From: an uncultured Gammaproteobacteria bacterium
GTDB lineage: Bacteria; Patescibacteriota; Patescibacteriia; Magasanikbacterales; UBA922
Direction: 5' to 3'
Length of the DNA stretch: 64,000 nt
Assembly (NCBI GenBank): GCA_964344965.1
Contig: CAYFPJ010000001.1
Span: forward strand, 22,771-86,770
Shown here: positions 1 through 64,000 of the stretch, one piece after another
Layout of the letters: every line of letters begins with the position of its first letter
How positions within the stretch are numbered: the stretch's first letter is position 1
The notes under the pieces: model-generated
The model's input: only the letters and a program-made list of their open reading frames with translations
What the model was told of the DNA's origin: nothing
Database searches by the model: none
Translations under genes and position numbers: made by a program

Positions 1-324
1 ATTTCTAATTTTAAAGTTAGAGAAGGTACTGCAGTAGGTGTGTCTGTAACTTTACGTGGAGAAAAGATGTATGATTTTTTGCAAAAATTGGTAAGCATCA
101 CATTCCCTCGTGTCCGTGATTTTCGCGGTATCAGCCCACACAGTTTTGATAAGCAAGGAAATTATAGTGTTGGTTTCAAAGAAAACATTGCCTTTCCAGA
201 GATAAATTCAGATGCTGTGGAACGTATTCACGGATTAGAGGTCGTAATTCAGACTACAGCAACCAAGAAGGAAGAAGGTTTTGAATTGCTGAAAGGACTT
301 GGTTTTCCATTTAAGAAAAAATAA
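1..324 (+). CDS. rplE: 50S ribosomal protein L5, C-terminal part (5' end lies outside window)
   Basis: Frame-1 translation from nt 1 ([27 protein letters not shown]...NIAFPEI...) matches the conserved L5 C-terminus. It is followed by S14, S8, L6, L18, S5, L15 and SecY in canonical spc order. Confidence 0.9.
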
Positions 325-342
325 TATAATAAAATAATTCCA

Positions 343-425
343 ATCTACAAATAAATCCTAATGCTACTAATATATACTAAGAATGATGTAGCAAGTATTC
401 GCAACATTAGGATTTATTTGTAGAT
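343..425. repeat. 21-bp perfect inverted repeat (atctacaaataaatcctaatg / cattaggatttatttgtagat) forming a long hairpin between rplE and rpsN
   Basis: The arms are exact reverse complements, read directly from the sequence. An inner gctac/gtagc pairing extends the stem. Confidence 0.6.
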
Positions 426-445
426 TCGGATTATCCCATTCGTGT

Positions 446-631
446 ATGGCTACAAAAGCACAAATTGCAAAATCAAATAAAAAAGTCAAATTTAGTACCA
501 GAAAAGTTCAAAGATGTTGGAAATGTGGCAGAAAGCGTGGATTTATGCGTAAATTTGGTTTGTGCAGAATTTGTTTTCGAGAATTGGCAAATGATGGTAA
601 GCTGCCTGGTGTCCGAAAATCAAGTTGGTAA
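446..631 (+). CDS. rpsN: 30S ribosomal protein S14, zinc-binding type Z
   Basis: 61 aa with CWKCGRKRG...CRICFRE (CxxC...CxxC) and ending in W, typical of short S14 type Z. Position between L5 and S8. Confidence 0.9.
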
Positions 632-690
632 TTAAATTAGTATCAAGATTATAAATAAGAAATAAAAAATTTTATAAACACGTCAATTTT

Positions 691-1080
691 ATGATGACCG
701 ATCCAATTGCAGATTTGTTAACACGTATCAGAAACGCCTACAAAGCAAAAAAGGCTACTCTTGAAGCACCTCTTTCCAAAACAAAGAAGGCTTTGTCTGA
801 TATTCTTCTATCTGAAGGTTATCTTGAGGCGGTCGAAGTTACAGATACTAAGCCAGCAAAACTTATTTTGAAATTAAAATACCATGGCAAACAGCCTGCA
901 ATACAGTCAATCAAAAGAAACAGTAAGCCAGGACACAGAATCTACAAGAAAGCAGACGAATTACCAAAAGTCTTGAATAATTATGGTATCGCAATTATTT
1001 CTACCTCCAAAGGATTGATGACTAATAAACAGGCCAAGAAAGAGGGGATTGGAGGAGAAGTGCTTTGTAGTGTGTATTAA
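691..1080 (+). CDS. rpsH: 30S ribosomal protein S8
   Basis: N-terminus MTDPIADLLTRIRNA is the S8 signature. 129 aa. Operon position. Confidence 0.93.
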   Translation: MMTDPIADLLTRIRNAYKAKKATLEAPLSKTKKALSDILLSEGYLEAVEVTDTKPAKLILKLKYHGKQPAIQSIKRNSKPGHRIYKKADELPKVLNNYGIAIISTSKGLMTNKQAKKEGIGGEVLCSVY

Positions 1081-1210
1081 AACACAGATGACACAGATTA
1101 TGAATGGATTACGCGGATAGTTTTATGAAGATTGTTGCTATCCAAATTGGCCACATATAATCTGTGAAATCTATATATAATCTATGTAATCTGTGTTAAG
1201 ATAAAAAAAT

Positions 1211-1756
1211 ATGTCACGTGTTGGAAAACAGACAATTGAATTACCAAGTGGAGTAAGTGTGGAATTGAAGGAAGGTAATATAGTGGTGAAAGGGCCAAAA
1301 GGTCAACTTGAGCGCACTGCAAATCCTCTGGTTCAAATTAACATTGCCGATGGTCAGTTGACTGTGAGCGTAAAGAATGAGGGAAACAAAAAAGAAAGAT
1401 CTCTGTGGGGTACATATGCTGCACACATGAAGAATATGGTTGTGGGCGTGACAGAAGGTTTCAAAAAACAATTGGAAATCAACGGTGTGGGTTATCGTGT
1501 TGGTATGCAAGGTTCAGATCTAAAGATTGAAGTTGGATTTTCTCATCCTGTAATTTTTAAGATTCCAGAAGGTATAAAGGCTGCCGCAGAAAAAAATATT
1601 ATCACCATTGAAGGAATTGACAAAGAATTGGTAGGTCAAGTTGCGTCAGAAATAAGAGCAATCAGAAAACCAGAACCGTATAAGGGTAAGGGTATCAAAT
1701 ATGTAGATGAACAGATTCGCAGAAAAGCTGGTAAGACAGCCAAGAGTGCTGAATAA
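1211..1756 (+). CDS. rplF: 50S ribosomal protein L6
   Basis: MSRVGKQTIELPSGVSVELKEGNIVVKGPKG is a typical L6 N-terminus. 181 aa. Confidence 0.93.
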   Translation: MSRVGKQTIELPSGVSVELKEGNIVVKGPKGQLERTANPLVQINIADGQLTVSVKNEGNKKERSLWGTYAAHMKNMVVGVTEGFKKQLEINGVGYRVGMQGSDLKIEVGFSHPVIFKIPEGIKAAAEKNIITIEGIDKELVGQVASEIRAIRKPEPYKGKGIKYVDEQIRRKAGKTAKSAE

Positions 1757-1776
1757 AAAATTACTTTAGTTATAAT

Positions 1777-2151
1777 ATGAATACAAAAAATCAATCTAGA
1801 GAATCAAAGAGAAATAGACGTAGAATTAGGGTACGCTCTACTATTTTTGGCACAAAAGAAAGGCCACGTCTGAATGTTTCAAGAGGTCTTCGTCATACCT
1901 ATGTCCAACTTATTGATGATCAGAGTGGTAAGACACTGGTTGGTTTGCACAGTAAAAATAGTGAAGTAAAGGGTGATGCCGGTGAAAGAACTGGAAAGCA
2001 AGCCGCTGCCTACTTGCTCGGTAAGATTTTGGCTGAAAAAGCAAAAGCAATGAAGATCTCAAGTGTTGTCTTCGACAGAGCTGGTTATAAATATCACGGG
2101 AGAGTGAAAGCTGTAGCAGAAGGAGCTCGTGACAATGGTCTAGTATTCTAA
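1777..2151 (+). CDS. rplR: 50S ribosomal protein L18
   Basis: Basic N-terminus, RLNVSRGLRHTYVQLIDD and a C-terminal GYKYHGRVKAVAEGARDNGL match L18. Operon position. Confidence 0.9.
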   Translation: MNTKNQSRESKRNRRRIRVRSTIFGTKERPRLNVSRGLRHTYVQLIDDQSGKTLVGLHSKNSEVKGDAGERTGKQAAAYLLGKILAEKAKAMKISSVVFDRAGYKYHGRVKAVAEGARDNGLVF

Positions 2152-2204
2152 AATTGTACACCGTTGATTAAAAAAACATTTTATAATAAAATTACCTAGT
2201 CTAT

Positions 2205-2765
2205 ATGGAAGGAAAGAGAAAAAGAAAAATGAGAAAACCAAAAGAAAAGCCTGAGTTTGACCAGCAGATTGTTGACTTGGCCCGTGTTACTCGTGTGACC
2301 AAAGGTGGTAAGCAGCTCAGTTTTCGAGTTTGTGTTTTGATTGGAGATAGAAAAGGTAGAGTAGGATATGGTATTTCAAAAGGAAAAGATGTTCAGATCG
2401 CTGTCGAAAAGGCTGTATCACAAGCCAAGAAAAGACTCATCAAAGTACCAATTACCAAAGGTACCATCCCTCACATGGCAGAAGCAAAATATAAGGCCGC
2501 CAAAGTAATTTTGAAACCTGCTCCTCAAGGTTCTGGTGTTATTGCTGGCTCTGTGATTCGTACTGTTCTTGAGATGGCTGGTGTACCAAATGCTTCTTCT
2601 AAGATGCTTGGTAGAACTAATAATAAAATCAACAACGTTAAGGCAACATTCGCTGCTATTGAATTTTTGAAGACTTTTAAAGGAAGAAAAAAACCTTCTT
2701 CAAAAAAACAAGATGACAAGAATGATTCAGAGGGTGAGAGTAAGGAAAAAAAGGAAAAGAAATAG
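2205..2765 (+). CDS. rpsE: 30S ribosomal protein S5 with Lys-rich C-terminal tail
   Basis: RVTRVTKGGKQLSFRVCVLIGDRKGRVGYGISKGKDVQIAVEKA is the S5 dsRBD/S5 core. The C-terminal KK-rich extension is low complexity. Confidence 0.9.
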   Translation: MEGKRKRKMRKPKEKPEFDQQIVDLARVTRVTKGGKQLSFRVCVLIGDRKGRVGYGISKGKDVQIAVEKAVSQAKKRLIKVPITKGTIPHMAEAKYKAAKVILKPAPQGSGVIAGSVIRTVLEMAGVPNASSKMLGRTNNKINNVKATFAAIEFLKTFKGRKKPSSKKQDDKNDSEGESKEKKEKK

Positions 2766-2782
2766 TTTAAAATAATTTTAGT

Positions 2783-3226
2783 ATGACTCTAACAGCACAT
2801 ACAATTTCAGCCAAGACTGGATCAAAGAAGACTAAAAAACGTGTTGGACGTGGTAATTCTTCTGGTAAAGGCACTTATTCTTCTCGTGGTCTCAAAGGTC
2901 AGCGTTCTAGATCTGGTGGTAAGAGTGGGGGTAAGTTGAGAGGTTTCAAACAAGCCTTACAAAAAGTACCAAAAGTACGAGGATTTAAGAGTGGTAGGCC
3001 GAAAGCGCAGTCAGTTGCTCTTGCAACATTGGAACGTGTAGCTGTGGAAGGGAAAGAAATTACCCCTCGATTTTTGAAAAATGTCAAAGTAGTTAAGGAT
3101 TTTAGAAAACCTGTAAAGATAGTAGCTACTGGTGTGATCAAAAAGAAAGTGGTCATCAGTGGTTGCTTGGCTACCAAAAATGCTATAGAAATGATTGAGA
3201 AGGCTGGCGGTAGTGTGAAATTTTAG
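2783..3226 (+). CDS. rplO: 50S ribosomal protein L15
   Basis: KKRVGRGNSSGKGTYSSRGLKGQRSRSGG Gly/Arg-rich N-terminus typical of L15. Located before secY. Confidence 0.9.
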   Translation: MTLTAHTISAKTGSKKTKKRVGRGNSSGKGTYSSRGLKGQRSRSGGKSGGKLRGFKQALQKVPKVRGFKSGRPKAQSVALATLERVAVEGKEITPRFLKNVKVVKDFRKPVKIVATGVIKKKVVISGCLATKNAIEMIEKAGGSVKF

Positions 3227-3319
3227 TAATTACTGATGCGTTAATAATCAGTTTGCTTCGTTCAGTTTTATACTAATTGTCCTTTTGATTTTTGGAAAAC
3301 GAAAATTATATCGTGTAAT

Positions 3320-4585
3320 ATGTGGCAGAAATTTCAGAGAATTTGGAAAATTAAAGATCTTCGCAACAGCATCCTTTTTGTATTAGGGATGCTTGTTATA
3401 TTTCGTGCTGCTGCTCATATTCCGGTGCCTGGTGTGAATCCCGAAGGGTTGAAGCAGTTGTTTGCTGGCAACCAAGTTCTTGGTCTCTTGAATGTATTTT
3501 CTGGTGGTACTATTGAGAATTTTTCTATTGTGATGCTTGGTGTTGCTCCTTATATTACTTCATCTATTATTTTCCAACTTCTGGTGATGGTCATTCCTCG
3601 TTTGGAGGAATTACAAAAAGAAGGTGACTCTGGCCAACAAAAAATCAACATGTACACACGCATCGTGTCTGTACCTCTTGCTATATTGCAAGCTTTTGGA
3701 TTGATCAAGCTTCTTAGCTCTAGTCAGGCCAATATTTTGGGAGATGTGAATACTTTCAAATGGGTCGCCATTCTTACTACAGTAACAGCAGGTACAGTCT
3801 TCCTCATGTGGATTGGTGAGCTTATTACAGACAAGAGAATTGGTAATGGTATCTCTCTCCTAATTTTTGCAGGTATCATCGCAGCCCTGCCGACAGCTGT
3901 CCAGAATGCTATTGTAAACTATACTCCATCTGACCTTACTACTTATATCTTGTTCTTGGTGATTGCTATTGTGACCATTGTTGGTGTAGTGATAATTACA
4001 GAAGGGCAGAGAAATATTCCAATCAGCTATGCACGTCAGGTGCGAGGTAGAGGTGCTGGGTCTAATTCTAGTTTACCGCTTCGAGTGAATATGGCTGGTG
4101 TGATTCCGATCATCTTTGCTATTTCAGTTGTCCTATTTCCACCAATGATTGCGCAGCTTTTTGTAAACAGTGGAGGATTTTTGGGCAGATTTTCCACCAT
4201 GACGATCAACTTGTTTAACAATCAAATATTTTACGGAGCAGTTTATTTCCTACTTGTATTCGGATTTACATATTTTTATACAGCAGTGATCTTTCGTCCA
4301 GAAAAGATGGCCGAGAATCTTCAGCGCCAAGGAGCTTTCATCCCAGGCATTCGTCCTGGTAAGCAAACTGAAGAGTATCTGGCTAGGACCATGAACAGAT
4401 TGCTATTTAGCGGAGCTACTTTCTTGGCTGCGATTGCTGTCTTGCCACTTCTCATGCAAACGGTGACCAACTCCCAGTCTATGGTAGTCGGTGGTACTAG
4501 TCTTCTTATTGTTGTCAGCGTAGCGATTGATATTGCCAAGCAGATCGATGCTCAGCTTACTATGCATGCGTATGATCGGGTGTAG
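3320..4585 (+). CDS. secY: preprotein translocase subunit SecY
   Basis: 421 aa with 10 predicted TM segments and conserved SecY N-terminal motifs (FRAAAHIPVPGV, GTIENFSIVMLGVAPYITSSII). Ends with TAG. Confidence 0.93.
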   Translation: MWQKFQRIWKIKDLRNSILFVLGMLVIFRAAAHIPVPGVNPEGLKQLFAGNQVLGLLNVFSGGTIENFSIVMLGVAPYITSSIIFQLLVMVIPRLEELQKEGDSGQQKINMYTRIVSVPLAILQAFGLIKLLSSSQANILGDVNTFKWVAILTTVTAGTVFLMWIGELITDKRIGNGISLLIFAGIIAALPTAVQNAIVNYTPSDLTTYILFLVIAIVTIVGVVIITEGQRNIPISYARQVRGRGAGSNSSLPLRVNMAGVIPIIFAISVVLFPPMIAQLFVNSGGFLGRFSTMTINLFNNQIFYGAVYFLLVFGFTYFYTAVIFRPEKMAENLQRQGAFIPGIRPGKQTEEYLARTMNRLLFSGATFLAAIAVLPLLMQTVTNSQSMVVGGTSLLIVVSVAIDIAKQIDAQLTMHAYDRV

Positions 4586-4660
4586 TTTGAAAATTAACAA
4601 TTAACAATTAACAAAACCCGCGGAAGTGGGATTTTTGTTCAGTTGGCAACTTATAGGCAA

Positions 4661-4689
4661 TTGTAAAACTGGTGGTTTGATGATATAGT
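4661..4689 (+). promoter_or_regulatory. candidate sigma70-like promoter (TTGTAA, 17-bp spacer, TATAGT) upstream of the small ORF at 4721
   Basis: Hexamers and spacing read directly from the sequence. No experimental support. Confidence 0.25.
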
Positions 4690-4720
4690 GTTAAGGTTAA
4701 AGAGGTAAAATTGCTAATTT

Positions 4721-5035
4721 ATGGGCTTTTTTGCATATCTTTTTGGGACAGGTGCTCCAAAGAATAAAATATCCAATGTCGAACATCCTCTTGGTAAAGA
4801 TGAGATTTTTCTTCTTGTCTCGACTGCCAAAATTAAGACTCTTGATCGCAAAGAAAGAGACCTAATTCGTGAATTAATTTTGAAGCGTCGTCTGGGAGAC
4901 GGGAAGATTTCTGCCAGGCAGATTGATGAAGTACTTGCTCAAGCAGAACATGAAAACTTGATTAGTAAGTATGATAGGCAAAATGTGGTGAGAGTAATTG
5001 GTGAACATTTCAATAAAAAATTTGGAAATGCCTGA
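4721..5035 (+). CDS. hypothetical protein (104 aa) inserted between secY and adk
   Basis: Complete ORF with no recognisable motif. It occupies a slot that is normally empty in spc operons. Confidence 0.45.
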   Translation: MGFFAYLFGTGAPKNKISNVEHPLGKDEIFLLVSTAKIKTLDRKERDLIRELILKRRLGDGKISARQIDEVLAQAEHENLISKYDRQNVVRVIGEHFNKKFGNA

Positions 5036-5045
5036 AATACTGAAA

Positions 5046-5106
5046 AAGCTTAAAAGGCTACTATTTTTCAAGCCTTTTAAGCTTTTCAAGCCTTTTAAGT
5101 TTTTTT
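5046..5106 (+). terminator. hairpin with alternative pairings plus T-run (attenuator/terminator-like) immediately before adk
   Basis: aagcttaaaaggct (5046-5059) is the exact reverse complement of agccttttaagctt (5071-5084). A third copy, caagccttttaag (5088-5100), could pair alternatively and is followed by a T-run. Confidence 0.35.
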
Positions 5107-5108
5107 GT

Positions 5109-5768
5109 ATGAAAAAAATAATTATATTAATGGGGGTCCCTGGTAGTGGTAAAGGAACTCAAGCCAAAAAATTAGTCGAACGACATGGCTATGGTCATAT
5201 CTCTACTGGAGATCTGCTTCGTGCTCTTGCAGTAGATGAAAATGCTGATCCAGAAGACAAGCAAATGCTAGTTGACATGAAGGCTGGTAAGCTTGTTGCC
5301 GACAAATTGATTTACAAACTTGCTTTTGCAGAAATAGAAAAATATCTGTCAAAAGACACTGGAGTGGTGTTGGATGGAGCGATTCGAAATGTTGAGCAGG
5401 CAAAAAAGTATCAAGAATTTTTTGTTGAAAATAACTTGGCAGAAGAGGTGGTAGTAGTTGAAGTTTCCCTCAGTGATGAGACTAGCTTTCTACGCCTATC
5501 AAGACGCAAAGTTTGTTCTGGTTGTGGGGATATCATCCCGTACTCCAAAGAAAATGAATCAAAAAAAGAATGTGAAAAGTGCGGTGGGGAGCTGGTAGTA
5601 AGAGAAGACGACAACGAAGAGGTGATCAGAAAAAGAATCGAGGAACAAGGTAATGAAAAGCTACAACCAATTTTGGATTTTTATCGTGATCTCGGAATAT
5701 TACAATCTGTAGATGGTGAGATGAGTATTAATGAGGTAGATGGGGAGATTATCAAAATACTAGAGTAG
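5109..5768 (+). CDS. adk: adenylate kinase with zinc-binding lid
   Basis: P-loop GVPGSGKGTQ and a CSGCGD...CEKCGGEL Cys4 lid. The start is chosen at MKKIIILMG; the track ORF extends upstream in-frame across the hairpin. Confidence 0.9.
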   Translation: MKKIIILMGVPGSGKGTQAKKLVERHGYGHISTGDLLRALAVDENADPEDKQMLVDMKAGKLVADKLIYKLAFAEIEKYLSKDTGVVLDGAIRNVEQAKKYQEFFVENNLAEEVVVVEVSLSDETSFLRLSRRKVCSGCGDIIPYSKENESKKECEKCGGELVVREDDNEEVIRKRIEEQGNEKLQPILDFYRDLGILQSVDGEMSINEVDGEIIKILE

Positions 5769-5776
5769 AACGAAAG

Positions 5777-5846
5777 GATTCCTGCCGAAAGGCAGGTCAG
5801 TCCGGACAGCGTTCGTAGACCGCCTTTCGGTGGCAATCCTAAGTTT
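5777..5846. repeat. about 68-bp structured element, copy 1: outer stem aggatt/aatcct enclosing two GNRA-loop hairpins (cctgcc-gaaa-ggcagg and ccgcc-tttc-ggtgg)
   Basis: Seen directly. The reverse-complement copy is at 12187-12256. Confidence 0.7.
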
Positions 5847-5872
5847 AGCACAACACTTGTTTTAAAATTAAA

Positions 5873-5892
5873 CCTGCCTGCCGGCAGGCAGG
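5873..5892. repeat. 20-bp perfect GC palindrome CCTGCCTGCCGGCAGGCAGG (copy 1 of 7)
   Basis: Perfect palindrome in an AT-rich adk-map intergenic region. Related copies are at 8087, 30188, 31548 (split), 36298 and 52490. Confidence 0.8.
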
Positions 5893-5917
5893 AATTTCAA
5901 ATTAAAAATTACCAATT

Positions 5918-6733
5918 ATGTCTTATAAAAAAACTGCCGAGGAGGTAAAATTAATTATCGAAGGTGGAAAATTGATGGGAGGAATATTAGAAAAAATATC
6001 CAAGCTTGCTGTAGTTGGTGCCGTGCCAGCTGATATTGATCGTGAGGCAGAGAGATTGATTCGTGAAGCTGGCGGTATTCCTGCATTCAAGGGCTATGGT
6101 GGGGGAAATGGTGTACCAGCATTTCCATCTACTATTTGTTCCTCTATCAATGATGGGTTGGTTCATGGTGTCCCACGTGAAGATATTACACTTCAGGATG
6201 GAGATATCTACAGTATTGATATTGGGATGCAATATCCTGCCAATAGCGGTCTTGGTAAGAATGGTAATGGATTCTTCACAGATACAGCTCTGACTATTCC
6301 AATTGGCGAAATTCCTGAAAAAACCAAGCAATTACTCAGTGTTACCAAAAGGGCACTGGAAATCGGAATTGAGCAGTGTCAAGTTGGCAATACTATAGCT
6401 GATATTGGAAAAGCGATTCAGGATTACATCGATCCTCAAGGTTATGGAATTGTCCGTGATCTAGTCGGGCATGGTGTGGGTCATGAAGTGCACGAAGAGC
6501 CGCGAGTGCCAAATTATCATGATGATAAATTAAAAACTTGGGTTCTGGAGCCGGGGGTAGTGATTGCAGTAGAGCCGATGATCACTATTGGGGATTATCA
6601 AGTTGAGACAGACGAAGAAGATGGTTGGACGATTCGTACCAAGGATCGTAGTCTCAATGCTCATTTTGAGCATACTATTGCTATTACAGAGGATGGACCG
6701 GTGGTGGTTACTAGAAGACCTAGTGAGGTTTAG
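5918..6733 (+). CDS. map: methionine aminopeptidase, type I
   Basis: Metal-ligand motifs DGDIYSIDIG and HGVGHEVHEEP, with a C-terminal E ligand region. 271 aa. Confidence 0.92.
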   Translation: MSYKKTAEEVKLIIEGGKLMGGILEKISKLAVVGAVPADIDREAERLIREAGGIPAFKGYGGGNGVPAFPSTICSSINDGLVHGVPREDITLQDGDIYSIDIGMQYPANSGLGKNGNGFFTDTALTIPIGEIPEKTKQLLSVTKRALEIGIEQCQVGNTIADIGKAIQDYIDPQGYGIVRDLVGHGVGHEVHEEPRVPNYHDDKLKTWVLEPGVVIAVEPMITIGDYQVETDEEDGWTIRTKDRSLNAHFEHTIAITEDGPVVVTRRPSEV

Positions 6734-6736
6734 ATT

Positions 6737-7675
6737 ATGCACAAGATAATATCTATATTTAGTCCGAAAGATGACGCCAAGAAGTTATTGGGAAATATAA
6801 ATTTGTCTGATGTTGATGATATTTATTTTTGCGACAATGCTGCAGATGCAAAAATTCATACCAAAGACGCTACAATCCTTTTTGGCAGACCTCCAGAATT
6901 GATCAAGATTGTGGATGATACACCAAACCTGCAGTGGATTCATTCTAGCTTTACTGGAGTAGATGCCCTTTTCAATTCTCCTAGACGTGACTATCTGCTT
7001 TCCAACACAAGAGGTATATATGGTCAACATATTACTGAATATGTGATTGGACATCTTATTTTGATAGAGAGAAATTTTTTGAAATATACCGAACAAAAAA
7101 AGCAGGCAATATGGAAGCATCATCAGTATTCCGGACTAGCTAACAAAACCATTGGCATCATGGGTTATGGCTCTATCGGCTCTCATCTTTCAAAAGTGTC
7201 AGCTACTTTTGGAATGAATGTCTGGGTATACAGACACAATAGAGAAAAGCCGTCAGAAGCTCAGGCTGTTTTTGTTGGAGATCAACTTAAAGATTTTTTA
7301 AAGGGATGTGATTATGTCGTCAATGTTCTTCCTGCCACAGAAGAGACTTCATCTCTAATAAATTCAGATGCTTTTGATCACATGAAAGATCAATCTATTT
7401 TTATAAATGTTGGCAGGGCAAGTGTTGTAGATTCAGAAGCTTTGGTTGCGGCCCTAAGAGACGGTAGAATAAGATCTGCAGTCCTTGATGTTTTTCCAGA
7501 AGAGCCTCTTCCAGATTCTAGCCCTTTGTGGGAAATGGATAATGTTTTTGTAACTCCACATAATGCGGCCAGAGGGTCCTCTTCTGACATTTTGGGTCAA
7601 TTTGTAGAGAATTACAACAGATTTATAAAAGGTCAAGAATTAAAAAATATTGTAAATTTTGAGAGAGGATACTGA
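6737..7675 (+). CDS. D-isomer-specific 2-hydroxyacid dehydrogenase family protein (NAD-binding)
   Basis: Rossmann GIMGYGSIGSHL, catalytic R/E/H region (VGRASVVD...VTPHNA). 312 aa. Confidence 0.8.
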   Translation: MHKIISIFSPKDDAKKLLGNINLSDVDDIYFCDNAADAKIHTKDATILFGRPPELIKIVDDTPNLQWIHSSFTGVDALFNSPRRDYLLSNTRGIYGQHITEYVIGHLILIERNFLKYTEQKKQAIWKHHQYSGLANKTIGIMGYGSIGSHLSKVSATFGMNVWVYRHNREKPSEAQAVFVGDQLKDFLKGCDYVVNVLPATEETSSLINSDAFDHMKDQSIFINVGRASVVDSEALVAALRDGRIRSAVLDVFPEEPLPDSSPLWEMDNVFVTPHNAARGSSSDILGQFVENYNRFIKGQELKNIVNFERGY

Positions 7676-7678
7676 TTT

Positions 7679-8053
7679 ATGAACATACTAGGTATTGACT
7701 ATGGTAAAAAGAGAATTGGACTTGCTTGGGTGCAGTCTGGTCTTGATGTGGTGTTGCCCTACGGAACAATTAACAATGAACAATTAACAATTAACAAACT
7801 TATTGAATTTGTTAGAGATGAAAAGATAGATAGAGTTGTCGTGGGTTTACCACTTGGTTTGGATGGGGGAGAAAATGAAAATACCAAAAAAGTTCGTGGT
7901 TTTGTAGAAGAATTTAAAAAAGAAATAAGTATACCTGTTGAATTTGTAGACGAACGTTTTTCTTCTCGTCAGGCTGATGTCATGGGTGGCGAGGTAAGCC
8001 GAGATGAGAAAGCAGCTATGGTTATTCTTCAGTCGTATTTGGATAAGGTTTGA
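7679..8053 (+). CDS. ruvX: Holliday-junction resolvase-like protein RuvX/YqgF
   Basis: MNILGIDYGKKRIGLAWV N-terminus with the RNase-H-like YqgF fold signature. Contains an in-frame caattaacaa-type tandem repeat at 7764-7798. Confidence 0.85.
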   Translation: MNILGIDYGKKRIGLAWVQSGLDVVLPYGTINNEQLTINKLIEFVRDEKIDRVVVGLPLGLDGGENENTKKVRGFVEEFKKEISIPVEFVDERFSSRQADVMGGEVSRDEKAAMVILQSYLDKV

Positions 8054-8086
8054 ATTTCAAATCACAGTTCCCCTCCTTAGAAAGCC

Positions 8087-8105
8087 ATGCCTGCCGGCAG
8101 GCAGG
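8087..8105. repeat. GC palindrome family member (gcctgccggcaggcagg)
   Basis: Seen directly. It is adjacent to an imperfect long hairpin (8104-8185) with an ACGAATATTCGT apex, and to a ccccctttccaaggggg hairpin. Confidence 0.7.
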
Positions 8106-8220
8106 GAGGGGTTAGAGGTGGTTGATTCATAGTACGAATATTCGTGGTGCTATCATCAACCCCCTCTAACTCCCCCTTTCCAAGGGGGAGGATTTACTTG
8201 GTAGATATGCCCTAATTTAT

Positions 8221-8982
8221 ATGAGAGCAATAGTACTAGCCAGACGTGACTTTCGTGAGTCCAATCAGGTGATCACAGTCTATACTCCTGACAAAGGGAA
8301 ACTCGAATTGATCGCACGTGGTCTAAAAAAAATTACAGCAAAAAACTCGGCTCATCTTGAGCCTTTTTCTTTCGTGGATATTGATACAGTGCCTGGCAAG
8401 GAATATGACTATCTGACCCGCGTCCATCCATTAGAGTATTTTACAGATATTCGTAAAGATTTGGACAAGAGTCTCGTGGCTCAGTACCTTCTCAATTTGG
8501 TCTATCGATTACTAAACATCGGTGAATCAGACAAGAGGGTTTTTGATCTTCTATACTCATGGTTTCGTTTTGTAGACAGCATAGATATTTTCAAAATTAT
8601 CCTCTTGGATTCTTTTGTTATGAAATTTTTCGCCTTGCTTGGTTTTCAGCCGGCACTAGAAGCTTGTGTGATTTGTGATCGTACTTACAGAAGTATGATG
8701 AAGGCTGATATCAAAGGTAAGCACAAACCTGGATTTTATTTTGCTGGGGGCGGATTAGTTTGCGAGGATTGTAAGCTTGAGAAAAGGAAAATAGGGGAGC
8801 AGATCGTGGATTGTGGAATTCGAGAGGTGAGTGACATGCAGATGATCTTGCGCGGAGATTGGCGAGAAGTGGCAAGTTTTGAGATTGATGAAGTAGAATA
8901 TAATAAGCTACACAAGTTAGTCTACGAGTTTGTGATTTATCATAGTGAGAAGAAGGTTGGGGATTGGGGTGAGGTGTTGTAG
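8221..8982 (+). CDS. recO: DNA repair protein RecO
   Basis: N-terminal OB region (AIVLARRDFRESNQVITVYT) and a C-terminal CxxC...CxxC zinc motif (CVICD...CEDC). 253 aa. Confidence 0.85.
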   Translation: MRAIVLARRDFRESNQVITVYTPDKGKLELIARGLKKITAKNSAHLEPFSFVDIDTVPGKEYDYLTRVHPLEYFTDIRKDLDKSLVAQYLLNLVYRLLNIGESDKRVFDLLYSWFRFVDSIDIFKIILLDSFVMKFFALLGFQPALEACVICDRTYRSMMKADIKGKHKPGFYFAGGGLVCEDCKLEKRKIGEQIVDCGIREVSDMQMILRGDWREVASFEIDEVEYNKLHKLVYEFVIYHSEKKVGDWGEVL

Positions 8983-9225
8983 ATGTTGGATCACTTCGTT
9001 TGTTGTAAATGTTTTATTGTTGTATTACTTTGTGGTATTTAATGCCTTTCATTATGTAAATTTGTCCAAGTTGGCACGAACCCCTCCTAACCTCCCCTAC
9101 GAGAGGAGGAATAATTCTGTATTAAAAAACACCTCGATGACCATCGGGGTGTTTTGATAGATTGGGAATGGGCGAGCAGCTGCAGCATGCAGATTGACCT
9201 CTGCTGCCCTCCCCCCTCCGCGTCG

Positions 9226-9387
9226 TCAGGTGACCATCGCCGCAACGATGGCCGCCAGGATGGCGACACGGAGGACGTGCATGGCGACGCGCCATGCACG
9301 AGTTCGCCGGATGGGCTCGGTGAGCCACCCGACGAACGAAGCTGCTGCCCACAAGAGGAGCAGCAGCATGATCACCACGAACCACAT
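9226..9387 (-). CDS. small hydrophobic protein (53 aa) inside a high-GC island, preceded by a perfect AGGAGG Shine-Dalgarno sequence
   Basis: The minus-strand ATG at 9387 is preceded by AGGAGGAACAA. The product is MWFVVIMLLLLLWAAASFVGWLTEPIRRTRAWRVAMHVLRVAILAAIVAAMVT. Local GC is far above the window average. Confidence 0.45.
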   Translation of the reverse strand: MWFVVIMLLLLLWAAASFVGWLTEPIRRTRAWRVAMHVLRVAILAAIVAAMVT

Positions 9388-9631
9388 TTGTTCCTCCTGT
9401 GGGTCTGGGTGAAGAAAAAGCACATTTTTGTAAATATATCTTTTCTTCACCCTATTTTTTCTAAAAATAGACTATTAAATATAACATGCTTTAGCCGTTT
9501 TGTCAACTTTTATGATCAAAAAACTTGCTTATCTTAGCAAAAAATGATAAATTACAGGCATAAGGTTTAAGATTTAAGACATAAGAATTTTCTTATCTTA
9601 TACCTTAAGTTTTATTTCTTATTTCTAAAAT

Positions 9632-10924
9632 ATGCATATTTTAATCAAAGATATCTCTAAGCATGTTGATCAAGAAGTGACGATCAAAGGCTGGCTCTAC
9701 AACAAGCGTTCTTCAGGTAAGATTGCCTTCCTTGAGTTGCGTGATGGGTCGGGGTTTATCCAAGCTATTGTTTCTCAGGCAGAAGTTAGTGAGCAAATTT
9801 GGCAAGATGTCGACAAGACTACCCAAGAATCTGCAGTAATCGTCACTGGAAAAGTTAGTAAACATCCCAAAAAAGAAAATATTTTTGAGTTGCAAGTTAC
9901 TGATTTTGTGCTGCATTCTCTTGCTCAGGAATATCCAATTACTAAGAAAGAACATGGCCCAGACTTCCTTCTCGACAATCGTCATCTCTGGCTCCGAAGT
10001 AAAAAGCAATGGGCTATCCAACGAGTCCGTGATGTAGTGATCCAGGCAATTTATGATTTTTATCATGCCAACGGATTTATAAAAATCGATACTCCAATCA
10101 TCACACCAAACGCATGTGAAGGAGCGACAACACTTTTTGGAATAGAGTATTTTGATCAGGGCGAAGTATTTCTCTCCCAATCTGGACAACTTTATCTCGA
10201 AGCAGCGATTATGTCTGTTGGTAGAGGATTTGATTTTGGTCCTACTTTTCGGGCAGAGAAAAGCAAAACCAAACGCCATCTGACAGAATTCTGGATGATG
10301 GATGCAGAGGCTGCTTATGTCGAACATGAGGAAAGCATGGAAATTCAAGAAAATATGATCGTATTTATTGTTGAGCAATGTCTTGAAAAATGTCAGCAAG
10401 AATTAGCTATCTTGGAGAGAGATCTCGAGCCACTTAAAAAAATACAAGCACCTTTCACTCGTTTGACCTATAGCGAAGCAATAGAAAAATTGAATTCACT
10501 CGGTTCAGATATAAAATTTGGTGAAGATCTTGGTAATGATGACGAAGGTACACTGACCCAGGATTCAGACGTGCCAGTATTTATTCACAAATGGCCCAAA
10601 GCAATCAAGCCATTCTATATGAAGCAAGATCCAGATAATCCAGAATTAGTGCTAAACAATGATCTAATAGGTACAGAAGGATCTGGAGAGCTAATCGGAG
10701 GATCTCAGCGTGAGGATGATTATGAGATATTGAAAGCTGCTATTGAAAAAGAAGGTCTAGAAGGAGAAGAATATCAGTGGTACCTAGATCTTCGCAAGTA
10801 TGGCTCTGTGCCTCATTCTGGCTTCGGTCTAGGATTAGAAAGGACTGTAGGGTGGATATGTGGTGTGAAGCACATCAGAGAGACTATCCCTTTCCCAAGA
10901 CTTATCAATAGAGTCAGACCTTAG
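9632..10924 (+). CDS. asnS: asparaginyl-tRNA synthetase (class IIb)
   Basis: N-terminal OB anticodon-binding domain and class II motifs (FRAEKSKTKRHLTEFWMMDAE, GSGELIGGSQRE, GFGLGLERTV). At 430 aa the length fits AsnRS rather than AspRS. Confidence 0.88.
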   Translation: MHILIKDISKHVDQEVTIKGWLYNKRSSGKIAFLELRDGSGFIQAIVSQAEVSEQIWQDVDKTTQESAVIVTGKVSKHPKKENIFELQVTDFVLHSLAQEYPITKKEHGPDFLLDNRHLWLRSKKQWAIQRVRDVVIQAIYDFYHANGFIKIDTPIITPNACEGATTLFGIEYFDQGEVFLSQSGQLYLEAAIMSVGRGFDFGPTFRAEKSKTKRHLTEFWMMDAEAAYVEHEESMEIQENMIVFIVEQCLEKCQQELAILERDLEPLKKIQAPFTRLTYSEAIEKLNSLGSDIKFGEDLGNDDEGTLTQDSDVPVFIHKWPKAIKPFYMKQDPDNPELVLNNDLIGTEGSGELIGGSQREDDYEILKAAIEKEGLEGEEYQWYLDLRKYGSVPHSGFGLGLERTVGWICGVKHIRETIPFPRLINRVRP

Positions 10925-10932
10925 ATTTTTGT

Positions 10933-12129
10933 ATGCCTGAAGGTGGTGGAAAACACGACATGGATCCCAAAGTTTCTGGACCAGATGATGCTGATTTTGT
11001 TGCTGCCCCGGAAGAAGAGGTGGTAGAGCAAGAAGCCAGATTTGAAGATGAGCCAACAGACGTTGCAGATTCGATAGAGAATGAAGAAGAGCGGGCTGTT
11101 CGACAGCAATCTCTGGAAGAGTTGAAAGCTGCTTATCTTGGCTATAGAATTAACCAAGACGGAAAAGAATTATCTTTTGCTGGGGCAATTGATAGAATTG
11201 AATCTCTAGCAGAAAAAATTTCTGGTTTTACTGCTGAAGAACAGTCTGAACAAGAAAATTACTCAGATGTGGATGGTGATGAATCAACCTTGGTTTATTC
11301 TGCCATAGACTCAAAGCTTAATGATATTTTTGTTTTTTCCTCTGAAAACGATTCAAGTAGAGAATTGAAAAGTAGTATTGAACAAAAATTTGATTCAGTA
11401 CTTGATAAAATCAAGAAGTTATTTTCTAGCGATGATACCATTGATGAACAAAAGATGGAGGAACAGATTAATAATATTTTGAAGAATTTTTTCAATTTTC
11501 TTGATAAATTATACAATAAATTGACCGCTGAGGGAGATGAAGAAGATGCTGCATCTTCTTTTAGAGAAGATTTGGCTACTTTAGATGAGGATGATTATTT
11601 CGATGATGAGCAAGAGGAAATAAAAGATGCTTCTCACTTACGTTTGGTTTCAACTGCTACTGATGATACAGATGAGAATAATGATGATGACGCAGCTGCG
11701 GCAGCTACCATGCTCCTTCTCAATAATGACGAAGCAGAAGGTTCCTTTGGTGCTGTAACAAAAGATCCTGAGATCGGCGAGAGGTGGAAGAAAATGATTG
11801 TCAGTGGATTTATGAACGGTTCTTTAATTAGAGAGAGTGACGGATCTTATAAAATGGAAGTTCGCAATCCGGTGATTCCATGGATTGCAGATAAGCCGGA
11901 AGAATTTTTCCGTAAGAATTATGAACGCCATGCCGGTGATCCAGAATATTTTTCTACCCGCCGTAATCCAGCTCGCGATGGAGAATTTTTTCCACGTGAG
12001 GTGTTTTTGGATGAGACTGGGACAGCATTAGACTTGTATATCAATGGACGATTTGATGAATTTGCCAGCACTGAGGCGGGGAAGAATTTTTATGCTGAGG
12101 AGCAGAGCCCCTTTGAGATAGCGGCATAG
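10933..12129 (+). CDS. hypothetical highly acidic protein (398 aa, D/E-rich)
   Basis: Complete ORF tightly following asnS. No recognisable domain. Confidence 0.55.
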   Translation: MPEGGGKHDMDPKVSGPDDADFVAAPEEEVVEQEARFEDEPTDVADSIENEEERAVRQQSLEELKAAYLGYRINQDGKELSFAGAIDRIESLAEKISGFTAEEQSEQENYSDVDGDESTLVYSAIDSKLNDIFVFSSENDSSRELKSSIEQKFDSVLDKIKKLFSSDDTIDEQKMEEQINNILKNFFNFLDKLYNKLTAEGDEEDAASSFREDLATLDEDDYFDDEQEEIKDASHLRLVSTATDDTDENNDDDAAAAATMLLLNNDEAEGSFGAVTKDPEIGERWKKMIVSGFMNGSLIRESDGSYKMEVRNPVIPWIADKPEEFFRKNYERHAGDPEYFSTRRNPARDGEFFPREVFLDETGTALDLYINGRFDEFASTEAGKNFYAEEQSPFEIAA

Positions 12130-12186
12130 AATGTATTTGCGAAATTACGAAAGGTGCGAAATATACGAACCATTAATAATACTAAA

Positions 12187-12256
12187 GGATTACCACCGAA
12201 AGGCGGTACCACGAAGATTGTGTGTGCTAGCCTGCCTTTCGGCAGGAATCCTAACG
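12187..12256. repeat. about 68-bp double-GNRA-hairpin element, copy 2 (reverse complement orientation of 5777-5846)
   Basis: The reverse complement reproduces aggattcctgccgaaaggcagg...accgcctttcggtgg..aatcc, with a different 22-nt centre. Confidence 0.7.
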
Positions 12257-12359
12257 TTTTGGTTGTTTTTTTGTACTTTTCGTAATTTTGCACATCTTAG
12301 ATATTTGCCAAAACTATATTATTTTGCTAAGATATTACTGTTAATTTAGCAAAATATTT

Positions 12360-14171
12360 ATGGAATATCGTACTCACAATTGTGGACAATTAAACACAAA
12401 ACAAGCTGGACAAGAAGTAATTCTTTCTGGTTGGGTACACCGTCGTCGAGACCTTGGTGGTCTTATTTTTATTGACCTCCGAGATCGTTATGGGATTACT
12501 CAGGTAGTTTTTCATCCTGATCAGTTGGCTGATTTTGCTGTAGCAGAAAGTCTGAAATACGAATACGTGGTCAGAGTAAAAGGTAAAATAGAAAACAGAA
12601 AGAAAGAAAATGTTAATAAAGATCTGAAGACTGGTGAGATTGAAGTGATGGCTACAGAACTGAGTGTCCTCAGTACAGCGAAGGCTATGCCTTTTGAGAT
12701 TTTTGAAACAAACAAAGGTGAAGAAGACGAAGAGCTGAGATTGAAATATCGTTTTCTTGAATTGCGTCGAGAAAGATTGCGTGAAAATATTATCTTCCGC
12801 GCCAAGATGGTCTCCCACATTCGTAAATATATGGACGAGCACGACTTTGTCCACATTGATACGCCAATCTTGACTGTTAGTTCACCAGAAGGGGCACGAG
12901 ATTTCCTCGTCCCATCTAGACTACATCCTGGTAAATTTTATGCCCTACCGCAAGCTCCGCAGCAGTACAAGCAGCTTTTGATGGTGGCTGGCTTTGATCG
13001 TTATTATCAGATTGCTCCTTGCATGCGTGATGAAGACCCGAGAGCCGACCGTTCTCCGGGAGAATTTTACCAGCTGGATTGTGAGACTAGTTTCATGAGT
13101 CAAGACGAGTTTTTTGAACTCATGGAACCCTTGTTTATCGAATTGACAGAAAAAGTTGCAGGTAAAAAAGTAAAATCAAAACCACTACCAAGGATTCCAT
13201 TCAAAGAGTGTATGGAGACTTATGGTAGTGACCGACCAGACTTGCGCTATGATCTTGAAATTCAAGAAGTAACAGAATGGGCCAAAGGAACAGACTTCAA
13301 AGTTTTCAACAGTGCAGAGCATGTCCGTGTTTTGGTGATCCCTGGAGGTGATAAATTTACTCGCAAAGAGATTGACAAAGAGTTTACAGATGTGGCCAAG
13401 AGAGCGCACGCCAAAGGACTGGCTTGGATGAAATATATAGATGGCAAGTTTGAAGGAGGGGTGAGTAAATTTTTTGATGATGATCAGCTAGAAAAGTTGT
13501 TGAATTTACTTAAGGCGAGACCCCCCTCCGACTCCCCCCTACAAGGGGGGAGGGAATCGGGTGGACTTGGGGATGCTATTCTTTTTTTCTCGGCTGATGA
13601 TTGGGAAGTGAGTTGTACAGCTCTTGGGGCGGTGAGGCATATGGCAGGAGAGAAGCTTGATCTGGCAGATCCAAATGAGGTTGCTTGGGCTTGGATAGTG
13701 GATTTTCCATTTTATGAGAAAGATGCGGAGACTGGCAAGATAGATTTTTCACACAATCCATTCTCAATGCCTCAAGGTGGTATGGAGACTCTAGAAAACA
13801 CAGATCCACTAGATATCAAGGCTTTTCAGTATGACATCATTGCTAATGGTCTTGAACTTAGCTCTGGCGGAGTACGAAACAAAGATCCAGAAATAATGTA
13901 CAAAGCATTTGAAATAGCTGGCTATACCAAGGAAGACGTGGATGCCAAATTTGGTCACATGATCAGAGCTTTTGAATTTGGTGCTCCTCCTCATTGTGGA
14001 TTTGCTCCTGGTATCGAGAGGATGGCTATGCTCCTCTTGGGAGAGAAAAATATTCGTAGCGTAGTTCCATTCCCCAAGAATCAAAAAGCAGAAGAACCAA
14101 TGGTGGGTAGTCCTGCTGAGGCCGATGAAGGGCAGTTGAAAGAATTAGGATTGGAAATAAAAAATATATGA
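12360..14171 (+). CDS. aspS: aspartyl-tRNA synthetase (bacterial type with GAD insertion)
   Basis: 603 aa. Motifs QQYKQLLMVAGFDRYYQIAPCMRDED, GGVRN, GFAPGIERM. Contains a GC-rich in-frame insert at about 13505-13562. Confidence 0.92.
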   Translation: MEYRTHNCGQLNTKQAGQEVILSGWVHRRRDLGGLIFIDLRDRYGITQVVFHPDQLADFAVAESLKYEYVVRVKGKIENRKKENVNKDLKTGEIEVMATELSVLSTAKAMPFEIFETNKGEEDEELRLKYRFLELRRERLRENIIFRAKMVSHIRKYMDEHDFVHIDTPILTVSSPEGARDFLVPSRLHPGKFYALPQAPQQYKQLLMVAGFDRYYQIAPCMRDEDPRADRSPGEFYQLDCETSFMSQDEFFELMEPLFIELTEKVAGKKVKSKPLPRIPFKECMETYGSDRPDLRYDLEIQEVTEWAKGTDFKVFNSAEHVRVLVIPGGDKFTRKEIDKEFTDVAKRAHAKGLAWMKYIDGKFEGGVSKFFDDDQLEKLLNLLKARPPSDSPLQGGRESGGLGDAILFFSADDWEVSCTALGAVRHMAGEKLDLADPNEVAWAWIVDFPFYEKDAETGKIDFSHNPFSMPQGGMETLENTDPLDIKAFQYDIIANGLELSSGGVRNKDPEIMYKAFEIAGYTKEDVDAKFGHMIRAFEFGAPPHCGFAPGIERMAMLLLGEKNIRSVVPFPKNQKAEEPMVGSPAEADEGQLKELGLEIKNI

Positions 14172-14529
14172 AAAGGTCTGGAGGATTAGAATATAAAAGT
14201 TCAAAGAGAAGTGCAGATAGCAGACTCTCTCAAGCCTTGGCTCATGCGAAAAGAGATTTACGCAATCATTTTGTTTCAAAAAACAGAGAGATAGACGAAG
14301 ATTTTTTTAATTCAGCGGGAACTCCCCGCCTGTTAAGGTGGGGATGAGAGTCAAATCCTGCTCAAGCAGGACAAGCCCAGCTTGAACTGTAGGCCTCAAG
14401 GCCACAAGTGCCACGGCTGTTAAGCCGTGGGTATCTACTGCTTTTCAGGAAAATGAGGCCCGACTTGCTTTTCAGGGAAATCCTCATGGGGATATCGAAA
14501 AACTAAGAGAAAAATTTTATCGTCCTGAT

Positions 14530-14721
14530 GTGACAGATCCGTCTCTGTGGCTAGAAGATACAAAAGGTAGGGTGATGGCAGAGCAGGCCCAGATTTTGGT
14601 GGGAGCGTTGGATATGGTGCGTAGTGGCAAGTCTAAGTCATTGGAGGTCTCACAAGCTTTGGCTTTGGCTGATTTGTTTATAAATCCTCCAAAAGACGTA
14701 TCTACTGGTGAATCATTTTAA
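14530..14721 (+). CDS. small hypothetical ORF (63 aa, GTG start) in a long intergenic region
   Basis: Only ORF-track support. Confidence 0.2.
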   Translation: MTDPSLWLEDTKGRVMAEQAQILVGALDMVRSGKSKSLEVSQALALADLFINPPKDVSTGESF

Positions 14722-14846
14722 AGTTTTTTAGAATAAAAATTACTATCCTCAGAGATAGTTTTTTATTGTATGAAGATAAAAAATATGCTATAATTATTTC
14801 GTTTTTTATGCCTTATTTTAGCAAAAATTTTGGAAATTATTGATTT

Positions 14847-15539
14847 ATGAATACTCCTATAAGCCTTGAGGAATTTAGTGGGCCACTTGATCTATTACTA
14901 TCTCTTGTACATGAAGAGAAGTTGGACATTACAGCTATTGCGCTTTCTCAGGTGACAGAACAATATATTGGCTATATAGAAGGTCTGGAGGAAAGTTCTG
15001 GTGAAGAGTTGGCTGACTTCGTAGTGGTGGCAGCCAGACTACTCCTCCTCAAATCTAGTAGACTAATGCCTCAGTTTGCGCCAGCAGAAGACGAAGGTCC
15101 AAGACTTGAAGATCAACTACGCTTATATCAGTCTTTTGTAAAAGCAAGCAAAGGTTTTAATCTTCTTTGGGAAAATGATAGGCAAAGTAGATTTCGTATC
15201 GAGCCACCACGGGTGTCGGAAGAATTTGTCATGCCAGCAAATACTACTCTAGCAAGCCTATACGAGTTCATGGTACAATTGATAAACCGGATCAAGCCTG
15301 CCAAACCATTACCGCAGACTCAGATTGACAGAGCAATATCCATCAAAGAAAAAATTGCAAATATTAGAAAATTGTTGAGAAGTAAAAAGAAGTTTAGTTT
15401 TCAGGAGGTACTAGAAGATTCAGAAAATAAGACAGATGTGATAGTAGGATTTTTGGCTTTACTCGAGCTGGTAAAACAAAAGCATGTGGGTCTAAAGCAA
15501 GAAGGTAATTTTGGGGATATTATGGTGAATCGGGCTTAA
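14847..15539 (+). CDS. scpA: segregation and condensation protein A
   Basis: N-terminus EEFSGPLDLLLSLVHEEKLDITAIALSQVTEQY is typical of the ScpA kleisin. Confidence 0.85.
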   Translation: MNTPISLEEFSGPLDLLLSLVHEEKLDITAIALSQVTEQYIGYIEGLEESSGEELADFVVVAARLLLLKSSRLMPQFAPAEDEGPRLEDQLRLYQSFVKASKGFNLLWENDRQSRFRIEPPRVSEEFVMPANTTLASLYEFMVQLINRIKPAKPLPQTQIDRAISIKEKIANIRKLLRSKKKFSFQEVLEDSENKTDVIVGFLALLELVKQKHVGLKQEGNFGDIMVNRA

Positions 15540-15584
15540 CACTTAAACACTTTAACACCTTAGCACTTAAACACTTGGTTTATT

Positions 15585-16121
15585 ATGAGTTCATTATTAT
15601 CAAAAATTGAGTCAATCCTCTTCGTAGCATCGAAGCCTTTGTCTTTCAAAAAGATTGCCAAAGCGGTGGGGAAGATGAGTGGAGAGGTGGCTCAGACGAT
15701 TGAGACTCTACAAATGAAATATAATAAAGAAGATTCTGGAATTCATTTGCTGGTGGAAGGAGAAACTGTTCAGATGGCCACTAATCCAAGTAATTCGGAT
15801 GTAATCGAGGGATTTGTAAAAGATCAGACCAGAGGAGAGCTGACTAAAGCTCAACTTGAGACTTTGACCGTGATAGCGTATCGCAGTCCCGTCACTCGTC
15901 CAGAATTGGAACAAATTAGAGGGGTGAATTGTGCTGTCATTATTCGAAATCTTCTTATAAGAGGTCTGATAAAAGAAAAGTCAGACAGTGACGCTCTTTT
16001 GCCAGAATATTCACTTTCTATAGAAGCTTTAAGTAATCTGGGTATTAGTTCTGTGAGTGAATTAAATAATTATGAAGATTTACATGCTCATGAGTATGTG
16101 GAGAACGTGGTAAATCAATAA
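15585..16121 (+). CDS. scpB: segregation and condensation protein B
   Basis: Winged-helix motif ETLTVIAYRSPVTRPELEQIRGV. Follows scpA. Confidence 0.85.
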   Translation: MSSLLSKIESILFVASKPLSFKKIAKAVGKMSGEVAQTIETLQMKYNKEDSGIHLLVEGETVQMATNPSNSDVIEGFVKDQTRGELTKAQLETLTVIAYRSPVTRPELEQIRGVNCAVIIRNLLIRGLIKEKSDSDALLPEYSLSIEALSNLGISSVSELNNYEDLHAHEYVENVVNQ

Positions 16122-16126
16122 ATAAT

Positions 16127-17158
16127 ATGGGAAATAATTTTTTGCAAATCGAACCAGGCAATGAAAGGTCTAATCGTTGGCGGAATTTTTTTGCTGTTTT
16201 TGTGGTTGCAACAGTATTTTTGACTGTAGGATTTTTTTCTACTGATTTGTCTACTAAATTTTTGATAAGTGGAGAAAAATTTGTAGAAAAAACTTTTCCA
16301 GTTTCTTCTGATCGAGAAGTGCAAGCCAGTGTAGGTGGAGATATAGTAGTGCAGCCAAAGAGAATTTTGTTGCCAGTTTTGGATGGAGATTTGCTTCCCT
16401 CTGACCAACTTACTGCCGCTAGTATATTTGCAAAAGATGTGGAGACTGGAGCAACTTTGTATGAAAAAAATACTTATCAGACAAGACCGATCGCTAGTAT
16501 AACTAAGCTGATGAGTGCTCTAGTAATTTTAGAAAAAAATCCAGATTGGGATTTGTCAGCTGTTGTTGTTTCAGACAATATACTTGATACTCATATGTAT
16601 GCTGGCGATACTTATACTCTTGATGAGCTATGGATTTCATCTCTGGTTGGTTCTTCCAATAAAGCCATCCTCACGCTTGCTGATGCTGTTGGTTGGCCAA
16701 GAGAAGCCTTTGTAGAACGCATGAACCAAAAGGCTCTAGAACTTGGAATGAGTGACAGTAACTTCGTTGATCCAACAGGTATAGAAGCTGGCAATATTGC
16801 TACTGCTTCTGATGTTGCTTTGCTTCTAGAAGAGAGTATGAGACAAGAAAAAATAGTAGAAGCATTGTTGACAAGAGAACAAGATTTGTATTCAAAAGAA
16901 AGAGAAAATTCCCACCATATTTGGAATACAAACTGGCTACTTCTTGGTTGGATTCCTCATACTCTCCCAGAAATACTTGGTGGTAAGACTGGTTATATTC
17001 CAGCTTCTGGATACAATTTTGCTATGCAAATCGTGAATGAGCAAGGGAAAATAATTGATGTCGTAGTGCTCGGGGCTGATGTTCATGAAGCCAGATTTAC
17101 CGAAGCTCGTGATGTGGCAGAATCTGTTTTTGGAAATTATACTTGGCCAGAAAATTAG
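16127..17158 (+). CDS. D-alanyl-D-alanine carboxypeptidase (S11 serine peptidase, PBP5/6-like)
   Basis: SxxK (ASITKLM), SxN (GSSNKA) and KTG (GGKTGYI) motifs in the correct order. N-terminal TM anchor. Confidence 0.8.
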   Translation: MGNNFLQIEPGNERSNRWRNFFAVFVVATVFLTVGFFSTDLSTKFLISGEKFVEKTFPVSSDREVQASVGGDIVVQPKRILLPVLDGDLLPSDQLTAASIFAKDVETGATLYEKNTYQTRPIASITKLMSALVILEKNPDWDLSAVVVSDNILDTHMYAGDTYTLDELWISSLVGSSNKAILTLADAVGWPREAFVERMNQKALELGMSDSNFVDPTGIEAGNIATASDVALLLEESMRQEKIVEALLTREQDLYSKERENSHHIWNTNWLLLGWIPHTLPEILGGKTGYIPASGYNFAMQIVNEQGKIIDVVVLGADVHEARFTEARDVAESVFGNYTWPEN

Positions 17159-17271
17159 GCACATAGGTAGATTTAGGTGCTTAGGTTATTAGGTTTTTGT
17201 GACTTGGTAATTTAAATTCCTAACAACCTAAAGACCTGTAGCCTATACTTACTTATACTTATCTAAGACCT

Positions 17272-17769
17272 ATGCTTAATCCCGTCGAATGGTTCACTAG
17301 CATCCCTCCTGAATGGGCAGTTTTTTTTCTGTCCATGATTCCTGTCACTGAACTTAGAGCTTCTATCCCTATTGGTATAGAGGTCTACAACCTTGCTGTA
17401 TGGAAAGTCTGGATTATTGCTGTTATTGGCGATCTTGTCCCAGCTTTATTTATTCTTTATTTTATTCCTTATGCTCATAAGTGGATAATGAAGAAAAAGT
17501 TTTTGGGACGTGTTTTGACTAAAAAACTTGAACATGCCGAAAAGGCTTTTGGTGGAAAATACCAAAAGTATGGAGCCATTGCTTTGGTTGTGTTTGTGGG
17601 AATACCCTTGCCAATGACTGGATCTTGGACAGGGTCACTGGCTGCATTTATATTTAATATTCCTTTCAAAAAGTCAGTACCTCTTATTACTGCTGGGATT
17701 TGCGTGGCAGCTACTTTGGTGACTTTGATTACATTGTTTGCTGGTGAAGCTATCCGTTCTGTAATATAA
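17272..17769 (+). CDS. small multi-pass membrane protein (COG2426-like putative small exporter family)
   Basis: 4 TM segments. The TELRASIP motif is reminiscent of COG2426 proteins. Low certainty. Confidence 0.4.
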   Translation: MLNPVEWFTSIPPEWAVFFLSMIPVTELRASIPIGIEVYNLAVWKVWIIAVIGDLVPALFILYFIPYAHKWIMKKKFLGRVLTKKLEHAEKAFGGKYQKYGAIALVVFVGIPLPMTGSWTGSLAAFIFNIPFKKSVPLITAGICVAATLVTLITLFAGEAIRSVI

Positions 17770-17773
17770 TTTT

Positions 17774-18397
17774 ATGAATAATATTGTCAGAAAAAGAGAA
17801 GAAGGAGAGCCAACAATGTTAAAAAATGGTGAGCCAAAAATAGTTTTTGAGGCTAGGATTGGGGCTGTGATAAATTTTCCTGTACTTGAAGACGCAGGAG
17901 AAGGCTATGTCCAAAAGATGTATGAAAAGTATGTCCGTTCACCGGGGACAAGAATTATAGCTCTCAGAGATGATAAAATTTATCTCCAAAAAGAAGATCG
18001 AGTAGAAAGTGAGAAAAAATGGGATTGGAGATTGCCTGGTGGGAAAGTAGTTGATTCCTTTGTTGCTTACAAAGAATATCTTAACAAGCCACTACCAGAA
18101 GAAATAGTATTTGAGGCTGCAAGAAAAGAATTACAAGAAGAAGCTCATCTTGATTCTGAAAATATGATGATCTTTGACAAAAAAATTTGTGGCACACTTG
18201 TGGAATGGGATCTTTACTATGTCATAGCCAAAGATGTGGTAGGTTTTGATTTTGAGGGAACACATGCGGAAGGTGAAGAGATTGGAGAATCGGGATGGTT
18301 TGAATTTTCAAAAGTTCTTGAGATGTGTCAGACTGGGGAGATATCTGAAGGTAGGACAGTGTCTGCTCTCCTGCAATTTATACATAAACAAAAATAA
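17774..18397 (+). CDS. Nudix-like hydrolase
   Basis: Partial Nudix box around RKELQEEAHL preceded by LPGGKV. Divergent. Confidence 0.45.
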   Translation: MNNIVRKREEGEPTMLKNGEPKIVFEARIGAVINFPVLEDAGEGYVQKMYEKYVRSPGTRIIALRDDKIYLQKEDRVESEKKWDWRLPGGKVVDSFVAYKEYLNKPLPEEIVFEAARKELQEEAHLDSENMMIFDKKICGTLVEWDLYYVIAKDVVGFDFEGTHAEGEEIGESGWFEFSKVLEMCQTGEISEGRTVSALLQFIHKQK

Positions 18398-18413
18398 TCC
18401 TGAATAGGATTAT

Positions 18414-19385
18414 TTATTTTAGAGTAATTAATACTACCTCCGGGGGATTAAACAATCTCGCCCTCGTCCCAGACTCTCCAGTACCACTACTGACAAACAA
18501 TTTAAAATTTTTAACATCGTGTAAACCCTGGTACCATTGTGCTGGGGTTTTATTATCTATTCTTCCAAGTGGCCCCAAAAAAGGCAGGCGGATTTGTCCA
18601 CCGTGGGTATGTCCTGACAGCATCAAGTCAAAGTGATAATTTGATAAATCTTCCAGAGCTGCAACTGGATTGTGGATGAGAGCAATGGTTGGGGTGGTAG
18701 AGCTTGATGCGTTTATGTTTTTCCAGTTCAAATTACCAGACCAAGGGGCGTCCCCACCAAAAATGTCAATTTCTTGATTATCTATTTTGATTGTTTCTAA
18801 TTCGTTTACCAGATATTTTATTTCTAAGCTTTCTATTTTTTCTTTGGCTTCTTTTGAAACATCGGCTATACGATATCGAGGGTCAGTCACTGCTTTGCCA
18901 GAGCCAATACCGTATTCATGGTTGCCATGAATAGCAAAGGTTGGAAATTTTTCTACTAATTTTTTTAAAGGATCTAACATTACTAGCTCTTCTTCAATAG
19001 ACAGACTATTGTCTACTTGATCTCCACCTAGTAGGACAATATCAGGATTGAGAGAAATAACTCTCTCTACTATTTTTTCTGTATTTTTTACGTTACGATA
19101 CTGTCCAACTTGCATGTCAGTCACCAGAACTATCTCTATTTCCTGACCTAGATTTTCTAAATCAATTGATACTTTGTTTGTTACCAGGAGATGTGGCTCT
19201 ATGAAGCTCCCATATACTAATATTGCTGTCCCAAATAGCAACATTGTAGACATTAGGACTGTAGATTTTTTATGCTTGTATTCCCATGATTTTTTGTCTC
19301 TATTTTTGTGATATAACAAAATAACGGCTGGGAGAGCCGTGATAATAATTCCGATAGTGATGAGAAGGTCAAAGTATTTTTTCAT
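18414..19385 (-). CDS. membrane-anchored calcineurin-like metallophosphoesterase (YkuE-like)
   Basis: Phosphoesterase motifs are present in order: GDQVD, GNHEY and GHTHGG. The start is chosen at MKKYFDLL because the longer track ORF runs in-frame through two tRNA-type sequences. Confidence 0.8.
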   Translation of the reverse strand: MKKYFDLLITIGIIITALPAVILLYHKNRDKKSWEYKHKKSTVLMSTMLLFGTAILVYGSFIEPHLLVTNKVSIDLENLGQEIEIVLVTDMQVGQYRNVKNTEKIVERVISLNPDIVLLGGDQVDNSLSIEEELVMLDPLKKLVEKFPTFAIHGNHEYGIGSGKAVTDPRYRIADVSKEAKEKIESLEIKYLVNELETIKIDNQEIDIFGGDAPWSGNLNWKNINASSSTTPTIALIHNPVAALEDLSNYHFDLMLSGHTHGGQIRLPFLGPLGRIDNKTPAQWYQGLHDVKNFKLFVSSGTGESGTRARLFNPPEVVLITLK

Positions 19386-19394
19386 GTTGTCTTG

Positions 19395-19473
19395 TGCCCG
19401 AGGAGAGAATCGAACTCTCACTCCCGAAGGAACACGATTTTGAGTCCCGCCTTCGCTAAAGCTACGGCGGGCA
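19395..19473 (-). tRNA. degenerate tRNA-like sequence (CUCAAAA loop, long variable arm, canonical T-arm) lacking a proper D-arm and acceptor pairing; possible pseudo-tRNA or integration scar
   Basis: Reverse complement: GCCCGCC...GGCGGGACTCAAAATCGTGTTCCTTCGGGAGTGAGAGTTCGATTCTCTCCTCGGGCA. The T-arm is perfect. The 5' GCCCGCC pairs locally with GGCGGGC instead of with the 3' end. Confidence 0.35.
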
Positions 19474-19495
19474 GGCGTGCGTTTAATTATTTTCG

Positions 19496-19579
19496 TGCCG
19501 AAGGAGGGACTTGAACCCTCAAGAGCTTGCGCTCGCAGCATTTTGAGTGCTGTGCGTTTACCAATTTCACCACTTCGGC
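19496..19579 (-). tRNA. tRNA-Leu (anticodon CAA)
   Basis: Reverse complement: GCCGAAGTGGTGAAATTGGTAAACGCACAGCACTCAAAATGCTGCGAGCGCAAGCTCTTGAGGGTTCAAGTCCCTCCTTCGGCA. Cloverleaf with long variable arm. Close to E. coli tRNA-Leu(CAA). CCA is not encoded. Confidence 0.8.
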
Positions 19580-19629
19580 ATATCACTTGAGCAAGGGATA
19601 TTATATATTTTATTGTTCATTTTGTCAAT

Positions 19630-20418
19630 TTGAGGTATAATATGCTACATATGTCCCGTGTTATAGCTATTGTCAACCAAAAAGGCGGAGTGGGAAAGAC
19701 CACGACAGCCATGAATTTGGCCGCTCATTTGGCTGAGCTTGGTAAATTTGTCTTACTCATAGATATGGATCCACAAGGTAATGCCAGTAGTGGACTTGGA
19801 TTTTCCAAAGACGATACACCTCATGGTATATACGAAGTTCTCGCTAGGCAAAAAAGAATGCATGATGTTGTTTTCAATACTGGACATGAGGGTCTGAGAA
19901 TAATTCCGGCTACTACCAATTTGGCTGGAGCGAACATAGAGCTGGTAGACATGGAAGATAGAGAGAGGCAACTCTTCAATTTGGTTGAAGAGGCTAAGCA
20001 CGCTTATGATTATATTATTATAGATTGTCCACCTTCTCTTGGTCTCCTTACAATCAATAGCTTGGTGGCTGCAGACGAACTTCTTATTCCTGTACAAGCA
20101 GAGTACTATGCTCTTGAAGGTCTTGGTCAACTTTTACAGACTATCAATTTAATTCAAGAACACATCAAGCCAGATCTGGGAATTCTTGGAGCAGTGATTA
20201 CTATGTTTGATAAGCGTACCAAGCTTTCTGGAGATGTCATGGATCAGCTATATCAGTATTTTCCAGATACCATATTCCGTTCTGTCATACCACGGACAGT
20301 CCGATTGGCAGAAGCTCCAAGTTTTGGTCAAACAATATTACAATACGATCCAAGAGGAAAAGGTTCGCGAGCCTATGAGAGGTTGGCTGTAGAAATTCTT
20401 GACAAACATAACAACTAA
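19630..20418 (+). CDS. parA: chromosome partitioning ATPase ParA/Soj
   Basis: Deviant Walker A IAIVNQKGGVGKTTTAMNLA and MDPQGN. The true start may be 19645 or 19651. Confidence 0.88.
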   Translation: MRYNMLHMSRVIAIVNQKGGVGKTTTAMNLAAHLAELGKFVLLIDMDPQGNASSGLGFSKDDTPHGIYEVLARQKRMHDVVFNTGHEGLRIIPATTNLAGANIELVDMEDRERQLFNLVEEAKHAYDYIIIDCPPSLGLLTINSLVAADELLIPVQAEYYALEGLGQLLQTINLIQEHIKPDLGILGAVITMFDKRTKLSGDVMDQLYQYFPDTIFRSVIPRTVRLAEAPSFGQTILQYDPRGKGSRAYERLAVEILDKHNN

Positions 20419-20457
20419 CAATTAACAACTAACAATCTTTGTCTGACTTGTTAATTG

Positions 20458-20604
20458 TTAAATCTTTAAGCGGTTTTATTCCTCGATGCTTGCATCGAAA
20501 AAGTGAAAACTAACATTGGTTGAAATAAGATTTTCTGCCAATACCCCGCAGCTTGCTGCGGGGATGGCCCGATGAAGTCTTACTTAAACCAAATTTACTT
20601 TTAT
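20458..20604. repeat. 147-bp element, copy A (exact duplicate of 27204-27350), ending 22 nt upstream of the parB ATG
   Basis: Identical sequence, read directly. Contains hairpins cgatg-cttg-catcg and ccccgcag-cttg-ctgcgggg (CUUG tetraloops). Confidence 0.85.
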
Positions 20605-20625
20605 TGTTAATTGTCAATTGTCATT

Positions 20626-21489
20626 ATGGCTTTAGGAAAAGGATTAAATTCTCTTATTCCACAATCTAAGTCTCGCAAAAGAATACGTAAGGAGACTAGC
20701 TCAGATAAAAATAATCATGAGCGTATTTGGTATATCCCTTTGTCAGAAATAACACCAAATAGTGAACAGCCTCGAAAGAATTTTTCTCACAAAGAGATCG
20801 AAGACTTGGTACAATCAATTAAAAAACACGGCATTTTACAACCCATTACCGTTACAGAAAAAGAAGACGGGGGGTATGAGCTTATTGCGGGGGAAAGAAG
20901 ATTGAGATCTTCTGAGATTGCGGGCTTGGCCACGATTCCAGCCATTGTGCGCAGTGCCACAAGTCAGGAAAAATTGGAGTTGGCTCTCATTGAAAATATT
21001 CAACGTCAAAATCTTGATCCAATCGAAGAGGCTTTTGCTTATCAGAGATTGATACAAGAGTTTGGGCTTACTCAGCAGGAAGTTTCTGCTCAGGTGGGCA
21101 AAAGTCGTCCTGTAATTGCCAATACTATTAGGTTGTTGGACTTGCCAGACAAGATTCAAAAAGCTTTGGTGGATAGGCAGATTAGTGTTGGGAAAGCAAG
21201 AGCATTGCTTAGTCTCAAAAGTGACAAAGAACAAATGAAAGTATTCATAGAAATGATAGGTCAAAAGGCTACTGTCCGTGATGTCGAAAAAGCTGTGGCT
21301 GCCAAGGGGCAGAGTTCACGCAAAGGTTCTGTGAGACGTGATCCTAATATCAGAGCTACAGAACAATTGATAGAAGAAAGAGTTGGTTCTAAAGTGCATA
21401 TTACCCAAAAGGGGGAGCGGGGTACTATAGTGATTGAGTATAACTCCAAAGGAGAGCTGAAGAGGATTGTGGAGGAGATAATCATTTGA
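20626..21489 (+). CDS. parB: chromosome partitioning protein ParB (Spo0J)
   Basis: ParB box GILQPITV...LIAGERRLRSSEIAG, HTH region. Start chosen at MALGKGLNSLIP. Confidence 0.88.
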   Translation: MALGKGLNSLIPQSKSRKRIRKETSSDKNNHERIWYIPLSEITPNSEQPRKNFSHKEIEDLVQSIKKHGILQPITVTEKEDGGYELIAGERRLRSSEIAGLATIPAIVRSATSQEKLELALIENIQRQNLDPIEEAFAYQRLIQEFGLTQQEVSAQVGKSRPVIANTIRLLDLPDKIQKALVDRQISVGKARALLSLKSDKEQMKVFIEMIGQKATVRDVEKAVAAKGQSSRKGSVRRDPNIRATEQLIEERVGSKVHITQKGERGTIVIEYNSKGELKRIVEEIII

Positions 21490-21530
21490 GGGCCCATGAT
21501 CTATGAACCAAGAACCATGAACTCCAATAA

Positions 21531-23009
21531 TCACTTGTTCGGTAACATGGATTTAATCCAGCCAGTTATTTTATTTTTTTGTGTAGTCTTGATGTGGGTT
21601 TTTGCAGTTGTTGTTTTTACAAAGGATAACCAGTCTGGATTTGGGCCTTTTCTATTTTTGTCTAGTATTATTTCTACTACATCACCATTCTTCAATTCAG
21701 TATCAAGACTTACCATCATGTCATTCACTAGAGCTCCGTTACACTTGTTGCCGACTTCTGTATGGATATGATATGCAAAGTCTACAGGACTAGCACCTTC
21801 TGGCAGGTCTATTACATCTCCTTTGGGGGTGAAGACAAAAATTCTGGTCTGCAAAAAATCTACTTTCATTTGTTCTAGGTCAGAAAGTTTGTTGAGCATG
21901 TCTTTTTGGATACTCACTAATTCTTTGATCCAGGCTATTTCTTTTTTTTGGGCTTTAGAACCATTTTCATCATAGTGCCAGTGTGCAGCTACACCATACT
22001 CTGCCTCTTCGTGCATTTCTGGTGTTCTGATTTGGAATTCAATAATATCTCCAGAGTCTCCAAAAACTGTGGTGTGGAGTGATTTGTAACCATTTGGTTT
22101 TGGTTGGGAGATATAATCCTTTATTCTTCCTTTCAGTGGTTTGTAAGTGTGGTGTAGTATTCCAAGAGTGGCGTAGCAGTCAGCTATGTTGGATACAATT
22201 ACTCTAATGGCAACTAGATCATATATTTTGGCAACAGAATTTTCTTTTCTAAGTAATTTTTTGTACAAACTGTACAGTCTTTTACTTCTGCCATAAATAG
22301 AGATTGTCTTTACGTTCGCCTCTTTGAATGCTTTTTCTGTTTTTTTGATTATATCTTTCAGGTATTGTTTTTTCCCCTTTATTTTTTCATCTCTGATTTT
22401 CTTCACCCTCTCATACTCCTTTGGATATACATACTTGAAGGACAAGTCTTCCAATTCTCCTTTCATTTCAGCCATCCCGAGACGGTTGGCAATCGAAGCA
22501 TATATCTCTAGACTTTCTAAGGCTATACGATATTTTTTTTGTGGAGGAAGGGCATCTAGAGTACTCAAATTATGAATTCTGTCTGCGAATTTTATAATCA
22601 TCACTCTTACATCTTCTGCCATGGCAATAAACATCTTTCTTAGATTTTCAATATATCTCTCTACCCCCCGATATTTTAGTTTCCCTAATTTTGTAATACC
22701 TCTTACTAATCCTTCTATCTCGCTGCCAAAATTTTTCCTTATATCTTCCAGTGTCACTTCGGTATCTTCTGGAACATCATGCAATAAGGTGGCTACGATA
22801 ATAGTCGGGTCAATTTTCATGTCTGCTAAAATGTGGGCTGCTGCCAAGGGGTGAGTGATGTATGGCTCTCCGGTACGCCTCTTTTGTCCTTCGTGAGCAG
22901 AGGCGGCAAAATCATAAGCAAGCTGGATCATGTCTAGATCAGCCTTGTCATGGTATTCTTTTATTTTCTCAAGCAATTTCTCAATTGTTTGTTTTTTGTG
23001 CTTGCTCAT
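21531..23009 (-). CDS. short RelA/SpoT homologue (HD hydrolase + synthetase + TGS, no C-terminal regulatory domains)
   Basis: HD motif (HDVPEDT), synthetase region (RSKRLYSLYKK...YKSLHTTV), TGS (IFVFTPKGDVIDLPEGASPVDFAYHIHTEVG). Only 492 aa. Confidence 0.85.
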   Translation of the reverse strand: MSKHKKQTIEKLLEKIKEYHDKADLDMIQLAYDFAASAHEGQKRRTGEPYITHPLAAAHILADMKIDPTIIVATLLHDVPEDTEVTLEDIRKNFGSEIEGLVRGITKLGKLKYRGVERYIENLRKMFIAMAEDVRVMIIKFADRIHNLSTLDALPPQKKYRIALESLEIYASIANRLGMAEMKGELEDLSFKYVYPKEYERVKKIRDEKIKGKKQYLKDIIKKTEKAFKEANVKTISIYGRSKRLYSLYKKLLRKENSVAKIYDLVAIRVIVSNIADCYATLGILHHTYKPLKGRIKDYISQPKPNGYKSLHTTVFGDSGDIIEFQIRTPEMHEEAEYGVAAHWHYDENGSKAQKKEIAWIKELVSIQKDMLNKLSDLEQMKVDFLQTRIFVFTPKGDVIDLPEGASPVDFAYHIHTEVGNKCNGALVNDMMVSLDTELKNGDVVEIILDKNRKGPNPDWLSFVKTTTAKTHIKTTQKNKITGWIKSMLPNK

Positions 23010-23080
23010 AATATTTCTATATTATATGAGGTTTGGTGTTTTGGCAAGGTGTAGACCTTATTTTTTTGCTAATTTAAGAT

Positions 23081-23120
23081 AAAAAAATAAAAACTCTTTA
23101 TGTATTTATAAAGAGTTTTG
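23081..23120 (-). terminator. rho-independent terminator-like hairpin (aaaactcttta/taaagagtttt) followed by a U-run on the minus strand, downstream of the topA operon
   Basis: 11-bp perfect stem plus T-run, seen directly. Confidence 0.4.
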
Positions 23121-23166
23121 TGCTTTATTCTTGAAGGTGGAAGTTTTGCTCTATCTATTTTGATGA

Positions 23167-24360
23167 TTATTGTAATTCTATTATGTCCTCTTCGATGTCA
23201 TATGCTATAGAAATATCCTCGTCACCGATATAAACTTCTTGATTTTTTGAATTTACATCAGAATTTCCCTCTTCTTTACTATGTATTTTTTTGGGAAGTA
23301 CTCTGCTTCTTTTTTTGATATATCCAGAGGGGGGATTATTTCGAGCCCCTAATGCCTCTATAAACATTTCCATGACAATTTTTGGACTAAAATATTCCCT
23401 CCCCCTTCCTATTTTACCGACCTTTACCCATTTATCTTTGTTATTTTTTCCACCTCCGTATGCCCATTTGACCACATCCAGAGCATCTAGCACTTCTTTC
23501 GCCTTAAGTGGACGATCTATTATTAATGGTGGATTTGGACCTGGGTAGTCAATTTCTTCTGTAGATTTTATTTTCATAATACTCTCTTTGTCCAACCAAC
23601 CTGAGGGTGGCTGATCTAACATTTTAATATGTTTGCCTCCTTCATATTTTTGTACCAAATATGTCAAAAGCTCGTCAACTTTTTCGTCTGGTATGGCAAA
23701 TAAATCATCATCATGCCCTGGGAACATTTTCGATCTTTCTTTAAAAGAGTTTTTTTCTATGATATTTATAAATTCTTGTTCTTTAAGAGAGGATGATATT
23801 AATTTTTGTAATCTTGTTTCCCAATTATCCTTACTGCCACCATTTGCTACTCTTTCCATAAACATTGACAAAAATGTTGAAGATGGTATCCACCCCTCTT
23901 CAATCGTGTGAGGAGCACTTTCTATTTTTTTTGCCAGACTTTCTGAGATATATACTTCTTTTGTGGTTGCGCTACTTCTGCCGTCCCCCTTTTTTCTTTC
24001 TGTACGAAATATCTTTATATCTGTAAGTAGGTCTTCTGCCCCTGCAATTTCTAGGAATCTTGTTTCTGTGATATGCATTTTTTTACAAAAGAAAACCATC
24101 GGTTCCCAACCTTCTGGAGCTGCCTCATTGATATCATTTATGTATGTTCGTAGCTCTTCAGCCTGAGCAGGCTTGATCAAAGCAGACATTTTCATTTGAC
24201 TTGTGATGTCAGCTGTCATTAACTTATATGCGTACAATAAGGTGGTAAAATCTACACCAAGCTCTCCTTGTAATTTTGTAACGAGGACACCTTTCTCTCT
24301 TTCTCTTTTTTGTGGTCTTTCTGCTACTGTTGGTGGTTTGTATATTCTTGCCCTTACCAT
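23167..24360 (-). CDS. hypothetical protein (397 aa) translationally coupled downstream of topA
   Basis: 9-nt gap after the topA stop. No recognisable domain. Confidence 0.55.
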   Translation of the reverse strand: MVRARIYKPPTVAERPQKREREKGVLVTKLQGELGVDFTTLLYAYKLMTADITSQMKMSALIKPAQAEELRTYINDINEAAPEGWEPMVFFCKKMHITETRFLEIAGAEDLLTDIKIFRTERKKGDGRSSATTKEVYISESLAKKIESAPHTIEEGWIPSSTFLSMFMERVANGGSKDNWETRLQKLISSSLKEQEFINIIEKNSFKERSKMFPGHDDDLFAIPDEKVDELLTYLVQKYEGGKHIKMLDQPPSGWLDKESIMKIKSTEEIDYPGPNPPLIIDRPLKAKEVLDALDVVKWAYGGGKNNKDKWVKVGKIGRGREYFSPKIVMEMFIEALGARNNPPSGYIKKRSRVLPKKIHSKEEGNSDVNSKNQEVYIGDEDISIAYDIEEDIIELQ

Positions 24361-24369
24361 ATGAGTGTA

Positions 24370-26643
24370 TTATTTTTTTGTTTTTTTACGACCTCTCTTC
24401 TTTGTGGGATTTTCTTTTAGCTCTATCTCACATTCTTCCAGTGTCAGATCTTTAGGCTCTTTGTCCTTGGGAATTTTGGCATTAGTATTCGTACTTGGGT
24501 CGGTGATGTATGGTCCATACCGGCCATTGAGGACTTGGATTTTGCTTCCTTCAAATGTCTTAATTATTTTTTCAGCCTCAGCTTTTTTCTTGGCAGCAAT
24601 TACTTCGAGAGCAGTTTCAATTTTTATGGTATAAGGATCTTCGTCTTTAATCGAATAAAATTTTCCTTCCACTTTCACATATGGACCGAATCTGCCAATA
24701 TTGGCGATTACTTCATTATCATTTTCATCTTTTCCTACCACCCTTGGGAGCTTGAAAAGTTCTAGAGCTTCTTCTAGAGTGACTGTGTCCACTCTTTGAC
24801 CCTTAGCAAGTTTGGCAAAGGCTGGTTTTTCTTCATCATCTTTGGTTCCTTTTTGGACAAATGCTCCGTATCGTCCGACTCGGGCGTAGATTGGTTTACC
24901 GCTCTTTGGATCAGCACCCAATTCTCGCATGGCCACTGTTTCTTCTTTGGTAAGGTTTTCAGTTTTGTCCACCAGATTCTCATGAAAGGGGTGGTAAAAT
25001 GTGGAGATGATTGGCTTCCAATCTTTTTCACCATCAGCAATAGCATCTAGATTATCTTCCATTTGAGCTGTAAATTTGTAATCTACAATGTTTGAAAAAT
25101 GTTCTACCAAGAGGTCATTGACCACAAAAGCAATATCGAGTGGTTCTAATTTTTTATTATCATCTCTCTCTACATAGCCGCGATTTTCAATAGTGCCAAT
25201 AGTCGGAGCATAGGTTGAAGGTCTTCCGATGCCATACTCTTCCATTGCTTTGACAAGTGTAGCGTCAGAATATCTGGCTGGTGGCTGGGTGAAGTGTTGC
25301 TCTGGCTTTAGTTCTTTGCAATCTACTGCATCTCCTTCAGATAGCTCTGGGAGCATTTCTTCTTTGGTTTGTTCTGGATATAGTTTGAGCCAACCTGGGA
25401 AAATGATAGTCTGACCACTAGTGCGGAACATATAATTTTTGGCAGTAGTGTCAATTGAAGTCCGATTCAATTTTGCTTCTGCCATCTGGGTGGCAAGAGC
25501 TCTTTTCCAAATCAGTGTATACACTTTTAGCTGCTTGTCATCGAGATGGGCTGACAGGAATTCTGGAGTCCAGGCAGGATTGGTCGGTCGGATTGCTTCG
25601 TGAGCTTCTTGTGCTCCTTTGGATTTTGTTTTGTATTTGCGAGGAGTTTTCAAAACATATTTATCACCATACTCTTTGCCAATAAAATTTTTAGCTTCAT
25701 CCAAAAATTTGGCTGATAAATTGACCGAGTCGGTACGCATGTAGGTGATGAGACCAGTCTGACCTTCTGCTCCAACATTTACACCTTCATACAGTTGCTG
25801 GGCAAGACGCATGGTCTGGCGAGCTGAATAACCACATTTATGACTAGCTTGTTGTTGCAAGGTTGAGGTTGTAAATGGAGGTGGGGGAGTGCGTTTTGTT
25901 TCTTTTTTGGCTACCTTGGCAATTTCATATTTGGCACCATCTAGATCAGCCAAGATTTCATCTACTCTTTTTTTATTACCAATTTCCAACTTGTCTAGTT
26001 TCTTATCATCGATAGAATGTAGCTTACCGACAAAGTCGTGTTTTTCTTTATTAAATATTCCTTGAACAGTCCAGTATTCTTCTTCTTTGAAAGCTTGTCT
26101 TTCACGCTCACGCTCCACAATCAATCGTACTGCAACAGACTGGACGCGACCAGCAGACAGTCCACGAGCCACCTTTTTCCATAAGAATGGAGAAAGTTCA
26201 TAACCAACCAGTCTGTCGAGCACTCGACGAGCTTGCTGAGCATCTACTAGTTTTTGGTTGATTGTACGAGGATTTTTCAAGGCTTCTTCGATGGCATGCT
26301 TGGTGATTTCATGAAAGGCTATCCTTTTTGCCTTACTTGGGTCTACATCAAGGATATGAGCTAAGTGCCAGGAGATAGCTTCTCCTTCGCGGTCTTCATC
26401 AGTAGCAAAGATGATTTCATCAGCTTTTTTGGCAAAGTCTTTGAGCTTTTTTACTTGTTTGGTTTTGTCCTTAGAAATAGCATAAGTAGGCTCAAAAGTA
26501 CCGCCTTCGATATCTACCCCCATCTTACTTTTCGGTAGATCTCGGAGATGCCCAAAAGAAGACTCTACTTTGTAGTCTTTGCCAAGGAATTTGGAGATTG
26601 TCTTGGCCTTGGTAGGGGACTCGACGATTACTAGTTTGGTCAT
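24370..26643 (-). CDS. topA: DNA topoisomerase I
   Basis: Toprim N-terminus (LVIVESPTKAKTI), active-site region (TYMRTDS), C-terminal Lys-rich tail. 757 aa. Confidence 0.92.
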   Translation of the reverse strand: MTKLVIVESPTKAKTISKFLGKDYKVESSFGHLRDLPKSKMGVDIEGGTFEPTYAISKDKTKQVKKLKDFAKKADEIIFATDEDREGEAISWHLAHILDVDPSKAKRIAFHEITKHAIEEALKNPRTINQKLVDAQQARRVLDRLVGYELSPFLWKKVARGLSAGRVQSVAVRLIVERERERQAFKEEEYWTVQGIFNKEKHDFVGKLHSIDDKKLDKLEIGNKKRVDEILADLDGAKYEIAKVAKKETKRTPPPPFTTSTLQQQASHKCGYSARQTMRLAQQLYEGVNVGAEGQTGLITYMRTDSVNLSAKFLDEAKNFIGKEYGDKYVLKTPRKYKTKSKGAQEAHEAIRPTNPAWTPEFLSAHLDDKQLKVYTLIWKRALATQMAEAKLNRTSIDTTAKNYMFRTSGQTIIFPGWLKLYPEQTKEEMLPELSEGDAVDCKELKPEQHFTQPPARYSDATLVKAMEEYGIGRPSTYAPTIGTIENRGYVERDDNKKLEPLDIAFVVNDLLVEHFSNIVDYKFTAQMEDNLDAIADGEKDWKPIISTFYHPFHENLVDKTENLTKEETVAMRELGADPKSGKPIYARVGRYGAFVQKGTKDDEEKPAFAKLAKGQRVDTVTLEEALELFKLPRVVGKDENDNEVIANIGRFGPYVKVEGKFYSIKDEDPYTIKIETALEVIAAKKKAEAEKIIKTFEGSKIQVLNGRYGPYITDPSTNTNAKIPKDKEPKDLTLEECEIELKENPTKKRGRKKTKK

Positions 26644-26807
26644 AAGGTCAGCAGATTAGGCAGAATATGCAGATCAAGCAGATTATGCCAGTCAAGTTTA
26701 CCTGATTTTAGGTAATTTATGCTTAGATCTTTTTTAGACTTTTAACAGCATAGTCGATATTGCACTGCATGTCAAATGGTGGTATTCTGTATTATGTAAT
26801 TTTTTAA

Positions 26808-27089
26808 TTGTATTTTCATATGGACAATCTAGGCATTGAGCAATCGAGAGTGAACGAAGTTCGTTCAGAAGTATCTAGTTTCATAAAAGATGTATCTGGT
26901 TCTGAGAGTGATATTTCTTTAGACAGTGTTATAAATGAGTTACTGTCAGAACCACGTCAAATATCTGATTTAGAGAGTAGAATAAATGCAGATTTTGGCA
27001 TCTCCTTTACAAGAGAGGAGATTGATAGTATTTCTACAGGTACAGTTGCTCAATTGATGGAGCTTGTCTCCAAAAAAATTGGGTGGTAG
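26808..27089 (+). CDS. small acidic protein with acyl-carrier-protein-like (PP-binding) features
   Basis: DISLDSV then ...ADFGISFTREEIDSISTGTVAQLMELV resembles the ACP DSLD / EEEFGI / helix-4 layout. Weak. Confidence 0.35.
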   Translation: MYFHMDNLGIEQSRVNEVRSEVSSFIKDVSGSESDISLDSVINELLSEPRQISDLESRINADFGISFTREEIDSISTGTVAQLMELVSKKIGW

Positions 27090-27203
27090 TATATATCGCA
27101 CCATATTGAGAGAAAGTAAATTTTAGATATATTTATATATCTCTTACGGAATATAGGATTAACTAACTAAATATATATTTTACATTAACTTTACTAAATA
27201 ATT

Positions 27204-27350
27204 TAAATCTTTAAGCGGTTTTATTCCTCGATGCTTGCATCGAAAAAGTGAAAACTAACATTGGTTGAAATAAGATTTTCTGCCAATACCCCGCAGCTTG
27301 CTGCGGGGATGGCCCGATGAAGTCTTACTTAAACCAAATTTACTTTTATT
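27204..27350. repeat. 147-bp element, copy B, ending 4 nt upstream of the ATG at 27354
   Basis: Exact duplicate of 20458-20604. Confidence 0.85.
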
Positions 27351-27353
27351 TAT

Positions 27354-27713
27354 ATGAAAAGAATGGACGCAGGGAAACCAAGAAAAAACGTTGATGCTCA
27401 AGAGTTGTCACATGGACATGTAAAAAGTAAAATTTTGGGTTTGACAAAATTTATAACTTCCAGTAGGGAAGGTCATATATTTCCGCAAGTAGATCAATCG
27501 CAATTGGTGCTTAACACTTTAGAAGAAGGTCGCGTCTTGGAAGATGCTGATTTAAGCTCAGTTGATTTGATATCATTTGTAGGTTCTATTGAAGAGGAGT
27601 TTGGTATTAATTTTGTTGGTCAGGAAATACACGGCTTACAACAATCAACTATAGATAAGATTGCTGAAAAAGTAATGGAAAAAATTAAAAATAAACCTAC
27701 TATGGATAGCTAG
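27354..27713 (+). CDS. acyl-carrier-protein-like protein (PP-binding domain with N-terminal extension)
   Basis: DADLSSVDLISFVGSIEEEFGINF...STIDKIAEKV aligns well with ACP [24 protein letters not shown]...helix 4. Confidence 0.5.
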   Translation: MKRMDAGKPRKNVDAQELSHGHVKSKILGLTKFITSSREGHIFPQVDQSQLVLNTLEEGRVLEDADLSSVDLISFVGSIEEEFGINFVGQEIHGLQQSTIDKIAEKVMEKIKNKPTMDS

Positions 27714-27719
27714 TGCTAG

Positions 27720-29033
27720 CTATTTTTTTGTATGTAATTCTCCGCTCAAAAAAATAGAACCGGTAACTAAAATTAGATCATCTTTCGAGGTGATCTTTTT
27801 TATACTCTCAAGAGCCTCTTTCGGATCAAGAAAAATTTTCATCTTAGTTTTTGGCAGAAGTTTTTTTAGCTTTTTATATATTGTTTGCGGGTCAGCTACT
27901 TTGCGAAAAGGGTTGCTGGTATAGCGAGTGATAGCTATTGATTTTGGGTTTAGTTTGGCAAGTTCGCGGAGCATGGTTGAGACATCTTTGTTGGCGGAGA
28001 AACCTATAATTAGGTGTATGGGTTTGCAAGTTTGCAAGTTTGCAAGTTTGCAAATTGCTTCCACTGTGGTTTTCATCTTATATGGATTGTGGGCGGCGTC
28101 GAGAATAATCGTTGGGTTTTGAGAGACTATTTCCATGCGGAGAGGTTGGTGTGCATTTTTGAGACCAAGCTTTATTTTGTTTTCTGGAACACCAAGTGAT
28201 CTTGCTATTTCTATACACAAAATTGCGTTCCTGATTTGATGTTGTCCAGGTACATTTATTTTGTAGTTTTGTTTATGGTAATTAAAAATTTGTTCATTAA
28301 AAAATTGTTTGAAAATTGAAAATTGAAAATTGAAAATTTTAAGCGAGGCTTTTTGTTTTTTACATTCATTTTCAATAATTTTCAATACTTTTTTGTTTTT
28401 TTCTGCTGTGAATACAAGATTGCCTTGCTTGATAATACCCGCTTTCTCATATGCAATTTCCTCCTTATTATTCCCAATGATTCCGACATGATCTAATCCG
28501 ATGTTGGTAATTACAGCAACATCTTTGTGAGGGATGACATTGCTAGCATCGTAGCGTCCACCGCAAGCCACCTCAAGTACTGCCCATTTTACTTTTTTAC
28601 GCGCAAAATAGACAAAACCGATTGCTTCGGTTAATTCAAAAAAAGATAGCATGTCGTACGGGGTGGTCCTGATATACTCATCCAACTTTGGTTTGATGTA
28701 TTCTATTAGCTCAACAAATTCACGTTTGCTCATGTATTTATTCCCGACCTTCCAGCGCTCAGTAATTGTAGTAGGGTGAGGAGAATAGGTTGATCCGACA
28801 TTTTTTTCACTTTCTTTCAAGATAGAGTGAAGGAAGCTGGTGACAGAGCCTTTGCCGCTAGTACCAGTAACATGTATGTAGTGAGAGATTTTTTTTTCTG
28901 GATTGTCTAGAATATCTAGGAAGAATTGAAGACGCTTAAGATACCACTCACATTTTCGTGGGTCGGTCATGTATTCTTTGCGGGGTAAGTTGAAGAGGGA
29001 GATGAGGTAGTTGTAGGCGGATTGGAAGTTCAC
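27720..29033 (-). CDS. folC: Mur-ligase-family folylpolyglutamate synthase / dihydrofolate synthase-like protein
   Basis: ATP-binding loop HVTGTSGKGS, the Mur ligase central and C-terminal domains. Carries in-frame tandem repeats (gtttgcaa x4; gaaaatt x4). Confidence 0.75.
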   Translation of the reverse strand: MNFQSAYNYLISLFNLPRKEYMTDPRKCEWYLKRLQFFLDILDNPEKKISHYIHVTGTSGKGSVTSFLHSILKESEKNVGSTYSPHPTTITERWKVGNKYMSKREFVELIEYIKPKLDEYIRTTPYDMLSFFELTEAIGFVYFARKKVKWAVLEVACGGRYDASNVIPHKDVAVITNIGLDHVGIIGNNKEEIAYEKAGIIKQGNLVFTAEKNKKVLKIIENECKKQKASLKIFNFQFSIFKQFFNEQIFNYHKQNYKINVPGQHQIRNAILCIEIARSLGVPENKIKLGLKNAHQPLRMEIVSQNPTIILDAAHNPYKMKTTVEAICKLANLQTCKPIHLIIGFSANKDVSTMLRELAKLNPKSIAITRYTSNPFRKVADPQTIYKKLKKLLPKTKMKIFLDPKEALESIKKITSKDDLILVTGSIFLSGELHTKK

Positions 29034-29097
29034 AAGTTAGCAAGTTAGCAAGTATTCAGGTTGGCAAGTATTCAGCCAACCTAAACTTGTTGATTTA

Positions 29098-29469
29098 TTA
29101 CATTGTTTTTTTATTTTCTATATTCATCCAACCACGAAGGGTTCTACCTGCTTCATTAGCTTTGCTATACAATACTCTTGCCGTTTCAATGGATATATAA
29201 TTAAGATCTTTTGATAGTATGATATAATATTTTACCTCTTCGAGAGAGCTCATTGATATCCCATAAAAGCATAATTTTTCACGAGAGGTTTTTCTATAAA
29301 AACCCTCAACAATATTAGCTGCTACAGAGGTTGAAGATCGACGCATTTGTGAAGATAATCCACATCTTTCTTCCTTTGGGAATTGTTGGGTTATTTGCTA
29401 CACGTCTAGATTAAAGGTATGTGCATGTTGCCATGCTCTTATATCTATAAATTTGGTAATTGTAGCCAT
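29098..29469 (-). pseudogene. four-helix-bundle protein (TIGR02436-like) gene interrupted by a single in-frame TAG at codon 24
   Basis: Minus-strand translation: MATITKFIDIRAWQHAHTFNLDV-stop-QITQQFPKEERCGLSSQMRRSSTSVAANIVEGF...SLEEVKYYIILSKDLNYI matches the family consensus end to end. The stop is at 29398-29400. Confidence 0.55.
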
Positions 29470-29529
29470 ATATAAAAACTTGTCAACTTGCTAACTTGAG
29501 TACTTGATGATTTGTTGTCTAGAAGTTAA

Positions 29530-30171
29530 TTATTTTTTATTACCAACTTTTTCACTGCGTAGCCACTTCACCAACGCATAAACAAGCGGAGTATCTAGCG
29601 CAGCAAAAGCAATCTTGAAGAGCCAATAGGTGACAGAAAGTTCTAGAATGAAGCCAACTGTGAATTTGTCATTGATACCATAGAAGGCAATGAACATGAA
29701 GAGCAGAGTGTCGATAGCCTGGCTGCCAAAGGTAGAGAGATTGTTTCTAAGCCACAAGTGTTTGCCTCCAGTTTTTTTCTTCCAAAATTCAAAGGCCCAC
29801 ACATCATGGACTTGAGCAACAATAAAGGCGATCAGGCTGGCGATGATCATACGGATGCTCCCGCCAAAGACTTGGACGTATTCTTCATTGAGATGATAGC
29901 GGTCTGCAGCTGGTAGTTTTACTGATATGTAAGTAAGTATTAAGACTAGAACTTGGGCGATAAGAGCAGCATAAACTAGTTGTTTTGCTTTCTTCTTACC
30001 ATAGACTTCAGAGATGGCGTCAGTCATGAGAAATGTAAGAGGATAAGCAAAGATTCCTACGGACACTGCAATTCCAAATAATGTTGTTACTTTCGAACCA
30101 AGTAGGTTGGCAGCGAGTAGTCCTGCCACAAAAATGGCAGAGACAATAGTGAGTTTGAATTCTTTTGTCAT
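29530..30171 (-). CDS. YhhQ/DUF165-family membrane protein (queuosine-precursor transporter family)
   Basis: 6 TM segments. Conserved TFLMTDAISEVYG and C-terminal motifs of DUF165. Confidence 0.65.
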   Translation of the reverse strand: MTKEFKLTIVSAIFVAGLLAANLLGSKVTTLFGIAVSVGIFAYPLTFLMTDAISEVYGKKKAKQLVYAALIAQVLVLILTYISVKLPAADRYHLNEEYVQVFGGSIRMIIASLIAFIVAQVHDVWAFEFWKKKTGGKHLWLRNNLSTFGSQAIDTLLFMFIAFYGINDKFTVGFILELSVTYWLFKIAFAALDTPLVYALVKWLRSEKVGNKK

Positions 30172-30187
30172 AATAAAAAGATGCTAA

Positions 30188-30207
30188 CCTGCCTGCCGGC
30201 AGGCAGG
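30188..30207. repeat. 20-bp GC palindrome CCTGCCTGCCGGCAGGCAGG
   Basis: Perfect copy, followed by ACGAAT-word-rich AT sequence. Confidence 0.8.
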
Positions 30208-30373
30208 TATACGAATTGTACTAATGATACTAATTGTATACGAATAATAAGATTAAGATAATTTGGTTGACTTTACTGACAATAGAATGATTTGAAAAAT
30301 ATATTAGTATTCATTCGTATCATTAGTAAAGTTAGTATATTGGTATCATATTTACAACATATGTTTGTATCGT

Positions 30374-31450
30374 TTACCTTGCTAACACATAATTCATATT
30401 CCCCACATTCCGTACTTTACCCTTCATCTCCATCATGGTGAGAGTGGCGTTTACTTCTGGACTAGAAAGCCCAGATTGCTTGGTGAGATGATCGACATGA
30501 GCTGGTTCTCGCGATAGATGTTCAAGTAGCTTTGCCTCAGTAGGGGAGTCGGGCAATATTTCTTTATTTGTAACATACTTCTCAATGTCCTGCAAATTGA
30601 GAGCCTCCAGTATGTCTGTGGCAGTAGTGACCACCTTCGCTCCCATTTTGATAAGATTGTTGGGGCCTGCTGCTGTAGGTGAGGTGATGTTTTGGGGGAT
30701 GGCAAATACTTCTCGCCCATCATTGAGGGCACATTCAGCTGTGATGAGAGCTCCAGATTTTTCTGGGGCTTCTATGACTAGGGTTCCGAGAGACATGCCA
30801 GCAATGATGCGGTTTCTTCTTGGGAAAGTGAATTTACTAGGTAAAGCTCCTGGGGGATATTCTGAGATTATAGCTCCGCCTGCTTCTATTATTTTTTCTG
30901 ATAAACTACGATGGGCAGCTGGATATATGTGGGATTTGTTTATCCCTGACCCCAGAACTGCCACTGTATTTCCGTGGTTGCTTATAGCCGTGCTGTGAGC
31001 AATACCATCTATCCCAAAGGCCAATCCGCTAATAATATTTATTCCTTGGCTAGCTAGTTGACTGACAATTTCTTCTGTCACTTGTTTGCCATAGGGTGTG
31101 TACTTTCTAGTACCTACCACACCTAGATTGAAGCCTTTTTTTACCTCACCACGGACAAATAAACAAAATGGAGGGTCATATATTTCTTTCAATAATTCCG
31201 GATATTCTTCATTGTCTTTGAAGACACATTTGATTTGTTCTTTTTCTAATATTTTATTTATTTTTTCTTCGTTTATCTTTTTTCGCCAATTTACAAATTC
31301 TGTAATTATTTCTTCTTTCCACTTACTTTTTTTTAATTCTTTAGCACTAGCTTGCCACACTTCCTCCAGAGAAGAAAAAACTGCCAGTAGCTGCTGATAG
31401 CGATTGACAGTTATTTTTGGAAAAAATGATAGGAGAATTCTTTTGTCCAT
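30374..31450 (-). CDS. dprA: DNA processing protein DprA (Smf)
   Basis: Rossmann-like DprA core (GVVGTRKYTPYGKQV...SGLAFGIDGIAHSTA...AVLGSGI). 358 aa. Confidence 0.88.
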   Translation of the reverse strand: MDKRILLSFFPKITVNRYQQLLAVFSSLEEVWQASAKELKKSKWKEEIITEFVNWRKKINEEKINKILEKEQIKCVFKDNEEYPELLKEIYDPPFCLFVRGEVKKGFNLGVVGTRKYTPYGKQVTEEIVSQLASQGINIISGLAFGIDGIAHSTAISNHGNTVAVLGSGINKSHIYPAAHRSLSEKIIEAGGAIISEYPPGALPSKFTFPRRNRIIAGMSLGTLVIEAPEKSGALITAECALNDGREVFAIPQNITSPTAAGPNNLIKMGAKVVTTATDILEALNLQDIEKYVTNKEILPDSPTEAKLLEHLSREPAHVDHLTKQSGLSSPEVNATLTMMEMKGKVRNVGNMNYVLAR

Positions 31451-31485
31451 ATGAGTATGCAGATATACGGATAATTCAGATCTAC

Positions 31486-31645
31486 GGATATTTAATCCCG
31501 ACCTCGTTCCTCGGTACGGGACGAGGGACTGGTTTAACCTGCCTGCCGGTCTTCGACTATGAAGCTCAGACTGAATAGCAGGCAGGCCCCCCGAGACTTG
31601 CTTCGGAAAAAAGGGTCCAGGGGCTTGTCTTAGGGTTCATACCTT
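31486..31645. repeat. about 150-bp structured repeat, copy 1; its internal GC palindrome is split by a 28-nt insert
   Basis: ttaatcccgacctcgttcctcggtacgggacgag...ggtttaacctgcctgccgg[tcttcgactatgaagctcagactgaata]gcaggcagg...gggtccag...catacc..ttgatt. Shared with 36248-36400. Confidence 0.75.
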
Positions 31646-31662
31646 TGATTGGATTTATAAAT

Positions 31663-32205
31663 TTAAAGTAATTTATTTATCTCATCGACACTTTGTTCTA
31701 GTATTTTATTTAGTTCTCTTTTTTCGAGCAGACCAAATTTTCCCAAAACAAATCTAGAGGTGTTTTCCATTTTTTTTTCGTTATTACTAGCTATGCCAAT
31801 GCGGATGCGAGTAAAGTCTTTGGTGCCAAGATGATTAATAATTGATCTGATGCCATTATGCCCAGCATGGCCACGGTCACTTTGCACTTTTATTTCTCCA
31901 AGTTTCAGATCTTTGTCGTCGTGAGCCACCACAATATCATCAATGCCAATGTTGTAGAAGTTGGTAATAAGCCAGACTGATTGGCCAGAGTGATTCATAT
32001 AGGTCATTGGTTTGGCAAGAATAATTTTCTCTCCATTTAGGCTTGTTTCATAGATCTCTGCATTGAATTTTTTGCTTAGCTTCCATATCTCTTTAGATCC
32101 TGGTTCCAGCTTTTTTTTCAATGCATCGAGCACCATAAAACCCACGTTATGACGGGTACGTGCGTATTGTCTACCTGGATTGCCAAGTCCGATGATGAGT
32201 TTCAT
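31663..32205 (-). CDS. pth: peptidyl-tRNA hydrolase
   Basis: MKLIIGLGNPGRQYARTRHNVGF and the HDDKDL / GHNG catalytic motifs. Confidence 0.9.
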   Translation of the reverse strand: MKLIIGLGNPGRQYARTRHNVGFMVLDALKKKLEPGSKEIWKLSKKFNAEIYETSLNGEKIILAKPMTYMNHSGQSVWLITNFYNIGIDDIVVAHDDKDLKLGEIKVQSDRGHAGHNGIRSIINHLGTKDFTRIRIGIASNNEKKMENTSRFVLGKFGLLEKRELNKILEQSVDEINKLL

Positions 32206-32285
32206 AAGGCTAGTTCATAGCAAATAGTTCTTGGCCAATATTCTTGTCATCTATGAACTATTGGCTTTGAACTATGAACTGTAAA

Positions 32286-33683
32286 TTATCTTTTCATCTT
32301 AGTTAATTTAATTATAATCGGTGTACCATAAAAATCAAATCTTTCTCGTAGCTTATTTTCTAGATAATTGATGTATGATCTGTGTACTGAGGTGCGATAT
32401 TTTACAAAGATTTCAAATACTGGCGGGGCTGTATCTATTTGTCTTATACCCATCAATTTTGGGTGCCTAGTCCCTTTTCCTCTAGAGGGGCGATGTTCTT
32501 TTGTTACTTGCTCCAAAAAGTTTTCTAGCACCTTTACAGGTATTTTGGTTTTTCTAGAGTTCCACACTCGCATAATTTCTGGTAGTATGCTGTGAACATG
32601 TAGTCCAGTTTTACCGCTCACCAAGAGCATAGGGGCGAATTTTAGATGTGGAAAATATGAATAGACCATTCTCTTTACGTACTTTTGATTTTGTTCACTA
32701 TTGTCTTCTGCAAGGTCCCATTTGTTAACAAGTATAATGACACTTCTGCCATGTCTTTCTAATAATCCTCCAAGCTGCATATCTTGTGATGATATAGATT
32801 CCTTTCCGTCAATCACAAATAGGACAACTTCTGACTCACTGGCGGCGTCAATACTTTTGAAAATTCCCTCTCTTTCCAATTTTCCTTTTACTTTGGATTT
32901 ACGTCTTATACCGGCAGTGTCAATAAAATTTATTTTTTGGTTTATTTTTTTTGAACCAATTTTGTGTTCATATATTACTAATGTGTCATGTGGTTCACGA
33001 GTTGTATGAGCCATGTCGCTGACTATCACTTTTTCTTGACCAATTAGCTTGTTGAATAATGATGATTTGCCTACATTTGGTTTACCTATCAGGCTTACAT
33101 TTATGACAGAGTCATCCAAATTGTAACTTTTTTTGGGACGTCTTTTGGATTTATTTAATAATTTGTAAATAAGATCCAACAAGTCGCCAGTATTGGCACC
33201 GCTGGTGGCTGAGATAGCAAACGGTTCGCCAAGACCAAGAGAAAACCACTCTTTTTCATAAAGGTTTTTTTGATACTTTTTGCTATCCACCTTATTGGCA
33301 ATTAAGATTACTGGTTTTTCGATGATTCTTCTGAGACGCCTGGCTAGATCTTTTTCTTGGGGGAGTACTCCTGTTTGTGCATCAGTCATAAACAATATTA
33401 TGTCAGCCTCCTTCATTGCTTTTTTTGACTGCTTCAAAATATCTTCTTCTAGAGGAACACCTTCTTCAAATCTAAGACCTCCTGTGTCTACAAGACGAAT
33501 ATATTTGCCACGCCATATCACCACCCCCTCATTGTTGGTCCTCGTTGTGCCCGGCACATTGGAAACAATTGCTTTTTGCTCTTCTGTGAGGCGATTAAAT
33601 AGGGTAGATTTACCGACATTTACTCTACCTACTAAGGCCACCACTGGCAAATTATCTATACTTCTTTTTGTGTTTTTTGACAT
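32286..33683 (-). CDS. der: ribosome-associated GTPase Der (EngA), tandem GTPase domains + KH-like domain
   Basis: Two G1 loops (GRVNVGKST, GKPNVGKSS), two DTAG/DTGG motifs, C-terminal KH. 465 aa. Confidence 0.9.
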   Translation of the reverse strand: MSKNTKRSIDNLPVVALVGRVNVGKSTLFNRLTEEQKAIVSNVPGTTRTNNEGVVIWRGKYIRLVDTGGLRFEEGVPLEEDILKQSKKAMKEADIILFMTDAQTGVLPQEKDLARRLRRIIEKPVILIANKVDSKKYQKNLYEKEWFSLGLGEPFAISATSGANTGDLLDLIYKLLNKSKRRPKKSYNLDDSVINVSLIGKPNVGKSSLFNKLIGQEKVIVSDMAHTTREPHDTLVIYEHKIGSKKINQKINFIDTAGIRRKSKVKGKLEREGIFKSIDAASESEVVLFVIDGKESISSQDMQLGGLLERHGRSVIILVNKWDLAEDNSEQNQKYVKRMVYSYFPHLKFAPMLLVSGKTGLHVHSILPEIMRVWNSRKTKIPVKVLENFLEQVTKEHRPSRGKGTRHPKLMGIRQIDTAPPVFEIFVKYRTSVHRSYINYLENKLRERFDFYGTPIIIKLTKMKR

Positions 33684-33716
33684 AATGTTTATTTTAGTAA
33701 CTAGTAACTAGAAATT

Positions 33717-35162
33717 TTATAGTGAATCATAGTCAAAGTCTTCTCCCAAGATTATCAGTATGTCTGATCCAGGGGCAAAGCTTTCTGTGCTGGGGAGATT
33801 TTCTTTGACAGGAATATCTAGTATTTCTTTCAGGGCTGGTGTAATATCTTTTTTCCCCTTATTGCTAACTTGGTATATACCACTTTCCAGTATTGGTCTT
33901 TCTGATGTGTTGCCTACTTTTGTGATAAGAAAATTATTTTTTTCTAATTCTTTTTTGGTCCGAGCTGCGAGACCAGCTTGCCATGTGCCATTTTGGATTT
34001 CTACATTTGCCTGACTGACAGTTGGTGTTTCTTGTTTGGGGGTATTGTCTTTTATTTTTACTGGGTTTTTTTGATCAAAAATCATCTCTATCATTTCACT
34101 TATTTCTTTAAAATTTCCAGAAGATGGCTCCAGAATGAAAGCTCCTTCTAGGCTGCGGGCATTTTTTAGGTATCCGTCAACACTATTGTCAAGCACCACT
34201 GTATTTATATTGTCGGTGTCTAATGTCTTACTTAATTTCAACATGGCAATAATATCTGAAAATTCCATGTTGGTGGTTATGTGCTTGTCTAAGGTTTTTA
34301 TAATATTGTGGATACGAATTGGATTGGCAAGTGTCTCAAAAGATATAACTTTTTCTTTTAGGGCTAGGATCATTTTTTGTTGCCTTTTTGCTCTTGCGAA
34401 GTCGGAGCCTTCTCCGTTATTGCCATGTCTTGATCTGGCGTACTGAAGAGCCTCTTCTCCATTCATATTGGTTATCCCTTTTTCGAAGTGGACAGTTTGA
34501 TATTCATGGTTGTCTGCTGGATATTCTAGATCTGTGAATGTCCGTTCTACATTTATTTTTATGCCACCTATCTCTTCTATCACATCTTTTACAGCCTGGA
34601 AGTCTACTCTTATGTAATAATGAATGTCTATATCGAACGTGTCGGAGATAACTTCTGTTGCTAATTTTGCTCCACTATTTTCTTTTTTTGCTTCACCTAT
34701 AGCGTTGGCACTGTTTATCTTTCTCCAGCCATACCCTGGAATTTTTACACCAAGATCACGAGGAATCGAGACCATCGATACTTGGTTGGTGGAAGGTTTG
34801 ATACTAGCAATGATGACGGTATCAGTCAAGAAGGGTCCGTCATGCCCAAGACCTCCCATGCCAAGAAGAAGGACATTGATACGGTCGTCTCTCTGCCCTT
34901 CTAATGTTATGTCTTTGCTGAATACGAAGTTCTTTATTCTTTTCAATAGACTGGCAGGTTTTTTTGGTTCCAGTGTAACCGGATCGTAAGCTTCTGGGTC
35001 GTTTGGTATGTTTTGTTGGATCATGCTTTTTGCTCCATATCCGCCAACCAAGACAACAGCAATAATTATGAAATATAAAAAAAAACGTGGTTTTTTATTC
35101 CGGTTTTTTATTCTTTTTTCTCTAGTATTTTCTTCTAAGAAATTTGTTTTCCTATTTTCCAT
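33717..35162 (-). CDS. LytR-CpsA-Psr (LCP) family cell-envelope phosphotransferase
   Basis: N-terminal TM, then LCP core INVLLLGMGG...DTVIIASI...SIPRDL. Confidence 0.85.
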   Translation of the reverse strand: MENRKTNFLEENTREKRIKNRNKKPRFFLYFIIIAVVLVGGYGAKSMIQQNIPNDPEAYDPVTLEPKKPASLLKRIKNFVFSKDITLEGQRDDRINVLLLGMGGLGHDGPFLTDTVIIASIKPSTNQVSMVSIPRDLGVKIPGYGWRKINSANAIGEAKKENSGAKLATEVISDTFDIDIHYYIRVDFQAVKDVIEEIGGIKINVERTFTDLEYPADNHEYQTVHFEKGITNMNGEEALQYARSRHGNNGEGSDFARAKRQQKMILALKEKVISFETLANPIRIHNIIKTLDKHITTNMEFSDIIAMLKLSKTLDTDNINTVVLDNSVDGYLKNARSLEGAFILEPSSGNFKEISEMIEMIFDQKNPVKIKDNTPKQETPTVSQANVEIQNGTWQAGLAARTKKELEKNNFLITKVGNTSERPILESGIYQVSNKGKKDITPALKEILDIPVKENLPSTESFAPGSDILIILGEDFDYDSL

Positions 35163-35316
35163 AATGGACCCTAGTATACGTGATTTTTTTATTTTTTACA
35201 ATCGATCTCTCTTTTTCTATTTTTAATCTTGTCTTGCTCAAAATGTCTTGCTCAAAATATTAGCTTTGTGCTATACTTAGTTTAAATTTGAACTCATATC
35301 AAGTTTTTCAAACCCA

Positions 35317-35399
35317 CCAAAATATTAACTTATTTTTTAGCCCCAAAACTCGTCTTTGGACTCACACAATTGTGTCTAAAAAATAAGTTAATATTTTGG
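35317..35399. promoter_or_regulatory. 24-bp perfect inverted repeat (ccaaaatattaacttattttttag / ctaaaaaataagttaatattttgg) with a nested 12-bp palindrome ACACAATTGTGT, in a divergent intergenic region
   Basis: Arms are exact reverse complements. The inner palindrome is at 35363-35374. Confidence 0.5.
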
Positions 35400-35462
35400 C
35401 TCTATTTTGGTCAAAAATAGGTAAAACTTAATACAAGTTCTTTAAGGAGTATTTTTCTGTTT

Positions 35463-35966
35463 ATGCCAGAAGCATTGTCAGAACAAACAACAATTGGAGA
35501 TATAAAGCACCGATGGACTATCCAAGAGTATGATAGCCATGATCGAGGTACTTTATGGCACATCCTCATGATCACTTTGGGGATAATATTTGTGGTGTAT
35601 GCCTTATGGACTGGTAATTTTTTGTTTGCCTTGATAGTGGTACTATTTTCAATAGTAATTTTTTTACAGTCTAATCAAGAAGCCTTACAAGTCAATTTCG
35701 CAATTACAGATCTTGGTATAGTGATTGGTCGTAGATTTTATGCTTATTCTGAATTTGAAAGTTTTTATGTGATTTACCAGCCACCGGAAGTAAAGACTCT
35801 GTTTCTAGAGACCAGAAGCACCTTCCGTCCATCGATTCGTATCCCTCTACTTGACGAAGATCCTGTGCAGGTCAGGAAAGATCTTTCTATTTTTTTGGAA
35901 GAGGATCTCGAAAAGGAAGATGAGCCACTTAGTGACAGAGCTGCGAGGAGATGGAAGATACATTAG
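35463..35966 (+). CDS. hypothetical membrane protein (2 TM, 167 aa)
   Basis: ORF with two hydrophobic helices. No motif. Confidence 0.45.
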   Translation: MPEALSEQTTIGDIKHRWTIQEYDSHDRGTLWHILMITLGIIFVVYALWTGNFLFALIVVLFSIVIFLQSNQEALQVNFAITDLGIVIGRRFYAYSEFESFYVIYQPPEVKTLFLETRSTFRPSIRIPLLDEDPVQVRKDLSIFLEEDLEKEDEPLSDRAARRWKIH

Positions 35967-36138
35967 TGAAATTTTCAATTTTTAATTTTCAATTTTTAAA
36001 ATTGTCTTATTGACAGTTTTATTTTTTTACGATATATTGTTGACGTCAAATGCCCCTGTTGCCCCTGTAGTTTCCCGACTTTGTCGGGATCAGCCTTTGG
36101 CTGATAATGGATAGTCCCGATATATAGATTTTGGTTCA

Positions 36139-36210
36139 GCTCTCGTCGTTCAACGGATAGGACACCAGTTTGCGGAACTGGCAATGCAGGTTCGATTCCT
36201 GCCGAGAGCA
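36139..36210 (+). tRNA. tRNA with anticodon GCG (reads as tRNA-Arg)
   Basis: GCTCTCG-TC-GTTC-AACGGATA-GGAC-A-CCAGT-TTGCGGA-ACTGG-CAAT-GCAGG-TTCGATT-CCTGC-CGAGAGC-A. All four stems pair. U33 and G37 are present. Confidence 0.75.
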
Positions 36211-36247
36211 CTATTTTTGAAGGTTTTGTACTACGTACGTTTCCTAC

Positions 36248-36400
36248 GATTTTAATCCCGACCTCGTTCCTCGGTACGGGACGAGAGATCGGTTTAACCT
36301 GCCTGCCGGCAGGCAGGTTCCCCGGGGCTTGCCCCGGAAAAATGGGTCCAGTCCCGATAAAATCGGGACTGGGGCTCATACCATTGATTTAAACTTTTTG
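36248..36400. repeat. about 150-bp structured repeat, copy 2 (intact GC palindrome at 36298-36317), 38 nt downstream of the tRNA
   Basis: Aligns with 31486-31645. Contains hairpins ccgggg-cttg-ccccgg and agtcccgat-aaaa-tcgggact. Confidence 0.75.
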
Positions 36401-36437
36401 GTATACTAGGATTGAAATGTTCTAGTTTTATTTTTTT

Positions 36438-37061
36438 ATGCAGAAGATAGAAAAAAATACTCCAAAAACACAAATTATTTTTTCAGTTATTATATTGTTG
36501 TTTGCCAATATACTTGTTATTGGTTTAGCCTTATTTTATTACTGGTCGCTTCATACATTTTTTTTGGTATTTTGGGCCCAAAGTTTGATTATTGGTTTTT
36601 TCTATATTTTGAAAATACTTGATCTAAAAAATTTTTCTACCGAGGGAGTAAAGGTCAATGGAAAATTGGTAAAACCAACAAAAAAGTTTAAAAAAGAAAG
36701 TGCTTGGTTTTTCTTACTCCATTATGGTTTTGTGCATTTTTGTATTTATTTTGCTATTGGTGATATGGCTGGGGAGGTTGATTGGAAAATGGTAATAATC
36801 GGGTCAATTATCTTCTTTGTAAATCACTGTTTGTCTTTTATCATAAATAGAAAACAAGATCGTCTACGGGTTTTTCATATTGGTAAAATTATGATTTTCC
36901 CATATTTGCGTATTTTTCCAATGATTATATTAATTTGGTTAGCATTGAACTTTGCTTCAGACCAATCAACACTTTTATTTTTTTTGGCATTTAAAATTGT
37001 GGCTGATATGACTATGCATGTTGTGGAGCATATTTGGCATGGTGAGACATCATTTTTGTAG
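36438..37061 (+). CDS. hypothetical polytopic membrane protein (207 aa)
   Basis: 5-6 hydrophobic segments. No motif. Confidence 0.45.
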   Translation: MQKIEKNTPKTQIIFSVIILLFANILVIGLALFYYWSLHTFFLVFWAQSLIIGFFYILKILDLKNFSTEGVKVNGKLVKPTKKFKKESAWFFLLHYGFVHFCIYFAIGDMAGEVDWKMVIIGSIIFFVNHCLSFIINRKQDRLRVFHIGKIMIFPYLRIFPMIILIWLALNFASDQSTLLFFLAFKIVADMTMHVVEHIWHGETSFL

Positions 37062-37065
37062 ATAC

Positions 37066-39336
37066 ATGAAATTAGATTCGCAGGTTTCACAATTGAATAG
37101 AGTCGGTAAAGTTCTGGAAAAAAAGCTAGGACGTCTTGGTATTGTTACAGTTGTAGATTTGCTAAATTATTTTCCTTTCCGTTATGAGGATTTTAGTCAG
37201 ATCGTAGATATAAAAGATTTACAAGAAGGATTGGAGGTGACTGTGCGAGGTAGAGTGGAATTGATAGCCAACAAGAGAAGTTCTCGTAAGCGAAAAATTA
37301 TTACAGAAGCAATAGTCAGTGACGGCACCGATAGTTTGCGAATTATCTGGTTTGGCCAACCCTTTATTACCAAGATTTTGAAAGCTGGAGATGATGTATT
37401 TTTTTCTGGTAAGGTGAAGGATGATATGTTTGGGTTACAGATGGTGGGACCGGGGTATGAGAAAGCTGGACAGAGGACTTCCCGCAGGACCTCACCCGCA
37501 CTCGCTTCGCTCGTGTCGACCTCTCCTGAAAGGAGAGGTGAATATGGTGGTGCTTCCAAACCTGCTTTAGATACGACGCACACCGCTCGTATTGTACCGA
37601 TATATCCTCTGACTGCGGGGGTTACACAGAAGCAAGTGCGTTTTTTGATGAAGCAGGTTATTGATTTGTCTAGTAGTATGGAAGATTGGCTGCCGGATGA
37701 TATTCAGGATCGGGTGGATGTCATGGAATTCTCAGAAGCCATAAAAGCAATTCATTTTCCTGATTCTCAAGATGAGCTTAGACATGCTGAAAGGAGATTG
37801 AAATTTGATGAGTTATTTCTCTTACAACTTCGAGCAGAGATGATCAGACAATCGATCAAGAGATCAAAGGCTCCAGAGATCAAATTTCAAGAAAATGAAA
37901 TCAAAACTTTTGTAGACTCACTTCCATTCAAATTAACTAAAGATCAAAAGATTGCTGCTTGGGAAATATTGCAGGATCTGGAAAAAGCAGAACCGATGAA
38001 TAGATTGCTGGAGGGAGATGTGGGGTCTGGAAAGACTGTGGTGGCAGCGATGGCTCTCTACAGTTCGGTGCTGAATGGTTTTCAAGGGGTGCTGATGGCA
38101 CCGACAGAGATTTTGGCGAAACAGCATTTTTCTTCACTGTGTGAATTGCTTGGCGGTAAAGTTAGTATTGGTTTGCTGTCACGTTCAGAACGAACAACGA
38201 ACAACGAACAACGAACAAGTGACAAAGAAGAAAGTTCGTCGATGGTTGATCGTAGTTCGTCAAAAAAATTGTCAAAGAAAAAAATGTTAGAGAAAATAGA
38301 GAATGGTGAATTGGAAATAATTGTTGGTACTCATGCCTTACTTTCTGATGACATAGGATTTGCAGACTTGGGTTTGGTCATCGTGGATGAGCAGCACAGA
38401 TTTGGAGTGGAACAGAGAAAAAAGATTCGAGAAAAGTCTGGTAATAAAAAAACATCTCCACATTTCTTATCTATGACAGCTACACCTATTCCACGTTCTT
38501 TTGCCCTCACTGTGTATGGTGATCTCGATTTGTCTATCATACGAGAGATGCCGGCAGGTCGGAAGCCAGTGCAGACTAGACTTGTGGACCCACATCAAAG
38601 GGATAAGGCGTATAGGTTTATCCGGGAGCAGGTGAGCGACGGTAGGCAGGTTTTTGTAGTGTGTCCTTTGATACAAGAAAAAGGAAAAGAGATAAGAGAT
38701 AAAGAGATACCTTTTATCTCGCAGCCTGCTAAACAGAATGCCTATCTTGTATCTCCATCTGTAGAAAAAAAATCAGTGCTTGCAGAATATGAGAAACTTT
38801 CTAAACAAATATTTCCAGATTTGAAAATTAGTTTTCTTCATGGCAAGATGAAGGCAAAAGAAAAGGATGAGGCGATGGCAAATTTTGTGACAGGGGAGAC
38901 AGATATCCTGGTCTCTACTTCGGTGGTGGAGGTGGGGGTGAATATTCCTAATGCCAGTGTGATGATGATCGAAGGTGCTGAAAATTTTGGCCTGGCCCAG
39001 CTACATCAGTTTCGTGGGCGTGTAGGTAGGAGTGGGCATCGATCTTATTGCTTTTTGTTTACTGATAGTGATAGCCAAAAAGTACAAGAAAGACTTTCTT
39101 TTTTTGAAAAAAATAATAGTGGTTTTGATGTGGCAGAATATGATCTGGAGATGCGCGGCCCAGGAGAGGTCTATGGTAAAGCTCAGAGTGGGATGGAGCA
39201 ACTGCGTCTGGCTTCGATGCGAGACGGTGAGTTGATTAAACTGGCTAGAGAAGTGGCGAGAGGAATTGATTTTGAGAAGTATCCTGAGCTGAGGGAGAAA
39301 GTGGAGGAATGGGAAGATTCTGTTCATTTAGAATGA
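37066..39336 (+). CDS. recG: ATP-dependent DNA helicase RecG
   Basis: Wedge/OB N-terminus, helicase motifs I (GDVGSGKT), II (DEQHRFGV), VI (QLHQFRGRVGRS). Start chosen at MKLDSQ. Carries a GC-rich in-frame insert (37448-37560) and a cgaacaa x4 tandem repeat (38191-38218). Confidence 0.9.
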   Translation: MKLDSQVSQLNRVGKVLEKKLGRLGIVTVVDLLNYFPFRYEDFSQIVDIKDLQEGLEVTVRGRVELIANKRSSRKRKIITEAIVSDGTDSLRIIWFGQPFITKILKAGDDVFFSGKVKDDMFGLQMVGPGYEKAGQRTSRRTSPALASLVSTSPERRGEYGGASKPALDTTHTARIVPIYPLTAGVTQKQVRFLMKQVIDLSSSMEDWLPDDIQDRVDVMEFSEAIKAIHFPDSQDELRHAERRLKFDELFLLQLRAEMIRQSIKRSKAPEIKFQENEIKTFVDSLPFKLTKDQKIAAWEILQDLEKAEPMNRLLEGDVGSGKTVVAAMALYSSVLNGFQGVLMAPTEILAKQHFSSLCELLGGKVSIGLLSRSERTTNNEQRTSDKEESSSMVDRSSSKKLSKKKMLEKIENGELEIIVGTHALLSDDIGFADLGLVIVDEQHRFGVEQRKKIREKSGNKKTSPHFLSMTATPIPRSFALTVYGDLDLSIIREMPAGRKPVQTRLVDPHQRDKAYRFIREQVSDGRQVFVVCPLIQEKGKEIRDKEIPFISQPAKQNAYLVSPSVEKKSVLAEYEKLSKQIFPDLKISFLHGKMKAKEKDEAMANFVTGETDILVSTSVVEVGVNIPNASVMMIEGAENFGLAQLHQFRGRVGRSGHRSYCFLFTDSDSQKVQERLSFFEKNNSGFDVAEYDLEMRGPGEVYGKAQSGMEQLRLASMRDGELIKLAREVARGIDFEKYPELREKVEEWEDSVHLE

Positions 39337-39380
39337 TTTTAAGTTATAAAAAATTAGTTATTCATTTTAAAAATAAATCT

Positions 39381-39812
39381 ATGGGTATAGATGCAGAAAG
39401 AGTTTTTGAGCACCAGTTGTTTGAGGAAAGGGCTGGTTTTATTAGAGAGCATTATCCTGGAGACGAAGAAAGGGTGGTGGAGGTTATAAATTCTGCCCTA
39501 GATGGATTTGAAGTGCTTGAAAAAAGAAAAGATGGAGATCTCTTGGCATTATTAACTTATTGTTTTGCTGAAAACTCTTTTAAAACTAAATATTGTCAAT
39601 TTGGTATGCATGTTGTAGACGAAGGAGAAAGAGGTGAAGGTCATGCTTATGAACTTTTTGAGATTTTAAAAGAAAAGGCTAGAGGTAGTGGCTGTCAATA
39701 TATTACTGCGATGGCCGACACAGAGAGTGGAAATGATTTTCTAAGAAGACAGGGTTTTGATATTGAAGAAGATCCTGTAACTGGATCTGAGTATTACCAT
39801 CTTGATCTATAG
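39381..39812 (+). CDS. putative GNAT-family acetyltransferase
   Basis: Weak GNAT-like C-terminal pattern (HVVDEGERGEGHAYELFEILKEKARGSG). Low certainty. Confidence 0.35.
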   Translation: MGIDAERVFEHQLFEERAGFIREHYPGDEERVVEVINSALDGFEVLEKRKDGDLLALLTYCFAENSFKTKYCQFGMHVVDEGERGEGHAYELFEILKEKARGSGCQYITAMADTESGNDFLRRQGFDIEEDPVTGSEYYHLDL

Positions 39813-39943
39813 TCTGTATTAAACATTTTGCTTTACGTAGATCTTATTGTTATAAAGTATCTCTATGGAGAGGATCAGTTGGTTCCACCTTCATTCGAGT
39901 ATGTAGAAGATGTTGCGATAGTCACAATGTTGTATGTTCATAT

Positions 39944-41290
39944 TTATGTCTTCGCAATCAACTCCTCAATATTTTTCACTCCTGTCATTTTTACATCTTT
40001 CATATTTGGTAAATTTTTTCCAGCAGCAGTGATTACTCGTTTCATACCCAGTGCGCTACTTTCTTTGATCCTTTTTTCCACATGTCTAACTGAGCGTACT
40101 TCGCCACCAAGGCCCACTTCACCAAATACTACCAGATCCTTACCCCCAGCTTTGTCTTTGAAGCTACTAGCAATAGCTAGGCAGACTGCCAAGTCAGCTG
40201 CTGGTTCATTAGCTTTCATTCCACCGACCACATTGATGTGAATATCATACTGACCAAGATTTAGTTTGGCACGTTTTTGTAATACTGCCACTAAGACATG
40301 AAGACGATTTAGGTCAAAGCCGCTGGCTTTCCTGACTGGATACCCAAAGCTGGTTTTATTCACAAGAGCTTGTATTTCTACGAGTATTGGTCTGGTTCCT
40401 TCCATAAGACAGGTGACAATGCTGCCAGGCATATCTTCTCCACGTTCCTCTAGAAAATTGGCAGAAGGATTTTTGACTCCATTTAGGCCGGTTGCAGTCA
40501 TTTCAAATATGCCGACTTCGTCTGTGGGCCCAAAACGATTTTTGACAGTCCTGAGTATTCTGTGCTGGTGATATCTGTCTCCTTCGAGATATAGGACTGT
40601 GTCCACCAGATGTTCAAGTGTCCGTGGGCCAGCCACAGATCCATCTTTGGTGACATGACCAATGAGCACTATTGCTGTATTGGTTGATTTGGCACATTCC
40701 AATAGTTTGGTGGTGCAAGCCCGGATTTGGTTGACATTCCCTGGCTCTCCACTGACATCATTGGAATAAAGTGTCTGAATGGAATCAATAATTGCCAAAG
40801 ATGGTTTGTTATTTTTGATGGTTGCTGAGACAGATTCGACATTTGTTTCGTTGGCCAGTTGTAGAGATGCAAAATTTTGTGTCTCTACGATACGGTCAGC
40901 TCGAAGTTTTATTTGTTCTATAGATTCTTCTCCAGAAATATATAGAGTAGGGGAAACACTGGCAGCAAGTTGAATCGACAAAGTGGATTTGCCAATCCCG
41001 GGTTCACCACCAAGCAATATTAGGCTGCCAGGTACCAGGCCACCCCCAAGCACACGATCAAGTTCAGAAAGTTTAGTATTAATTCTTTTTACATTCTCAC
41101 CTTTGATTTCAGTGAGAGTTTTTGTTTTTGCAGGTGCGTGTTGTTGCACCTTGTCAGTAGTCTGTGGTCCATAGTTCGTAGTCTGTTCTAAAGTTCCCCA
41201 CTTGCCGCATTCTAGACATCTTCCAGTCCATTTTCCAAATTGAGCTCCGCAATGAGAGCACTCAAAGATTTTATTATTTTTTTTATTCAT
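39944..41290 (-). CDS. radA: DNA repair protein RadA (Sms)
   Basis: N-terminal C4 zinc finger (CSHCGAQF...CLECGKW), RecA-like Walker A GEPGIGKST, KNRFG motif, Lon-protease-like C-terminus. ATG start at 41290 preferred over GTG at 41308. Confidence 0.9.
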   Translation of the reverse strand: MNKKNNKIFECSHCGAQFGKWTGRCLECGKWGTLEQTTNYGPQTTDKVQQHAPAKTKTLTEIKGENVKRINTKLSELDRVLGGGLVPGSLILLGGEPGIGKSTLSIQLAASVSPTLYISGEESIEQIKLRADRIVETQNFASLQLANETNVESVSATIKNNKPSLAIIDSIQTLYSNDVSGEPGNVNQIRACTTKLLECAKSTNTAIVLIGHVTKDGSVAGPRTLEHLVDTVLYLEGDRYHQHRILRTVKNRFGPTDEVGIFEMTATGLNGVKNPSANFLEERGEDMPGSIVTCLMEGTRPILVEIQALVNKTSFGYPVRKASGFDLNRLHVLVAVLQKRAKLNLGQYDIHINVVGGMKANEPAADLAVCLAIASSFKDKAGGKDLVVFGEVGLGGEVRSVRHVEKRIKESSALGMKRVITAAGKNLPNMKDVKMTGVKNIEELIAKT

Positions 41291-41301
41291 ATCTATACAG
41301 T

Positions 41302-43443
41302 TTAACACGAAGTTTCAAAACAACTAACAGTCCTGCTATCCTCTAATGGATTTTTTGGATATTCAAAGTGCCATACCTCTGATTTCAACCTCTTCCATCC
41401 TGCGGCATACATAATCTCAGCTAGTTTTTTGTTGAATTTTCTGTATTCTTTATTGTTTTGCACAGCACGTTTTGTTGGCGCACTGATGCCAGTTTCTTTT
41501 TTCCCATTTATGATCGTAGTACCTTTCAATTGGACATCTATTGCTGTCCCAGAGCCGTGTCTTGAGCCACCTGGCCAAGCTATACTTGAGGGATTGAAGG
41601 TGCCTTTGATAATTTTGTCGCAGGCTATCTCTAGTTGTTCTTCCAAAGATCTGAATCCATAATAAACATTTATTTCTAATCCTTGACTACTGGCTAGTTT
41701 ACCAGCTTTTTTCAAAGGACCTACTATGCTAGGTAGAATGCGAGCAGGCTTACCGGTTGTAGCACTGGATCTGGCTACAATACCTACCATGTTGTGTTTC
41801 TTGACAGCATCTGACAATAGTATAACTTCTGATTCATCAGGAATGCCAGCTAGTTTATATTCACCCCATTTTTCCTTATTTTTACAGATTGGTAGACATT
41901 CCTTTTCTGAGCTACACAGCCTCTTGGCTGTTGATGGGTTAAGCTCATCTTCGGGATGAATGTGTTCTCCCTCTAAAGCATAATCTAGAGATTGTGGAGT
42001 GAAAGTGATTACTCTTAGATTTTTGAATTTTACCAATTCAGGATTTACTAGGTATAAAATAGTATAAGATCCTACCGCCAAGAGTAATCCAGTGATCGAG
42101 TTCAAAAGCATCTTCTTTGCCTCTGTCACCTTCTCACTATTTCCTCCAGAAATGATAAGGGTAAAACCAGAATTAATAATCATCACAACAGCAATAATAC
42201 TCATAATAGCTACGCCATATCTATAGATGGCAGCTAGGTATTCGCCGAGGTAGGGGATAGACAAAAATTCATTTCCATGCTCATCTGCATGTAATACAAG
42301 ATTTTCAGGACTAAAGTTGAGGCCGGGAATATTTATTTTTGGTTGTGGTCTGTGGGTGATTTGTTCTATTTCACCTATTACTCCAGATCCATGCTCTGGG
42401 ATAAGCACATCATCCTTTATTGTTTCACATGTTGATTCTACTCCAGATACGTGACCATTGTATTTACCTATATGCGCCTTCACTTCACCTGGAAAATTAT
42501 CTTTATCAAACAAAACCATCTCTGTACCGTCAAAATAATAGAAAGAAACAGACAGTAGGCCACTTTTCAAAACATCTACCCACACAAATGACTGAGTAGC
42601 TTTGTCTTTTTGGCCGATTTTTTTGGAGTTCCAGTAATTGACCATACCTTTGATTGGTAGTACTACTCTTTTTCCCAGTGTGCCTGTGTTAACATATCTA
42701 AAATTATTGCAGGTCGCATCATAAAAGGCGTGATTGTGGCCAGAAAACAGTGTGCTTATATTTTTTTCTTCTAATTTTTTTACAAATAGAGGATAGTTTT
42801 TTATATCTCCAGAATCATTTAGAGCTAGAGCGCTTTCTGTATTTACATTGTAGGGGTGAATATGCTTGAAGACCAGGTCTCCGGACTGAACATTGTTTTC
42901 TATCCAACTCATTTCTTCATTTTGGAGCCCCCATGACTTGTAGTAACTGATCATAGAGAAGTAAACCCCCTTGTAAGTGAAACGATAAGAGCTCTCTGGA
43001 AATCCAGAAGCATTTTTGGCTTGAGATAGAACACTACTCTTGTTGTTGTCCCAGAATTTTTCCCAAAATATCATGCCATTATCCTTACCAATACCAAACC
43101 CGTCGTGATTTCCTGCCACTGGTACAAAGGGTACTTTCAATTTATCTAAATACACTTTCTTAAATTCGGCCCACTGTTCTTCGGCAGTATGAAAAGGATG
43201 TGTGTGTTTGCATTCTCCGCCACCACCAATTAGATCTCCCGCACCCACTACAAATGCTGGTTTTCGATCGTTGATAATCTCTACAGCATATTTTGACCAC
43301 TTTCCTTGTCTAATGTGGCATTTATTTATATCATGAGTATCTGATATTACTGCGAAACTAAATAAGACGTCTTCTTCAGCCAAAGAGGGAAGAGGGAAAA
43401 GGATAATGATTAATAAAAATATTACATACCAAATATTTTTCAT
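41302..43443 (-). CDS. mosaic envelope protein P1: signal peptide + calcineurin-like metallophosphoesterase + conserved two-TM pilin-like module + VanY-like M15 D,D-carboxypeptidase domain
   Basis: Phosphoesterase motifs (ISDTHD, GDLIGGG, GNHDG, SGHNHAFY). Module YLAAIYRYGVAIMSIIAVVMIINSGFTLIISGGNSEKVTEAKK...LLAVGSYTILYLVNPELVKFKNLR. C-terminal SRHGSGTAIDV and EVWHFEY match the M15B (VanY) SxHxxGxAxD / EWWHF motifs. Confidence 0.7.
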   Translation of the reverse strand: MKNIWYVIFLLIIILFPLPSLAEEDVLFSFAVISDTHDINKCHIRQGKWSKYAVEIINDRKPAFVVGAGDLIGGGGECKHTHPFHTAEEQWAEFKKVYLDKLKVPFVPVAGNHDGFGIGKDNGMIFWEKFWDNNKSSVLSQAKNASGFPESSYRFTYKGVYFSMISYYKSWGLQNEEMSWIENNVQSGDLVFKHIHPYNVNTESALALNDSGDIKNYPLFVKKLEEKNISTLFSGHNHAFYDATCNNFRYVNTGTLGKRVVLPIKGMVNYWNSKKIGQKDKATQSFVWVDVLKSGLLSVSFYYFDGTEMVLFDKDNFPGEVKAHIGKYNGHVSGVESTCETIKDDVLIPEHGSGVIGEIEQITHRPQPKINIPGLNFSPENLVLHADEHGNEFLSIPYLGEYLAAIYRYGVAIMSIIAVVMIINSGFTLIISGGNSEKVTEAKKMLLNSITGLLLAVGSYTILYLVNPELVKFKNLRVITFTPQSLDYALEGEHIHPEDELNPSTAKRLCSSEKECLPICKNKEKWGEYKLAGIPDESEVILLSDAVKKHNMVGIVARSSATTGKPARILPSIVGPLKKAGKLASSQGLEINVYYGFRSLEEQLEIACDKIIKGTFNPSSIAWPGGSRHGSGTAIDVQLKGTTIINGKKETGISAPTKRAVQNNKEYRKFNKKLAEIMYAAGWKRLKSEVWHFEYPKNPLEDSRTVSCFETSC

Positions 43444-43505
43444 ATTTTCCTAATTTTATAACATTGATTCTACTCCAGGCAAACAAGTATACAGGCTAAA
43501 ATAGA

Positions 43506-45431
43506 TTACAATTTTTTTGTGATCAAGTCTGTGTCTATTAGTGGACATTTTGTATCATTCCTGTCTTTGAACTTGAAAGTTGAGCCAAGGGACTTGGCTG
43601 TATCAATAACCCCTTTCCCTCCTTTGAAACCATCGTTTGTATGTCTTTTGGCACAATAATATTTCCTTTTTGTTTTTGGGTTTATTGTGTTGCACAGTTT
43701 TTCATCACCAGCCTTTGTTGCCTCTCCCATAATAACTTGTTTCGTAGGATTTTTGAATTCATGCTTGATCCACATATCATATATTACATCATGTGCTTTA
43801 TTCCAATCGCATGTGGGATCTATAATTTTTAATTTTGTCATAATATTTTTTGCACCACCAAGTCCACTGTGGTGACCTGTGTACATAAAGAATACTTTTG
43901 ATTCATTTGTGGCTTTTGGGCAGACTTTTTCGACTAGCTTATAGGAGGCGCGCAGTGAGCTTGCTCCCACCATGGTGCTTACCTCAGGATCAGTTATTTC
44001 TTCACAGTAGTCACTAAGCCCGTATTTTCCTAGATACCCGTTACTTCCATTTCCTTCACAATTTTTTTTTGTCGTTTGGAATAATCCTTTATATCCTGTA
44101 TCACTCACTGCATCTGGATTTAGCCTGGATTCTCTATAAGCAACCGCCTTTAGAATTTTCCAATCTACATCAAGACAAGATTCATATTTTTGGAATATAG
44201 AATCGTAAGTAGCATTTCCTGTAGATGATTTTGAGGATGAAGAAATTTTTAAGGGTTGACCTTTGTCTAAGATATCCAAAGGAAGACCTTGTACAGTGAG
44301 TATGCGTAAATTTTTAAATTTTACCAACTCTGGATTAATAGTATAGAGTAGGGTGTAAGAGCCTACTGCAAGGATAAGAGCTGTAATGGAATGGATTATT
44401 TTATCTTTTGCTTTGGTGATTTTTTCACTATTGCCACTGGATATGATGTATTGGAAACCAGCGTCGATAATCATCACAACAGCAATTATACTGATGATGA
44501 CTACTGCATATCTATAGATGGCAGCTAGATATTCTCCGAGGTAGGGGATTAAGATGAACTTACTACCCACCTCATCTTCTTCTTGGAGTAAATTTTCGGG
44601 ATTAGAAAAATCAAGACCAGGAATTTTTATTTTTGTTTGCGGTTTTTCTATCTTTAGTTCAATGTCACCGAACACTGATAAATCTGAGACAACTATTGAG
44701 CCATCAAAATCAAATTTTTTGTCGCCGTAAGCTAAAACCATTATCAATTGGTGAAGTAGTTTATGTCCTTCACTATTCATATGAAGACCATCCCCACTGT
44801 CGTAGATGGTCTGCATGCCTTGACCCCCATCTTCTATATATGGATATATATCTACAAATACGTCGAGACCATAAGGTTTGGAACTCAACCACAGAGCATT
44901 GTCTCGAACATTTTTCCCCCACAATTTGGTCCACTCAACTGTTTTCCCTTCCTTGGTGACAGTTTTATAATTGGCAAATGGTTGGGCCCCAGTGACTATC
45001 GTCCTTATTCCCTCTAATTCAGCTTGTTGGAGTATTTTTTTAAAACTGTCTTTGGATTTGTCTGGTGCTTTTGTAGATCCCATGAAGTTTAGACCAGAAT
45101 AAATTATCAGATCATCGTAGCCTCGCCCTTTGACCTTGTCATTGAATTGATCTAAAAACCATTTGTGACCGGTACTACTTTTTACGAAGCAATCAATTTT
45201 GTGTTTTGGTAAAGAATTTTTTAATCTTTTTATCACTCCCCAGTTTTTATTACATCCAGCTGCATAGGTGGATGATCCTATGACTGCAATTTTACCACCC
45301 TCCTCTGTCTCAGCTATGCTGGTGACTGGATAAAAAAAATAAAATGTGAATATAACACAAAATATAAAACTAATTGTTTTCACTACTTTATTTCCAAAGA
45401 TGCTGTTCATAGTTGTAAAATAGTCTCCCAA
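43506..45431 (-). CDS. mosaic envelope protein P2: SGNH/GDSL-like esterase + the same two-TM pilin-like module + lytic transglycosylase (SLT) domain
   Basis: SGNH block V DGLHMNSEGHKLL. Module YLAAIYRYAVVIISIIAVVMIIDAGFQYIISSGNSEKITKAKDK...ILAVGSYTLLYTINPELVKFKNLR is about 75% DNA-identical to P1. SLT motif AYRESRLNPDAVSDTGYKGLFQ. Confidence 0.7.
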   Translation of the reverse strand: MGDYFTTMNSIFGNKVVKTISFIFCVIFTFYFFYPVTSIAETEEGGKIAVIGSSTYAAGCNKNWGVIKRLKNSLPKHKIDCFVKSSTGHKWFLDQFNDKVKGRGYDDLIIYSGLNFMGSTKAPDKSKDSFKKILQQAELEGIRTIVTGAQPFANYKTVTKEGKTVEWTKLWGKNVRDNALWLSSKPYGLDVFVDIYPYIEDGGQGMQTIYDSGDGLHMNSEGHKLLHQLIMVLAYGDKKFDFDGSIVVSDLSVFGDIELKIEKPQTKIKIPGLDFSNPENLLQEEDEVGSKFILIPYLGEYLAAIYRYAVVIISIIAVVMIIDAGFQYIISSGNSEKITKAKDKIIHSITALILAVGSYTLLYTINPELVKFKNLRILTVQGLPLDILDKGQPLKISSSSKSSTGNATYDSIFQKYESCLDVDWKILKAVAYRESRLNPDAVSDTGYKGLFQTTKKNCEGNGSNGYLGKYGLSDYCEEITDPEVSTMVGASSLRASYKLVEKVCPKATNESKVFFMYTGHHSGLGGAKNIMTKLKIIDPTCDWNKAHDVIYDMWIKHEFKNPTKQVIMGEATKAGDEKLCNTINPKTKRKYYCAKRHTNDGFKGGKGVIDTAKSLGSTFKFKDRNDTKCPLIDTDLITKKL

Positions 45432-46075
45432 CCCTCTACATATGAAGGAGGAGCAATTTGTTCATTGTCTATGAATATTGCTGGTACTGCTTGTATATTT
45501 AGTAGAATGGCAAGTTGTTTGTTTCTTTCTACATAGTCGGTTGGTGCTGAAGTGGCAAGGCATCCAGCCATTTTTTCTGTATCTAGTCCTATGTCAGATG
45601 ATATGGCAGCCAATGTTTCTGGAGATAGATTTTCCAAATTATCAAAGGCTAGATTTTTGAATTCTTCAAATTTTCCTTGTAGGGCAGCACAATAAGAGTA
45701 GCGATGGGATGGCTCACTAGATACAGGGAATGTTTTTACAGGCAGTCCTTTCCAGATTACTTTTATCCGACCCGGATGCTTTTTTCTAAGTCCGTCTAAG
45801 ATTACCATCTGATTTTTACATCCTTGGCAGGCAAAATCTTCAAAAACTACAATAGTCTTGCCGGCATTTACACTTCCAAGCACAGGATCATCTGGGAATA
45901 TTGGTACTAGCTCTATTCCTGTATTTGCCTGATTTTTTATCTGCGGTTTTTGAAAAATATTGTTGTGCTGTATCAGACGGATGCCAAATATAATAGTGAT
46001 TAGAAGTATGGCAGGGACAAAAACAGATAAAATGTGTTTTGTTTTGATCATATTTGTAACATTTATTCCACCCAA
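45407..46075 (-). CDS. membrane-anchored DsbA-like thiol:disulfide oxidoreductase (thioredoxin fold)
   Basis: N-terminal TM, CxxC active site FACQGCKN, DsbA-like helical insert. The start may be 46051. Confidence 0.65.
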   Translation of the reverse strand: MGGINVTNMIKTKHILSVFVPAILLITIIFGIRLIQHNNIFQKPQIKNQANTGIELVPIFPDDPVLGSVNAGKTIVVFEDFACQGCKNQMVILDGLRKKHPGRIKVIWKGLPVKTFPVSSEPSHRYSYCAALQGKFEEFKNLAFDNLENLSPETLAAISSDIGLDTEKMAGCLATSAPTDYVERNKQLAILLNIQAVPAIFIDNEQIAPPSYVEGWETILQL

Positions 46076-46189
46076 GGCAGAAAAGTAGACTGATTAAAAA
46101 AGGTAGCACAGATACTTTATTGCATGATAAGAGTTTTATTTTACCATGACTCCATATACCTGTTACCTCTGACTTATTTCAGTAAAAGT

Positions 46190-47428
46190 TTATAATTCCA
46201 CATTAAATAAACCATCTTGGTTTTTGTCTGTAAAATAAATTTTGTCACCCTTGTCATCCAAAAATAGATTATCTATTGTGTGCGGCTTGTCCATGATAAT
46301 TTCTTTTTTTAGGCCGGTCTGAGTATCTATCTTATACAATTTGTCAGGAGTATTGTCAGCTAACTCTGGGACAAATCCAGACCCTTTGGAAAGATCAGTT
46401 GGGACTCCGCAATATACAAATCTATCATCAGCAAACGTGCATTTGTCTGCCCAGGTGTTCACATTCAAGAGCTTTCTGCCTGTTCCTATATTGTCTCCTT
46501 GAGCATTAACTATCCAGAGTTCTGGCTGAAAGTTGCTTCTTGAGCTATAGACGCTGTGCAGAAGCTTGTCTCCACTGGTAGACCATTTGGTCTTCAGGTC
46601 TCTCCCTTCCACAATGATGGATTTGAAATTCTCTCCATGTAGTCCGACCAGTAGCACTTCTTGCCTATCATTGCCAAGCACCTCTCCAGTCCTAGAGAGA
46701 GCCACTACCTGCTTATTTGGGGACCAATCCATGATTACTTTGTAAGCATTTTTTCCCATTGGCTCTACAGCTTTCACATTGTTTCCATCTGGATCGGATG
46801 TTACCAACCAACGGTTTTCTGGAGAAAAGCCCATACTCTTTGAAGCGATTTGACTTCCGTCATCTGAAAAGGTGAATTCTTGCCAATGCTGAGGTAGGGT
46901 AACCTGTTTTTTGGTGGTGAAATTGTAATAAATATTGGATCCGTCAGGATACTCAATGATGGATTCATTTTTTGTCGGTGACCATGTCACTTTTTGGACT
47001 TCGTAAAATACCTCATCACTGAGAGGTTGGGCCGTACCATCATCCATTAGTCTATAAAATTTACCATCTCCTTCATTATAAAATTTTGCCGCTCCAATAC
47101 TATCTTTTTGGACACCAACAAGTGGTGATTCTATCACTTGCTCTATATTTATGTCTTCCTCAAAAAATGTATCATCATCGTCAAAGTCTATTCCGCCACC
47201 GCCCGGTACTGTGCCTATGGTAGGTAGGTCACTGGTCCCACTTCCTGCAGACCCTGTATCGACAGACCCTTCTCCTGAAGCAGGGAATTGACCAGCCTCT
47301 CCAGTGGTTGTGGTAGTAGCCTCCGGGTCAATTTTTGGTGGAGCAAAAAATATGCGATACAGTAAGTATCCTAGTGCAATAGTGATTATTATGAACCCGA
47401 CTATGAGAGCAAGAAGTTTTTTGTCCAT
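46190..47428 (-). CDS. membrane-anchored beta-propeller (TolB/PD40-like) protein with Thr/Gly-rich linker
   Basis: N-terminal TM, poly-T/G linker, repeated ...PDG(S/N)...(I/V)Y... blades. Low-confidence fold call. Confidence 0.4.
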   Translation of the reverse strand: MDKKLLALIVGFIIITIALGYLLYRIFFAPPKIDPEATTTTTGEAGQFPASGEGSVDTGSAGSGTSDLPTIGTVPGGGGIDFDDDDTFFEEDINIEQVIESPLVGVQKDSIGAAKFYNEGDGKFYRLMDDGTAQPLSDEVFYEVQKVTWSPTKNESIIEYPDGSNIYYNFTTKKQVTLPQHWQEFTFSDDGSQIASKSMGFSPENRWLVTSDPDGNNVKAVEPMGKNAYKVIMDWSPNKQVVALSRTGEVLGNDRQEVLLVGLHGENFKSIIVEGRDLKTKWSTSGDKLLHSVYSSRSNFQPELWIVNAQGDNIGTGRKLLNVNTWADKCTFADDRFVYCGVPTDLSKGSGFVPELADNTPDKLYKIDTQTGLKKEIIMDKPHTIDNLFLDDKGDKIYFTDKNQDGLFNVEL

Positions 47429-47450
47429 ATTTTATTATTTTGTTAAGTTT

Positions 47451-49766
47451 TTAATTTTTTGTTTTTTTGGAGAGGAGTGTTTGTCTTTCTCTTTCTTTTG
47501 ATTCTATTTCTTTGCTTACTTTTTTTGATGCACTCCTGTTATCTTGTTCATTTATAAATTCAAAAATAACCAGAAGTATGTTGACGCCAGGAATCATCTT
47601 TAGCAAAAATGTCACACAACTTCCACTTTTGTAGGGTTTACCTTGGGTCAGTTTCATCAGTGCTACTATGGGCATTCCAATCCCTGAAAGTGTAAGTAAA
47701 TGTACAAAACACCCGGTAAGCTCATCTTCATTATCTATTTGATTGTCTATTTTCTTTTTTTGTTTTTTTAGTTTGCTAATGTCCTTATCCAGGTCCTGTG
47801 CTTTTTTATTATTTTTATTTTTTTGCTCTCTTTTTTTGTTATCCAACTCATTTTTTCTGTCTTTCTCTGTTTCGGATCTTTCCTTATTTTTTTCTTTATC
47901 CTTATCTTTTCCTTTTCCTTCTCCTTCTCCTTCTTGTTTATCTTTTTTTTCTGAATCATCTCCCTCATTTTTACTCTCATCTTCAGCCTCTTCTTCCTTT
48001 TCTTCTTCCTTTTTTTCGTCTATGGCAGAATCTTTTTTTCCGTCCAGCGCGTCAGCTGCTTGCTGCCACTTGTCAGCATTCCAAAAACTTGGCATACCAC
48101 CGGGCATTTTTTGCTTACTGTCTTCTTCTGGATCACTGCCATCTTCTGTATCACCATCTTGTTTGTCATCATTTTTTTCTTTGTCATCTTTTACATACTC
48201 TTCACCACCTGGCGCACTCTTTGCAGATTCTTCGTCAGCTTTTTTCTCTTTTTCAGATGGTTCATCACTTTCATCATCTCCGTCATCGTCCTCTTCATCT
48301 TCTTCTGCGTCTTCTGGTGAATCAGTATCATCGTCTGCATTCTCACCATCTACTGGCTGATCTTCTCCCTCGTCGTCATCATCATCAAAAAAATCATCCA
48401 TGCCTGGCACACCTTGTGCCATTCCTGCCAGTCCGTGTCCACCATCTGGTGCATCTTCATCAGTTGTATCTTTTTCATCGTCAGCTTTATCTTCGTCATC
48501 ACCTGCATCTTTTTTTTCATCAGGCCTTTTTTCACCTTCATCGGGTGTTGGTTTTTCGTCTGATGGTAGCAGATCACCACTCGGCGTATCATCAAGGCTG
48601 TCAGCTGCTTGTTGCCACTGATCATCACCCCACATGCTTGCCGGTCCTTTTGGGTTACTTGGTTTTTTTGGTTCTTCGCTTTTTTCATCTCCGCTATCAT
48701 CACCATCATTTTTACCACCTGCATCTTTATCTTTGTCACCACCTTCTTCCTCTTTTGGTTTGTCTGTTTCTGTACCATCTTTTTTTTCGTCTTCTGGTTT
48801 TTTTTGATCTTCCTTTTGCGGTGTATTGTCAGACTTGTTATTGGATTTATCGGAACCTTCTTCTACTTTTTTACCGCCATTATCTGATGCCGGATCACCA
48901 CTCGGCGTATCATCAAGGCTGTCAGCTGCTTGTTGCCACTGATCATCACCCCACATGCTTGCCGGTCCTTTTGGTCTACCTGGTTTTTCTTGGTTTTCAT
49001 CTTTTTTATTTTTATTCTCATCCTCATTTTCACCATCTCCACCTTCTTTCGATTTCTCTGGCTCTGCTTCATCTTTTGGTTCTCCTGCTTTTGTGCCATC
49101 TTTGTCGCCATCTGACTTTTCTGGATTTCCTTTTTCTTTTGGTGCGTCATCAGATTTACCATCTGACTCATTGGATTTGTTGTCGGAACCTTCTTCATTT
49201 TTTTTGTTATCATCGTTTGTTGGCGCATCAAGACTATCTGCAGCTTGTTGCCACTTGTCTGCACCCCAAAAGCTTGGCAATCCGCCTGGCATGACTGTTC
49301 TTGGCTTGCTTGGTTCAGTCGAAGCTTGTCCAGATTCTTGCTTCGGTACCTCAGCTTTTTCAGAGGCGGGTTTAGTTTGTGCTTTTTCTGGTTTTTTGGG
49401 AGTTTGTTTTTTGGGAGTAGGCTGTCGTCCTCTTTCTTGGTTTTCCTTCCTTTTTGCTTTCTTTGCCTTATCCCTCTTTTTTTTTGCTCGTTTGTTTGCT
49501 GCCTTTCTTTTCTTTTTTCTTTCTTGCGCCCTCCTTTGTCCTGGAGTTAGTTGATTGCTATCTCTGGCAGAATTTTTCAGATCCTCTCTGTTTGATGATG
49601 CTCCCCGCGTTCTATTGGTAGCTGATCGCGAACTAGGCTCTCTTCTTTTTGCTTCTTTCTTATTGCCTTGACGACGTGGAGCATCCTGATCATCACCCAC
49701 AAGAGGGGCTGGCACCTTTCTGGCAGCATTTGATTTTCTGTTTTGCTGATCAGATTGATCTGCCAT
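47451..49766 (-). CDS. 771-aa intrinsically disordered poly-acidic/Lys-rich repeat protein with four (M/F)WG(D/A)D(Q/K)WQQAADSLD motifs and a C-terminal hydrophobic anchor
   Basis: Repeats PASMWGDDQWQQAADSLDDTPSGD (x2, encoded by an exact 83-bp direct repeat), PSFWGADKWQQAADSLDAPTNDD, PSFWNADKWQQAADALDGKKD. Basic N-terminus. Hydrophobic GMPIVALMKL...VNILLVIFEF near the C-terminus. Confidence 0.6.
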   Translation of the reverse strand: MADQSDQQNRKSNAARKVPAPLVGDDQDAPRRQGNKKEAKRREPSSRSATNRTRGASSNREDLKNSARDSNQLTPGQRRAQERKKKRKAANKRAKKKRDKAKKAKRKENQERGRQPTPKKQTPKKPEKAQTKPASEKAEVPKQESGQASTEPSKPRTVMPGGLPSFWGADKWQQAADSLDAPTNDDNKKNEEGSDNKSNESDGKSDDAPKEKGNPEKSDGDKDGTKAGEPKDEAEPEKSKEGGDGENEDENKNKKDENQEKPGRPKGPASMWGDDQWQQAADSLDDTPSGDPASDNGGKKVEEGSDKSNNKSDNTPQKEDQKKPEDEKKDGTETDKPKEEEGGDKDKDAGGKNDGDDSGDEKSEEPKKPSNPKGPASMWGDDQWQQAADSLDDTPSGDLLPSDEKPTPDEGEKRPDEKKDAGDDEDKADDEKDTTDEDAPDGGHGLAGMAQGVPGMDDFFDDDDDEGEDQPVDGENADDDTDSPEDAEEDEEDDDGDDESDEPSEKEKKADEESAKSAPGGEEYVKDDKEKNDDKQDGDTEDGSDPEEDSKQKMPGGMPSFWNADKWQQAADALDGKKDSAIDEKKEEEKEEEAEDESKNEGDDSEKKDKQEGEGEGKGKDKDKEKNKERSETEKDRKNELDNKKREQKNKNNKKAQDLDKDISKLKKQKKKIDNQIDNEDELTGCFVHLLTLSGIGMPIVALMKLTQGKPYKSGSCVTFLLKMIPGVNILLVIFEFINEQDNRSASKKVSKEIESKERERQTLLSKKTKN

Positions 49767-49773
49767 AAATTTT

Positions 49774-52326
49774 TTAGACCAATCTATACTCTTTGGCCAC
49801 TCTCTTTAGAGTATAGTCTTTTTTGGTTATTTTTTTTCTTAATATATTAGATACAGCCTCACTAATAATTTTTTCTACCACAGTTTCAAGTATTCTGGCT
49901 CCTGTGTCTTCATCGTACGATTCTTTGATGATACTCTTTATGGTAGGTTTGTCTGAGGAAATTGTGATATTGTCTTTAACCAACTTTTTATTTATTTGTT
50001 CTATCCTATTTTTTATTATCTCTTCTAGTGTTTCTTCTGATAGAGTAGAGAAGAAGCAAGTTTGATCCAGTCTTCCGAGCAGCTCTGAACCAAATTGTTC
50101 TTTTAGTTTGGAGTTGATGGCGGAGTTTATTTCTTTTTTTATTTCAGCAGTCTCTTTATCTCTGGAATGACCAAATCCAATACCGTGAGATTTGTATAGC
50201 TCTGATCCAACATTGGAAGTGAGAATTATAGTGGCATGCGAAAAGTTTATTTTTTTACCAGCACTATCTGTCAATTCCCCTTCATCCAAAATTTGCAATA
50301 ACAAACGAACGACATCTGGATGAGCCTTGTCCACTTCATCGAATAGTACGACCGAGTATGGTCTTTTTTTGATCTCATCTGCAAACCTATTTCTTTCTTT
50401 GTGCCCTATATATCCAGCAGGGGAGCCAAGGAGCTTCGATATTCCATGCTGCTCAGCAAATTCGCTCATATCTAGTTTGACAAGAGCTTTCTCATCAAAA
50501 TACATTTCTTTGGCTAAGACTTTGGCTAGTTTGGTTTTACCCACTCCACTTGGGCCCACGAAGAGTAGAGAGGCAAAAGGTTTTTTTTCTGATTTGAATC
50601 CAAGGTGGGATTGCTTGAGAGAGGAGACTATCTGATCTATTGTTTTGTCTTGGCCAAAAATTTGTTTTTTTATTTTCTTACCCAAGACGTCGAGCTGCTT
50701 CCAGGTACTACTAGTCAATATTTTAGGGTCGACGTTCAATCTTTTTCCTACTATCTTGGCAATATGGGTCACTGTAATTGGTTTTTTGGGGATTGATTTG
50801 CTGTTGGCTATCTTTTTCTCTAGATTAGAAATTTGTTTTTGCAGTTTCTCAGCCTGTTTTTTCAATTCCATTGCTGCTGAAAATTCTTCGGCATGAATAG
50901 CCTGAGCCTTACATTCCAATACATTTTCCAATTCTTTTTTTATTTTTTCTAATTTTTTTTGGGTAGGATGCATTTTTTGCTTGTTCTTCACAGAAGCTGC
51001 TGCCTCGTCAATTAGGTCAATTGCCTTGTCTGGCAAGAAATTGTCATGCACATACTTGATGCTGAGATCCACTGCTGATTCGACTACCTTTGATGATATC
51101 TGGACGTGATGGAATTTTTCATACTGCTTTTTCACACCCTCTAGGATTTCTAAGACTTCTTCCCGTGTTGGCTCATCGATGTCAATGGACTGAAATCTTC
51201 TTTCAAGTGCTGGGTCAGATGAGATATGTTTTTTATACTCATCAATTGTGGTTGCACCGATACAGCGTAGCTGACCTCTTGCCAAAGCTGGCTTGAGGAT
51301 ATTTGCCGCATCCATGGTGCCTTGATTTGATCCTGCTCCAATGATGTTGTGGATTTCATCAATAAAAAGAATAATGTTCGGATTCATTTGTACTTCTTCA
51401 ATGATTTGTTTCAATCTACTTTCAAATTCACCGCGGTAGATTGTCCCCGCAATCAGAAGGGTCATATCAAGAGAGAGAATTTTTTTATTTCTCAGCACAT
51501 CTGGGACTTGACCTTTGAATATTTTTTTTGCCAAGCCTTCTACAATTGCTGTCTTTCCTACACCCGGCTCACCAACTAGGACAGGATTGTTTTTGTTTCT
51601 TCTGCCTAGTATATTTATCAGTCTTTCCATTTCGTCTTTTCTGCCTATCACTGGGTCCAGGTCGGCCTGAATATTCTTACTTGTCAGATCTGTAGCAAAG
51701 GTTTCAAGAGCAGTCATTTGCTTATGGTGATTTTTGTTATTTCTCTCTCTCTTTTTAATTTGTAATTTTGGAGAAGAGATGGCAGGCGGACCTATATCTT
51801 GCTCCATGTGATCCATGGCTTCTGCCACATCATCCACAGTCGGGAAACGGCTTGTATTTTGGACAATAGCCAGGATCTGCTCCTCTATTTCTTCGGTTGC
51901 AGTTTTTGTTTGATTTATTACTTTTTGAACATGTAAGTCTTTTGTTTTGATGAGTCCGTATAGAAGATGCTCTGTACCGACGTAGCCGTTGCCATACTCA
52001 TAAGCCAAGAGCATGGCTTTTTCGAGAGCATTTTTTGAGGCAGAATTTAGATTTGGTAAGGTGGCGGTCAGTGTGTGTCCTGAGCCCTCTTCGTTTTGGT
52101 GAGGTTTTATGATGATAGAAGAAAGCAGAGTGGAAATTTTTGTTGGGGTTATTTTATTGTTTTGTAAAATTTGGTTGGCTATCGAACCTTTTTCTTCACT
52201 CAGTGCTAGGAGAATATGGAGAGGAGTGACATCTGGATGTTTATTTTCAGATGCAGTAGATATACTTCTTGCAATGACATTTTTTAGGTGAGTCGATAAT
52301 TTGTCTAGCAGATGATCGGTATTCAT
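49774..52326 (-). CDS. clpC: Clp-family AAA+ chaperone ATPase (ClpC/ClpB type, two AAA modules, Clp_N repeats, coiled-coil M-domain)
   Basis: Walker A GEPGVGKTAIVEGLA and GPSGVGKTKLAKVLA, sensor/arginine fingers, a GIGFG loop at the ClpP-docking position. 850 aa. Confidence 0.85.
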   Translation of the reverse strand: MNTDHLLDKLSTHLKNVIARSISTASENKHPDVTPLHILLALSEEKGSIANQILQNNKITPTKISTLLSSIIIKPHQNEEGSGHTLTATLPNLNSASKNALEKAMLLAYEYGNGYVGTEHLLYGLIKTKDLHVQKVINQTKTATEEIEEQILAIVQNTSRFPTVDDVAEAMDHMEQDIGPPAISSPKLQIKKRERNNKNHHKQMTALETFATDLTSKNIQADLDPVIGRKDEMERLINILGRRNKNNPVLVGEPGVGKTAIVEGLAKKIFKGQVPDVLRNKKILSLDMTLLIAGTIYRGEFESRLKQIIEEVQMNPNIILFIDEIHNIIGAGSNQGTMDAANILKPALARGQLRCIGATTIDEYKKHISSDPALERRFQSIDIDEPTREEVLEILEGVKKQYEKFHHVQISSKVVESAVDLSIKYVHDNFLPDKAIDLIDEAAASVKNKQKMHPTQKKLEKIKKELENVLECKAQAIHAEEFSAAMELKKQAEKLQKQISNLEKKIANSKSIPKKPITVTHIAKIVGKRLNVDPKILTSSTWKQLDVLGKKIKKQIFGQDKTIDQIVSSLKQSHLGFKSEKKPFASLLFVGPSGVGKTKLAKVLAKEMYFDEKALVKLDMSEFAEQHGISKLLGSPAGYIGHKERNRFADEIKKRPYSVVLFDEVDKAHPDVVRLLLQILDEGELTDSAGKKINFSHATIILTSNVGSELYKSHGIGFGHSRDKETAEIKKEINSAINSKLKEQFGSELLGRLDQTCFFSTLSEETLEEIIKNRIEQINKKLVKDNITISSDKPTIKSIIKESYDEDTGARILETVVEKIISEAVSNILRKKITKKDYTLKRVAKEYRLV

Positions 52327-52461
52327 AGGTTATTTTTTCAAATATATATAAACAAAATACCCTAATATTTTTAGGTCGATTTTTGCTTTAGTAATATGAT
52401 TAGTATATAATAAAACGCATCATTTATCAACCAGAATTGCAGCTAAAATATATTGATAATT

Positions 52462-52602
52462 AACATACGAATTGCGAATTGTACGCCGTGCCTGCCGGCA
52501 GGCAGGAATGTTCGAATACTATTTCCAGAGTTTTATTTACAAAATGATAGATAGTAGTGTAACCGGTATTCGTACATTAGAAATATTCGTAATTCGTATG
52601 TT
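52462..52602. mobile_element. MITE-like element: terminal inverted repeats AACATACGAATTGCGAAT / ATTCGTAATTCGTATGTT enclosing a GC palindrome (52490-52506)
   Basis: TIRs read directly. The same 18-mer TIR is found at 56255-56374. Confidence 0.55.
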
Positions 52603-52633
52603 AAGTTATTATCACGTAACTAAATTTCATATT

Positions 52634-53998
52634 ATGAATTTTCCTACCCATATTTTCAAAGCATACGATATTAGAGGTCTTTATCCAGAGGAGATCGATG
52701 AAAAGTTGGCCTACAAAATTGGGTCTGCTTATGCACAGTTTATGAAAAGTGATCTTGGGAGAGAAGATTTGACTCTGGTGGTTTGTCAAGATATGAGGAG
52801 TTCTTCTATCCCAATTAAGAAAGAAGTGATTCGAGGTATGCTCGATCAGGGTGTGGATGTGGTCGATATTGGTCTTGCTTCTACTCCTACATTTTATTTT
52901 GGCGTAGGATTTCATGATTATGATGGTGGGATCCAGGTCACAGCTTCCCATAATCCTGCCGAGTACAATGGTTTCAAGATGGTCCGACCCAAAGCCAGGC
53001 CAATCAGTGGAGAGAGTGGCATTCAAGAGATTAGGGATATGGTCGAGAAAGAGGATTTCACACCGCTCAAAAATGTGGGAAGTATGAGTAGTAGAGAAGG
53101 TGTGCTCGAAGAGCAAATTGCCTATGCCCTCAAGAAGGAAGATCCAGACATTATCAAACCATTCCACATTGTAATCGACACTGGCAATGGCATGGGTGCT
53201 CCGATTATGGAAGAATTGTTCCAGCATCTACCTTGCAAATTGGAAAAAATGTATTTTGATCTTGATGGGAATTTTCCAAATCACGAAGCTAATCCGTTCA
53301 AAGAAGAAAATAATGTTGATATCCAAAATAAGATCCGAGAAGTGAAGGCTGACCTGGGGATTGCGCTAGATGGTGATGGAGATCGAGTATTCTTTTTTGA
53401 TGAGACTGGGAAAACTATCGAGCCAGCCATAGTGCGTGGGATACTGGCTCGCGCTGTTTTGCAAGATCATCCTGGTGCCAATATTGGCTATGACATCAGA
53501 CCAGGCAAGATTACCCGGGATATGATAGAAGAGGCTGGGGGCAAGCCTTTTGTGACGAGGGTAGGACATTCACTGATCAAAGAGAAGGGGATTGAGATGA
53601 ATGCTCCTTTTTCTGGTGAGTCGTCTGGACATTTTTTTTACAACGAGCCTCATGGATTTTTTGAGATGCCCGCTATTATTGTTCTCAATTTTCTGAAAGA
53701 AATATCTGAGAGTGGTCAGACTGTTAGCGAGTACACTAAGCCATTTTATAAATATGCTCATTCTGGAGAGATCAATTTTGAAGTCGAGGATAAGGAATCT
53801 GTATTCGCGAGGTTGAAAGAAAAATATGGTGATCATTTGACGACTGAGATCGACGGAGTCACCTTTGAATGGGAAGATTGGTGGTTCAATGTCAGACCGA
53901 GTAATACGGAGAATGTAGTAAGGCTCAATTTGGAAGCTGTGTCGGAAGATGTGATGAGAGAGAAGGTGGGGGAAGTTTCAAATGTTATTGGATCTTGA
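52634..53998 (+). CDS. phosphoglucomutase/phosphomannomutase family protein
   Basis: Active-site TASHNPAEYNG, Mg loop DGDGDR, sugar-binding GESSGH. Start chosen at MNFPTHIFKAYDIRG. The upstream in-frame extension runs through the MITE-like element. Confidence 0.85.
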   Translation: MNFPTHIFKAYDIRGLYPEEIDEKLAYKIGSAYAQFMKSDLGREDLTLVVCQDMRSSSIPIKKEVIRGMLDQGVDVVDIGLASTPTFYFGVGFHDYDGGIQVTASHNPAEYNGFKMVRPKARPISGESGIQEIRDMVEKEDFTPLKNVGSMSSREGVLEEQIAYALKKEDPDIIKPFHIVIDTGNGMGAPIMEELFQHLPCKLEKMYFDLDGNFPNHEANPFKEENNVDIQNKIREVKADLGIALDGDGDRVFFFDETGKTIEPAIVRGILARAVLQDHPGANIGYDIRPGKITRDMIEEAGGKPFVTRVGHSLIKEKGIEMNAPFSGESSGHFFYNEPHGFFEMPAIIVLNFLKEISESGQTVSEYTKPFYKYAHSGEINFEVEDKESVFARLKEKYGDHLTTEIDGVTFEWEDWWFNVRPSNTENVVRLNLEAVSEDVMREKVGEVSNVIGS

Positions 53999-54054
53999 CA
54001 AATTGTATGATAATATAGTATGATAATATCATATTATATAATCATATATTTAGT

Positions 54055-54261
54055 ATGACTACACTTTCTGTACCACTTACTGCTGATCTTATCAAACAGA
54101 TTGATCAGCTTGTCCAATCTGGTGTCGGAGCAAACAAGGCTGATGTAATGCGCAAAGCTCTCAAATTCTTTGCTGAAGAACAGGCTGTGCAGGCTGTTCT
54201 TCGGGCAAGGACTGAACCTTCGCTTGAAGGTGATTTGGATGAATTGGTAAGTAAGATATAG
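54055..54261 (+). CDS. putative antitoxin (68 aa) of a type II toxin-antitoxin pair
   Basis: Small protein, 2 nt upstream of a RelE/ParE-like ORF. N-terminus consistent with a ribbon-helix-helix/Phd-type fold. Confidence 0.5.
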   Translation: MTTLSVPLTADLIKQIDQLVQSGVGANKADVMRKALKFFAEEQAVQAVLRARTEPSLEGDLDELVSKI

Positions 54262-54263
54262 AC

Positions 54264-54521
54264 ATGAAAATTCTCTATAAGCCGACATTTTTGAGGCAGT
54301 ACAAAAAGTTACCAAAAAATCTTCAGAAAGAGGTAAAAGAAAAGATAAATCTATTTGAAGATGATCCGTCTCACCCTTTCTTAAAGACGCATAAATTGCA
54401 TGGACCATTGAAAGGAAGTTATAGCTTTTCTGTTAATTATAAGTATCGAATTGTGTTTGAGTATACAAAAGAAGGGGATGCAGAGTTGCTTGCGGTGGGT
54501 GATCATAGTGTGTACTCCTAG
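54264..54521 (+). CDS. RelE/ParE-family toxin
   Basis: 85 aa. ...LKTHKLHGPLKGSYSFSVNYKYRIVFEY... matches the RelE/ParE fold pattern (K..L.G.L.G.....V...YRI.Y). Confidence 0.7.
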   Translation: MKILYKPTFLRQYKKLPKNLQKEVKEKINLFEDDPSHPFLKTHKLHGPLKGSYSFSVNYKYRIVFEYTKEGDAELLAVGDHSVYS

Positions 54522-54639
54522 ATTTAATTTGAGTAAGTATTGAAAAACATCGCTTCTCTAAGCGATGTTTTTTGTGATAATAGATTTTAAAGCCCCCCCG
54601 TGGGATTAAATCCCTCCCGACTTGGTCGGGAATATTTCA

Positions 54640-54760
54640 AGTCCATGTATCTCATGACTACTTGTCATTCTGAGTGAAACGAAGAATCTCTTAAACATCA
54701 AATTTGTATGAATATACAAAGTATAAGGGATCCTTCGTTTCACTCAGGATAACGTACTAT
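54640..54760. repeat. long imperfect hairpin element (15-bp arms ctgagtgaaacgaag / cttcgtttcactcag around an inner tttgtat-gaa-atacaaa hairpin), flanked by two similar terminator-like hairpins (54545-54572, 54858-54886)
   Basis: Arms are exact reverse complements. The flanking catcgcttctctaagcgatg and catcgcttgggagagcggtg hairpins are each followed by a T-run. Confidence 0.5.
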
Positions 54761-54986
54761 CACTATAAATTTATACTCTTTAGCGTCCTTCAGGACGACA
54801 AAGTTATAGATTCTTTCGGCTTTAGCCGATAGTGGTTCAATTTAAGTAAGTATTATAAAACATCGCTTGGGAGAGCGGTGTTTTTTCTCTAACTGAGGAG
54901 TAAGCAAAGCAAGCTATCCCATGAAAAATATTTTGTGCCAACTTTTTTGAACCTCATATCTTTTGTTGTGTAATGTAGATTTTTTT

Positions 54987-55385
54987 CTACATTGCTTTCA
55001 TTGCTCTTTTTTTCAAGTAGTTAATGACAACAGTTATTGCTTCATCAGCACGTTTTATTTCATTAGCAGTTCTGTATTCTTTAAAATTAATATTCTCTGT
55101 AAATTTTATAAATTGTCTAACTTGTTCTGCTACGGTTGGATCTTCAATTACCACTTCATTTTCGCCTGTGCCCATTTCAATTCCAAGTAATAATCTAAAT
55201 CTTCCGATTATTCCATTCCACCAATTAGTTCTACATTTAGCCTGATAATATATTTCAGGATAGTTGCTAATGTGTTTTTCCGGAAGCTCATCAGTACATT
55301 CATCTCTCTCTTCTCTTAAAAATTCTAGATGTAAATTAATTTCCTGGAGCTCTGGACTCATGTTGTTTTCCGTTTTTTCAGCCAT
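54987..55385 (-). CDS. hypothetical protein (132 aa)
   Basis: ORF only. Confidence 0.4.
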   Translation of the reverse strand: MAEKTENNMSPELQEINLHLEFLREERDECTDELPEKHISNYPEIYYQAKCRTNWWNGIIGRFRLLLGIEMGTGENEVVIEDPTVAEQVRQFIKFTENINFKEYRTANEIKRADEAITVVINYLKKRAMKAM

Positions 55386-55449
55386 AGGTTAAAAAGGGAT
55401 ATTGATTTAATTTTTATTATTTTCTAAATGCATAGTTTTTGTACAACTA

Positions 55450-55860
55450 TTATTTTTTTGGAATTTGGCTAGACAAAATAGTAAGAATAGAATCACATTT
55501 TTTGTTTTGTTTTTTGTCTGTTTTTGAGTTGTGTATTTTGTTTGTATAAGTGTCTGCACTGCCGTCATAGGAGACAACAAACCAACACTCGTCTGTAATT
55601 TTTTTTAGATGTGTTTTATCAAATTGTTTTCTTGTGTCTGAGAAATATATACTAATTTTTGTTCCACCGGCGAAGTTGCTGGTATGCCAGTCGCCAGGAT
55701 ACTTAAAGTCAGGTAATATGCCCAGCATACCTTCTTTTTGTTCGTCAAAAATAACCCAACTAGAGTCAATGATTTTTTCTTGATTTTGTTTTAGCGCTAT
55801 TTTTGTTGCAATTATTCCTATTAGCGCAGCTACCATAAAAATAACAAATAATTTTTTCAT
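55450..55860 (-). CDS. hypothetical secreted/membrane-anchored protein
   Basis: Start at MKKLFVIFMVAALIGIIATKIA (signal/TM). No motif. Confidence 0.45.
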   Translation of the reverse strand: MKKLFVIFMVAALIGIIATKIALKQNQEKIIDSSWVIFDEQKEGMLGILPDFKYPGDWHTSNFAGGTKISIYFSDTRKQFDKTHLKKITDECWFVVSYDGSADTYTNKIHNSKTDKKQNKKCDSILTILSSQIPKK

Positions 55861-55879
55861 AAGTGTGCAAGAGTTATTT

Positions 55880-56224
55880 TCACAAAATCCCCAAAACACT
55901 TTCCGGCGGTCTACCCAAGACTGCTTTTTTATTATCCTTAATCACAATCGGTCTTTCAATCAACTTCGGATATTTCACCATAGCATTTAACACCTCTACA
56001 TCACTGCTATCTTTTGATAATCCAGCTTGTTTGAATTCTGACTCTTTTCTTCTAGTGAACTCGATTGGTTTCATGCCAAGCAGTTTAGCTATATCTTGTA
56101 ATTCAGATTTGTTTGGTGGATTTTCAAGATAAAGAATTACCTCTGGTTCGATACCATTGTCCTTTAGGAGTTGGAAAGTTTGTCTGCTTTTGGAGCAGCG
56201 GGGGTTGTGATATATATGGTACAT
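55880..56224 (-). CDS. ArsC/Spx-family protein (YffB-like arsenate-reductase fold)
   Basis: IYHNPRCSKSR N-terminal motif with thioredoxin-like fold length (114 aa). Confidence 0.8.
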   Translation of the reverse strand: MYHIYHNPRCSKSRQTFQLLKDNGIEPEVILYLENPPNKSELQDIAKLLGMKPIEFTRRKESEFKQAGLSKDSSDVEVLNAMVKYPKLIERPIVIKDNKKAVLGRPPESVLGIL

Positions 56225-56254
56225 AGAATTGTTAATGGATATTAGGAGTAGATA

Positions 56255-56374
56255 AACATACGAATTACGAATATTTCGAATATACGAATACCTGTAACAT
56301 TGCTCTTTGTAATATTGTAAATAAAACTATGGAAACAATATTCGAACATTCGTACAATTCGTAATTCGTATGTT
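56255..56374. mobile_element. MITE-like element with TIRs AACATACGAATTACGAAT / ATTCGTAATTCGTATGTT (second copy of the family)
   Basis: 18-mer right TIR identical to that at 52585-52602. About 120 bp. Confidence 0.55.
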
Positions 56375-56922
56375 CACAATATTCTTCTCTTAAACTCTTC
56401 CAACTCATCATTCTCCAACTTCATCCTCAAAAAACTCTCCACCACTTCACGACTATCAAAGTCAGGTTCTAATGTTTTATCTACAAACTGATCAAAACTA
56501 AGCTCAAGGACTTCTATCTTTTCTCCAGCGTCAAGATTTTGCTCTGCTACCTTCCTACAGTTCTTGGCAATATATGTGTACACTCCCCACTCAATTTTGC
56601 TGTAGGGCTCGGTAACTTGCCAGAGCTCCCAGTCACCACTCTCCATCCCAGCTTCTTCCAGGAGTTCACGTTTGGCAGTGTCTAGAGGATCTTCACTCTC
56701 GTCCTGCCTGCCACCAAGAAGACAATGAAATTCTCCTTTGGAAGGTTGGGATTGTTTTGCAATGAAGACTTTGTCACCAGCAGTAGCGATGACATTGACA
56801 GTGTTTGGTCGTTTGAGCATTTCAAAAGTGGCTGTTGATCCATCAAACATTTCCTGCTCCCACTGGTAAGTATCGAAGATATTGCCTTTGAAGGCTAGTT
56901 TGGCATTGATGGGTAATTTCAT
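56374..56922 (-). CDS. Nudix hydrolase
   Basis: Nudix box GGRQDESEDPLDTAKRELLEEAGM (GX5EX7REUXEEXGU). Confidence 0.8.
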   Translation of the reverse strand: MKLPINAKLAFKGNIFDTYQWEQEMFDGSTATFEMLKRPNTVNVIATAGDKVFIAKQSQPSKGEFHCLLGGRQDESEDPLDTAKRELLEEAGMESGDWELWQVTEPYSKIEWGVYTYIAKNCRKVAEQNLDAGEKIEVLELSFDQFVDKTLEPDFDSREVVESFLRMKLENDELEEFKRRIL

Positions 56923-56945
56923 ATGTGGTTATGGTACTAAGTGTT

Positions 56946-57626
56946 TTAATCGTCCTTGATTACTATATCTCCTTTTTCATTTTTTGTTAAATTGTGGGAT
57001 AAGAAAATTAGTTCTAAATTTTTAGCCTTTATAAAATCTACTGGGTAAATTACATTTTTTATTTTTCTAAGATCCTGATCCAAAATATGTTTGTTTTTTT
57101 CTGTGTTGTAGGCTTTTAGATCAAATCCAGCTTGCCTGTAGGCATGATCTACAAGTTGGGTACAAAAAAAATCTTCAATATCATTTTTGAAATAAAAATC
57201 ATAAGGTTTGCCAAGTTGTTTTTTGGCAAACCCTATTGCTTTGTGGATTATTTTTTTTCTTTTTTTTGAATTTATTTTTGGTCTTAGAATAGCTAGAGTA
57301 TCATATTGTTTGAATATCTCTTTCATGTTGATATAACAAACTCCCTCTACAACAGAGTGAATCATTTTTTTTTTGGATACATAAAGAAGAGAGTGGGTAA
57401 CAGGGCCGGGAATGACCAGTGAGCTGGCATAGGTGAGATTACCAGCTACCACAATATCTCCTTTTTTTACAAGACGAGCAGTTTTTTTATAATCAGAATG
57501 AGTAAGAAGATTATTGCGAAATTTTATTTTCAATTTTCCCAAAAATGTTAGAACATTACCAAAAATCTTATGGAAGATTGTTGAACCTTTTTTGAAATTT
57601 TTGATAATATGATATTTGCCAGTCAT
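56946..57626 (-). CDS. YiiX/YaeF-like (DUF830, permuted papain-fold) protein
   Basis: Pattern ...SHSLLYV...YDFYF...FCTQLVDHAY resembles the permuted NlpC/P60-like C92 family. Moderate to low certainty. Confidence 0.4.
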   Translation of the reverse strand: MTGKYHIIKNFKKGSTIFHKIFGNVLTFLGKLKIKFRNNLLTHSDYKKTARLVKKGDIVVAGNLTYASSLVIPGPVTHSLLYVSKKKMIHSVVEGVCYINMKEIFKQYDTLAILRPKINSKKRKKIIHKAIGFAKKQLGKPYDFYFKNDIEDFFCTQLVDHAYRQAGFDLKAYNTEKNKHILDQDLRKIKNVIYPVDFIKAKNLELIFLSHNLTKNEKGDIVIKDD

Positions 57627-57632
57627 ATTTTT

Positions 57633-58415
57633 TCATTTTATCAATTTGCCAACTATTTTGGCAACAATATTCCTTGGGGTAAGGCGATTGAGCCATATCA
57701 AGACTTTATTTTTAGTACCAGTTATGATAAATGTTTTATTTTTTTTCATAGCTTGGTACCCTATCTCAGCCACACGTTTGGCTGTCAGTATTTTTCCTTT
57801 GAAAAAATCATTTCTACCAGCTGTTTTTTCAAAATTGGTTTTGGTCGGGCCGGGACAAAGTGCTGTGACAGATACACCGGTCCCAGCTAATTCGACAACC
57901 AAGGCTTCAGAAAAATGCAAAACATAGGCCTTGGTAGCGAAATATACAGCCATAAAAGGCCCGGGCTGGAAAGCTGCTGTCGAGGCGACATTGAGAATTT
58001 TTCCAGATTTATTTTCTAGCATTGAAGGAAGAAATAATTTTGTCAGAGCTGTTAGTGAAGAAATATTTAATTCAATCATATCCAGCTCTCTTTCTAGGTC
58101 ATTTTTGGCAAACTCACCAGTCAGTCCGAAGCCAGCATTATTGACCAGCACATCTACTGGTCCGGATTTTTCAAATACTATTTTAGAGTTTTCTTTTTTA
58201 GACAAGTCTGCAATAATTATTTTTATATTACTATTATATTTTTCTTCTAGATCTTTTTTTAGCTTCTCAAGCTTCTCTTCATTTCTAGCTACAAGAGTTA
58301 GATCATAATTATCACGAGCAAAAAGATGAGCAAATTCTAGGCCGATTCCTGAGCTGGCGCCGGTGATGAGGACTTTTTTGGATATTGATTGTGCGAATTT
58401 ATTTGATGATGTCAC
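57633..58415 (-). CDS. short-chain dehydrogenase/reductase (SDR)
   Basis: TGASSGIG cofactor motif, NNAG, catalytic YxxxK (YFATKAY). 260 aa. Confidence 0.85.
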   Translation of the reverse strand: MTSSNKFAQSISKKVLITGASSGIGLEFAHLFARDNYDLTLVARNEEKLEKLKKDLEEKYNSNIKIIIADLSKKENSKIVFEKSGPVDVLVNNAGFGLTGEFAKNDLERELDMIELNISSLTALTKLFLPSMLENKSGKILNVASTAAFQPGPFMAVYFATKAYVLHFSEALVVELAGTGVSVTALCPGPTKTNFEKTAGRNDFFKGKILTAKRVAEIGYQAMKKNKTFIITGTKNKVLIWLNRLTPRNIVAKIVGKLIK

Positions 58416-58437
58416 AGACTTTGGTTTATATTAAGTG

Positions 58438-59328
58438 TTATGCCATATTGCGCAATTTTGAAATTCGATCTTTGATCGGTGGGTGTGTTGAAAATAGTCC
58501 GGATATACTTCTTTTTTTAAATGGATTGGAGATGAAGAGGTGGGCAGTGGCGGCACTAGCATGAGGAAGAGTTTCTTTTGACCCGCTTATTTTTTCTAGA
58601 GCTCCAGCCAGCCCTTCTGGATAGCGGGTCAAGAGGGCACCAGAAGCGTCAGCCAGATATTCACGTTTTCTTGAGATTGCCAGTTTGATTAGCTCGGCAA
58701 TGATGGGGGAGAGGACTAATAGGATAATACCTATCAAGACTATAATACCACCTGCTTTTCCACCACCATTATTGGATGACCTGTTGCTTCCCGCACCAAT
58801 CCAACGAGCACGGAAGAACATATCAGAAATTAGGGCAATAAATCCAACAAGCACAGCTGCGATGGTCATAATACGAATATCATAATTTTTTATATGAGCT
58901 AACTCATGAGCAATCACTCCTTCCAATTCTTCATTCTCTAGTTCCTCTATGATTCCTGTGGTGAGGGCGATGGAGGCATGCTCTGGATCGCGACCAGTGG
59001 CAAAGGCATTGAGAGCAGGGGAGTCGATAATATGTACTCTCGGCACTGGTAGTCCGGCTGTGATACAGAGATTTTCTACCATTCGATAGACATATGGATT
59101 GTCTTCTTTTTTTATTCCTTTTGCTCCTGTCGTTGCTAGAGCTATTCTGTCGCCTTTGAAATAGCTGAGCATGGTCATCCCAAAAGAGAATAAAATGGCG
59201 ACAGCCATGGCGTTGTATCCATAACCCATATATTCAGCCAAAAAATAGCCTATACCGAGAATGATGGCGATGAAGATTGATATGAGAATTACTGTTTTTC
59301 TTTTGTTGGAATCGATTTGGGAGTACAT
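58438..59328 (-). CDS. htpX: HtpX-like M48 zinc metalloprotease
   Basis: HELAHIKNYD (HExxH) between TM segments. 296 aa. Confidence 0.85.
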   Translation of the reverse strand: MYSQIDSNKRKTVILISIFIAIILGIGYFLAEYMGYGYNAMAVAILFSFGMTMLSYFKGDRIALATTGAKGIKKEDNPYVYRMVENLCITAGLPVPRVHIIDSPALNAFATGRDPEHASIALTTGIIEELENEELEGVIAHELAHIKNYDIRIMTIAAVLVGFIALISDMFFRARWIGAGSNRSSNNGGGKAGGIIVLIGIILLVLSPIIAELIKLAISRKREYLADASGALLTRYPEGLAGALEKISGSKETLPHASAATAHLFISNPFKKRSISGLFSTHPPIKDRISKLRNMA

Positions 59329-59402
59329 ATAAAAAGTTCATAGTAGGTAGCCAATAGCCAATAGTTTTTATCTATTGGCTATGAATTATTGGCTATGAAC
59401 TA

Positions 59403-59966
59403 TTATAATTCTACTTTTACGTTTTCCCTCTCATTTGCATCTGCAATTTCGAAGAATTCAAACTTTTTGAATTTTAGAGTGTCCGCAACCATATTGGCAG
59501 GGAAGCTCTCGATAGATGTATTGAAGCCATTTACTTGGCTGTTGTAGAATCTGCGTGAGGCTTGGATTTTATTTTCAGTATCACTTAGCTCATCCATTAA
59601 TTGAGCTACATTTTGATTAGCTTTTAGGTCTGGGTAAGCTTCGACTGCGATTTGCAATTTACCAAGCATGCCACCGAGCATGCTTTCGGCACTTGCTAGC
59701 TCTGCTGTGTTGCCAGCCTCTTGAGCTGACATGGCTTGGGAGCGAGCCTTGGTAATGTTTTCAAGTAGCTCGCGTTCGTGTGTCATGTATCCTTTCACAC
59801 TGGTTACAAGATTTGGAATCAAGTCGTGACGACGTTTTAGTTGGACGTCGATATCACTCCAGGCTTCTTTTACTCTGTTTCTTTCTCTGACAAGCTTGTT
59901 GTAAAGGCCGATCAGCCAAAGAGTTATGACGACGGCAATTACTATAATTATAGCTAGAAAAGACAT
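59403..59966 (-). CDS. lemA: LemA family protein
   Basis: N-terminal TM, then LIGLYNKLVRERNRVKEAWSDIDVQLKRRHDLIPNLV, characteristic of LemA. Adjacent to htpX. Confidence 0.85.
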   Translation of the reverse strand: MSFLAIIIVIAVVITLWLIGLYNKLVRERNRVKEAWSDIDVQLKRRHDLIPNLVTSVKGYMTHERELLENITKARSQAMSAQEAGNTAELASAESMLGGMLGKLQIAVEAYPDLKANQNVAQLMDELSDTENKIQASRRFYNSQVNGFNTSIESFPANMVADTLKFKKFEFFEIADANERENVKVEL

Positions 59967-60181
59967 AGTATTTATTTTTAGCAGATTGTGCAGAATGGAC
60001 AGAGTATGCAAAATAAGCTGTTCTTAGCTTAATTTGCCTATTCTGCTTAATCTGCCTATTCTGCAAGTGATTAATAAGTATGTATTTGATTTGGTAATCA
60101 GTCTTGCTCTTTAGATTTTTTTATGCAATAATATTACCATTATTTTACGCTAATCTAGCCTATTTAGTCAACTATTCCGTT

Positions 60182-61369
60182 ATGCTCACTATTATACTTT
60201 TCATATTGATCCTCAGTCTCCTTGTATTTGTCCATGAATTTGGGCATTTTATTGTTGCTCGAAAATCTGGAATGAAAGTATATGAATTTGGGTTTGGGTT
60301 TCCACCACGGGCATTGGGATTTTATAAAGACCCAAAAACCGGCAAAATTATACGAGTAAAAAAGAATAAAAATAAGAATAAAGAAAAAGACTCTACTCTG
60401 ACTAATACTGTCGGCGGGGGAGCGCGGGAAGAGGAATGCCCAGCCACAGTCTATTCTGTCAACTGGCTGCCTCTTGGTGGTTTTGTGAAGATCAAGGGTG
60501 AAAACGGTGAGATGGCTAGTGAACCGGATAGCTTTGGTTATCACAAGTATTGGAAAAAGGCTCTGGTTTTGGTAGCTGGAGTAACAATGAATTTTTTGCT
60601 TGCTGCCGTTTTGCTTGGAATTGGCTTCATGATTGGACTGCCTGCTGATTCTACTTCTTTGCAAGACCCGCGCGCTATCATAGTTGAGGAGGCTGCTGTC
60701 ACAGCTCAGCAAGTAGAAGATGATTCGCCGGCAGAAGAAGCTGGAATATTGTTTGGTGACAAGATTTTATCTGTCAATGGGGTAAAAATAACAGACGCTG
60801 CTCAAATGGCGGAAGTGGTAAACAAAAACGCAAACCAAGAAACAATTGTAAAAATTCAAAGAGCGGATGAAGAGATTAGTCTCAATATGGCCCCTATAAA
60901 ATTGGCTGAAGAAGAAACCGCCAGAATTGGGATTACAGTAGTCGAGGCAGGGATCATTCGCTATCCGTGGTATATTGCAATTTACAAAGGATTTGTCGGA
61001 GCTGTGGTTACTACTATCAATATCTTTTTTGCTTTTGCCATATTGATCAAGAATTTAATCTTGGGTCAAGGTCTTGCTTTTGCAGTCTCTGGTCCAGTGG
61101 GTATTGCTGTTATTGTGGGGGAGAGTGCTCGTCTTGGATTATCCTATTTGATAAATATCACGGCCATGTTATCATTAAGCTTGGCAGTGATAAATATTTT
61201 GCCCATTCCAGCTCTGGACGGTGGGCGACTACTATTTGTTACTCTTGAAAAAATATTCAAGCGTCCAGTCCCGTTGAAGTATGAACAAATGGCTCACACT
61301 GTCGGGTTCTTGCTTTTGATGGCTCTCATTGTGGTGGTGACTTGGAGGGATATAGTAGGATTATTCTAA
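60182..61369 (+). CDS. rseP: RIP site-2 metalloprotease RseP (M50, PDZ domain)
   Basis: HEFGHF zinc motif in TM1, PDZ region, LDGG motif (ALDGGRLLF). Start chosen at MLTIILF. Contains a Lys/Asn-rich low-complexity insert. Confidence 0.85.
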   Translation: MLTIILFILILSLLVFVHEFGHFIVARKSGMKVYEFGFGFPPRALGFYKDPKTGKIIRVKKNKNKNKEKDSTLTNTVGGGAREEECPATVYSVNWLPLGGFVKIKGENGEMASEPDSFGYHKYWKKALVLVAGVTMNFLLAAVLLGIGFMIGLPADSTSLQDPRAIIVEEAAVTAQQVEDDSPAEEAGILFGDKILSVNGVKITDAAQMAEVVNKNANQETIVKIQRADEEISLNMAPIKLAEEETARIGITVVEAGIIRYPWYIAIYKGFVGAVVTTINIFFAFAILIKNLILGQGLAFAVSGPVGIAVIVGESARLGLSYLINITAMLSLSLAVINILPIPALDGGRLLFVTLEKIFKRPVPLKYEQMAHTVGFLLLMALIVVVTWRDIVGLF

Positions 61370-61382
61370 GTAGAATTTTATT

Positions 61383-61793
61383 ATGAAAGATGAGGTTGTA
61401 TTAAATGATTTGGATAGACAAAGATTGAAACAAGAGCTTGTTAGGGAGTTTGGTGATATATGTGCCTATCCAGATAGTGCTCTTTTGGGAGGAGGGAAGA
61501 CAATGTCTGATTTCAAGAGAGATCTGTTAAATATTTTTAACAACGGAGAATTGAATTTTAAAAAATTGAGACAGAGTGTTAGAGAGGTTGTTTCTTCTTG
61601 GGTTAGTCATATTGATGGATGTAGGAGAGAAGTCAATGCTCCAATGCTTAAGGGGCTTGTCGGCGCTTTTCGTGACAGCTACCTGAGAAGGGTAGATGAA
61701 ATAGCAAATGATGAAGGACGAGAAGGAGGGCTGGTATCTGGAGAGGGTACTGATAATGTCGTGCATGCAGAGGATCGTTTTTCTAAGAGATAA
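61383..61793 (+). CDS. hypothetical protein (136 aa)
   Basis: ORF only. Confidence 0.4.
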   Translation: MKDEVVLNDLDRQRLKQELVREFGDICAYPDSALLGGGKTMSDFKRDLLNIFNNGELNFKKLRQSVREVVSSWVSHIDGCRREVNAPMLKGLVGAFRDSYLRRVDEIANDEGREGGLVSGEGTDNVVHAEDRFSKR

Positions 61794-61797
61794 ATAA

Positions 61798-62169
61798 ATG
61801 TCTATGCCAAAGATAGTAAGGGGAGATGGTAAGATCAGTAGAATAGCAGAAAATGAGCGAAGTGAGTCTGACAGGTTTTTAGACATTATTTCTCCTATTA
61901 TTGCTCGTGTACCTATAATGGAAAGTTCTCATCATTATGAATTGGTGGGTATTTTCACCGAATGGTTTGATGCTGTGACCCGTAACGACAGATATGCTGA
62001 AGATTCCTTTGATGAAAGGATTGGGGTTGCCATATGGTATGGCTTAATGGATGTGCATTTGAAGCATAAAAAATTTTCTTTAGAAACATACAATACTCTC
62101 AAGGAGGAGTTGCAGAAATTTTGGGATGACGGTAAGGCAAAAGTATTACAATTCCCATCAAAAAAGTAA
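61798..62169 (+). CDS. hypothetical protein (123 aa)
   Basis: ORF only. 5 nt after the previous ORF. Confidence 0.4.
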   Translation: MSMPKIVRGDGKISRIAENERSESDRFLDIISPIIARVPIMESSHHYELVGIFTEWFDAVTRNDRYAEDSFDERIGVAIWYGLMDVHLKHKKFSLETYNTLKEELQKFWDDGKAKVLQFPSKK

Positions 62170-62173
62170 TTTT

Positions 62174-63205
62174 ATGGAAAAACAGTTAAAACAAATACAA
62201 CAAGATTTTGAAAAAGAGATTAAACAAATCTCCAGTTTGACGACACTTGAGAAGCTGGAGCAACAATTTTTGGGACGCAAATCTGGATCCTTCACTCTTA
62301 TTACCAAGCAAATGAAAGATCTGTCAGAAGGAGACAGAAAAAAAATAGGACCGCTGATAAATGAAGTGCGAACAGAAATTGTAGATGGATTGGAAAAAAA
62401 GCGCAGTGAATTGCAGCTTGAGAAAATGAAAAATATTTTACAAACAGAAGCAATAGATGTCACCCAGCCTAAATTACCGAAAAAAAGTCGAGGACACCTT
62501 CATCCCATGACTATTGTCCATAATGAGTTGGAAGACTTGTTCACCTCTATGGGTTTCATGGTCCTTGATGGACCTGAGCTTGAGAGTGATTATTATAATT
62601 TTGAAGCTCTCAATATATCTGCTGATCACCCAGCCCGCGATTCCCAAGACACCTTCTTCATAAAAGATCACCCAGACTGGGTGATGAGGACACACACCTC
62701 TCCAGTCCAAGTGCGAGCTATGCAAAAGTATGGTGCCCCACTCAGAACAGTGGTGACCGGTAGGTGCTTTCGTAATGAAGCAACTGATGCTAGTCATGAA
62801 CATACATTTTATCAAATGGAAGGACTTGTGGTGGATAAGGATATTTCTATCGCCAATCTTATTGGCACTATGAAAGAATTGTTGCAAGGTGTATTGAAAC
62901 GTGAGGTGGAGGTTCGTCTGCGACCTGGGTATTTCCCATTTGTGGAGCCTGGATTTGAGCTTGATATGCGTTGTCTGGTTTGCGAAGGTCGAGGATGCGG
63001 TGCCTGTAAACACAGTGGTTGGGTAGAGACTTTGCCTTGTGGACTTGTCCACCCTCATGTCATCGAAGCTGGTGGTCTTGATCCAGATGTCTATAGCGGG
63101 TTTGCCTTTGGTCTTGGTTCTATGCGACTTGCTATGCAAAAGTATGGGATTGAAGATATTCGACATCTTCATTCAGGAGATCTTAGATTCTTAGAACAAT
63201 TTTAA
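62174..63205 (+). CDS. pheS: phenylalanyl-tRNA synthetase alpha subunit
   Basis: Class II motifs (FRNEATDASHEHTFYQMEGLVVD, GFAFGLGSMRLAM). Start chosen at MEKQLKQIQ. Confidence 0.9.
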   Translation: MEKQLKQIQQDFEKEIKQISSLTTLEKLEQQFLGRKSGSFTLITKQMKDLSEGDRKKIGPLINEVRTEIVDGLEKKRSELQLEKMKNILQTEAIDVTQPKLPKKSRGHLHPMTIVHNELEDLFTSMGFMVLDGPELESDYYNFEALNISADHPARDSQDTFFIKDHPDWVMRTHTSPVQVRAMQKYGAPLRTVVTGRCFRNEATDASHEHTFYQMEGLVVDKDISIANLIGTMKELLQGVLKREVEVRLRPGYFPFVEPGFELDMRCLVCEGRGCGACKHSGWVETLPCGLVHPHVIEAGGLDPDVYSGFAFGLGSMRLAMQKYGIEDIRHLHSGDLRFLEQF

Positions 63206-63300
63206 AAACATATAACACATATCATATAACATATAACAATTTTTTATTAAATTTCACTAAGTTTGTTACATGTTATATGGTACATGATACATGAAAAAAT

Positions 63301-64000
63301 ATGTTAGTAAGCTATAACTGGCTAAGACAATATGTAGACCTACTAGAATCTCTCACTCCAGAAGAACTGGCTTTGAAAATGACAATGGGTGTGGTAGAGG
63401 TAGAAGAAGTGAGTGCTCAGGGTGAGAATTTAGAAAATATTGTAATTGGTGAGATCACTGAATTGAAAAAACATCCAGATGCCGACAAGTTGCAGCTTTG
63501 TACAGTCAGTGATGGAAAGACAGACTTCCCAATCGTATGTGGAGGTTCAAATTTGAAACAGGGGATGAAAATTGCTTTGGGTAAAATTGGTGCCAAAGTA
63601 AGATGGCACGGAGAAGGTGATCTTATTGAATTGAAAAAAGTAAAAATTCGAGGCGAAGTATCTGAAGGTATGATTTGTCAATCTACAGAGATTGGTCTTG
63701 GTCTTCTTTATCCCATCTCTGATGAAGCTGAGATACTTGACCTAAGTCACATCGACGCCAAGCTCGGCACACCACTTGCAGAAGCTCTTGGGCTAGATGA
63801 TATTGTTTTTGATATTGACAATAAATCAATGACTCATCGTCCAGACCTTTGGGGACACTATGGCATGGCTAGAGAGTTGGCAGCTGCGTATGATCTAGAA
63901 TTGAAAGAATATAATCCTGCAAAAATTAAATCCAGTAAAGAAGTTAAAATTGATCTAAAAGTAAAAGAAAAAACTCTCTGTCCACGCTATATGGCTGTCG
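63301..64000 (+). CDS. pheT: phenylalanyl-tRNA synthetase beta subunit, N-terminal part (3' end outside window)
   Basis: Manual translation MLVSYNWLRQYVDLLESLTPEELALKMTMGVVEVEEV...HPDADKLQLCTV...GEVSEGMIC matches the PheT N-terminal and tRNA-binding domains. It is not in the ORF track because no stop lies within the window. Confidence 0.8.
   Translation, partial: MLVSYNWLRQYVDLLESLTPEELALKMTMGVVEVEEVSAQGENLENIVIGEITELKKHPDADKLQLCTVSDGKTDFPIVCGGSNLKQGMKIALGKIGAKVRWHGEGDLIELKKVKIRGEVSEGMICQSTEIGLGLLYPISDEAEILDLSHIDAKLGTPLAEALGLDDIVFDIDNKSMTHRPDLWGHYGMARELAAAYDLELKEYNPAKIKSSKEVKIDLKVKEKTLCPRYMAV

Follow-up and report, generated by a model that had tools for sequence, protein, structure and literature searches.

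A hairpin-rich, non-coding repeat of about 100-160 bp, present twice in the 64-kb stretch of DNA analysed here (hereafter the window), is best explained as a small, non-autonomous insertion element of the MITE/REP/BOX type that represents a new family, a reading to which we assign a probability of roughly 0.6. Seen so far only in Candidatus Magasanikbacteria (Patescibacteria/CPR), the family comprises three copies spanning 111-160 nt, two in the window (Table 1) and one at positions 5233-5343 of L007, a different Magasanikbacteria metagenome contig from the JGI metagenomes. The element sits at unrelated loci. Comparison of the copies, whether from the same genome or from two organisms, shows much stronger conservation at its ends than in its interior. 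An earlier, sequence-only reading of the window had proposed two copies of about 150 bp as candidate small RNAs or remnants of integrative elements, and had held that it would count against the proposal if only these two existed and were not transcribed; a third copy does exist.

Table 1. Coordinates of the repeat copies, their modules and neighbouring features in the window.
Feature	Position	Strand	Description
Copy 1	31491..31650	+	between dprA (30374-31450, -) and pth (31663-32205, -); antisense to both genes
Copy 2	36251..36392	+	starts 39 nt 3′ of tRNA-Arg; ends 45 nt upstream of DUF6498 gene (36438-37061)
Hairpin 1, copy 1	31502..31526	+	9-bp stem, one G.U (G.T) pair, 7-nt loop TCGGTAC
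Hairpin 1, copy 2	36262..36286	+	single mismatch, at last base
CTTG-loop hairpin, copy 1	31591..31606	+	CCGAGA-CTTG-CTTCGG; read from sequence
CTTG-loop hairpin, copy 2	36322..36337	+	CCGGGG-CTTG-CCCCGG; 6 perfect pairs
Conserved 3′ tail, copy 1	31633..31650	+	GGGTTCATACCTTTGATT
Conserved 3′ tail, copy 2	36371..36392	+	GGGGCTCATACCATTGATTTAA; L007 counterpart GGGGTTTATACCTTTGATTTAA
Palindrome, copy 1	31538..31586	+	halves CCTGCCTGCCGG / CAGGCAGG parted at centre by 29-nt insert
Palindrome, copy 2	36298..36317	+	intact, nested
Extra hairpin, copy 2 only	36350..36370	+	AGTCCCGAT-AAA-ATCGGGACT
Free-standing palindrome	5873..5892		intergenic, between adk and map
Free-standing palindrome	8086..8105		1 mismatch; nested in larger inverted repeat (CCCCTCC...GGAGGGG)
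Free-standing palindrome	30188..30207		between dprA and Vut_1 gene; missing from syntenic L013 region
Free-standing palindrome	52487..52506		1 mismatch
tRNA-Arg (anticodon GCG)	36139..36211	+	copy 2 within its likely transcription unit
Promoter-like site	36010..36038	+	TTGACA-17-TATATT, 11/12 matches; upstream of tRNA-Arg and copy 2

The constant parts of the element lie at its two ends. A repeat search of the window aligned a 59-nt 5′ block (31491-31549 with 36251-36309) at 95% identity, and both copies carry GGTTTAACC plus the palindrome, a GC hairpin with a CTTG loop, GGGTCCAG and a CATACCNTTGATT end, so that all the blocks listed by the sequence-only reading are present in both copies where it had placed them. 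The similarity is not limited to the palindrome, the other objection it had raised, since the 59-nt block, the G(CUUG)C hairpin and an 18-nt tail are shared. Relative to copy 2, the CTTG-loop hairpin of copy 1 has an A-U pair in place of one G-C pair, as well as a G.U pair and an A.C mismatch. The constant 5′ block reads (T)TTAATCCCGA, the hairpin CCTCGTTCC-TCGGTAC-GGGACGAGG and GGTWTAA, and the constant 3′ tail GGGGYTYATACCWTTG(ATT). This first hairpin, which in copy 1 forms the core of the block and is identical in L007, has exactly two matches in the window at up to three mismatches, and none in 100 shuffled sequences. The ends of the element can pair over 4 bp (AATC/GATT), or up to about 7 with a gap; the three-copy alignment revealed no further terminal inverted repeats and no conserved hairpin at the 3′ end, the hairpin nearest to that end being different in each copy. 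The differences between copies 1 and 2 consist of indels and mixed substitutions, and no open reading frame is conserved across the copies; a small conserved peptide was rejected on the ground that the indels break each frame.

The third copy and its surroundings supply the comparison between organisms. Positions 5229-5266 of L007 match 31489-31526 of the window with 97% identity over 38 nt, including a 32-nt core, loop included, that is identical in the two organisms. The L007 copy has a similar tail and a different interior, and it lacks the palindrome exactly at the point where copies 1 and 2 have one. Both source organisms are Magasanikbacteria going by the source names of their protein homologues, and the sole protein-level similarity between L007 and the window, of about 50%, concerns AAA/Clp ATPases that need not be orthologues. 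Three orthologous sites could be inspected in the nearest relatives found, and the element is missing from all of them. Contig L013, whose Pth is 76% identical and whose gene order is kept, lacks it both between dprA and pth and downstream of tRNA-Arg, with flanks that align in each case; at the dprA-pth site, the window differs from L013 by a replacement rather than by a clean insertion. Contig L019, in which gene order is likewise kept and an AAA protein is 89% identical to its L007 counterpart, shows a clean 107-nt gap opposite the L007 element. Each of the three copies is flanked on either side by an ATTTAA-like sequence, and the empty site of L019 has a single ATCTAT; with three copies, a target-site duplication is not distinguishable here from the AT-rich background.

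The interior of the element is not constant and serves as a landing site for hairpin repeats that are smaller still. One of them, the 20-nt palindrome CCTGCCTGCCGGCAGGCAGG, is a dispersed repeat in its own right that is nested inside the element; its deletion from copy 2 restores GGTTTAA|TTCCCC, a match to GGTATAATTCCCC of L007. In copy 1, an insert that is unique in the window occupies the exact centre of the palindrome; its presence had been recognised from the sequence, and its length is 29 nt (31550-31578) rather than the 28 nt first given. The extra hairpin of copy 2 reads TCCCGATTTTATCGGGA on the - strand and belongs to the TCCCGAY hairpin family, other members of which lie at 36073 and 54615. 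This hairpin, TCCCGATAAAATCGGGACT, stands in place of a 12-nt segment of copy 1, GGGCTTGTCTTA, and is therefore not the pure insertion that had been supposed. The description of a modular, hairpin-rich repeat with cassette-like differences is strengthened by these comparisons, the cassettes being members of other dispersed hairpin families.

Outside the element, four free-standing copies of the palindrome were found in the window. A search allowing up to three mismatches gave six matches in 64 kb, one of them an overlapping, shifted match at 8090, where none would be expected; six is also the number of occurrences when the nested and split copies are counted. The palindromes occur as singlets and not as doublets, every palindrome and hairpin module of the window is intergenic, and stable tetraloop types, CUUG and GAAA, recur among the hairpin modules. 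No fewer than four GC-rich hairpin insertions within about 9 kb set the window lineage apart from L013.

Under the preferred reading, the element would land in AT-rich intergenic DNA at ATTTAA-like sequences and would be moved in trans by an enzyme encoded elsewhere, for which the preferred candidate is an HUH/Y1 transposase, of the IS200/IS605 or RAYT kind, that recognises single-stranded hairpins and would read the one at the 5′ end. The present arrangement would then most likely have arisen by acquisition of the element by this genome, insertion of the palindrome at TAA^TT within it, copying of the element to a second site 4.76 kb away, insertion of 29 nt into the palindrome of copy 1 and, finally, placement of the TCCCGAY hairpin in copy 2. 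Where a copy lies within a tRNA transcription unit, it is probably transcribed along with the tRNA into stable stem-loops, which would be a consequence of the element and not its purpose. Against this reading, the known copies number only three, the 3′ end lacks the conserved hairpin to be expected of an IS200/IS605-type element, hairpin 1 folded as single-stranded DNA reaches -6.9 kcal/mol, no better than shuffles, and the G.U pairs, the G(CUUG)C loops and the slightly better + strand RNA folds suit a role at the RNA level at least as well as one at the DNA level. No integrase or transposase of any kind, and specifically no RAYT gene, TnpA (Y1) or TnpB, was found in the 64-kb window. The contig of a relative carries a 179-aa gene with a faint Y1_Tnp match.

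Several known repeat systems resemble the element in part. REP sequences and REPINs are mobilised by RAYT (Y1/HUH) transposases, and the replicative unit of a REPIN is an inverted REP doublet forming one long hairpin (Bertels & Rainey 2011, PMC3116915, which also names the small dispersed repeats, SDRs). The 20-nt palindrome is similarly short, GC-rich, extragenic and dense within 64 kb; moreover, repeats here insert into or beside other repeats, lack terminal inverted repeats, are predicted to form hairpins in single-stranded DNA or RNA, and are lineage-specific. By contrast, the ~150-bp element consists of several unlike hairpins in a row rather than an inverted REP doublet, the palindrome is perfect and has no conserved 5′ tetranucleotide head, and the sole hint of a RAYT-like enzyme is the faint match in the relative's contig. 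The description of a REP as a short, dense, extragenic palindrome hence fits the 20-nt palindrome only, while that of a MITE as small, non-coding and multicopy fits the element itself. A classical MITE with terminal inverted repeats was nevertheless rejected, there being no such repeats and no parent insertion sequence among the sequences searched. Classical MITEs and the Rickettsia palindromic elements share with the element a small size, a non-coding nature, a scattered distribution in a small, reduced genome and ends more conserved than the interior, but the terminal inverted repeats here are at most 4-7 nt (AATC/GATT) and the element is not an overall palindrome.

BOX elements of Streptococcus pneumoniae and ERIC/IRU sequences of enterobacteria are intergenic, stem-loop-rich repeats of about 100-200 bp, often co-transcribed with their neighbours, whose modules can be present, absent or expanded; no transposase is known to be associated with them. 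The element is likewise a modular, intergenic, stem-loop-rich repeat of similar size, but it has no known sequence similarity to them, comes from another phylum, has only two copies in 64 kb and is built of modules that are independent dispersed hairpin families. SDRs were reportedly described in Nostoc and other cyanobacteria by Elhai et al. in 2008. They are repeats of about 20-30 nt, precisely inserted within other repeats and hairpins and giving clean presence/absence contrasts, and no mobilising mechanism is known for them. Precise insertion into repeats or hairpins, and related sequences with clean presence/absence contrasts, are found here too; the sequences and the phylum are different, and the insertions amount to one nested palindrome family and one 29-nt singleton. 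Finally, PATEs, non-autonomous elements derived from IS200/IS605, have similar subterminal hairpins at both ends and no terminal inverted repeats, and IS200/IS605 elements make no target-site duplication. The element resembles a PATE in its lack of terminal inverted repeats, its conserved, imperfect subterminal hairpin near the left end, the conserved short sequence abutting that end and its strand-specific G.T/G.U pairs, and differs from one in a right end at which no matching hairpin is conserved and in a possible target-site duplication, as well as in the lack of TnpA and TnpB genes in the window. Background on the IS200/IS605 family is given in PMC6006769.

The principal alternative, which we consider unlikely, is that the repeat is a structured small RNA gene, or an RNA module linked to tRNA operons, encoded on the + strand and spread by horizontal transfer or duplication to the benefit of its host, with the 5′ hairpin and the 3′ tail as functional parts such as a protein-binding or processing signal. 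Likely tRNA transcription units do include two of the three copies in sense orientation: copy 2 comes after tRNA-Arg, which has the 11/12 promoter-like site of Table 1, and the L007 copy starts 33 nt after a promoter-like site with 10/12 matches and 61 nt before tRNA-Ser. The tRNA adjacency first noted for copy 2 (with a distance of 38 nt, here 39) thus extends to two of three copies, and it may reflect only the insertion tolerance of tRNA flanks. Predicted RNA folds are far more stable than those of shuffled sequences (z-scores: copy 1, -3.4; copy 2, -5.8 to -6.2; L007, -2.4), the G.U pairs in hairpin 1 and in the GGGTCC/GGG(G)YTC stem are possible on the + strand only, the tetraloops, G(CUUG)C, are of a stable type, the copies differ by one compensatory change of G-C to A-U, and the 32-nt core is invariant between organisms. 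Set against this are the absence of the element at all three orthologous loci of the closest relatives, the wholesale exchange of its interior between organisms, and the position of copy 1, antisense to pth-dprA and with no promoter-like site found on its own strand. The covariation term of the alignment fold is unfavourable (+1.79, from three sequences and thus of low power), the 9-bp core stem never varies save for one broken closing pair in copy 2, and in both window copies one-sided changes break a stem that is strong in L007 (GGTATAA/TTTATACC). A single, globally folded RNA was rejected on the latter ground, the outer L007 stem being the broken one, and because each copy folds as a row of independent hairpins. 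The Rfam scan proposed with the sequence-only reading, run on the window, on both copies and on L007, returned no match for the repeat: at the gathering score only two tRNAs pass in the window, and E-value scans of the three copies gave nothing, or chance-level matches far below gathering. The small-RNA candidacy is accordingly weakened.

Slightly less probable still is a role for the hairpin clusters as host cis-acting elements (stabilisers of the 3′ or 5′ ends of mRNAs or tRNA precursors, insulators or terminator-like stem-loops) that were copied from one intergenic region to another by recombination or gene conversion and not by transposition. The strictly intergenic position of the palindromes and hairpin modules, their recurring tetraloop types, a terminator-like hairpin followed by a T run on the - strand of copy 2, and the recombination or gene conversion between copies evident in L003 would all fit. 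Recombination within a genome, however, can neither yield a 5′ block 97% identical in a different organism nor explain the precise nesting of one repeat in another, and relatives function without these hairpins at the same sites. Intrinsic terminators on the + strand were rejected as a candidate, none being found after copy 1 or copy 2, which also counts against a small RNA.

The possibility that an integrative element entered beside tRNA-Arg and left the copies as attL/attR-like scars is close to refuted: the direct repeats do flank 4.76 kb, one adjoins a tRNA, and L003 contains a junction such as a circle or a tandem duplication of this stretch would produce, but the products encoded there are Pth, Der, a LytR-family protein, a 167-aa protein and tRNA-Arg, with no integrase or other mobile-element gene, and these core genes stand in the same order in L013, which has neither copy; furthermore, no tRNA sequence occurs in the repeat, which starts 39 nt after the tRNA, and the copy in L007 is a solitary one. 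The suggestion of an integrative-element remnant made from the sequence alone thus does not hold well. Also rejected was a TR/VR pair of a diversity-generating retroelement, as the differences are not adenine-specific, both copies are intergenic and no reverse transcriptase lies nearby.

Further copies of the insertion element were sought widely. The exact 20-mer of the hairpin had no match in 185,579 species genomes, and a relaxed loop-plus-tail pattern gave five matches in the same set, all attributable to chance and none with the hairpin. The JGI metagenome search returned a single locus, that of L007, and nothing relevant was found in viral contigs, GenBank phages or PLSDB plasmids. A covariance model of the 5′ block, scanned with filters off against the window, L007, L013-L016 and L019-L022, detected no further copies in this ~166 kb of Magasanikbacteria DNA, and a protein search with the spurious reading frame overlapping copy 2 yielded no candidates. 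No full-length parent element was found in the genome, metagenome and plasmid searches.

The genomes of CPR/Patescibacteria are generally portrayed as very small and streamlined, with little mobile DNA, and our literature searches brought up no account of repeats resembling REPs, MITEs or SDRs in this group. The locus shows that a Magasanikbacteria lineage gained its GC-rich hairpin insertions relative to an organism with 76% Pth identity, and that such repeats nest in each other and act as recombination substrates. It is conceivable, if rather doubtful, that Magasanikbacteria, with genomes of about 1 Mb, host an active system of very small hairpin modules that insert precisely, both into other modules and into or next to tRNA genes, by a single-strand, hairpin-guided mechanism, with the invariant 5′ hairpin as the recognition site; such a mechanism has reportedly been proposed for cyanobacterial SDRs. 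The modules seen that would belong to this system are the ~110-nt element, whose 5′ hairpin does not vary, together with the 20-nt palindrome and the hairpins of the TCCCGAY and TCAGCC types. If the system is real, the small size of these genomes should make the responsible enzyme findable by simple phylogenetic profiling, and a mover identified in so small a genome might explain how very short palindromic repeats move.

The repeats also have practical consequences for sequence analysis. They break metagenome assemblies, contigs L001, L002, L005 and L006 all terminating inside them, and they cause spurious gene calls, such as a 127-aa ‘protein’ that spans the tRNA and the repeat.

The ~150-bp hairpin-rich repeat that lies in two plus-strand copies in the window is best explained as a member of a new family of small, non-autonomous insertion elements. 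Copies of this element occupy several unrelated loci, one of them in a second organism. Their presence is sporadic among close relatives, and their conservation is concentrated at the ends; the variable interior has received nested insertions of hairpin repeats that are smaller still. The element shares a class with REP, BOX, ERIC, MITE and SDR-like small intergenic mobile repeats, a known class that now appears in a phylum for which no description of such repeats was found in the literature searched.

Both copies are present where the sequence-only reading had placed them. Their 59-nt 5′ blocks (31491-31549 and 36251-36309) differ by three mismatches in a pairwise alignment and contain the hairpin CCTCGTTCC-TCGGTAC-GGGACGAGG (hairpin 1), which occurs twice in the window at ≤3 mismatches and has no match in shuffled sequences. 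On the 3′ side of hairpin 1, both copies carry, in the same order, GGTTTAA, a 20-nt palindrome (CCTGCCTGCCGGCAGGCAGG), a CTTG-loop hairpin, an A run and GGGTCCAG, followed by a segment that varies between them and by the tail GGG(G)YTCATACCWTTGATT. Since the 5′ block, the hairpins and the tail are common to both copies, the similarity exceeds the shared palindrome, to which the sequence-only reading had allowed that it might be limited. That reading had correctly described the repeat as modular; the cassettes turn out to be independent repeats. Some details require correction: the cassette-like insert of copy 1 is present and measures 29 nt (31550-31578), not 28; the extra hairpin of copy 2 is also present and substitutes for 12 nt of copy 1, rather than being a pure insertion; and the adjoining tRNA is confirmed as tRNA-Arg, at a distance of 39 nt instead of 38.

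Table. Positions of the element copies and of other features of the window
Feature	Position	Strand	Remark
Element, copy 1	31491-31650	+	dprA-pth intergenic region; antisense to both genes
Element, copy 2	36251-36392	+	between tRNA-Arg and the DUF6498-recG pair
tRNA-Arg(GCG)	36139-36211		copy 2 starts 39 nt past its end
Second repeat, 148 nt	20458-20605 and 27203-27350		two copies, 100% identical
Degenerate tRNA-like sequence	19396-19472	-	adjoins tRNA-Leu(CAA)
97-nt inverted repeats	52506-52602 and 56255-56351		86% complementary
Tandem repeats, period ~315-321 nt	48041-49302		within 771-aa ORF 47451-49766 (-)

The insert of copy 1 splits the palindrome precisely at its midpoint and occurs once in the window. 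Free-standing copies of the palindrome are found at 5873, 8086, 30188 and 52487, all four of them intergenic. The site that it occupies in copies 1 and 2 reads GGTATAATTCCCC, without the palindrome, in the element copy of L007, a contig of another Magasanikbacteria organism, and removal of exactly the palindrome's 20 nt from copy 2 leaves GGTTTAATTCCCC; judged by this comparison, the palindrome is a secondary, precise insertion within the element. The extra hairpin of copy 2, TCCCGATTTTATCGGGA on the minus strand, has relatives at 36073 (TCCCGACTTTGTCGGGA) and 54615 (TCCCGACTTGGTCGGGA), which differ by a compensated C-G to T-A pair. Other hairpin modules are dispersed in the window. A hairpin-rich block of ~86 nt between a promoter-like site and tRNA-Arg (36039-36138) contains TCCCGACTTTGTCGGGA, TCAGCCTTTGGCTGA and AGTCCCGAT, and nested palindromes are found at 8060-8190, where a copy of the 20-nt palindrome lies within CCCCTCC...GGAGGGG, followed by GGTTAGAGGTGGTTGAT...ATCAACCCCCTCTAAC and by CTCCCCCTTTCCAAGGGGGAG, a hairpin that recurs at 13532 within an aspS-like ORF. 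A composite repeat with the hairpins CCTGCC-GAAA-GGCAGG and CCACC-GAAA-GGCGGT occupies two sites in inverted orientation (5769-5835 and 12190-12258).

A census of copies outside the window, made with exact and relaxed patterns and in metagenomes, revealed one copy beyond the two. An Rfam scan of the repeat matched no family, the 20-mer of the hairpin was absent, in an exact search, from 185,579 species-representative genomes, a relaxed loop-plus-tail pattern gave chance matches only, and nothing was found in viral, phage and plasmid collections. The JGI metagenome search returned one locus, in L007 (5233-5343), in which the 5′ 38 nt are 97% identical to those of the window and the tail is similar (GGGGTTTATACCTTTGATTTAA); the interior is unalignable with copies 1 and 2. 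The source of L007 is a different Magasanikbacteria organism (GC 35% vs 39%), and the sole protein-level similarity of L007 to the window, about 50%, is between AAA/Clp ATPases that need not be orthologues. When the Magasanikbacteria loci retrieved were scanned with a covariance model of the 5′ block, none yielded a diverged copy.

At all orthologous sites examined, the element is missing. L013, a contig from a relative whose Pth is 76% identical to that of the window, has the same gene order (Mur ligase, Vut_1, DprA, Pth, Der, LytR, a 167-aa protein, tRNA-Arg and RecG); an additional ORF of 228 aa separates its Der and Pth genes. Between its dprA and pth, the flanks align on both sides and the element is absent; it is also absent 3′ of tRNA-Arg, where a different GC-rich hairpin stretch occupies the site. 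The 86-nt hairpin block between the promoter and tRNA-Arg is likewise absent from L013, as is the free-standing palindrome that separates dprA from Vut_1 in the window. In L019, from a relative of the L007 organism with the same gene order and an AAA protein 89% identical to that of L007, a clean 107-nt gap lies opposite the element; the empty site reads GTAT^ATCTATTG and the filled site in L007 reads TTTAT[TTCATCCCGACC...ATACCTTTG]ATTTAAC. Elsewhere in L019 (4320-4525), ~165 nt at tRNA-Ser(TGA), with the adjacent hairpins TCCGCCAAAGGCGGA and TCAGCCTATGGCTGA, are bounded by a ~38-nt duplication that includes the first ~21 nt of the tRNA, which looks like an insertion into the tRNA gene with the gene regenerated.

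This absence from every orthologous site examined is also the weightiest counterpoint to the element being a small-RNA gene, as the sequence-only reading had proposed. The predicted folds beat shuffles in stability, and the plus strand folds slightly better than the minus strand. Some pairs are G.U on the plus strand alone, and G(CUUG)C loops are present, but the fold predicted for each copy is a row of independent hairpins with no single conserved architecture. One of the differences between the copies is a compensatory G-C to A-U change, set against a 9-bp core stem that is invariant except in copy 2, where one closing pair is broken, an unfavourable covariation term in the alignment fold, and a strong outer stem of L007 (GGTATAA/TTTATACC) that one-sided changes have broken in both window copies. 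Likely tRNA transcription units contain two of the three copies, in sense orientation, yet neither a promoter-like site on the strand of copy 1 nor a plus-strand terminator after copy 1 or copy 2 was found. Taken with the lack of an Rfam match, the small-RNA candidate is not supported. A scar of an integrative element, the other origin suggested earlier, is rejected, as no part of the repeat is tRNA sequence, the 4.76-kb segment that the copies flank consists of core genes that remain syntenic in the repeat-free L013, and the L007 copy is solitary.

For an insertion element, ATTTAA-like sequences, present on both sides of all three copies, would be the preferred targets, and mobilisation would presumably occur in trans. 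No integrase or transposase was found in the 64-kb window. The mobiliser may be a hairpin-recognising HUH/Y1 enzyme, which is favoured by the lack of terminal inverted repeats, the conserved subterminal hairpin and the inserts at hairpin centres; the grounds for this step are analogy and a faint Y1_Tnp match in a relative's contig. Hairpin 1, considered as DNA, has only marginal stability. The match (IS200/RAYT-type) is to a 179-aa gene between radA and recG in that contig, from a Magasanikbacteria relative (ERZ1426829; Pth 65% identical), and this gene is a possible candidate for the enzyme mobilising hairpin repeats in this lineage.

The copies also appear to recombine. A 1436-nt contig, L003 (ENA ERZ930066, run ERR2281805), carries in order pth, the 3′ portion of copy 1 (29-nt insert included), a copy-2-type 5′ block and tRNA-Arg, the crossover falling within 19 nt common to both copies. 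Such a junction is expected if the intervening 4.76 kb formed a circle or was duplicated in tandem; alternatively, copy 1 could have been gene-converted to the copy-2 type, the assembler then running through the longer identity. Recombination appears to have occurred whichever reading holds, and the window arrangement is confirmed by four other contigs.

The gene content of the window is that of an ordinary bacterial chromosome segment, including ribosomal proteins, SecY, Adk, Map, RecO, AsnS/AspS, ScpAB, ParAB, RelA/SpoT, TopA, Mur ligase, DprA, Pth, Der, LytR, RecG, RadA, ClpC and PGM. Named organisms among the nearest Pth homologues are mostly Candidatus Magasanikbacteria, and metagenome project PRJEB17505 and an NCBI assembly each contain an identical Pth. 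The GCG anticodon of tRNA-Arg is shared with L013 (1659-1733); ACG is the usual bacterial anticodon for such a tRNA. A 127-aa gene annotated in public assemblies that spans copy 2, tRNA-Arg and the hairpins upstream (window 35996-36379, minus strand; also L004 958-1341 and L023 3034-3417) is almost certainly an annotation artefact of the GC-rich repeat.

Each copy of the 148-nt repeat, which has two G(CTTG)C hairpins and no Rfam match, lies immediately upstream of a plus-strand gene (parB at 20611 and a 119-aa ORF at 27354), and its first copy has GTTAATTG on both flanks, in a heptamer-repeat region. The degenerate tRNA-like sequence retains a T arm, a long variable arm, a CUCAAAA loop and the acceptor 3′ strand, with a hairpin (CCCGCC...GGCGGG) in place of the 5′ half; it received no ARAGORN call and reached no more than 17 bits with the Rfam tRNA-Sec model. 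The tandem repeats, in an ORF with no Pfam match, probably reflect a repetitive surface protein. The 97-nt inverted repeats are rich in TACGAAT/ATTCGTA and bracket ~3.65 kb that includes the phosphoglucomutase gene.

What the first reader, a model, noticed from the sequence alone, without database searches (positions are those of the whole stretch)
41302..52326. Minus-strand clpC-to-radA cluster with two paralogous pilin-module/peptidoglycan-hydrolase fusion proteins
Six genes are packed head to tail on the minus strand with gaps of 0-60 nt: clpC, a 771-aa acidic repeat protein, a TolB-like propeller, a DsbA-like oxidoreductase, P2 and P1, ending just before radA.

P1 and P2 are mosaics. P1 carries a metallophosphoesterase and a VanY-like M15 peptidase. 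P2 carries an SGNH esterase and an SLT lytic transglycosylase. Each pair flanks the same roughly 110-aa module: KI(N/K)IPGL(N/D)FS..PENL...IPYLGEYLAAIYRY, two TM helices joined by GGNSEK..AK, then NPELVKFKNLR.

The two-helix module resembles VirB2/TrbC-type pilin hairpins; that is my inference. Together with a disulfide oxidoreductase, a propeller and a Clp ATPase, it looks like a cell-wall-breaching or surface-filament apparatus rather than housekeeping peptidoglycan turnover. I do not recognise this arrangement as a described system.
Basis: partly seen in the sequence, partly recalled or inferred. Interest (0 to 1): 0.85.

Follow-up and report, generated by a model that had tools for sequence, protein, structure and literature searches.

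The report
Pilin-anchored wall hydrolases of a secretion system
Two cell-wall-cutting enzymes in an uncultured ultrasmall bacterium are built around a membrane hairpin borrowed from type IV secretion pilins, and with their propeller and disulfide-oxidase partners they form a detached, so far undescribed part of that group's type IV secretion gene cluster.

Summary
Genes, domains and catalytic motifs are as described. P1 and P2 share a 140-aa module at 63% identity.

The module is a Patescibacterial VirB2-like pilin hairpin (Pfam PF18895) with an N-terminal extension. It is embedded between extracytoplasmic enzyme domains.

The window comes from a Magasanikbacteria (Patescibacteria, class ABY1) chromosome. 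In 68 of 69 species-level relatives with enough sequence, the same order recurs: clpC, propeller, DsbA-like gene, one or two module-hydrolase genes, radA, recG. The hydrolase type changes from species to species: SLT, Amidase_2, VanY/M15, C39-like, M23, CHAP, GH18.

In sister lineages the same gene set (pilin-module protein, propeller, DsbA-like, radA, recG) lies directly downstream of virB4, PrgI/VirB3 and TraC-like genes. Some of those operons contain pilin-VanY fusions.

So this cluster is most likely a detached distal part of the ABY1 type IV secretion system. The fused enzymes would act as its wall-opening (VirB1-like) component. ClpC is only the upstream neighbour.

No virB4 lies in the window, and no biochemical or structural evidence exists. 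Fold searches of the hairpin were uninformative.

I found no description of the fusions, the propeller or the DsbA partner in the literature I could search. I rate this a new variant of a known kind.

The parts
49774..52326 (-). clpC (850 aa): upstream, co-directional neighbour. Probably co-transcribed, but not a specific part of the system.
   Evidence: Pfam Clp_N, AAA, AAA_lid_9, AAA_2, ClpB_D2-small. Upstream of the propeller in the Magasanikbacteria loci. Replaced by virB4-cluster genes in sister lineages.
47451..49766 (-). 771-aa acidic repeat protein. It has a large, presumably cytoplasmic disordered region with four W[GN]xDxWQQAADxLD repeats and two C-terminal TM segments.
   Evidence: No significant Pfam or NCBIfam hit. 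Relatives have a 106-124 aa helical protein plus a 281-454 aa acidic TM protein at this position. Similarity to ORFs between virB4 and the pilin gene is only weak (E about 1e-4).
46190..47428 (-). Membrane-anchored 7-bladed beta-propeller: TM helix residues 3-27, disordered linker 36-89, propeller 95-411, invariant Cys330/Cys340.
   Evidence: AF2 pLDDT 87. Foldseek hits to generic propellers. 1994 homologues, the best 120 at 52-78% identity; invariant Cys330/Cys340 in the 61-sequence alignment. Homologues sit next to pilin genes in virB4 clusters: L009 (E 3e-6 to the window protein, up to 4e-14 to relatives) and L096 (34% identity, E 1e-60). 24 of 40 virB4 loci have one.
45407..46075 (-). Membrane-anchored DsbA-like thiol-disulfide oxidoreductase (CQGC at residue 83).
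   Evidence: Thioredoxin_4 E 7e-15, DSBA E 8e-9. TM segment and CxxC motif. Conserved next to the propeller in all 8 relatives' loci first examined and in nearly all 80 genome loci. Present in virB4-linked operons.
43506..45431 (-). P2 (641 aa as listed; likely start at the ATG at 45410, giving 634 aa): signal peptide, SGNH-type esterase, pilin-type module, SLT lytic transglycosylase.
   Evidence: (P0001, 634 aa, 100% identical).
44757..45278 (-). P2 N-terminal SGNH/GDSL-like esterase domain (residues 52-225; GSS52, DGLH214).
   Evidence: GDSL_2 18 bits, below cut-off. Orthologues P0002, P0003, P0005 and P0009 carry PF13472. 9 of 82 locus proteins hit it, best E 4.6e-17.
44256..44675 (-). P2 pilin-type module (residues 253-392): beta-hairpin extension, TM helix 1, short basic loop (SGNSEKITKAKDK), TM helix 2, INPELVKFKNLR.
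   Evidence: PF18895 31.0 bits, above cut-off 26.6. NF045849 (Mycoplasma ICE pilin-like protein) 21.4 bits, below cut-off. AF2 hairpin pLDDT 96-98. Alignment A1.
43896..44198 (-). P2 C-terminal SLT lytic transglycosylase domain (residues 412-512; ES434, GLFQ449). The C-terminal part of P2 carries 8 Cys.
   Evidence: PF01464 E 1.9e-11, 44 bits. Motifs and Cys count.
41302..43443 (-). P1 (713 aa): signal peptide, metallophosphoesterase, pilin-type module, VanY/M15 zinc peptidase.
42727..43359 (-). P1 N-terminal calcineurin-like metallophosphoesterase domain (residues 29-239; DTH, GDLIG, GNHD, GHNH).
   Evidence: PF00149 E 4.4e-12. Motifs. This partner domain is rare: none of the 82 locus proteins hit Metallophos at E 1e-3, and 2 hit Exo_endo_phos.
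41965..42381 (-). P1 pilin-type module (residues 355-493).
   Evidence: 63% identical to the P2 module. PF18895 24.1 bits, just below cut-off.
41359..41712 (-). P1 C-terminal VanY/M15 (LAS-type) zinc peptidase domain (residues 578-695; SRHGSGTAID, EVWH). The C-terminal part of P1 carries 6 Cys.
   Evidence: PF02557 E 1.5e-8. NF007557 E 1.9e-9, far below its equivalog cut-off. Motifs. VanY-type pilin fusions occur inside or next to virB4 operons: L105, L129, L127.
39944..41308 (-). radA: conserved downstream neighbour. Its start overlaps the P1 stop by 7 nt.
37018..39336 (+). recG: conserved convergent neighbour that marks the end of the syntenic block.
   Evidence: PMC12102498 section 14 notes recG and radA near T4SS genes in class ABY1.

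Best explanation
The four genes propeller, DsbA-like, P2 and P1 are a detached distal module of the type IV secretion system (T4SS) of class-ABY1 Patescibacteria. The acidic membrane protein upstream probably belongs to it too.

Shown:
- P1 and P2 each have a cleavable-looking signal peptide.
- Each has two enzyme domains that flank a two-helix membrane hairpin of the T4SS-pilin family.

Inferred from topology:
- Both enzyme domains sit outside the membrane and the short basic loop sits inside. This is the topology known for VirB2-type propilins.

Inferred mechanism:
- The hairpin docks the enzymes in the membrane at or near the T4SS platform. There they cut the peptidoglycan locally so the channel or pilus-like structure can cross the wall. 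In other T4SSs this role belongs to VirB1, PrgK, TraG or CwlT.
- In P2 the SGNH esterase would remove O-acetyl groups that block lytic transglycosylases, and the SLT domain then cleaves the glycan strand.
- In P1 the M15 peptidase cuts stem peptides. The phosphoesterase may remove phosphodiester-linked wall polymers; this is the weakest inference.
- The DsbA-like oxidase forms the disulfides of the Cys-rich external domains.
- The tethered propeller, on a roughly 50-residue flexible linker, is a conserved partner of unknown ligand.
- ClpC and RadA are neighbours, not parts.
For: Family:
- PF18895 hit above cut-off for P2.
- 60 of 82 locus proteins, 70 of 92 library representatives and 32 of 34 virB4-linked relatives hit PF18895.
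- A few relatives hit TrbC/VirB2 PF04956 at about 1e-4.
- A free-standing 143-aa pilin (P0054), encoded beside PrgI, TraC-like and VirB4-like genes, matches the hairpin (E 7.6e-16; context).

Synteny with T4SS:
- L096 reads VirB4, 183-aa, 103-aa, pilin-module protein, propeller (34% identity, E 1e-60), DsbA-like (E 4e-14), RadA (55%), recG.
- Of 40 virB4 loci with at least 4.5 kb downstream, 24 have a module protein plus a propeller homologue on the same strand within 8 kb. 7 also have the DsbA-like gene and 9 have radA.
- Pilin-VanY fusions sit between propeller/DsbA and radA inside virB4 operons in L105 and L129.
- L121, L127 and L131 place a Magasanik-type block right beside a virB4 cluster.

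Conservation:
- 68 of 69 Magasanikbacteria species loci with at least 3 kb after the propeller have 1-2 module proteins after propeller-DsbA.

Genomes:
- Two Magasanikbacteria genomes that carry the detached locus (L041, L089) are listed as VirB4-positive in Table S1 of PMC12102498.

Topology and disulfides:
- Signal peptides, two TM segments, a basic loop, even Cys counts confined to the external domains, and CQGC in the oxidase.

Literature:
- PMC12102498 notes that most Patescibacteria with VirB2 homologues lack VirB1, and that other hydrolases may fill the role.
Against: - No virB4, PrgI, TraC-like or VirB6-like gene lies in the 64-kb window or within 9 kb of the locus in 80 Magasanikbacteria genomes. 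Coupling to a T4SS in this organism is inferred from homology and from two VirB4-positive relatives.
- Whether the source genome itself has virB4 could not be checked (one search failed).
- The locus is universal, single-copy and embedded among housekeeping genes, which also fits a housekeeping wall function.
- The hairpin fold is generic and gave no specific match to solved T4SS pilins.
- Most virB4-linked module proteins carry Cys-rich C-terminal domains without a recognisable hydrolase; roughly 7-8 of 34 have one.
- No expression, localisation or activity data exist.
Confidence: 0.6

Rival explanations
1. Housekeeping autolysins. The pilin hairpin has been co-opted as an ordinary two-helix membrane anchor. 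Propeller, DsbA-like protein and hydrolases remodel the bacterium's own wall during growth or division, independently of any T4SS.
For: - The locus is present in 68 of 69 species-level Magasanikbacteria loci with enough sequence. It is single-copy, lies between clpC and radA, and is surrounded by housekeeping genes.
- No T4SS core gene lies nearby.
- The propeller is much more conserved (52-78% identity) than expected for a host-facing protein.
- A membrane tether keeps the enzymes at the inner face of the cell's own wall (inference).
- The fold search shows nothing pilin-specific.
Against: - The same three-gene set sits directly downstream of virB4 in sister lineages, with the same radA and recG flank.
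- The hairpin retains family-specific residues shared with free-standing T4SS pilins, for example the INPELV motif.
- Frequent swapping of the enzyme type between species is unusual for a core divisome hydrolase, though not excluded.
Confidence: 0.2
2. Host-directed weapons. The hairpin is a working pilin that VirB4 extracts from the membrane. The fused hydrolases are displayed on, or at the tip of, a T4SS pilus, or are released by cleavage near the INPELV motif. They open the cell wall of the host bacterium on which the epibiont feeds.
For: - At one fixed locus the enzyme cargo varies between species over at least ten families covering every bond type in peptidoglycan. This pattern is typical of polymorphic effectors.
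- The SGNH plus SLT pairing suits O-acetylated, lysozyme-resistant walls (inference).
- The T4SS and its pilin array are essential for epibiotic growth in Southlakia (PMC10633639; PMC12857230).
- Proteins with 3-11 tandem hairpins, two of them ending in an SLT-like domain, exist.
Against: - Globular domains of 180-400 aa on one or both ends of every subunit are hard to fit into a VirB2-type helical polymer (inference from published pilus structures, my own knowledge).
- No cleavage site or release signal has been shown.
- The partner propeller is highly conserved rather than diversifying.
- The host of Magasanikbacteria is unknown.
Confidence: 0.15
3. A ClpC-powered apparatus. The AAA+ unfoldase ClpC energises extraction or turnover of the hairpin proteins.
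For: clpC is co-directional, 7 nt from the next gene. It is the upstream neighbour in the Magasanikbacteria loci examined.
Against: - In virB4-linked versions the module follows T4SS core genes, not clpC.
- The cytoplasmic loop of the hairpin is only a few residues long.
- clpC next to radA is an old housekeeping arrangement in Firmicutes (my own knowledge).
Confidence: 0.03

Closest known systems
Patescibacterial VirB2-like T4SS pilins (Pfam PF18895), e.g. the essential pilin array of Ca. Southlakia epibionticum (PMC10633639; PMC12102498)
   Same: Same hairpin family by profile, same signal peptide plus two-helix topology, same conserved C-terminal INPELV-type motif. In sister lineages it is encoded in the same operon as virB4.
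   Different: Those pilins are mostly small (about 100-150 aa), free-standing and highly variable. Here the hairpin carries a conserved 45-aa N-terminal extension, is much better conserved (32-64% identity to the P2 module across the 44-sequence alignment A1), and is embedded in 350-970 aa proteins with enzyme domains on one or both sides. In Magasanikbacteria it is encoded away from virB4.
T4SS-associated peptidoglycan hydrolases: VirB1 (Agrobacterium), PrgK (pCF10), TraG (pIP501), CwlT (ICEBs1)
   Same: SLT, peptidase or amidase domains encoded with a T4SS. In monoderm systems they are often bifunctional and membrane-anchored, and are proposed to open the wall locally for the channel.
   Different: Those enzymes use a signal peptide or a single N-terminal TM helix, never a pilin hairpin. 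Typical pairs are SLT plus CHAP. Here the enzyme families are swapped freely between species, and an SGNH esterase or a phosphoesterase can be added.
Ape1-type O-acetyl-peptidoglycan esterases working with lytic transglycosylases (Neisseria, Campylobacter; my own knowledge)
   Same: The SGNH esterase plus lytic transglycosylase logic of P2.
   Different: In the known cases they are separate periplasmic proteins of diderm bacteria. Here they are fused on either side of a membrane hairpin. Activity is not tested.
Mbov_0395 family pilin-like conjugal transfer protein of Mycoplasma ICEs (NCBIfam NF045849)
   Same: A weak profile match to the same hairpin (21.4 bits). It is another wall-less or monoderm T4SS with a pilin-like two-helix protein.
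   Different: The match is below the family cut-off (40 bits). Those proteins are about 80 aa and have no enzyme domains.
TolB
   Same: A beta-propeller located outside the cytoplasmic membrane. Some homologues show faint PD40 repeat hits.
   Different: Seven-bladed and TM-anchored through a disordered linker. No TolB N-terminal domain and no Tol-Pal partners. It is not a TolB family member.

Membership tests
PF18895 T4SS_pilin (Patescibacterial VirB2-like pilin) | Profile match at or above the Pfam gathering score (26.6 bits) | tested here: met
   P2 31.0 bits. P1 24.1 bits (just below), but 63% identical to P2 over the module. 60 of 82 locus homologues match at E <= 1e-3.
PF18895 T4SS_pilin (Patescibacterial VirB2-like pilin) | Signal peptide followed by a two-helix membrane hairpin with a short, basic cytoplasmic loop | tested here: met
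   AF2 helices 49-83 and 88-118 of the module at pLDDT 96-98. Hydropathy, AxA-type signal ends (SLA/EE, SIA/ET) and loop sequences.
PF18895 T4SS_pilin (Patescibacterial VirB2-like pilin) | Encoded within or next to a virB4 gene cluster | tested here: not met
   No virB4, PrgI or TraC-like gene in the window or within 9 kb in 80 Magasanikbacteria loci. The feature is met by homologous loci in sister lineages.
PF18895 T4SS_pilin (Patescibacterial VirB2-like pilin) | Small free-standing subunit able to polymerise into a pilus | tested here: not met
   P1 is 713 aa and P2 is 641 aa. All 82 locus proteins have at least 179 aa after the module, and 58 of 82 have at least 100 aa before it. Polymerisation itself cannot be tested here.
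TrbC/VirB2 (PF04956) | Profile match | tested here: not met
   No hit for P1 or P2 at E <= 0.1. Only 1 of 92 and 2 of 34 relatives hit, at about 1e-4.
TrbC/VirB2 (PF04956) | Structural match to solved conjugative pilins | tested here: inconclusive
T4SS-associated wall hydrolase (VirB1 / PrgK / TraG functional class) | Peptidoglycan-cleaving catalytic domain with intact catalytic motifs | tested here: met
   SLT 44 bits with ES...GLFQ. VanY 34.9 bits with H-D-H zinc ligands.
T4SS-associated wall hydrolase (VirB1 / PrgK / TraG functional class) | Encoded in the T4SS operon | tested here: inconclusive
   Not in this window. Pilin-VanY and pilin-SLT homologues do sit in or beside virB4 operons: L105, L129, L127, L121.
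T4SS-associated wall hydrolase (VirB1 / PrgK / TraG functional class) | Required for T4SS assembly or transfer | not testable with these tools
   Needs genetics in a cultivable relative.
SGNH/GDSL hydrolase (PF13472) | Profile match above the gathering score, with Ser (block I) and DxxH (block V) | tested here: inconclusive
   P2 scores 18 bits against a cut-off of 32.9. GSS52 and DGLH214 are present. Proteins at the same locus in other species reach E 4.6e-17.
Calcineurin-like metallophosphoesterase (PF00149) | Profile match plus the DxH, GDxxG, GNH(D/E) and GHxH motifs | tested here: met
   47.3 bits. All four motifs found.
DsbA-like thioredoxin (PF13462 / PF01323) | Thioredoxin fold profile and a CxxC active site, located outside the cytoplasm | tested here: met
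   56 bits and 36 bits. CQGC83 and an N-terminal TM anchor.
TolB | TolB N-terminal domain plus a six-bladed PD40 propeller, within a Tol-Pal context | tested here: not met
   No Pfam hit for the window protein. Seven blades, a TM anchor and a linker. The best fold matches are WD40, tricorn and oligogalacturonate lyase propellers.

The most novel reading that the evidence does not exclude
The hairpin still works as a pilin. VirB4 extracts P1- and P2-type proteins from the membrane and builds them into, or onto the tip of, a T4SS filament. This would give an enzyme-armed pilus that digests the wall of the host bacterium. The species-to-species swapping of hydrolase type at one fixed locus would then record an arms race with host wall chemistry.
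Probability: 0.15. Interest if true: 0.9.

Novelty: new variant of a known kind. Interest (0 to 1): 0.62.

Why it matters
Patescibacteria make up a large share of bacterial diversity, and the cultivated ones live attached to other microbes. In the one genetically tractable species their T4SS, with its unusual pilins, is essential (PMC10633639). How it crosses a wall, and what it does, is unknown.

The main comparative study notes that most genomes with VirB2-like pilins lack a VirB1 hydrolase (PMC12102498). This finding offers a concrete answer for one large class. The wall-cutting enzymes are fused to the pilin module itself and travel with two further conserved partners, a tethered propeller and a DsbA-like oxidase.

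The family is large:
- 1,063 clusters at 50% identity match the profile at E <= 1e-30.

It gives defined soluble domains that can be tested on peptidoglycan. It also provides a natural series of cargo swaps that could be compared with host range.

Tried and rejected
- Searching the 119-aa module alone in the word-indexed protein database found only one protein. The full-library profile search later gave the real numbers.
- A profile search of solved structures gave only a non-significant match to the MscL periplasmic loop plus TM2 (E 0.56).
- The fold search on the propeller gave only generic propellers, with no functional lead.
- ClpC as part of the machine was rejected on synteny.
- Homology between the acidic membrane protein (or the small helical protein of relatives) and ORFs between virB4 and the pilin gene was only weak and composition-prone (E about 1e-4) or absent. 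I make no claim from it.
- Attempts to identify the source assembly and check it for virB4 failed. The cluster look-up gave no accession, and the exact look-up of P0001 found nothing on record.
- A promoter scan was no better than shuffled sequence (42 sites against 33 +/- 6).
- Literature searches for described pilin-hydrolase fusions found none. The library lacks most subscription journals.
Full report
**1. What is there**

The minus strand between 41302 and 52326 carries six tightly packed ORFs, followed by radA:
- clpC, 850 aa
- a 771-aa acidic protein
- a 412-aa protein
- a 222-aa DsbA-like protein
- P2, 641 aa as listed; the database copy P0001 starts 7 residues later (634 aa)
- P1, 713 aa

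Gaps and overlaps are 7, 22 and 114 nt, an overlap, 62 nt, and an overlap of 7 nt. No terminator-like site on the minus strand lies inside the block.

The rest of the 64-kb window is ordinary chromosome. It holds ribosomal proteins, SecY, ParAB, TopA, RelA, DprA, RecG, tRNA synthetases and others. Homologues name the lineage as Candidatus Magasanikbacteria, Patescibacteria class ABY1.

**2. The two mosaic proteins**

- P1: Metallophos (47.3 bits), PF18895 T4SS_pilin (24.1 bits, cut-off 26.6), VanY (34.9 bits).
- P2: GDSL_2 (18 bits, below cut-off), PF18895 (31.0 bits, above cut-off), SLT (44 bits).

P1 and P2 share 140 residues at 63% identity and nothing else.

Each protein has a signal peptide ending in an AxA-type site, then two hydrophobic helices joined by a short basic loop. 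Cysteines occur in even numbers and only in the flanking domains.

AlphaFold2 with a 44-sequence alignment predicts four elements in order: a small beta-hairpin, a 35-residue helix, a four-residue turn and a 31-residue helix. The pLDDT is 96-98 over the hairpin.

The inferred topology puts both enzyme domains outside and the loop inside.

**3. Is the module a pilin?**

By sequence family, yes.
- P2 passes the PF18895 threshold.
- 70 of 92 library representatives, 60 of 82 proteins from verified loci and 32 of 34 virB4-linked relatives hit PF18895.
- A few relatives also touch TrbC/VirB2 PF04956 at about 1e-4.
- P2 weakly matches the Mycoplasma ICE pilin-like family NF045849.
- A free-standing 143-aa pilin (P0054) is encoded beside PrgI, a TraC-like gene and a VirB4-like ATPase. 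It matches the hairpin, including the C-terminal INPELV-type motif.

The module also differs from ordinary pilins.
- It has a conserved N-terminal extension (KPxxxIxIPGLxF ... IPyLGEY).
- It is far better conserved than the pilin arrays reported in the literature.
- It is always followed by at least 179 further residues.

**4. Size of the family**

A profile of the module against 1.84 billion representative proteins gave these cluster counts:
- 61,660 clusters at E <= 1e-3 (all hairpins of this type)
- 18,376 at E <= 1e-10
- 1,063 at E <= 1e-30 (essentially the full module)

Partner domains among 92 representatives and among 82 locus-verified proteins are almost all wall hydrolases. They include Amidase_2, SLT, VanY/M15/M15_4, Peptidase_C39_2, M23, NlpC/P60, CHAP, GH18 and SGNH esterases. 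Exo_endo_phos also occurs. P1's Metallophos partner is rare.

**5. Synteny in the same lineage**

Eight look-ups of relatives all gave the same order: small helical protein, acidic membrane protein, about 410-aa propeller, DsbA-like, module-hydrolase(s), radA. clpC lies upstream where the contig reaches that far, and recG lies convergent downstream.

A scan of species-representative genomes with the propeller alignment matched 555 places and returned 80 loci, all Magasanikbacteria-type.
- Of 69 loci with at least 3 kb after the propeller, 68 have a module protein within 4.5 kb.
- 54 loci carry one module protein and 14 carry two.

The propeller is 52-78% identical to the window protein among the best 120 homologues listed, whereas the enzyme cargo changes from species to species.

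The window has no further module copy.

**6. The link to type IV secretion**

This is the decisive result.

In L009, a clear T4SS cluster, the gene after the free-standing pilin encodes a TM-linker-propeller protein homologous to the window's 412-aa protein.

In L096 the order is as follows:
- VirB4-like gene
- two small membrane proteins
- a 384-aa pilin-module protein
- propeller (34% identity, E 1e-60)
- DsbA-like (E 4e-14)
- RadA (55% identity)
- recG, convergent

A metagenome scan seeded with VirB4 returned 80 loci.
- The typical operon runs: two large membrane proteins, PrgI, TraC-like, VirB4, module protein, propeller, sometimes DsbA-like and a second module protein, then radA and convergent recG.
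- Of 40 loci with at least 4.5 kb downstream of virB4, 24 show a module protein plus a propeller on the same strand. 7 also show DsbA-like and 9 show radA.
- L105 and L129 have a pilin-VanY fusion in exactly the position of P1.
- L127 has a pilin-VanY fusion, and L121/L131 a pilin-SLT fusion, in a Magasanik-type block lying beside a virB4 cluster.

The main comparative paper independently remarks that in class ABY1, T4SS loci commonly include recG and radA (PMC12102498). Its Table S1 lists two of the Magasanikbacteria genomes in my set (L041, L089) as VirB4-positive. Neither has virB4 within 9 kb of this locus.

So in Magasanikbacteria the distal part of the operon stays next to radA and recG, while the ATPase core lies elsewhere.

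**7. Mechanism**

Shown:
- the family assignment
- the domain and motif content
- the conserved gene partnership
- the physical linkage to virB4 in sister lineages

Inferred:
- the out-in-out topology
- docking of the hairpin at the T4SS membrane platform, as VirB2 docks on VirB6 in published models (PMC12857230)
- local wall opening by the fused enzymes, in the manner of VirB1, PrgK or TraG
- esterase-assisted lytic transglycosylase action in P2
- disulfide formation by the DsbA-like partner

The roles of the propeller, the acidic membrane protein and P1's phosphoesterase remain open.

The housekeeping-autolysin and host-directed readings are not excluded. Both are scored as rivals.

**8. Comparison and novelty**

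Patescibacterial T4SSs with VirB2-like pilins are known (PMC10633639, PMC12102498, PMC12857230). T4SS-associated wall hydrolases are also known.

PMC12102498 does not contain the words DsbA, thioredoxin or propeller, and uses 'fused'/'fusion' only for VirB3-VirB4. My literature searches found no description of a pilin module fused to wall hydrolases either. That paper explicitly leaves the missing VirB1 function open.

I therefore file this as a new variant of a known kind. Interest is moderate to high for specialists in secretion systems and in ultrasmall bacteria.

**9. Limits**

- Everything about function is inference from sequence and gene order.
- Presence of virB4 in this particular genome was not verified.
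- The literature library lacks most subscription journals.
- My ORF calls in fetched loci use the longest start, so protein lengths there are upper bounds.

Noticed in passing
Proteins P0175, P0176, P0177, P0209: Single polypeptides carry 3-11 tandem copies of the pilin-type hairpin. P0175 and P0176 have four hairpins followed by an SLT-like domain. P0209 has eleven hairpins in 1147 aa. Concatenated 'polypilins' are a second unusual architecture of this family.
   Followed up: no
window 44256-44675 and 41965-42381 (module); The module's N-terminal extension plus first helix weakly resembles the periplasmic loop plus TM2 of the mechanosensitive channel MscL (E 0.56, not significant). It may only reflect a beta-hairpin lying on the membrane surface ahead of a TM helix.
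   Followed up: no
window 47451-49766 (-): The 771-aa acidic protein has four copies of W[GN]xDxWQQAADxLD (residues 167, 272, 379, 562) and two C-terminal TM segments. Relatives instead have a 106-124 aa helical protein plus a 281-454 aa acidic TM protein. This gene may therefore be a fusion or expansion of the two.
   Followed up: partly
window 54264-54521 (+): An 85-aa ParE/RelE-type toxin ORF (PF05016, 27.8 bits). A partner antitoxin was not looked for.
   Followed up: partly
window 18414-19586 (-) and tRNA-Leu 19495-19579 (-): A second metallophosphoesterase ORF. Its longest reading runs over the tRNA-Leu gene, so the real start must lie further in.
   Followed up: no
window 56946-57626 (-) and 16127-17158 (+): Other wall-active enzymes lie outside the cluster: a YiiX/C92 permuted papain-like amidase and an S11 DD-carboxypeptidase. 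P1 and P2 are therefore not the only wall enzymes encoded in the window.
   Followed up: no
L018-L091, record titles: Many species-representative MAGs that carry this Magasanikbacteria-type locus are titled 'uncultured Gammaproteobacteria bacterium'. One is titled 'Methanosarcinales archaeon'. The titles look like placeholder or wrong taxonomy.
   Followed up: no
L047: This is the only one of 69 Magasanikbacteria loci with enough sequence that shows no module-bearing ORF after the DsbA-like gene. It could be a loss, a frameshift or an assembly problem.
   Followed up: no
L008:3509-3898: In one relative a 129-aa secreted, very Cys-rich protein is inserted between the DsbA-like gene and the pilin-amidase gene. 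Its function is unknown.
   Followed up: no

What the first reader, a model, noticed from the sequence alone, without database searches (positions are those of the whole stretch)
42090..44640. Segmental duplication: the two-TM module is conserved at DNA level between P1 and P2
About 270 nt of P1 (roughly 42090-42360) and of P2 (roughly 44370-44640) align at approximately 75% nucleotide identity, while the flanking enzymatic domains are unrelated. This indicates domain shuffling around a fixed membrane/pilin cassette. The duplication is more recent than the divergence of the catalytic domains.
Basis: seen in the sequence. Interest (0 to 1): 0.55.

Follow-up and report, generated by a model that had tools for sequence, protein, structure and literature searches.

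The report
Pilin-anchored cell-wall hydrolases, swappable heads
Two neighbouring genes of an uncultured ultra-small (CPR, Magasanikbacteria-like) bacterium share an old, highly conserved membrane hairpin related to secretion-system pilins. That hairpin carries unrelated cell-wall-cutting enzymes on both ends, and in related genomes the same chromosomal slot holds the same hairpin with at least nine other kinds of wall-cutting enzyme.

Summary
Two adjacent minus-strand genes, P1 (41302-43443) and P2 (43506-45431), share one block of about 378 nt (42004-42381 / 44295-44675). It is 68% identical in DNA (76% in the central 150 nt) and 63% in protein (E 1e-42), while the flanks sit at the random 29-30%.

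It is not a recent segmental duplication. Synonymous sites are saturated (pS 0.70), and the pair already exists in another Magasanikbacteria genome. Only an ~85-nt patch (42175-42258 / 44466-44549) shows excess codon identity, probably a short gene conversion.

The block encodes a ~115-aa module: a short conserved lead-in plus a two-helix membrane hairpin of the CPR T4SS_pilin (VirB2-like) family. P2 is SGNH esterase – hairpin – lytic transglycosylase. P1 is metallophosphoesterase – hairpin – VanY/M15 peptidase. Signal peptides and the hairpin place all four enzyme heads outside the cell.

The module occurs in over 14,000 protein clusters. Its closest relatives nearly all carry peptidoglycan hydrolase heads. 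In 16 loci it sits in one syntenic slot (β-propeller protein – DsbA-like – module gene(s) – RadA) with heads from at least nine families.

Best reading: membrane-tethered wall hydrolases built on a fixed pilin-derived cassette. This is a new variant of known kinds. The biological role (own wall, T4SS or host) is unresolved.

The parts
41302..43443 (-). P1 gene (713 aa): signal peptide – metallophosphoesterase – pilin-type hairpin module – linker – VanY/M15 peptidase
   Evidence: ORF. Pfam: Metallophos 47.3 bits (aa 29-239), T4SS_pilin 24.1 bits (aa 410-462, below the cutoff of 26.6), VanY 34.9 bits (aa 578-695). The identical protein is called on 6 metagenome contigs of PRJEB17505.
43506..45431 (-). 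P2 gene (641 aa from TTG; 634 aa from the ATG at 45410): signal peptide – SGNH/GDSL esterase – pilin-type hairpin module – Ser-rich linker – SLT lytic transglycosylase
   Evidence: ORF. Pfam: SLT 44 bits (aa 412-512), T4SS_pilin 31.0 bits (above the cutoff of 26.6; aa 302-357), GDSL_2 18 bits (below cutoff). The AF2 N-domain matches SGNH esterases in the PDB at E down to 3e-5.
42004..42381 (-). Shared module in P1 (aa 355-480): conserved lead-in, TM1 (42151-42231), short basic loop, TM2 (42046-42111), NPELVKFKNLR exit motif
   Evidence: BLASTP and blastn block; hydropathy; 36-sequence module alignment A2.
44295..44675 (-). Shared module in P2 (aa 253-379): TM1 44442-44522, TM2 44334-44399
   Evidence: In the AF2 model of the module, helices 47-81 and 86-116 have pLDDT above 95 and are preceded by a small β-hairpin.
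42175..42258 (-). Patch of excess synonymous identity in P1 (codons 396-423, IPYLGEYLAAIYRY + start of TM1); probable short gene-conversion tract
   Evidence: 20 of 25 identical residues use identical codons against 9.4 expected. Scan statistic P = 0.0003-0.004. The orthologs in L001 do not share these codons: 11/27 and 14/24.
44466..44549 (-). Partner of the patch in P2 (codons 295-322)
42667..43359 (-). P1 N-terminal metallophosphoesterase head (aa 29-259)
   Evidence: Pfam. Motifs D35-x-H37, G68-D69, G110-N-H-D113 and G235-H-x-H238 are present. The L001 ortholog carries a different N-domain here.
41335..41712 (-). P1 C-terminal VanY/M15 metallopeptidase head (aa 578-703)
   Evidence: Pfam VanY and Peptidase_M15; NCBIfam weak D-Ala-D-Ala dipeptidase match; H629-x6-D636 and W-H692-F-E present.
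44727..45293 (-). P2 N-terminal SGNH/GDSL esterase head (aa 47-235)
   Evidence: Weak Pfam match, stronger in orthologs: 26-36 bits. Foldseek hits to acetyl-xylan and other carbohydrate esterases and to N. gonorrhoeae PatB. G-S53-S, G-L-N115 and D214-x-x-H217 are present.
43896..44198 (-). P2 C-terminal SLT lytic transglycosylase head (aa 412-512)
   Evidence: Pfam; NCBIfam weak MltF match; E434-S435 and GLFQ 449-452 present.
45407..46075 (-). DsbA-like thiol-disulfide oxidoreductase, directly upstream and overlapping the listed P2 start; a conserved partner of the slot
   Evidence: Pfam Thioredoxin_4 56 bits, DSBA 36 bits. It lies directly upstream of the module gene in every locus whose upstream sequence is available, with one small ORF between them in L015. 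The exported heads contain 4, 6, 2 and 8 Cys; the module contains 0.
46190..47428 (-). p412: N-terminal TM protein with a probable β-propeller; a conserved partner of the slot
   Evidence: Orthologs at 36-78% identity sit in the same position at every locus whose upstream sequence is held. Only weak β-propeller Pfam hits in some orthologs.
39944..41308 (-). RadA, the downstream boundary of the conserved slot
   Evidence: tblastn synteny and precomputed Pfam.

Best explanation
P1 and P2 are paralogous, Sec-exported, two-headed cell-wall hydrolases built on one ancient cassette. The cassette is a ~115-residue module made of a short conserved lead-in and a two-helix membrane hairpin of the CPR 'T4SS_pilin' (VirB2/TrbC-like) family.

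Shown:
- Each protein starts with a signal peptide. It then has an exported N-terminal enzyme, TM1 running outside to inside, a short basic loop (SGGNSEK..AKK) and TM2 running back out, followed by a linker and a second exported enzyme. All four catalytic heads are therefore predicted to face the wall side of the membrane.
- All four heads keep their catalytic motifs.
- The exported parts are rich in paired cysteines, and a DsbA-like gene is always next door.
- The module is the most constrained part of both proteins. The DNA similarity is mainly purifying selection on this old module; synonymous sites are saturated. On top of that lies an ~85-nt patch homogenised between the two copies in this lineage.
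- Across relatives the module stays while the heads are exchanged. At one syntenic slot (β-propeller protein – DsbA-like – module gene ×1-2 – RadA) the heads are SLT, VanY, Amidase_2, M15_4, C39_2, CHAP, NlpC/P60, GH18 or unknown.

Inferred:
- The hairpin tethers the enzymes to the cell's own membrane, so that they cut the peptidoglycan lying directly outside it. This would be a space-making or remodelling role, like VirB1 or PrgK-type hydrolases and membrane-bound lytic transglycosylases.
- In P2 the SGNH head most likely removes O-acetyl groups from MurNAc so that the SLT head can cleave the glycan strand.
- In P1 the M15 head trims or cuts peptide stems, and the phosphoesterase head attacks a wall-linked phosphoester.
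- Whether the hairpin still interacts with a type IV secretion machine is open.
For: - Block and its significance.
- Domains: Pfam; NCBIfam: weak MltF, D-Ala-D-Ala dipeptidase and 'Mbov_0395 pilin-like conjugal transfer protein' matches; AF2 plus Foldseek: the N-domain of P2 is an SGNH fold; hits include carbohydrate acetyl-esterases and PatB.
- Topology: signal peptides and two hydrophobic segments per module; a K-rich loop and even Cys counts in the heads with none in the module; an AF2 helical hairpin with pLDDT above 95.
- Catalytic motifs intact.
- Age: pS 0.70 and pN 0.28. Codon identity outside the patch is 27 against 24.7 expected. The ortholog pair is in L001 with the same order and neighbours. 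The other tandem pairs also have pS 0.65-0.78.
- Patch: 20/25 identical codons against 9.4 expected, scan P = 0.0003-0.004. Paralogs are closer than orthologs there: 2 against 6 and 12 differences in the 42 nt of IPYLGEYLAAIYRY, read.
- Constraint between orthologs: module pN 0.12-0.19, against SLT 0.38, VanY 0.22 and linkers 0.36-0.52.
- Family: 14,128 representative clusters at E ≤ 1e-3. 144 of 152 proteins have a C-terminal flank of at least 150 aa, in about 20 groups. Pfam of representatives and of a random 85: Amidase_2 15, VanY 14, SLT 9, M15_4 7, C39_2 4, M23 4, NlpC/P60 3, CHAP 2; T4SS_pilin in 59 and TrbC in 2 (best E 1.5e-13).
- Links to stand-alone pilins: some are named 'pilin' or 'VirB2 component' by NCBI and JGI. 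A CHAP fusion is named 'pilin' by NCBI.
- Slot synteny and head diversity.
- GDSL-SLT coupling: 10 of 12 GDSL-type N-domains carry an SLT head, against 28 of 140 others (Fisher 1.6e-5, not corrected for phylogeny). L006 has the same two domains in the other order.
Against: - No enzymatic, topological or localisation experiment exists; head functions rest on family membership and conserved motifs.
- P1's own T4SS_pilin score (24.1) and P2's GDSL score (18) are below the Pfam cutoffs.
- The hairpin model finds no significant PDB match: Foldseek E ≥ 1.2 and profile-versus-PDB E ≥ 0.5. A helical hairpin is a generic shape.
- No VirB4, VirB6 or VirD4 lies within the 64-kb window. The slot touches T4SS core genes only in L007.
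- Frequent change of head chemistry at one orthologous slot is not what one expects of a simple housekeeping autolysin. It fits diversifying, target-driven selection.
- The family census is drawn from the 150 proteins most similar to P1's module and is not phylogenetically corrected.
- The conversion patch could instead reflect local codon constraint. P1 against the L001 P2-ortholog also shares 17/29 codons there.
Confidence: 0.68

Rival explanations
1. Recent segmental duplication or whole-module gene conversion: the 270-380 nt block was copied between P1 and P2 recently, and that alone explains the DNA identity.
For: The modules of tandem pairs are each other's nearest relatives in four lineages: window/L001 66-81%, L004 77%, L005 59%, L007 55%. 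An ~85-nt patch has significantly excess codon identity.
Against: pS is 0.70 over the block. Outside the patch, identical codons are at expectation: 27 against 24.7. The P1 module is closer to its L001 ortholog (81%) than to P2 (70%). All other tandem pairs also have pS 0.65-0.78.
Confidence: 0.08
2. Compositional artefact: the similarity is only that of two hydrophobic TM helices encoded by AT-rich codons.
For: The module is 40-50% hydrophobic and the genome is 38.6% GC.
Against: Composition-corrected BLASTP gives E = 1e-42. Polar motifs outside the helices are conserved. There are thousands of homologs with the same motifs. The flanks at the same offset are 29-30% identical.
Confidence: 0.01
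3. A true T4SS subunit: the hairpin is a working VirB2-type pilin and P1/P2 are VirB1-VirB2 fusions. They would be dedicated to assembling the CPR type IV secretion apparatus or pilus through the cell's own wall, at a T4SS encoded elsewhere in the genome.
For: Pfam T4SS_pilin match. TrbC/VirB2 matches in family members, best E 1.5e-13. NCBIfam weak match to a Mycoplasma ICE pilin-like protein. In L007 the slot directly follows PrgI (VirB3-like) and a VirB4-like ATPase. The literature reports that VirB1 homologs are mostly not found next to CPR virB4, and that other glycosidases might fill that role (PMC12102498).
Against: There are no T4SS core genes in this 64-kb window, nor beside the slot in the other 15 loci, where ClpB lies upstream. 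Heads of 230-350 aa on both termini are unprecedented for VirB2-type pilins. Pilin function was not tested.
Confidence: 0.2
4. Host-directed polymorphic weapon: the module is a delivery or display handle (in a pilus, or shed). The swappable heads would be effectors tuned to the cell wall of the host or of competitors, by analogy with the C-terminal head swapping of polymorphic toxins.
For: At least nine head families occupy one orthologous slot, and module similarity is nearly independent of head type. Module boundaries are sharp and conserved (EI..I..KP.P.I.IPGL and NPELV.F.NL). An invariant Asn-Pro lies at the membrane exit. Published proposals hold that CPR lytic transglycosylases damage the host envelope (PMC11665869).
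Against: No immunity-like gene follows the heads: P1 follows P2, and RadA follows P1. The slot lies in a deeply syntenic housekeeping region. A two-TM tether keeps the enzyme at the producer's own membrane unless it is extracted or cleaved, and nothing here shows that. No relatives were found on viral contigs.
Confidence: 0.15

Closest known systems
VirB2/TrbC-type T4SS pilins, in particular the CPR 'T4SS_pilin' family (Pfam PF18895) and the VirB2-like pilin arrays of Patescibacteria (Quiñonero-Coronel et al. 2025, PMC12102498; Wang et al. 2023, PMC10633639)
   Same: Signal peptide, then a two-helix hydrophobic hairpin with a short basic loop. Significant profile matches (P2 31 bits; family members up to E 2e-67). 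Tandem arrangement of paralogs that diverge outside a conserved core. Restricted to CPR genomes in the hits seen.
   Different: The known pilins are small stand-alone proteins of about 100-210 aa, usually near virB4. Here the hairpin is internal to 640-710-aa enzymes with a globular domain on each end. It has an extra conserved ~45-aa lead-in (PxPxIxIPGLxFS…IPFLGEY). It sits in a housekeeping slot with no T4SS genes within 64 kb. My text searches found no published mention of such fusions.
VirB1-type and Gram-positive T4SS peptidoglycan hydrolases (PrgK of pCF10, TcpG, CwlT, TrsG/CD419): membrane-anchored, multi-domain SLT + CHAP/NlpC-P60 enzymes
   Same: Membrane-tethered and outward-facing. 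Two wall-degrading activities in one polypeptide. Overlapping head repertoire (SLT, CHAP, NlpC/P60, amidase). Presumed space-making role in a monoderm wall.
   Different: Their anchor is a single N-terminal TM, not a pilin-type hairpin placed between the heads. They are encoded inside conjugation clusters. P1 and P2 combine an esterase or phosphoesterase with the hydrolase. No sequence relationship outside the SLT or CHAP domains was tested or seen.
O-acetyl-peptidoglycan esterase / lytic transglycosylase partnership (Ape1 and PatB SGNH enzymes of Neisseria; from my own knowledge, lytic transglycosylases need a free MurNAc C6-OH)
   Same: The P2 N-domain is an SGNH fold whose PDB matches include PatB and carbohydrate acetyl-esterases. 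SGNH and SLT co-occur in 10 of 12 family members, and in both domain orders.
   Different: In Neisseria the esterase and the transglycosylases are separate periplasmic proteins; here they are fused across a membrane hairpin. Substrate specificity was not tested. The SGNH head could equally be an acetyltransferase or act on another acetylated glycan.
Polymorphic toxin / effector loci (CdiA-CT, Rhs, MafB): a constant delivery part with swappable C-terminal heads after a conserved demarcation motif
   Same: A constant N-proximal cassette with a sharp conserved boundary (NPELVxFxNL), followed by unrelated catalytic heads exchanged between close relatives at one locus.
   Different: The heads are wall hydrolases rather than nucleases or pore formers. 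There are no cognate immunity genes and no orphan head arrays. The constant part is a membrane hairpin, not a filament or shell. This is an analogy of evolutionary pattern only.
Membrane-bound lytic transglycosylases (MltF and other Mlt enzymes)
   Same: An SLT catalytic domain with the E-S and GLxQ motifs, tethered at the membrane; NCBIfam weak MltF match.
   Different: Mlt enzymes are lipoproteins of diderm bacteria. The match here is far below the equivalog cutoff (39 bits against 354), so P2 is not MltF.

Membership tests
T4SS_pilin (Pfam PF18895; CPR VirB2-like pilins) | Profile match at or above the curated gathering score | tested here: met
   P2 scores 31.0 bits against a cutoff of 26.6. 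P1 scores 24.1 bits, below the cutoff, but its module is 63% identical to P2's (E 1e-42). 59 of 85 close relatives match at E ≤ 1e-3.
T4SS_pilin / VirB2-like pilins | Cleavable signal peptide followed by two hydrophobic helices joined by a short basic cytoplasmic loop | tested here: met
   Hydropathy: TM pairs at P1 405-431 / 445-466 and P2 304-330 / 345-366; N-terminal hydrophobic leaders ending SLA|EE and SIA|ET; loop SGGNSEK.T.AKK. AF2 hairpin with pLDDT above 95. Prediction only.
T4SS_pilin / VirB2-like pilins | Small stand-alone subunit (about 100-200 aa) with nothing but the hairpin | tested here: not met
   P1 is 713 aa and P2 is 641 aa, each with globular enzymes on both sides. 144 of 152 closest relatives have at least 150 aa after the module.
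T4SS_pilin / VirB2-like pilins | Encoded with T4SS core genes (VirB4, VirB3/PrgI, VirB6) | tested here: not met
   None in the 64-kb window (Pfam of all ORFs ≥150 aa; tblastn with the L007 VirB4-like protein). Met only in L007 (PrgI 30.3 bits; TraG P-loop/AAA_10). The rest of the source genome was not available.
T4SS_pilin / VirB2-like pilins | Structural similarity to solved conjugative pilins (TraA, VirB2, TrbC) | tested here: inconclusive
T4SS_pilin / VirB2-like pilins | Polymerises into an extracellular pilus | not testable with these tools
   Needs microscopy or biochemistry.
TrbC/VirB2 (Pfam PF04956) | Profile match | tested here: not met
   No match for P1 or P2 at E ≤ 0.01. Two of 85 relatives match (best E 1.5e-13) and P0017 matches weakly. 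The link is therefore indirect, through the family.
SLT lytic transglycosylase (PF01464), P2 C-head | Profile above cutoff, with the catalytic Glu in an E-S motif | tested here: met
   44 bits against 21.3. E434-S435, GLFQ 449-452. E427/S428 (634-aa numbering) are invariant in alignment A6. Activity not tested.
SGNH/GDSL hydrolase, P2 N-head | Profile above cutoff | tested here: not met
   18 bits against a cutoff of 32.9 for P2 itself. Orthologs score 26-36 bits, and only L006 is above the cutoff.
SGNH/GDSL hydrolase, P2 N-head | SGNH fold with the Ser / Gly-Asn / Asp-x-x-His blocks | tested here: met
   AF2 N-domain pLDDT is about 80-90. 25 PDB hits at E ≤ 1e-3, all in the displayed list being SGNH/GDSL-type esterases apart from two de novo design scaffolds, including PatB 7tlv. 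G-S53-S, G-L-N115 and D214-G-L-H217 present.
VanY / peptidase M15, P1 C-head | Profile above cutoff, with the H-x6-D … H zinc ligands | tested here: met
   VanY 34.9 bits against 25. H629-x6-D636 and H692 in WHFE. Bond specificity not tested.
Calcineurin-like metallophosphoesterase, P1 N-head | Profile above cutoff, with the five metal-binding motifs | tested here: met
   47.3 bits against 21.5. DxH, GD, GNHD and GHxH present. Substrate unknown.
VirB1 / PrgK-type T4SS peptidoglycan hydrolases | Hydrolase encoded within, and required by, a T4SS gene cluster | tested here: not met
   No T4SS cluster in the window. Adjacency only in L007. Requirement is not testable here.
Recent segmental duplication | Low synonymous divergence between the copies | tested here: not met
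   pS 0.70 over 151 codons. Only the 28-codon patch is low: pS 0.23-0.45, 20/25 identical codons.

The most novel reading that the evidence does not exclude
The module is still a working pilin, and the slot is a polymorphic 'wall-drill' locus. P1/P2-type proteins would be inserted by Sec as pro-pilins and extracted from the membrane by the CPR type IV secretion machine. They would then be either displayed along a VirB2-type pilus or released by cleavage at the invariant Asn-Pro that follows TM2. That would carry a lineage-specific set of peptidoglycan-cutting heads to the wall of the host cell on which the episymbiont feeds. Head swapping at the conserved slot would track host wall chemistry. 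This would be a previously undescribed way of delivering enzymes, as cargo covalently built into a conjugative-type pilin. It would also supply the 'missing VirB1' of CPR T4SS.
Probability: 0.13. Interest if true: 0.85.

Novelty: new variant of a known kind. Interest (0 to 1): 0.6.

Why it matters
Patescibacteria (CPR) make up a large share of bacterial diversity and live attached to other microbes. In the one genetically tractable species, the T4SS and its VirB2-like pilins are essential, yet nobody knows what they do. Recognisable VirB1-type wall hydrolases are mostly missing from CPR T4SS clusters (PMC12102498, PMC10633639).

This work shows that the pilin hairpin is also the constant core of a very large family of two-headed peptidoglycan hydrolases. 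The heads are exchanged freely at a single conserved chromosomal slot, next to a DsbA-like oxidoreductase and a β-propeller protein. That gives concrete, testable candidates for how these cells open a cell wall, their own or their host's.

It also offers:
- a clean natural example of domain swapping around a fixed membrane cassette;
- a caution for surveys that count every PF18895 hit as a 'pilin';
- a predicted functional pairing of an SGNH de-O-acetylase with a lytic transglycosylase that could be tested in vitro.

Tried and rejected
- **Word-index homolog search with the P2 module alone.** It found only one hit. The exhaustive representative search was needed.
- **Profile search with the module alignment A2.** It returned only short stand-alone pilins. 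A full-length alignment (A4) was needed to recover the fusions with names and contigs.
- **The search for related loci with the alignment.** It failed because no stretch was conserved enough. A single-sequence query worked.
- **Viral contigs.** No relatives were found, so there is no support for a phage or mobile-element origin.
- **The single-linkage 'N0' cluster of N-terminal flanks.** It first looked like one GDSL family of 85 members. It turned out to be composite: 12 GDSL-type and about 46 with a Cys-rich ~130-aa domain.
- **dN/dS of module against flanks between P1 and P2.** This is impossible because the flanks are not homologous. It was done between orthologs instead, and pS is saturated everywhere.
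- **A nucleotide-level functional element in the patch.** This was considered. No Rfam family matches, and the terminator-like sites found there are all on the opposite (+) strand and no more numerous than in shuffled sequence. The codons are not conserved in the L001 orthologs, which argues against a conserved DNA or RNA signal.
- **p771 homologs in the other loci.** None were detected by tblastn. There is only a positional and architectural resemblance.
- **Promoter and terminator scan.** It was uninformative: counts were near the shuffled expectation, and there was no minus-strand terminator between ClpB and RadA.

Full report
**1. What is at the coordinates**

The finding spans two adjacent genes on the minus strand. 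P1 is 41302-43443 (713 aa). P2 is 43506-45431 (641 aa from a TTG, or 634 aa from the ATG at 45410 as called in public assemblies).

The true offset is 2291 nt, or 2294 nt beyond a one-codon indel.
- The whole homologous block (42004-42381 vs 44295-44675, 378 nt) is 68% identical.
- The central 150 nt are 76% identical, and 42220-42249 reaches 93%.
- The flanks at the same offsets are 29-30% identical, which is the random level.
- blastn gives E = 4e-40. Composition-corrected BLASTP gives 63% identity over 140 residues at E = 1e-42. Nothing else in the two proteins aligns.
- There is no third copy in the window.

It is not met. Conserved motifs lie outside the helices: PQPKInIPGLxFS, IPYLGEYLAAIYRY, SGGNSEK..AKK and NPELVKFKNLR.

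**2. What the two genes are**

Pfam gives these domains:
- P1: Metallophos (47 bits), T4SS_pilin PF18895 (24 bits, just under the cutoff) and VanY (35 bits).
- P2: a weak GDSL_2 match (18 bits), T4SS_pilin (31 bits, above the cutoff) and SLT (44 bits).

An AlphaFold model of P2, built with eight relatives, has confident N- and C-terminal domains. Its N-domain hits SGNH esterases in the PDB at E down to 3e-5. These include acetyl-xylan and other carbohydrate esterases and the peptidoglycan O-acetyltransferase PatB of N. gonorrhoeae.

Read directly from the sequence, all four heads keep their catalytic motifs:
- SGNH head: G-S53-S, G-L-N115, D214-x-x-H217.
- SLT head: E434-S435, GLFQ.
- Metallophosphoesterase head: DxH, GD, GNHD, GHxH.
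- M15 head: H629-x6-D636, WH692FE.

Both proteins begin with a hydrophobic leader ending in an A-x-A-like site. Each module has two hydrophobic segments separated by a short lysine-rich loop. An AlphaFold model of the module alone gives a two-helix hairpin with pLDDT above 95, preceded by a small β-hairpin.

This topology puts both enzymatic heads of each protein outside the membrane. The exported heads contain 4, 6, 2 and 8 cysteines and the module contains none. The gene immediately upstream is a DsbA-like oxidoreductase, which fits.

**3. How old is the duplication?**

Nei-Gojobori counts over 151 aligned codons give pS 0.70 (saturated) and pN 0.28. Of the 90 identical residues, 47 use identical codons, against 34 expected from this genome's codon usage. 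The entire excess sits in about 28 codons (P1 codons 396-423, window 42175-42258 / 44466-44549).
- Inside the patch, 20 of 25 identical residues share the codon, against 9.4 expected. These include rare codons (CCC, CTC).
- Outside the patch the count is 27 against 24.7 expected.
- A scan statistic that allows for the choice of window gives P = 0.0003-0.004.

A related genome is Ca. Magasanikbacteria CG_4_10_14_0_2_um_filter_37_12 (locus L001). It has the same two genes in the same order between the same neighbours.
- There, P1's module is 81% identical to its ortholog but 70% identical to P2. The duplication therefore predates the split of the two genomes.
- In the patch, however, the two window paralogs are closer to each other than either is to its ortholog. 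In the 42 nt encoding IPYLGEYLAAIYRY there are 2 differences between the paralogs, against 6 and 12 to the orthologs. Codon sharing is 20/25 against 14/24 and 11/27.

The DNA similarity is therefore mostly protein-level purifying selection on an old module, plus a short tract that was probably homogenised by gene conversion in this lineage. Between orthologs the module is the most constrained part or close to it: pN 0.12-0.19, against 0.38 for SLT, 0.22 for VanY and 0.36-0.52 for the linkers.

**4. The module is a widespread cassette**

An exhaustive HMMER search of 1.84 billion representative proteins with P1's module finds 14,128 clusters at E ≤ 1e-3 and 3,183 at E ≤ 1e-10. I analysed the best 150 together with P1 and P2 (152 proteins).
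- They are almost all 300-940 aa long, with the module internal or near the N-terminus.
- 144 of 152 have at least 150 residues after the module. These C-terminal parts fall into about 20 unrelated BLAST groups.
- Pfam on one representative per group identifies SLT, VanY, Amidase_2, CHAP, Peptidase_C39_2, Peptidase_M15_4 and NlpC/P60.
- A random 85 of the 149 gave Amidase_2 15, VanY 14, SLT 9, M15_4 7, C39_2 4, M23 4, NlpC/P60 3, CHAP 2. T4SS_pilin matched in 59. TrbC/VirB2 (PF04956) matched in 2, with best E 1.5e-13.
- The nearest neighbour by module sequence carries the same head in only 26 of 136 cases, against 20.2 expected by chance. Heads move almost independently of the module.

N-terminal parts are also variable:
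- 42 proteins have only a leader.
- About 46 have a Cys-rich ~130-aa domain.
- 12 have the P2-type SGNH domain.
- 2 have the P1-type phosphoesterase.

Some proteins carry 2-8 modules in tandem.

A 36-sequence alignment gives the consensus PxPxIxIPGLxFS – acidic linker – YLxIPFLGEYxAAxYKY – TM1 – SGGxxEKIxxAKKRI – TM2 – GSYTxLYTINPELVxFRNL. Conservation stops sharply on both sides. The profile also reaches small stand-alone PF18895 proteins that NCBI and JGI call 'pilin' or 'VirB2 component'. NCBI already names one CHAP fusion 'pilin'.

**5. One conserved slot, many heads**

Sixteen loci were examined: the window, nine from species-representative genomes and six from metagenome contigs. In all of them the module gene or genes sit in the same place.

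The conserved order is PGM (opposite strand) – ClpB – one or two poorly conserved genes – a ~410-aa TM protein (p412, weak β-propeller signals) – a ~215-aa DsbA-like protein – module gene ×1 or ×2 – RadA – … – RecG (opposite strand) – LytR – Der – Pth – DprA.

| Locus | Heads at the slot |
|---|---|
| window | SGNH+SLT, and Metallophos+VanY |
| L001 | SGNH+SLT, and a different esterase-like N-domain + VanY |
| L002 | GH18 |
| L003, L014, L015, L018 | Amidase_2 |
| L019 | M15_4 + Amidase_2 |
| P0122 locus, L020 | C39_2 |
| L016 | CHAP |
| L017 | NlpC/P60 |
| L005 | SGNH+SLT, plus one unknown |
| L006 | SLT followed by SGNH |
| L007 | SLT |
| L004 | two unknown |

In each lineage with two copies, the two modules are each other's closest relatives (66-81%, 77%, 59% and 55%), even where one head is orthologous to a head in another lineage. 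Their synonymous sites are saturated too (pS 0.65-0.78). This fits repeated tandem duplication with head replacement, or old concerted evolution. I cannot separate the two.

**6. How it most likely works**

Shown:
- the architecture;
- the predicted topology;
- intact catalytic motifs;
- the constraint on the module;
- head swapping;
- the conserved DsbA-like and β-propeller neighbours.

Inferred, step by step:
- (a) The hairpin anchors the protein in the producer's membrane with both heads outside, so the nearest substrate is the cell's own peptidoglycan.
- (b) P2 couples an SGNH esterase to a lytic transglycosylase. From established knowledge, lytic transglycosylases form a 1,6-anhydro bond and need a free MurNAc C6-OH, which O-acetylation blocks. 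SGNH enzymes (Ape1) remove that group in Neisseria. The coupling is supported here by co-occurrence: 10 of 12 SGNH-type N-domains carry SLT heads, against 28 of 140 others (Fisher 1.6e-5, not corrected for phylogeny). It is also supported by the permuted order in L006.
- (c) P1 pairs an M15 peptidase acting on stem peptides with a phosphoesterase of unknown substrate. A wall-linked phosphodiester polymer is a guess.
- (d) The role would be local opening or remodelling of the wall.

Whether this serves a T4SS is open.
- For: the pilin ancestry of the anchor; a weak NCBIfam match to a Mycoplasma ICE pilin-like protein; in L007 the slot directly follows PrgI and a VirB4-like ATPase; and the literature notes that CPR T4SS clusters mostly lack recognisable VirB1.
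- Against: no T4SS core gene lies in this 64-kb window or beside the slot in the other loci.

The free exchange of heads with different bond specificities is unexpected for a housekeeping autolysin. It keeps a host- or competitor-directed reading alive.

**7. Comparison with what is known**

The anchor belongs to the CPR T4SS_pilin family by profile and predicted topology. P1 and P2 fail two features of a classical VirB2 pilin: small stand-alone size and T4SS gene context. Fold comparison was inconclusive. I therefore describe them as 'pilin-derived' rather than as pilins.

The heads are ordinary members of SLT, VanY/M15, Metallophos and SGNH. The closest functional analogues are two groups. 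One is the membrane-anchored, multi-domain T4SS hydrolases of Gram-positive bacteria (PrgK, TcpG, CwlT). The other is the membrane-bound lytic transglycosylases. The closest evolutionary analogue is the head swapping of polymorphic toxin loci.

Full-text searches found descriptions of CPR VirB2-like pilin arrays. They also found proposals that CPR lytic transglycosylases attack hosts. They found no description of pilin-hydrolase fusions or of this slot. The library searched does not cover subscription journals.

**8. Verdict**
- The object is a new variant of known kinds: a pilin-type hairpin used as the constant core of two-headed, head-swapping peptidoglycan hydrolases at a conserved CPR locus.

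Main limits:
- Everything functional is inferred from sequence.
- The family census is drawn from the proteins most similar to P1's module.
- The rest of the source genome could not be inspected.
- The T4SS link rests on one locus.

Noticed in passing
window 47451-49766 (-): A 771-aa, extremely charged, low-complexity protein. It has four copies of the motif WG(A/D)D(K/Q)WQQAAD(S/A)LD (aa 167, 272, 379, 562), a C-terminal TM region and a basic tail. In other genomes the same position (between ClpB and p412) holds barely alignable proteins of the same build: acidic N-part, C-terminal TMs, basic tail.
   Followed up: partly
window 46190-47428 (-): p412 is an N-terminal TM protein with no Pfam family. 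Its orthologs (36-78% identical) lie next to the DsbA-like gene at every slot locus whose upstream sequence is held. Only weak β-propeller hits were found (SGL, PD40, THOC3, Tricorn_2nd). It is a conserved partner of the pilin-hydrolases with unknown role.
   Followed up: partly
L007 205-8888 (JAKAGM010000001.1, 881-kb contig): This is the only locus where T4SS core genes touch the slot. The order is PrgI (VirB3-like, 30 bits) – split VirB4-like ATPase (TraC_F_IV, TraG P-loop, AAA_10) – 184-aa protein – 297-aa charged TM protein – module gene – p412 – DsbA-like – module-SLT.
   Followed up: partly
L001 3829-5838: The ortholog of P1 keeps the module and the VanY head (65% identity from aa 350 onward). 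Its N-terminal domain is unrelated: it has no Metallophos match and contains a GHSAGG serine-esterase-like motif. This is an N-terminal head swap in an orthologous gene, with the breakpoint about 10 residues before the module.
   Followed up: partly
L006 202-2274: The same two head families as in P2 appear in a permuted order: module – SLT – GDSL, with the esterase at the C-terminus. This suggests selection for the pairing rather than for a fixed layout.
   Followed up: no
proteins P0003, P0051, P0055, P0100, P0148 (representative search): Proteins with 2-8 tandem copies of the hairpin module in one polypeptide. P0003 has four modules followed by an SLT head.
   Followed up: no
window 42043-42057 and 44331-44345 (NPELV codons, read from the alignments); alignments A2 and A3: An invariant Asn-Pro (..LYTINPELV..) lies immediately after TM2. 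It is conserved in the fusion proteins and in the stand-alone PF18895 pilins. Asn-Pro is an autocleavage site in some secretion proteins (FlhB/YscU NPTH; from my own knowledge). Whether it marks a processing site here is unknown.
   Followed up: no
proteins P0006, P0108, P0065 and others: About 46 of the 152 closest family members share a Cys-rich ~130-aa N-terminal domain with no Pfam match, placed between the signal peptide and the module.
   Followed up: no
window 18414-19586 (-) and 19495-19579 (-): A second calcineurin-like metallophosphoesterase ORF (Pfam 57 bits). As mechanically listed from a GTG, it overlaps tRNA-Leu(CAA), so the real start must lie downstream of the tRNA.
   Followed up: no
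window 54055-54521 (+) and 55880-56224 (-): A pair of small adjacent ORFs (68 and 85 aa) looks like a type II toxin-antitoxin pair (RHH-like + RelE/YoeB-like). A 114-aa ORF looks ArsC/Spx-like. These were judged by eye from the translations only.
   Followed up: no
L008 / L009 (Saccharibacteria) 6416-9999: In two Saccharibacteria genomes a 339-aa module-bearing gene lies directly after a Peptidase_M23 gene and two genes before a DsbA-like gene. The link between the pilin module, wall hydrolases and DsbA may therefore extend beyond Magasanikbacteria.
   Followed up: partly
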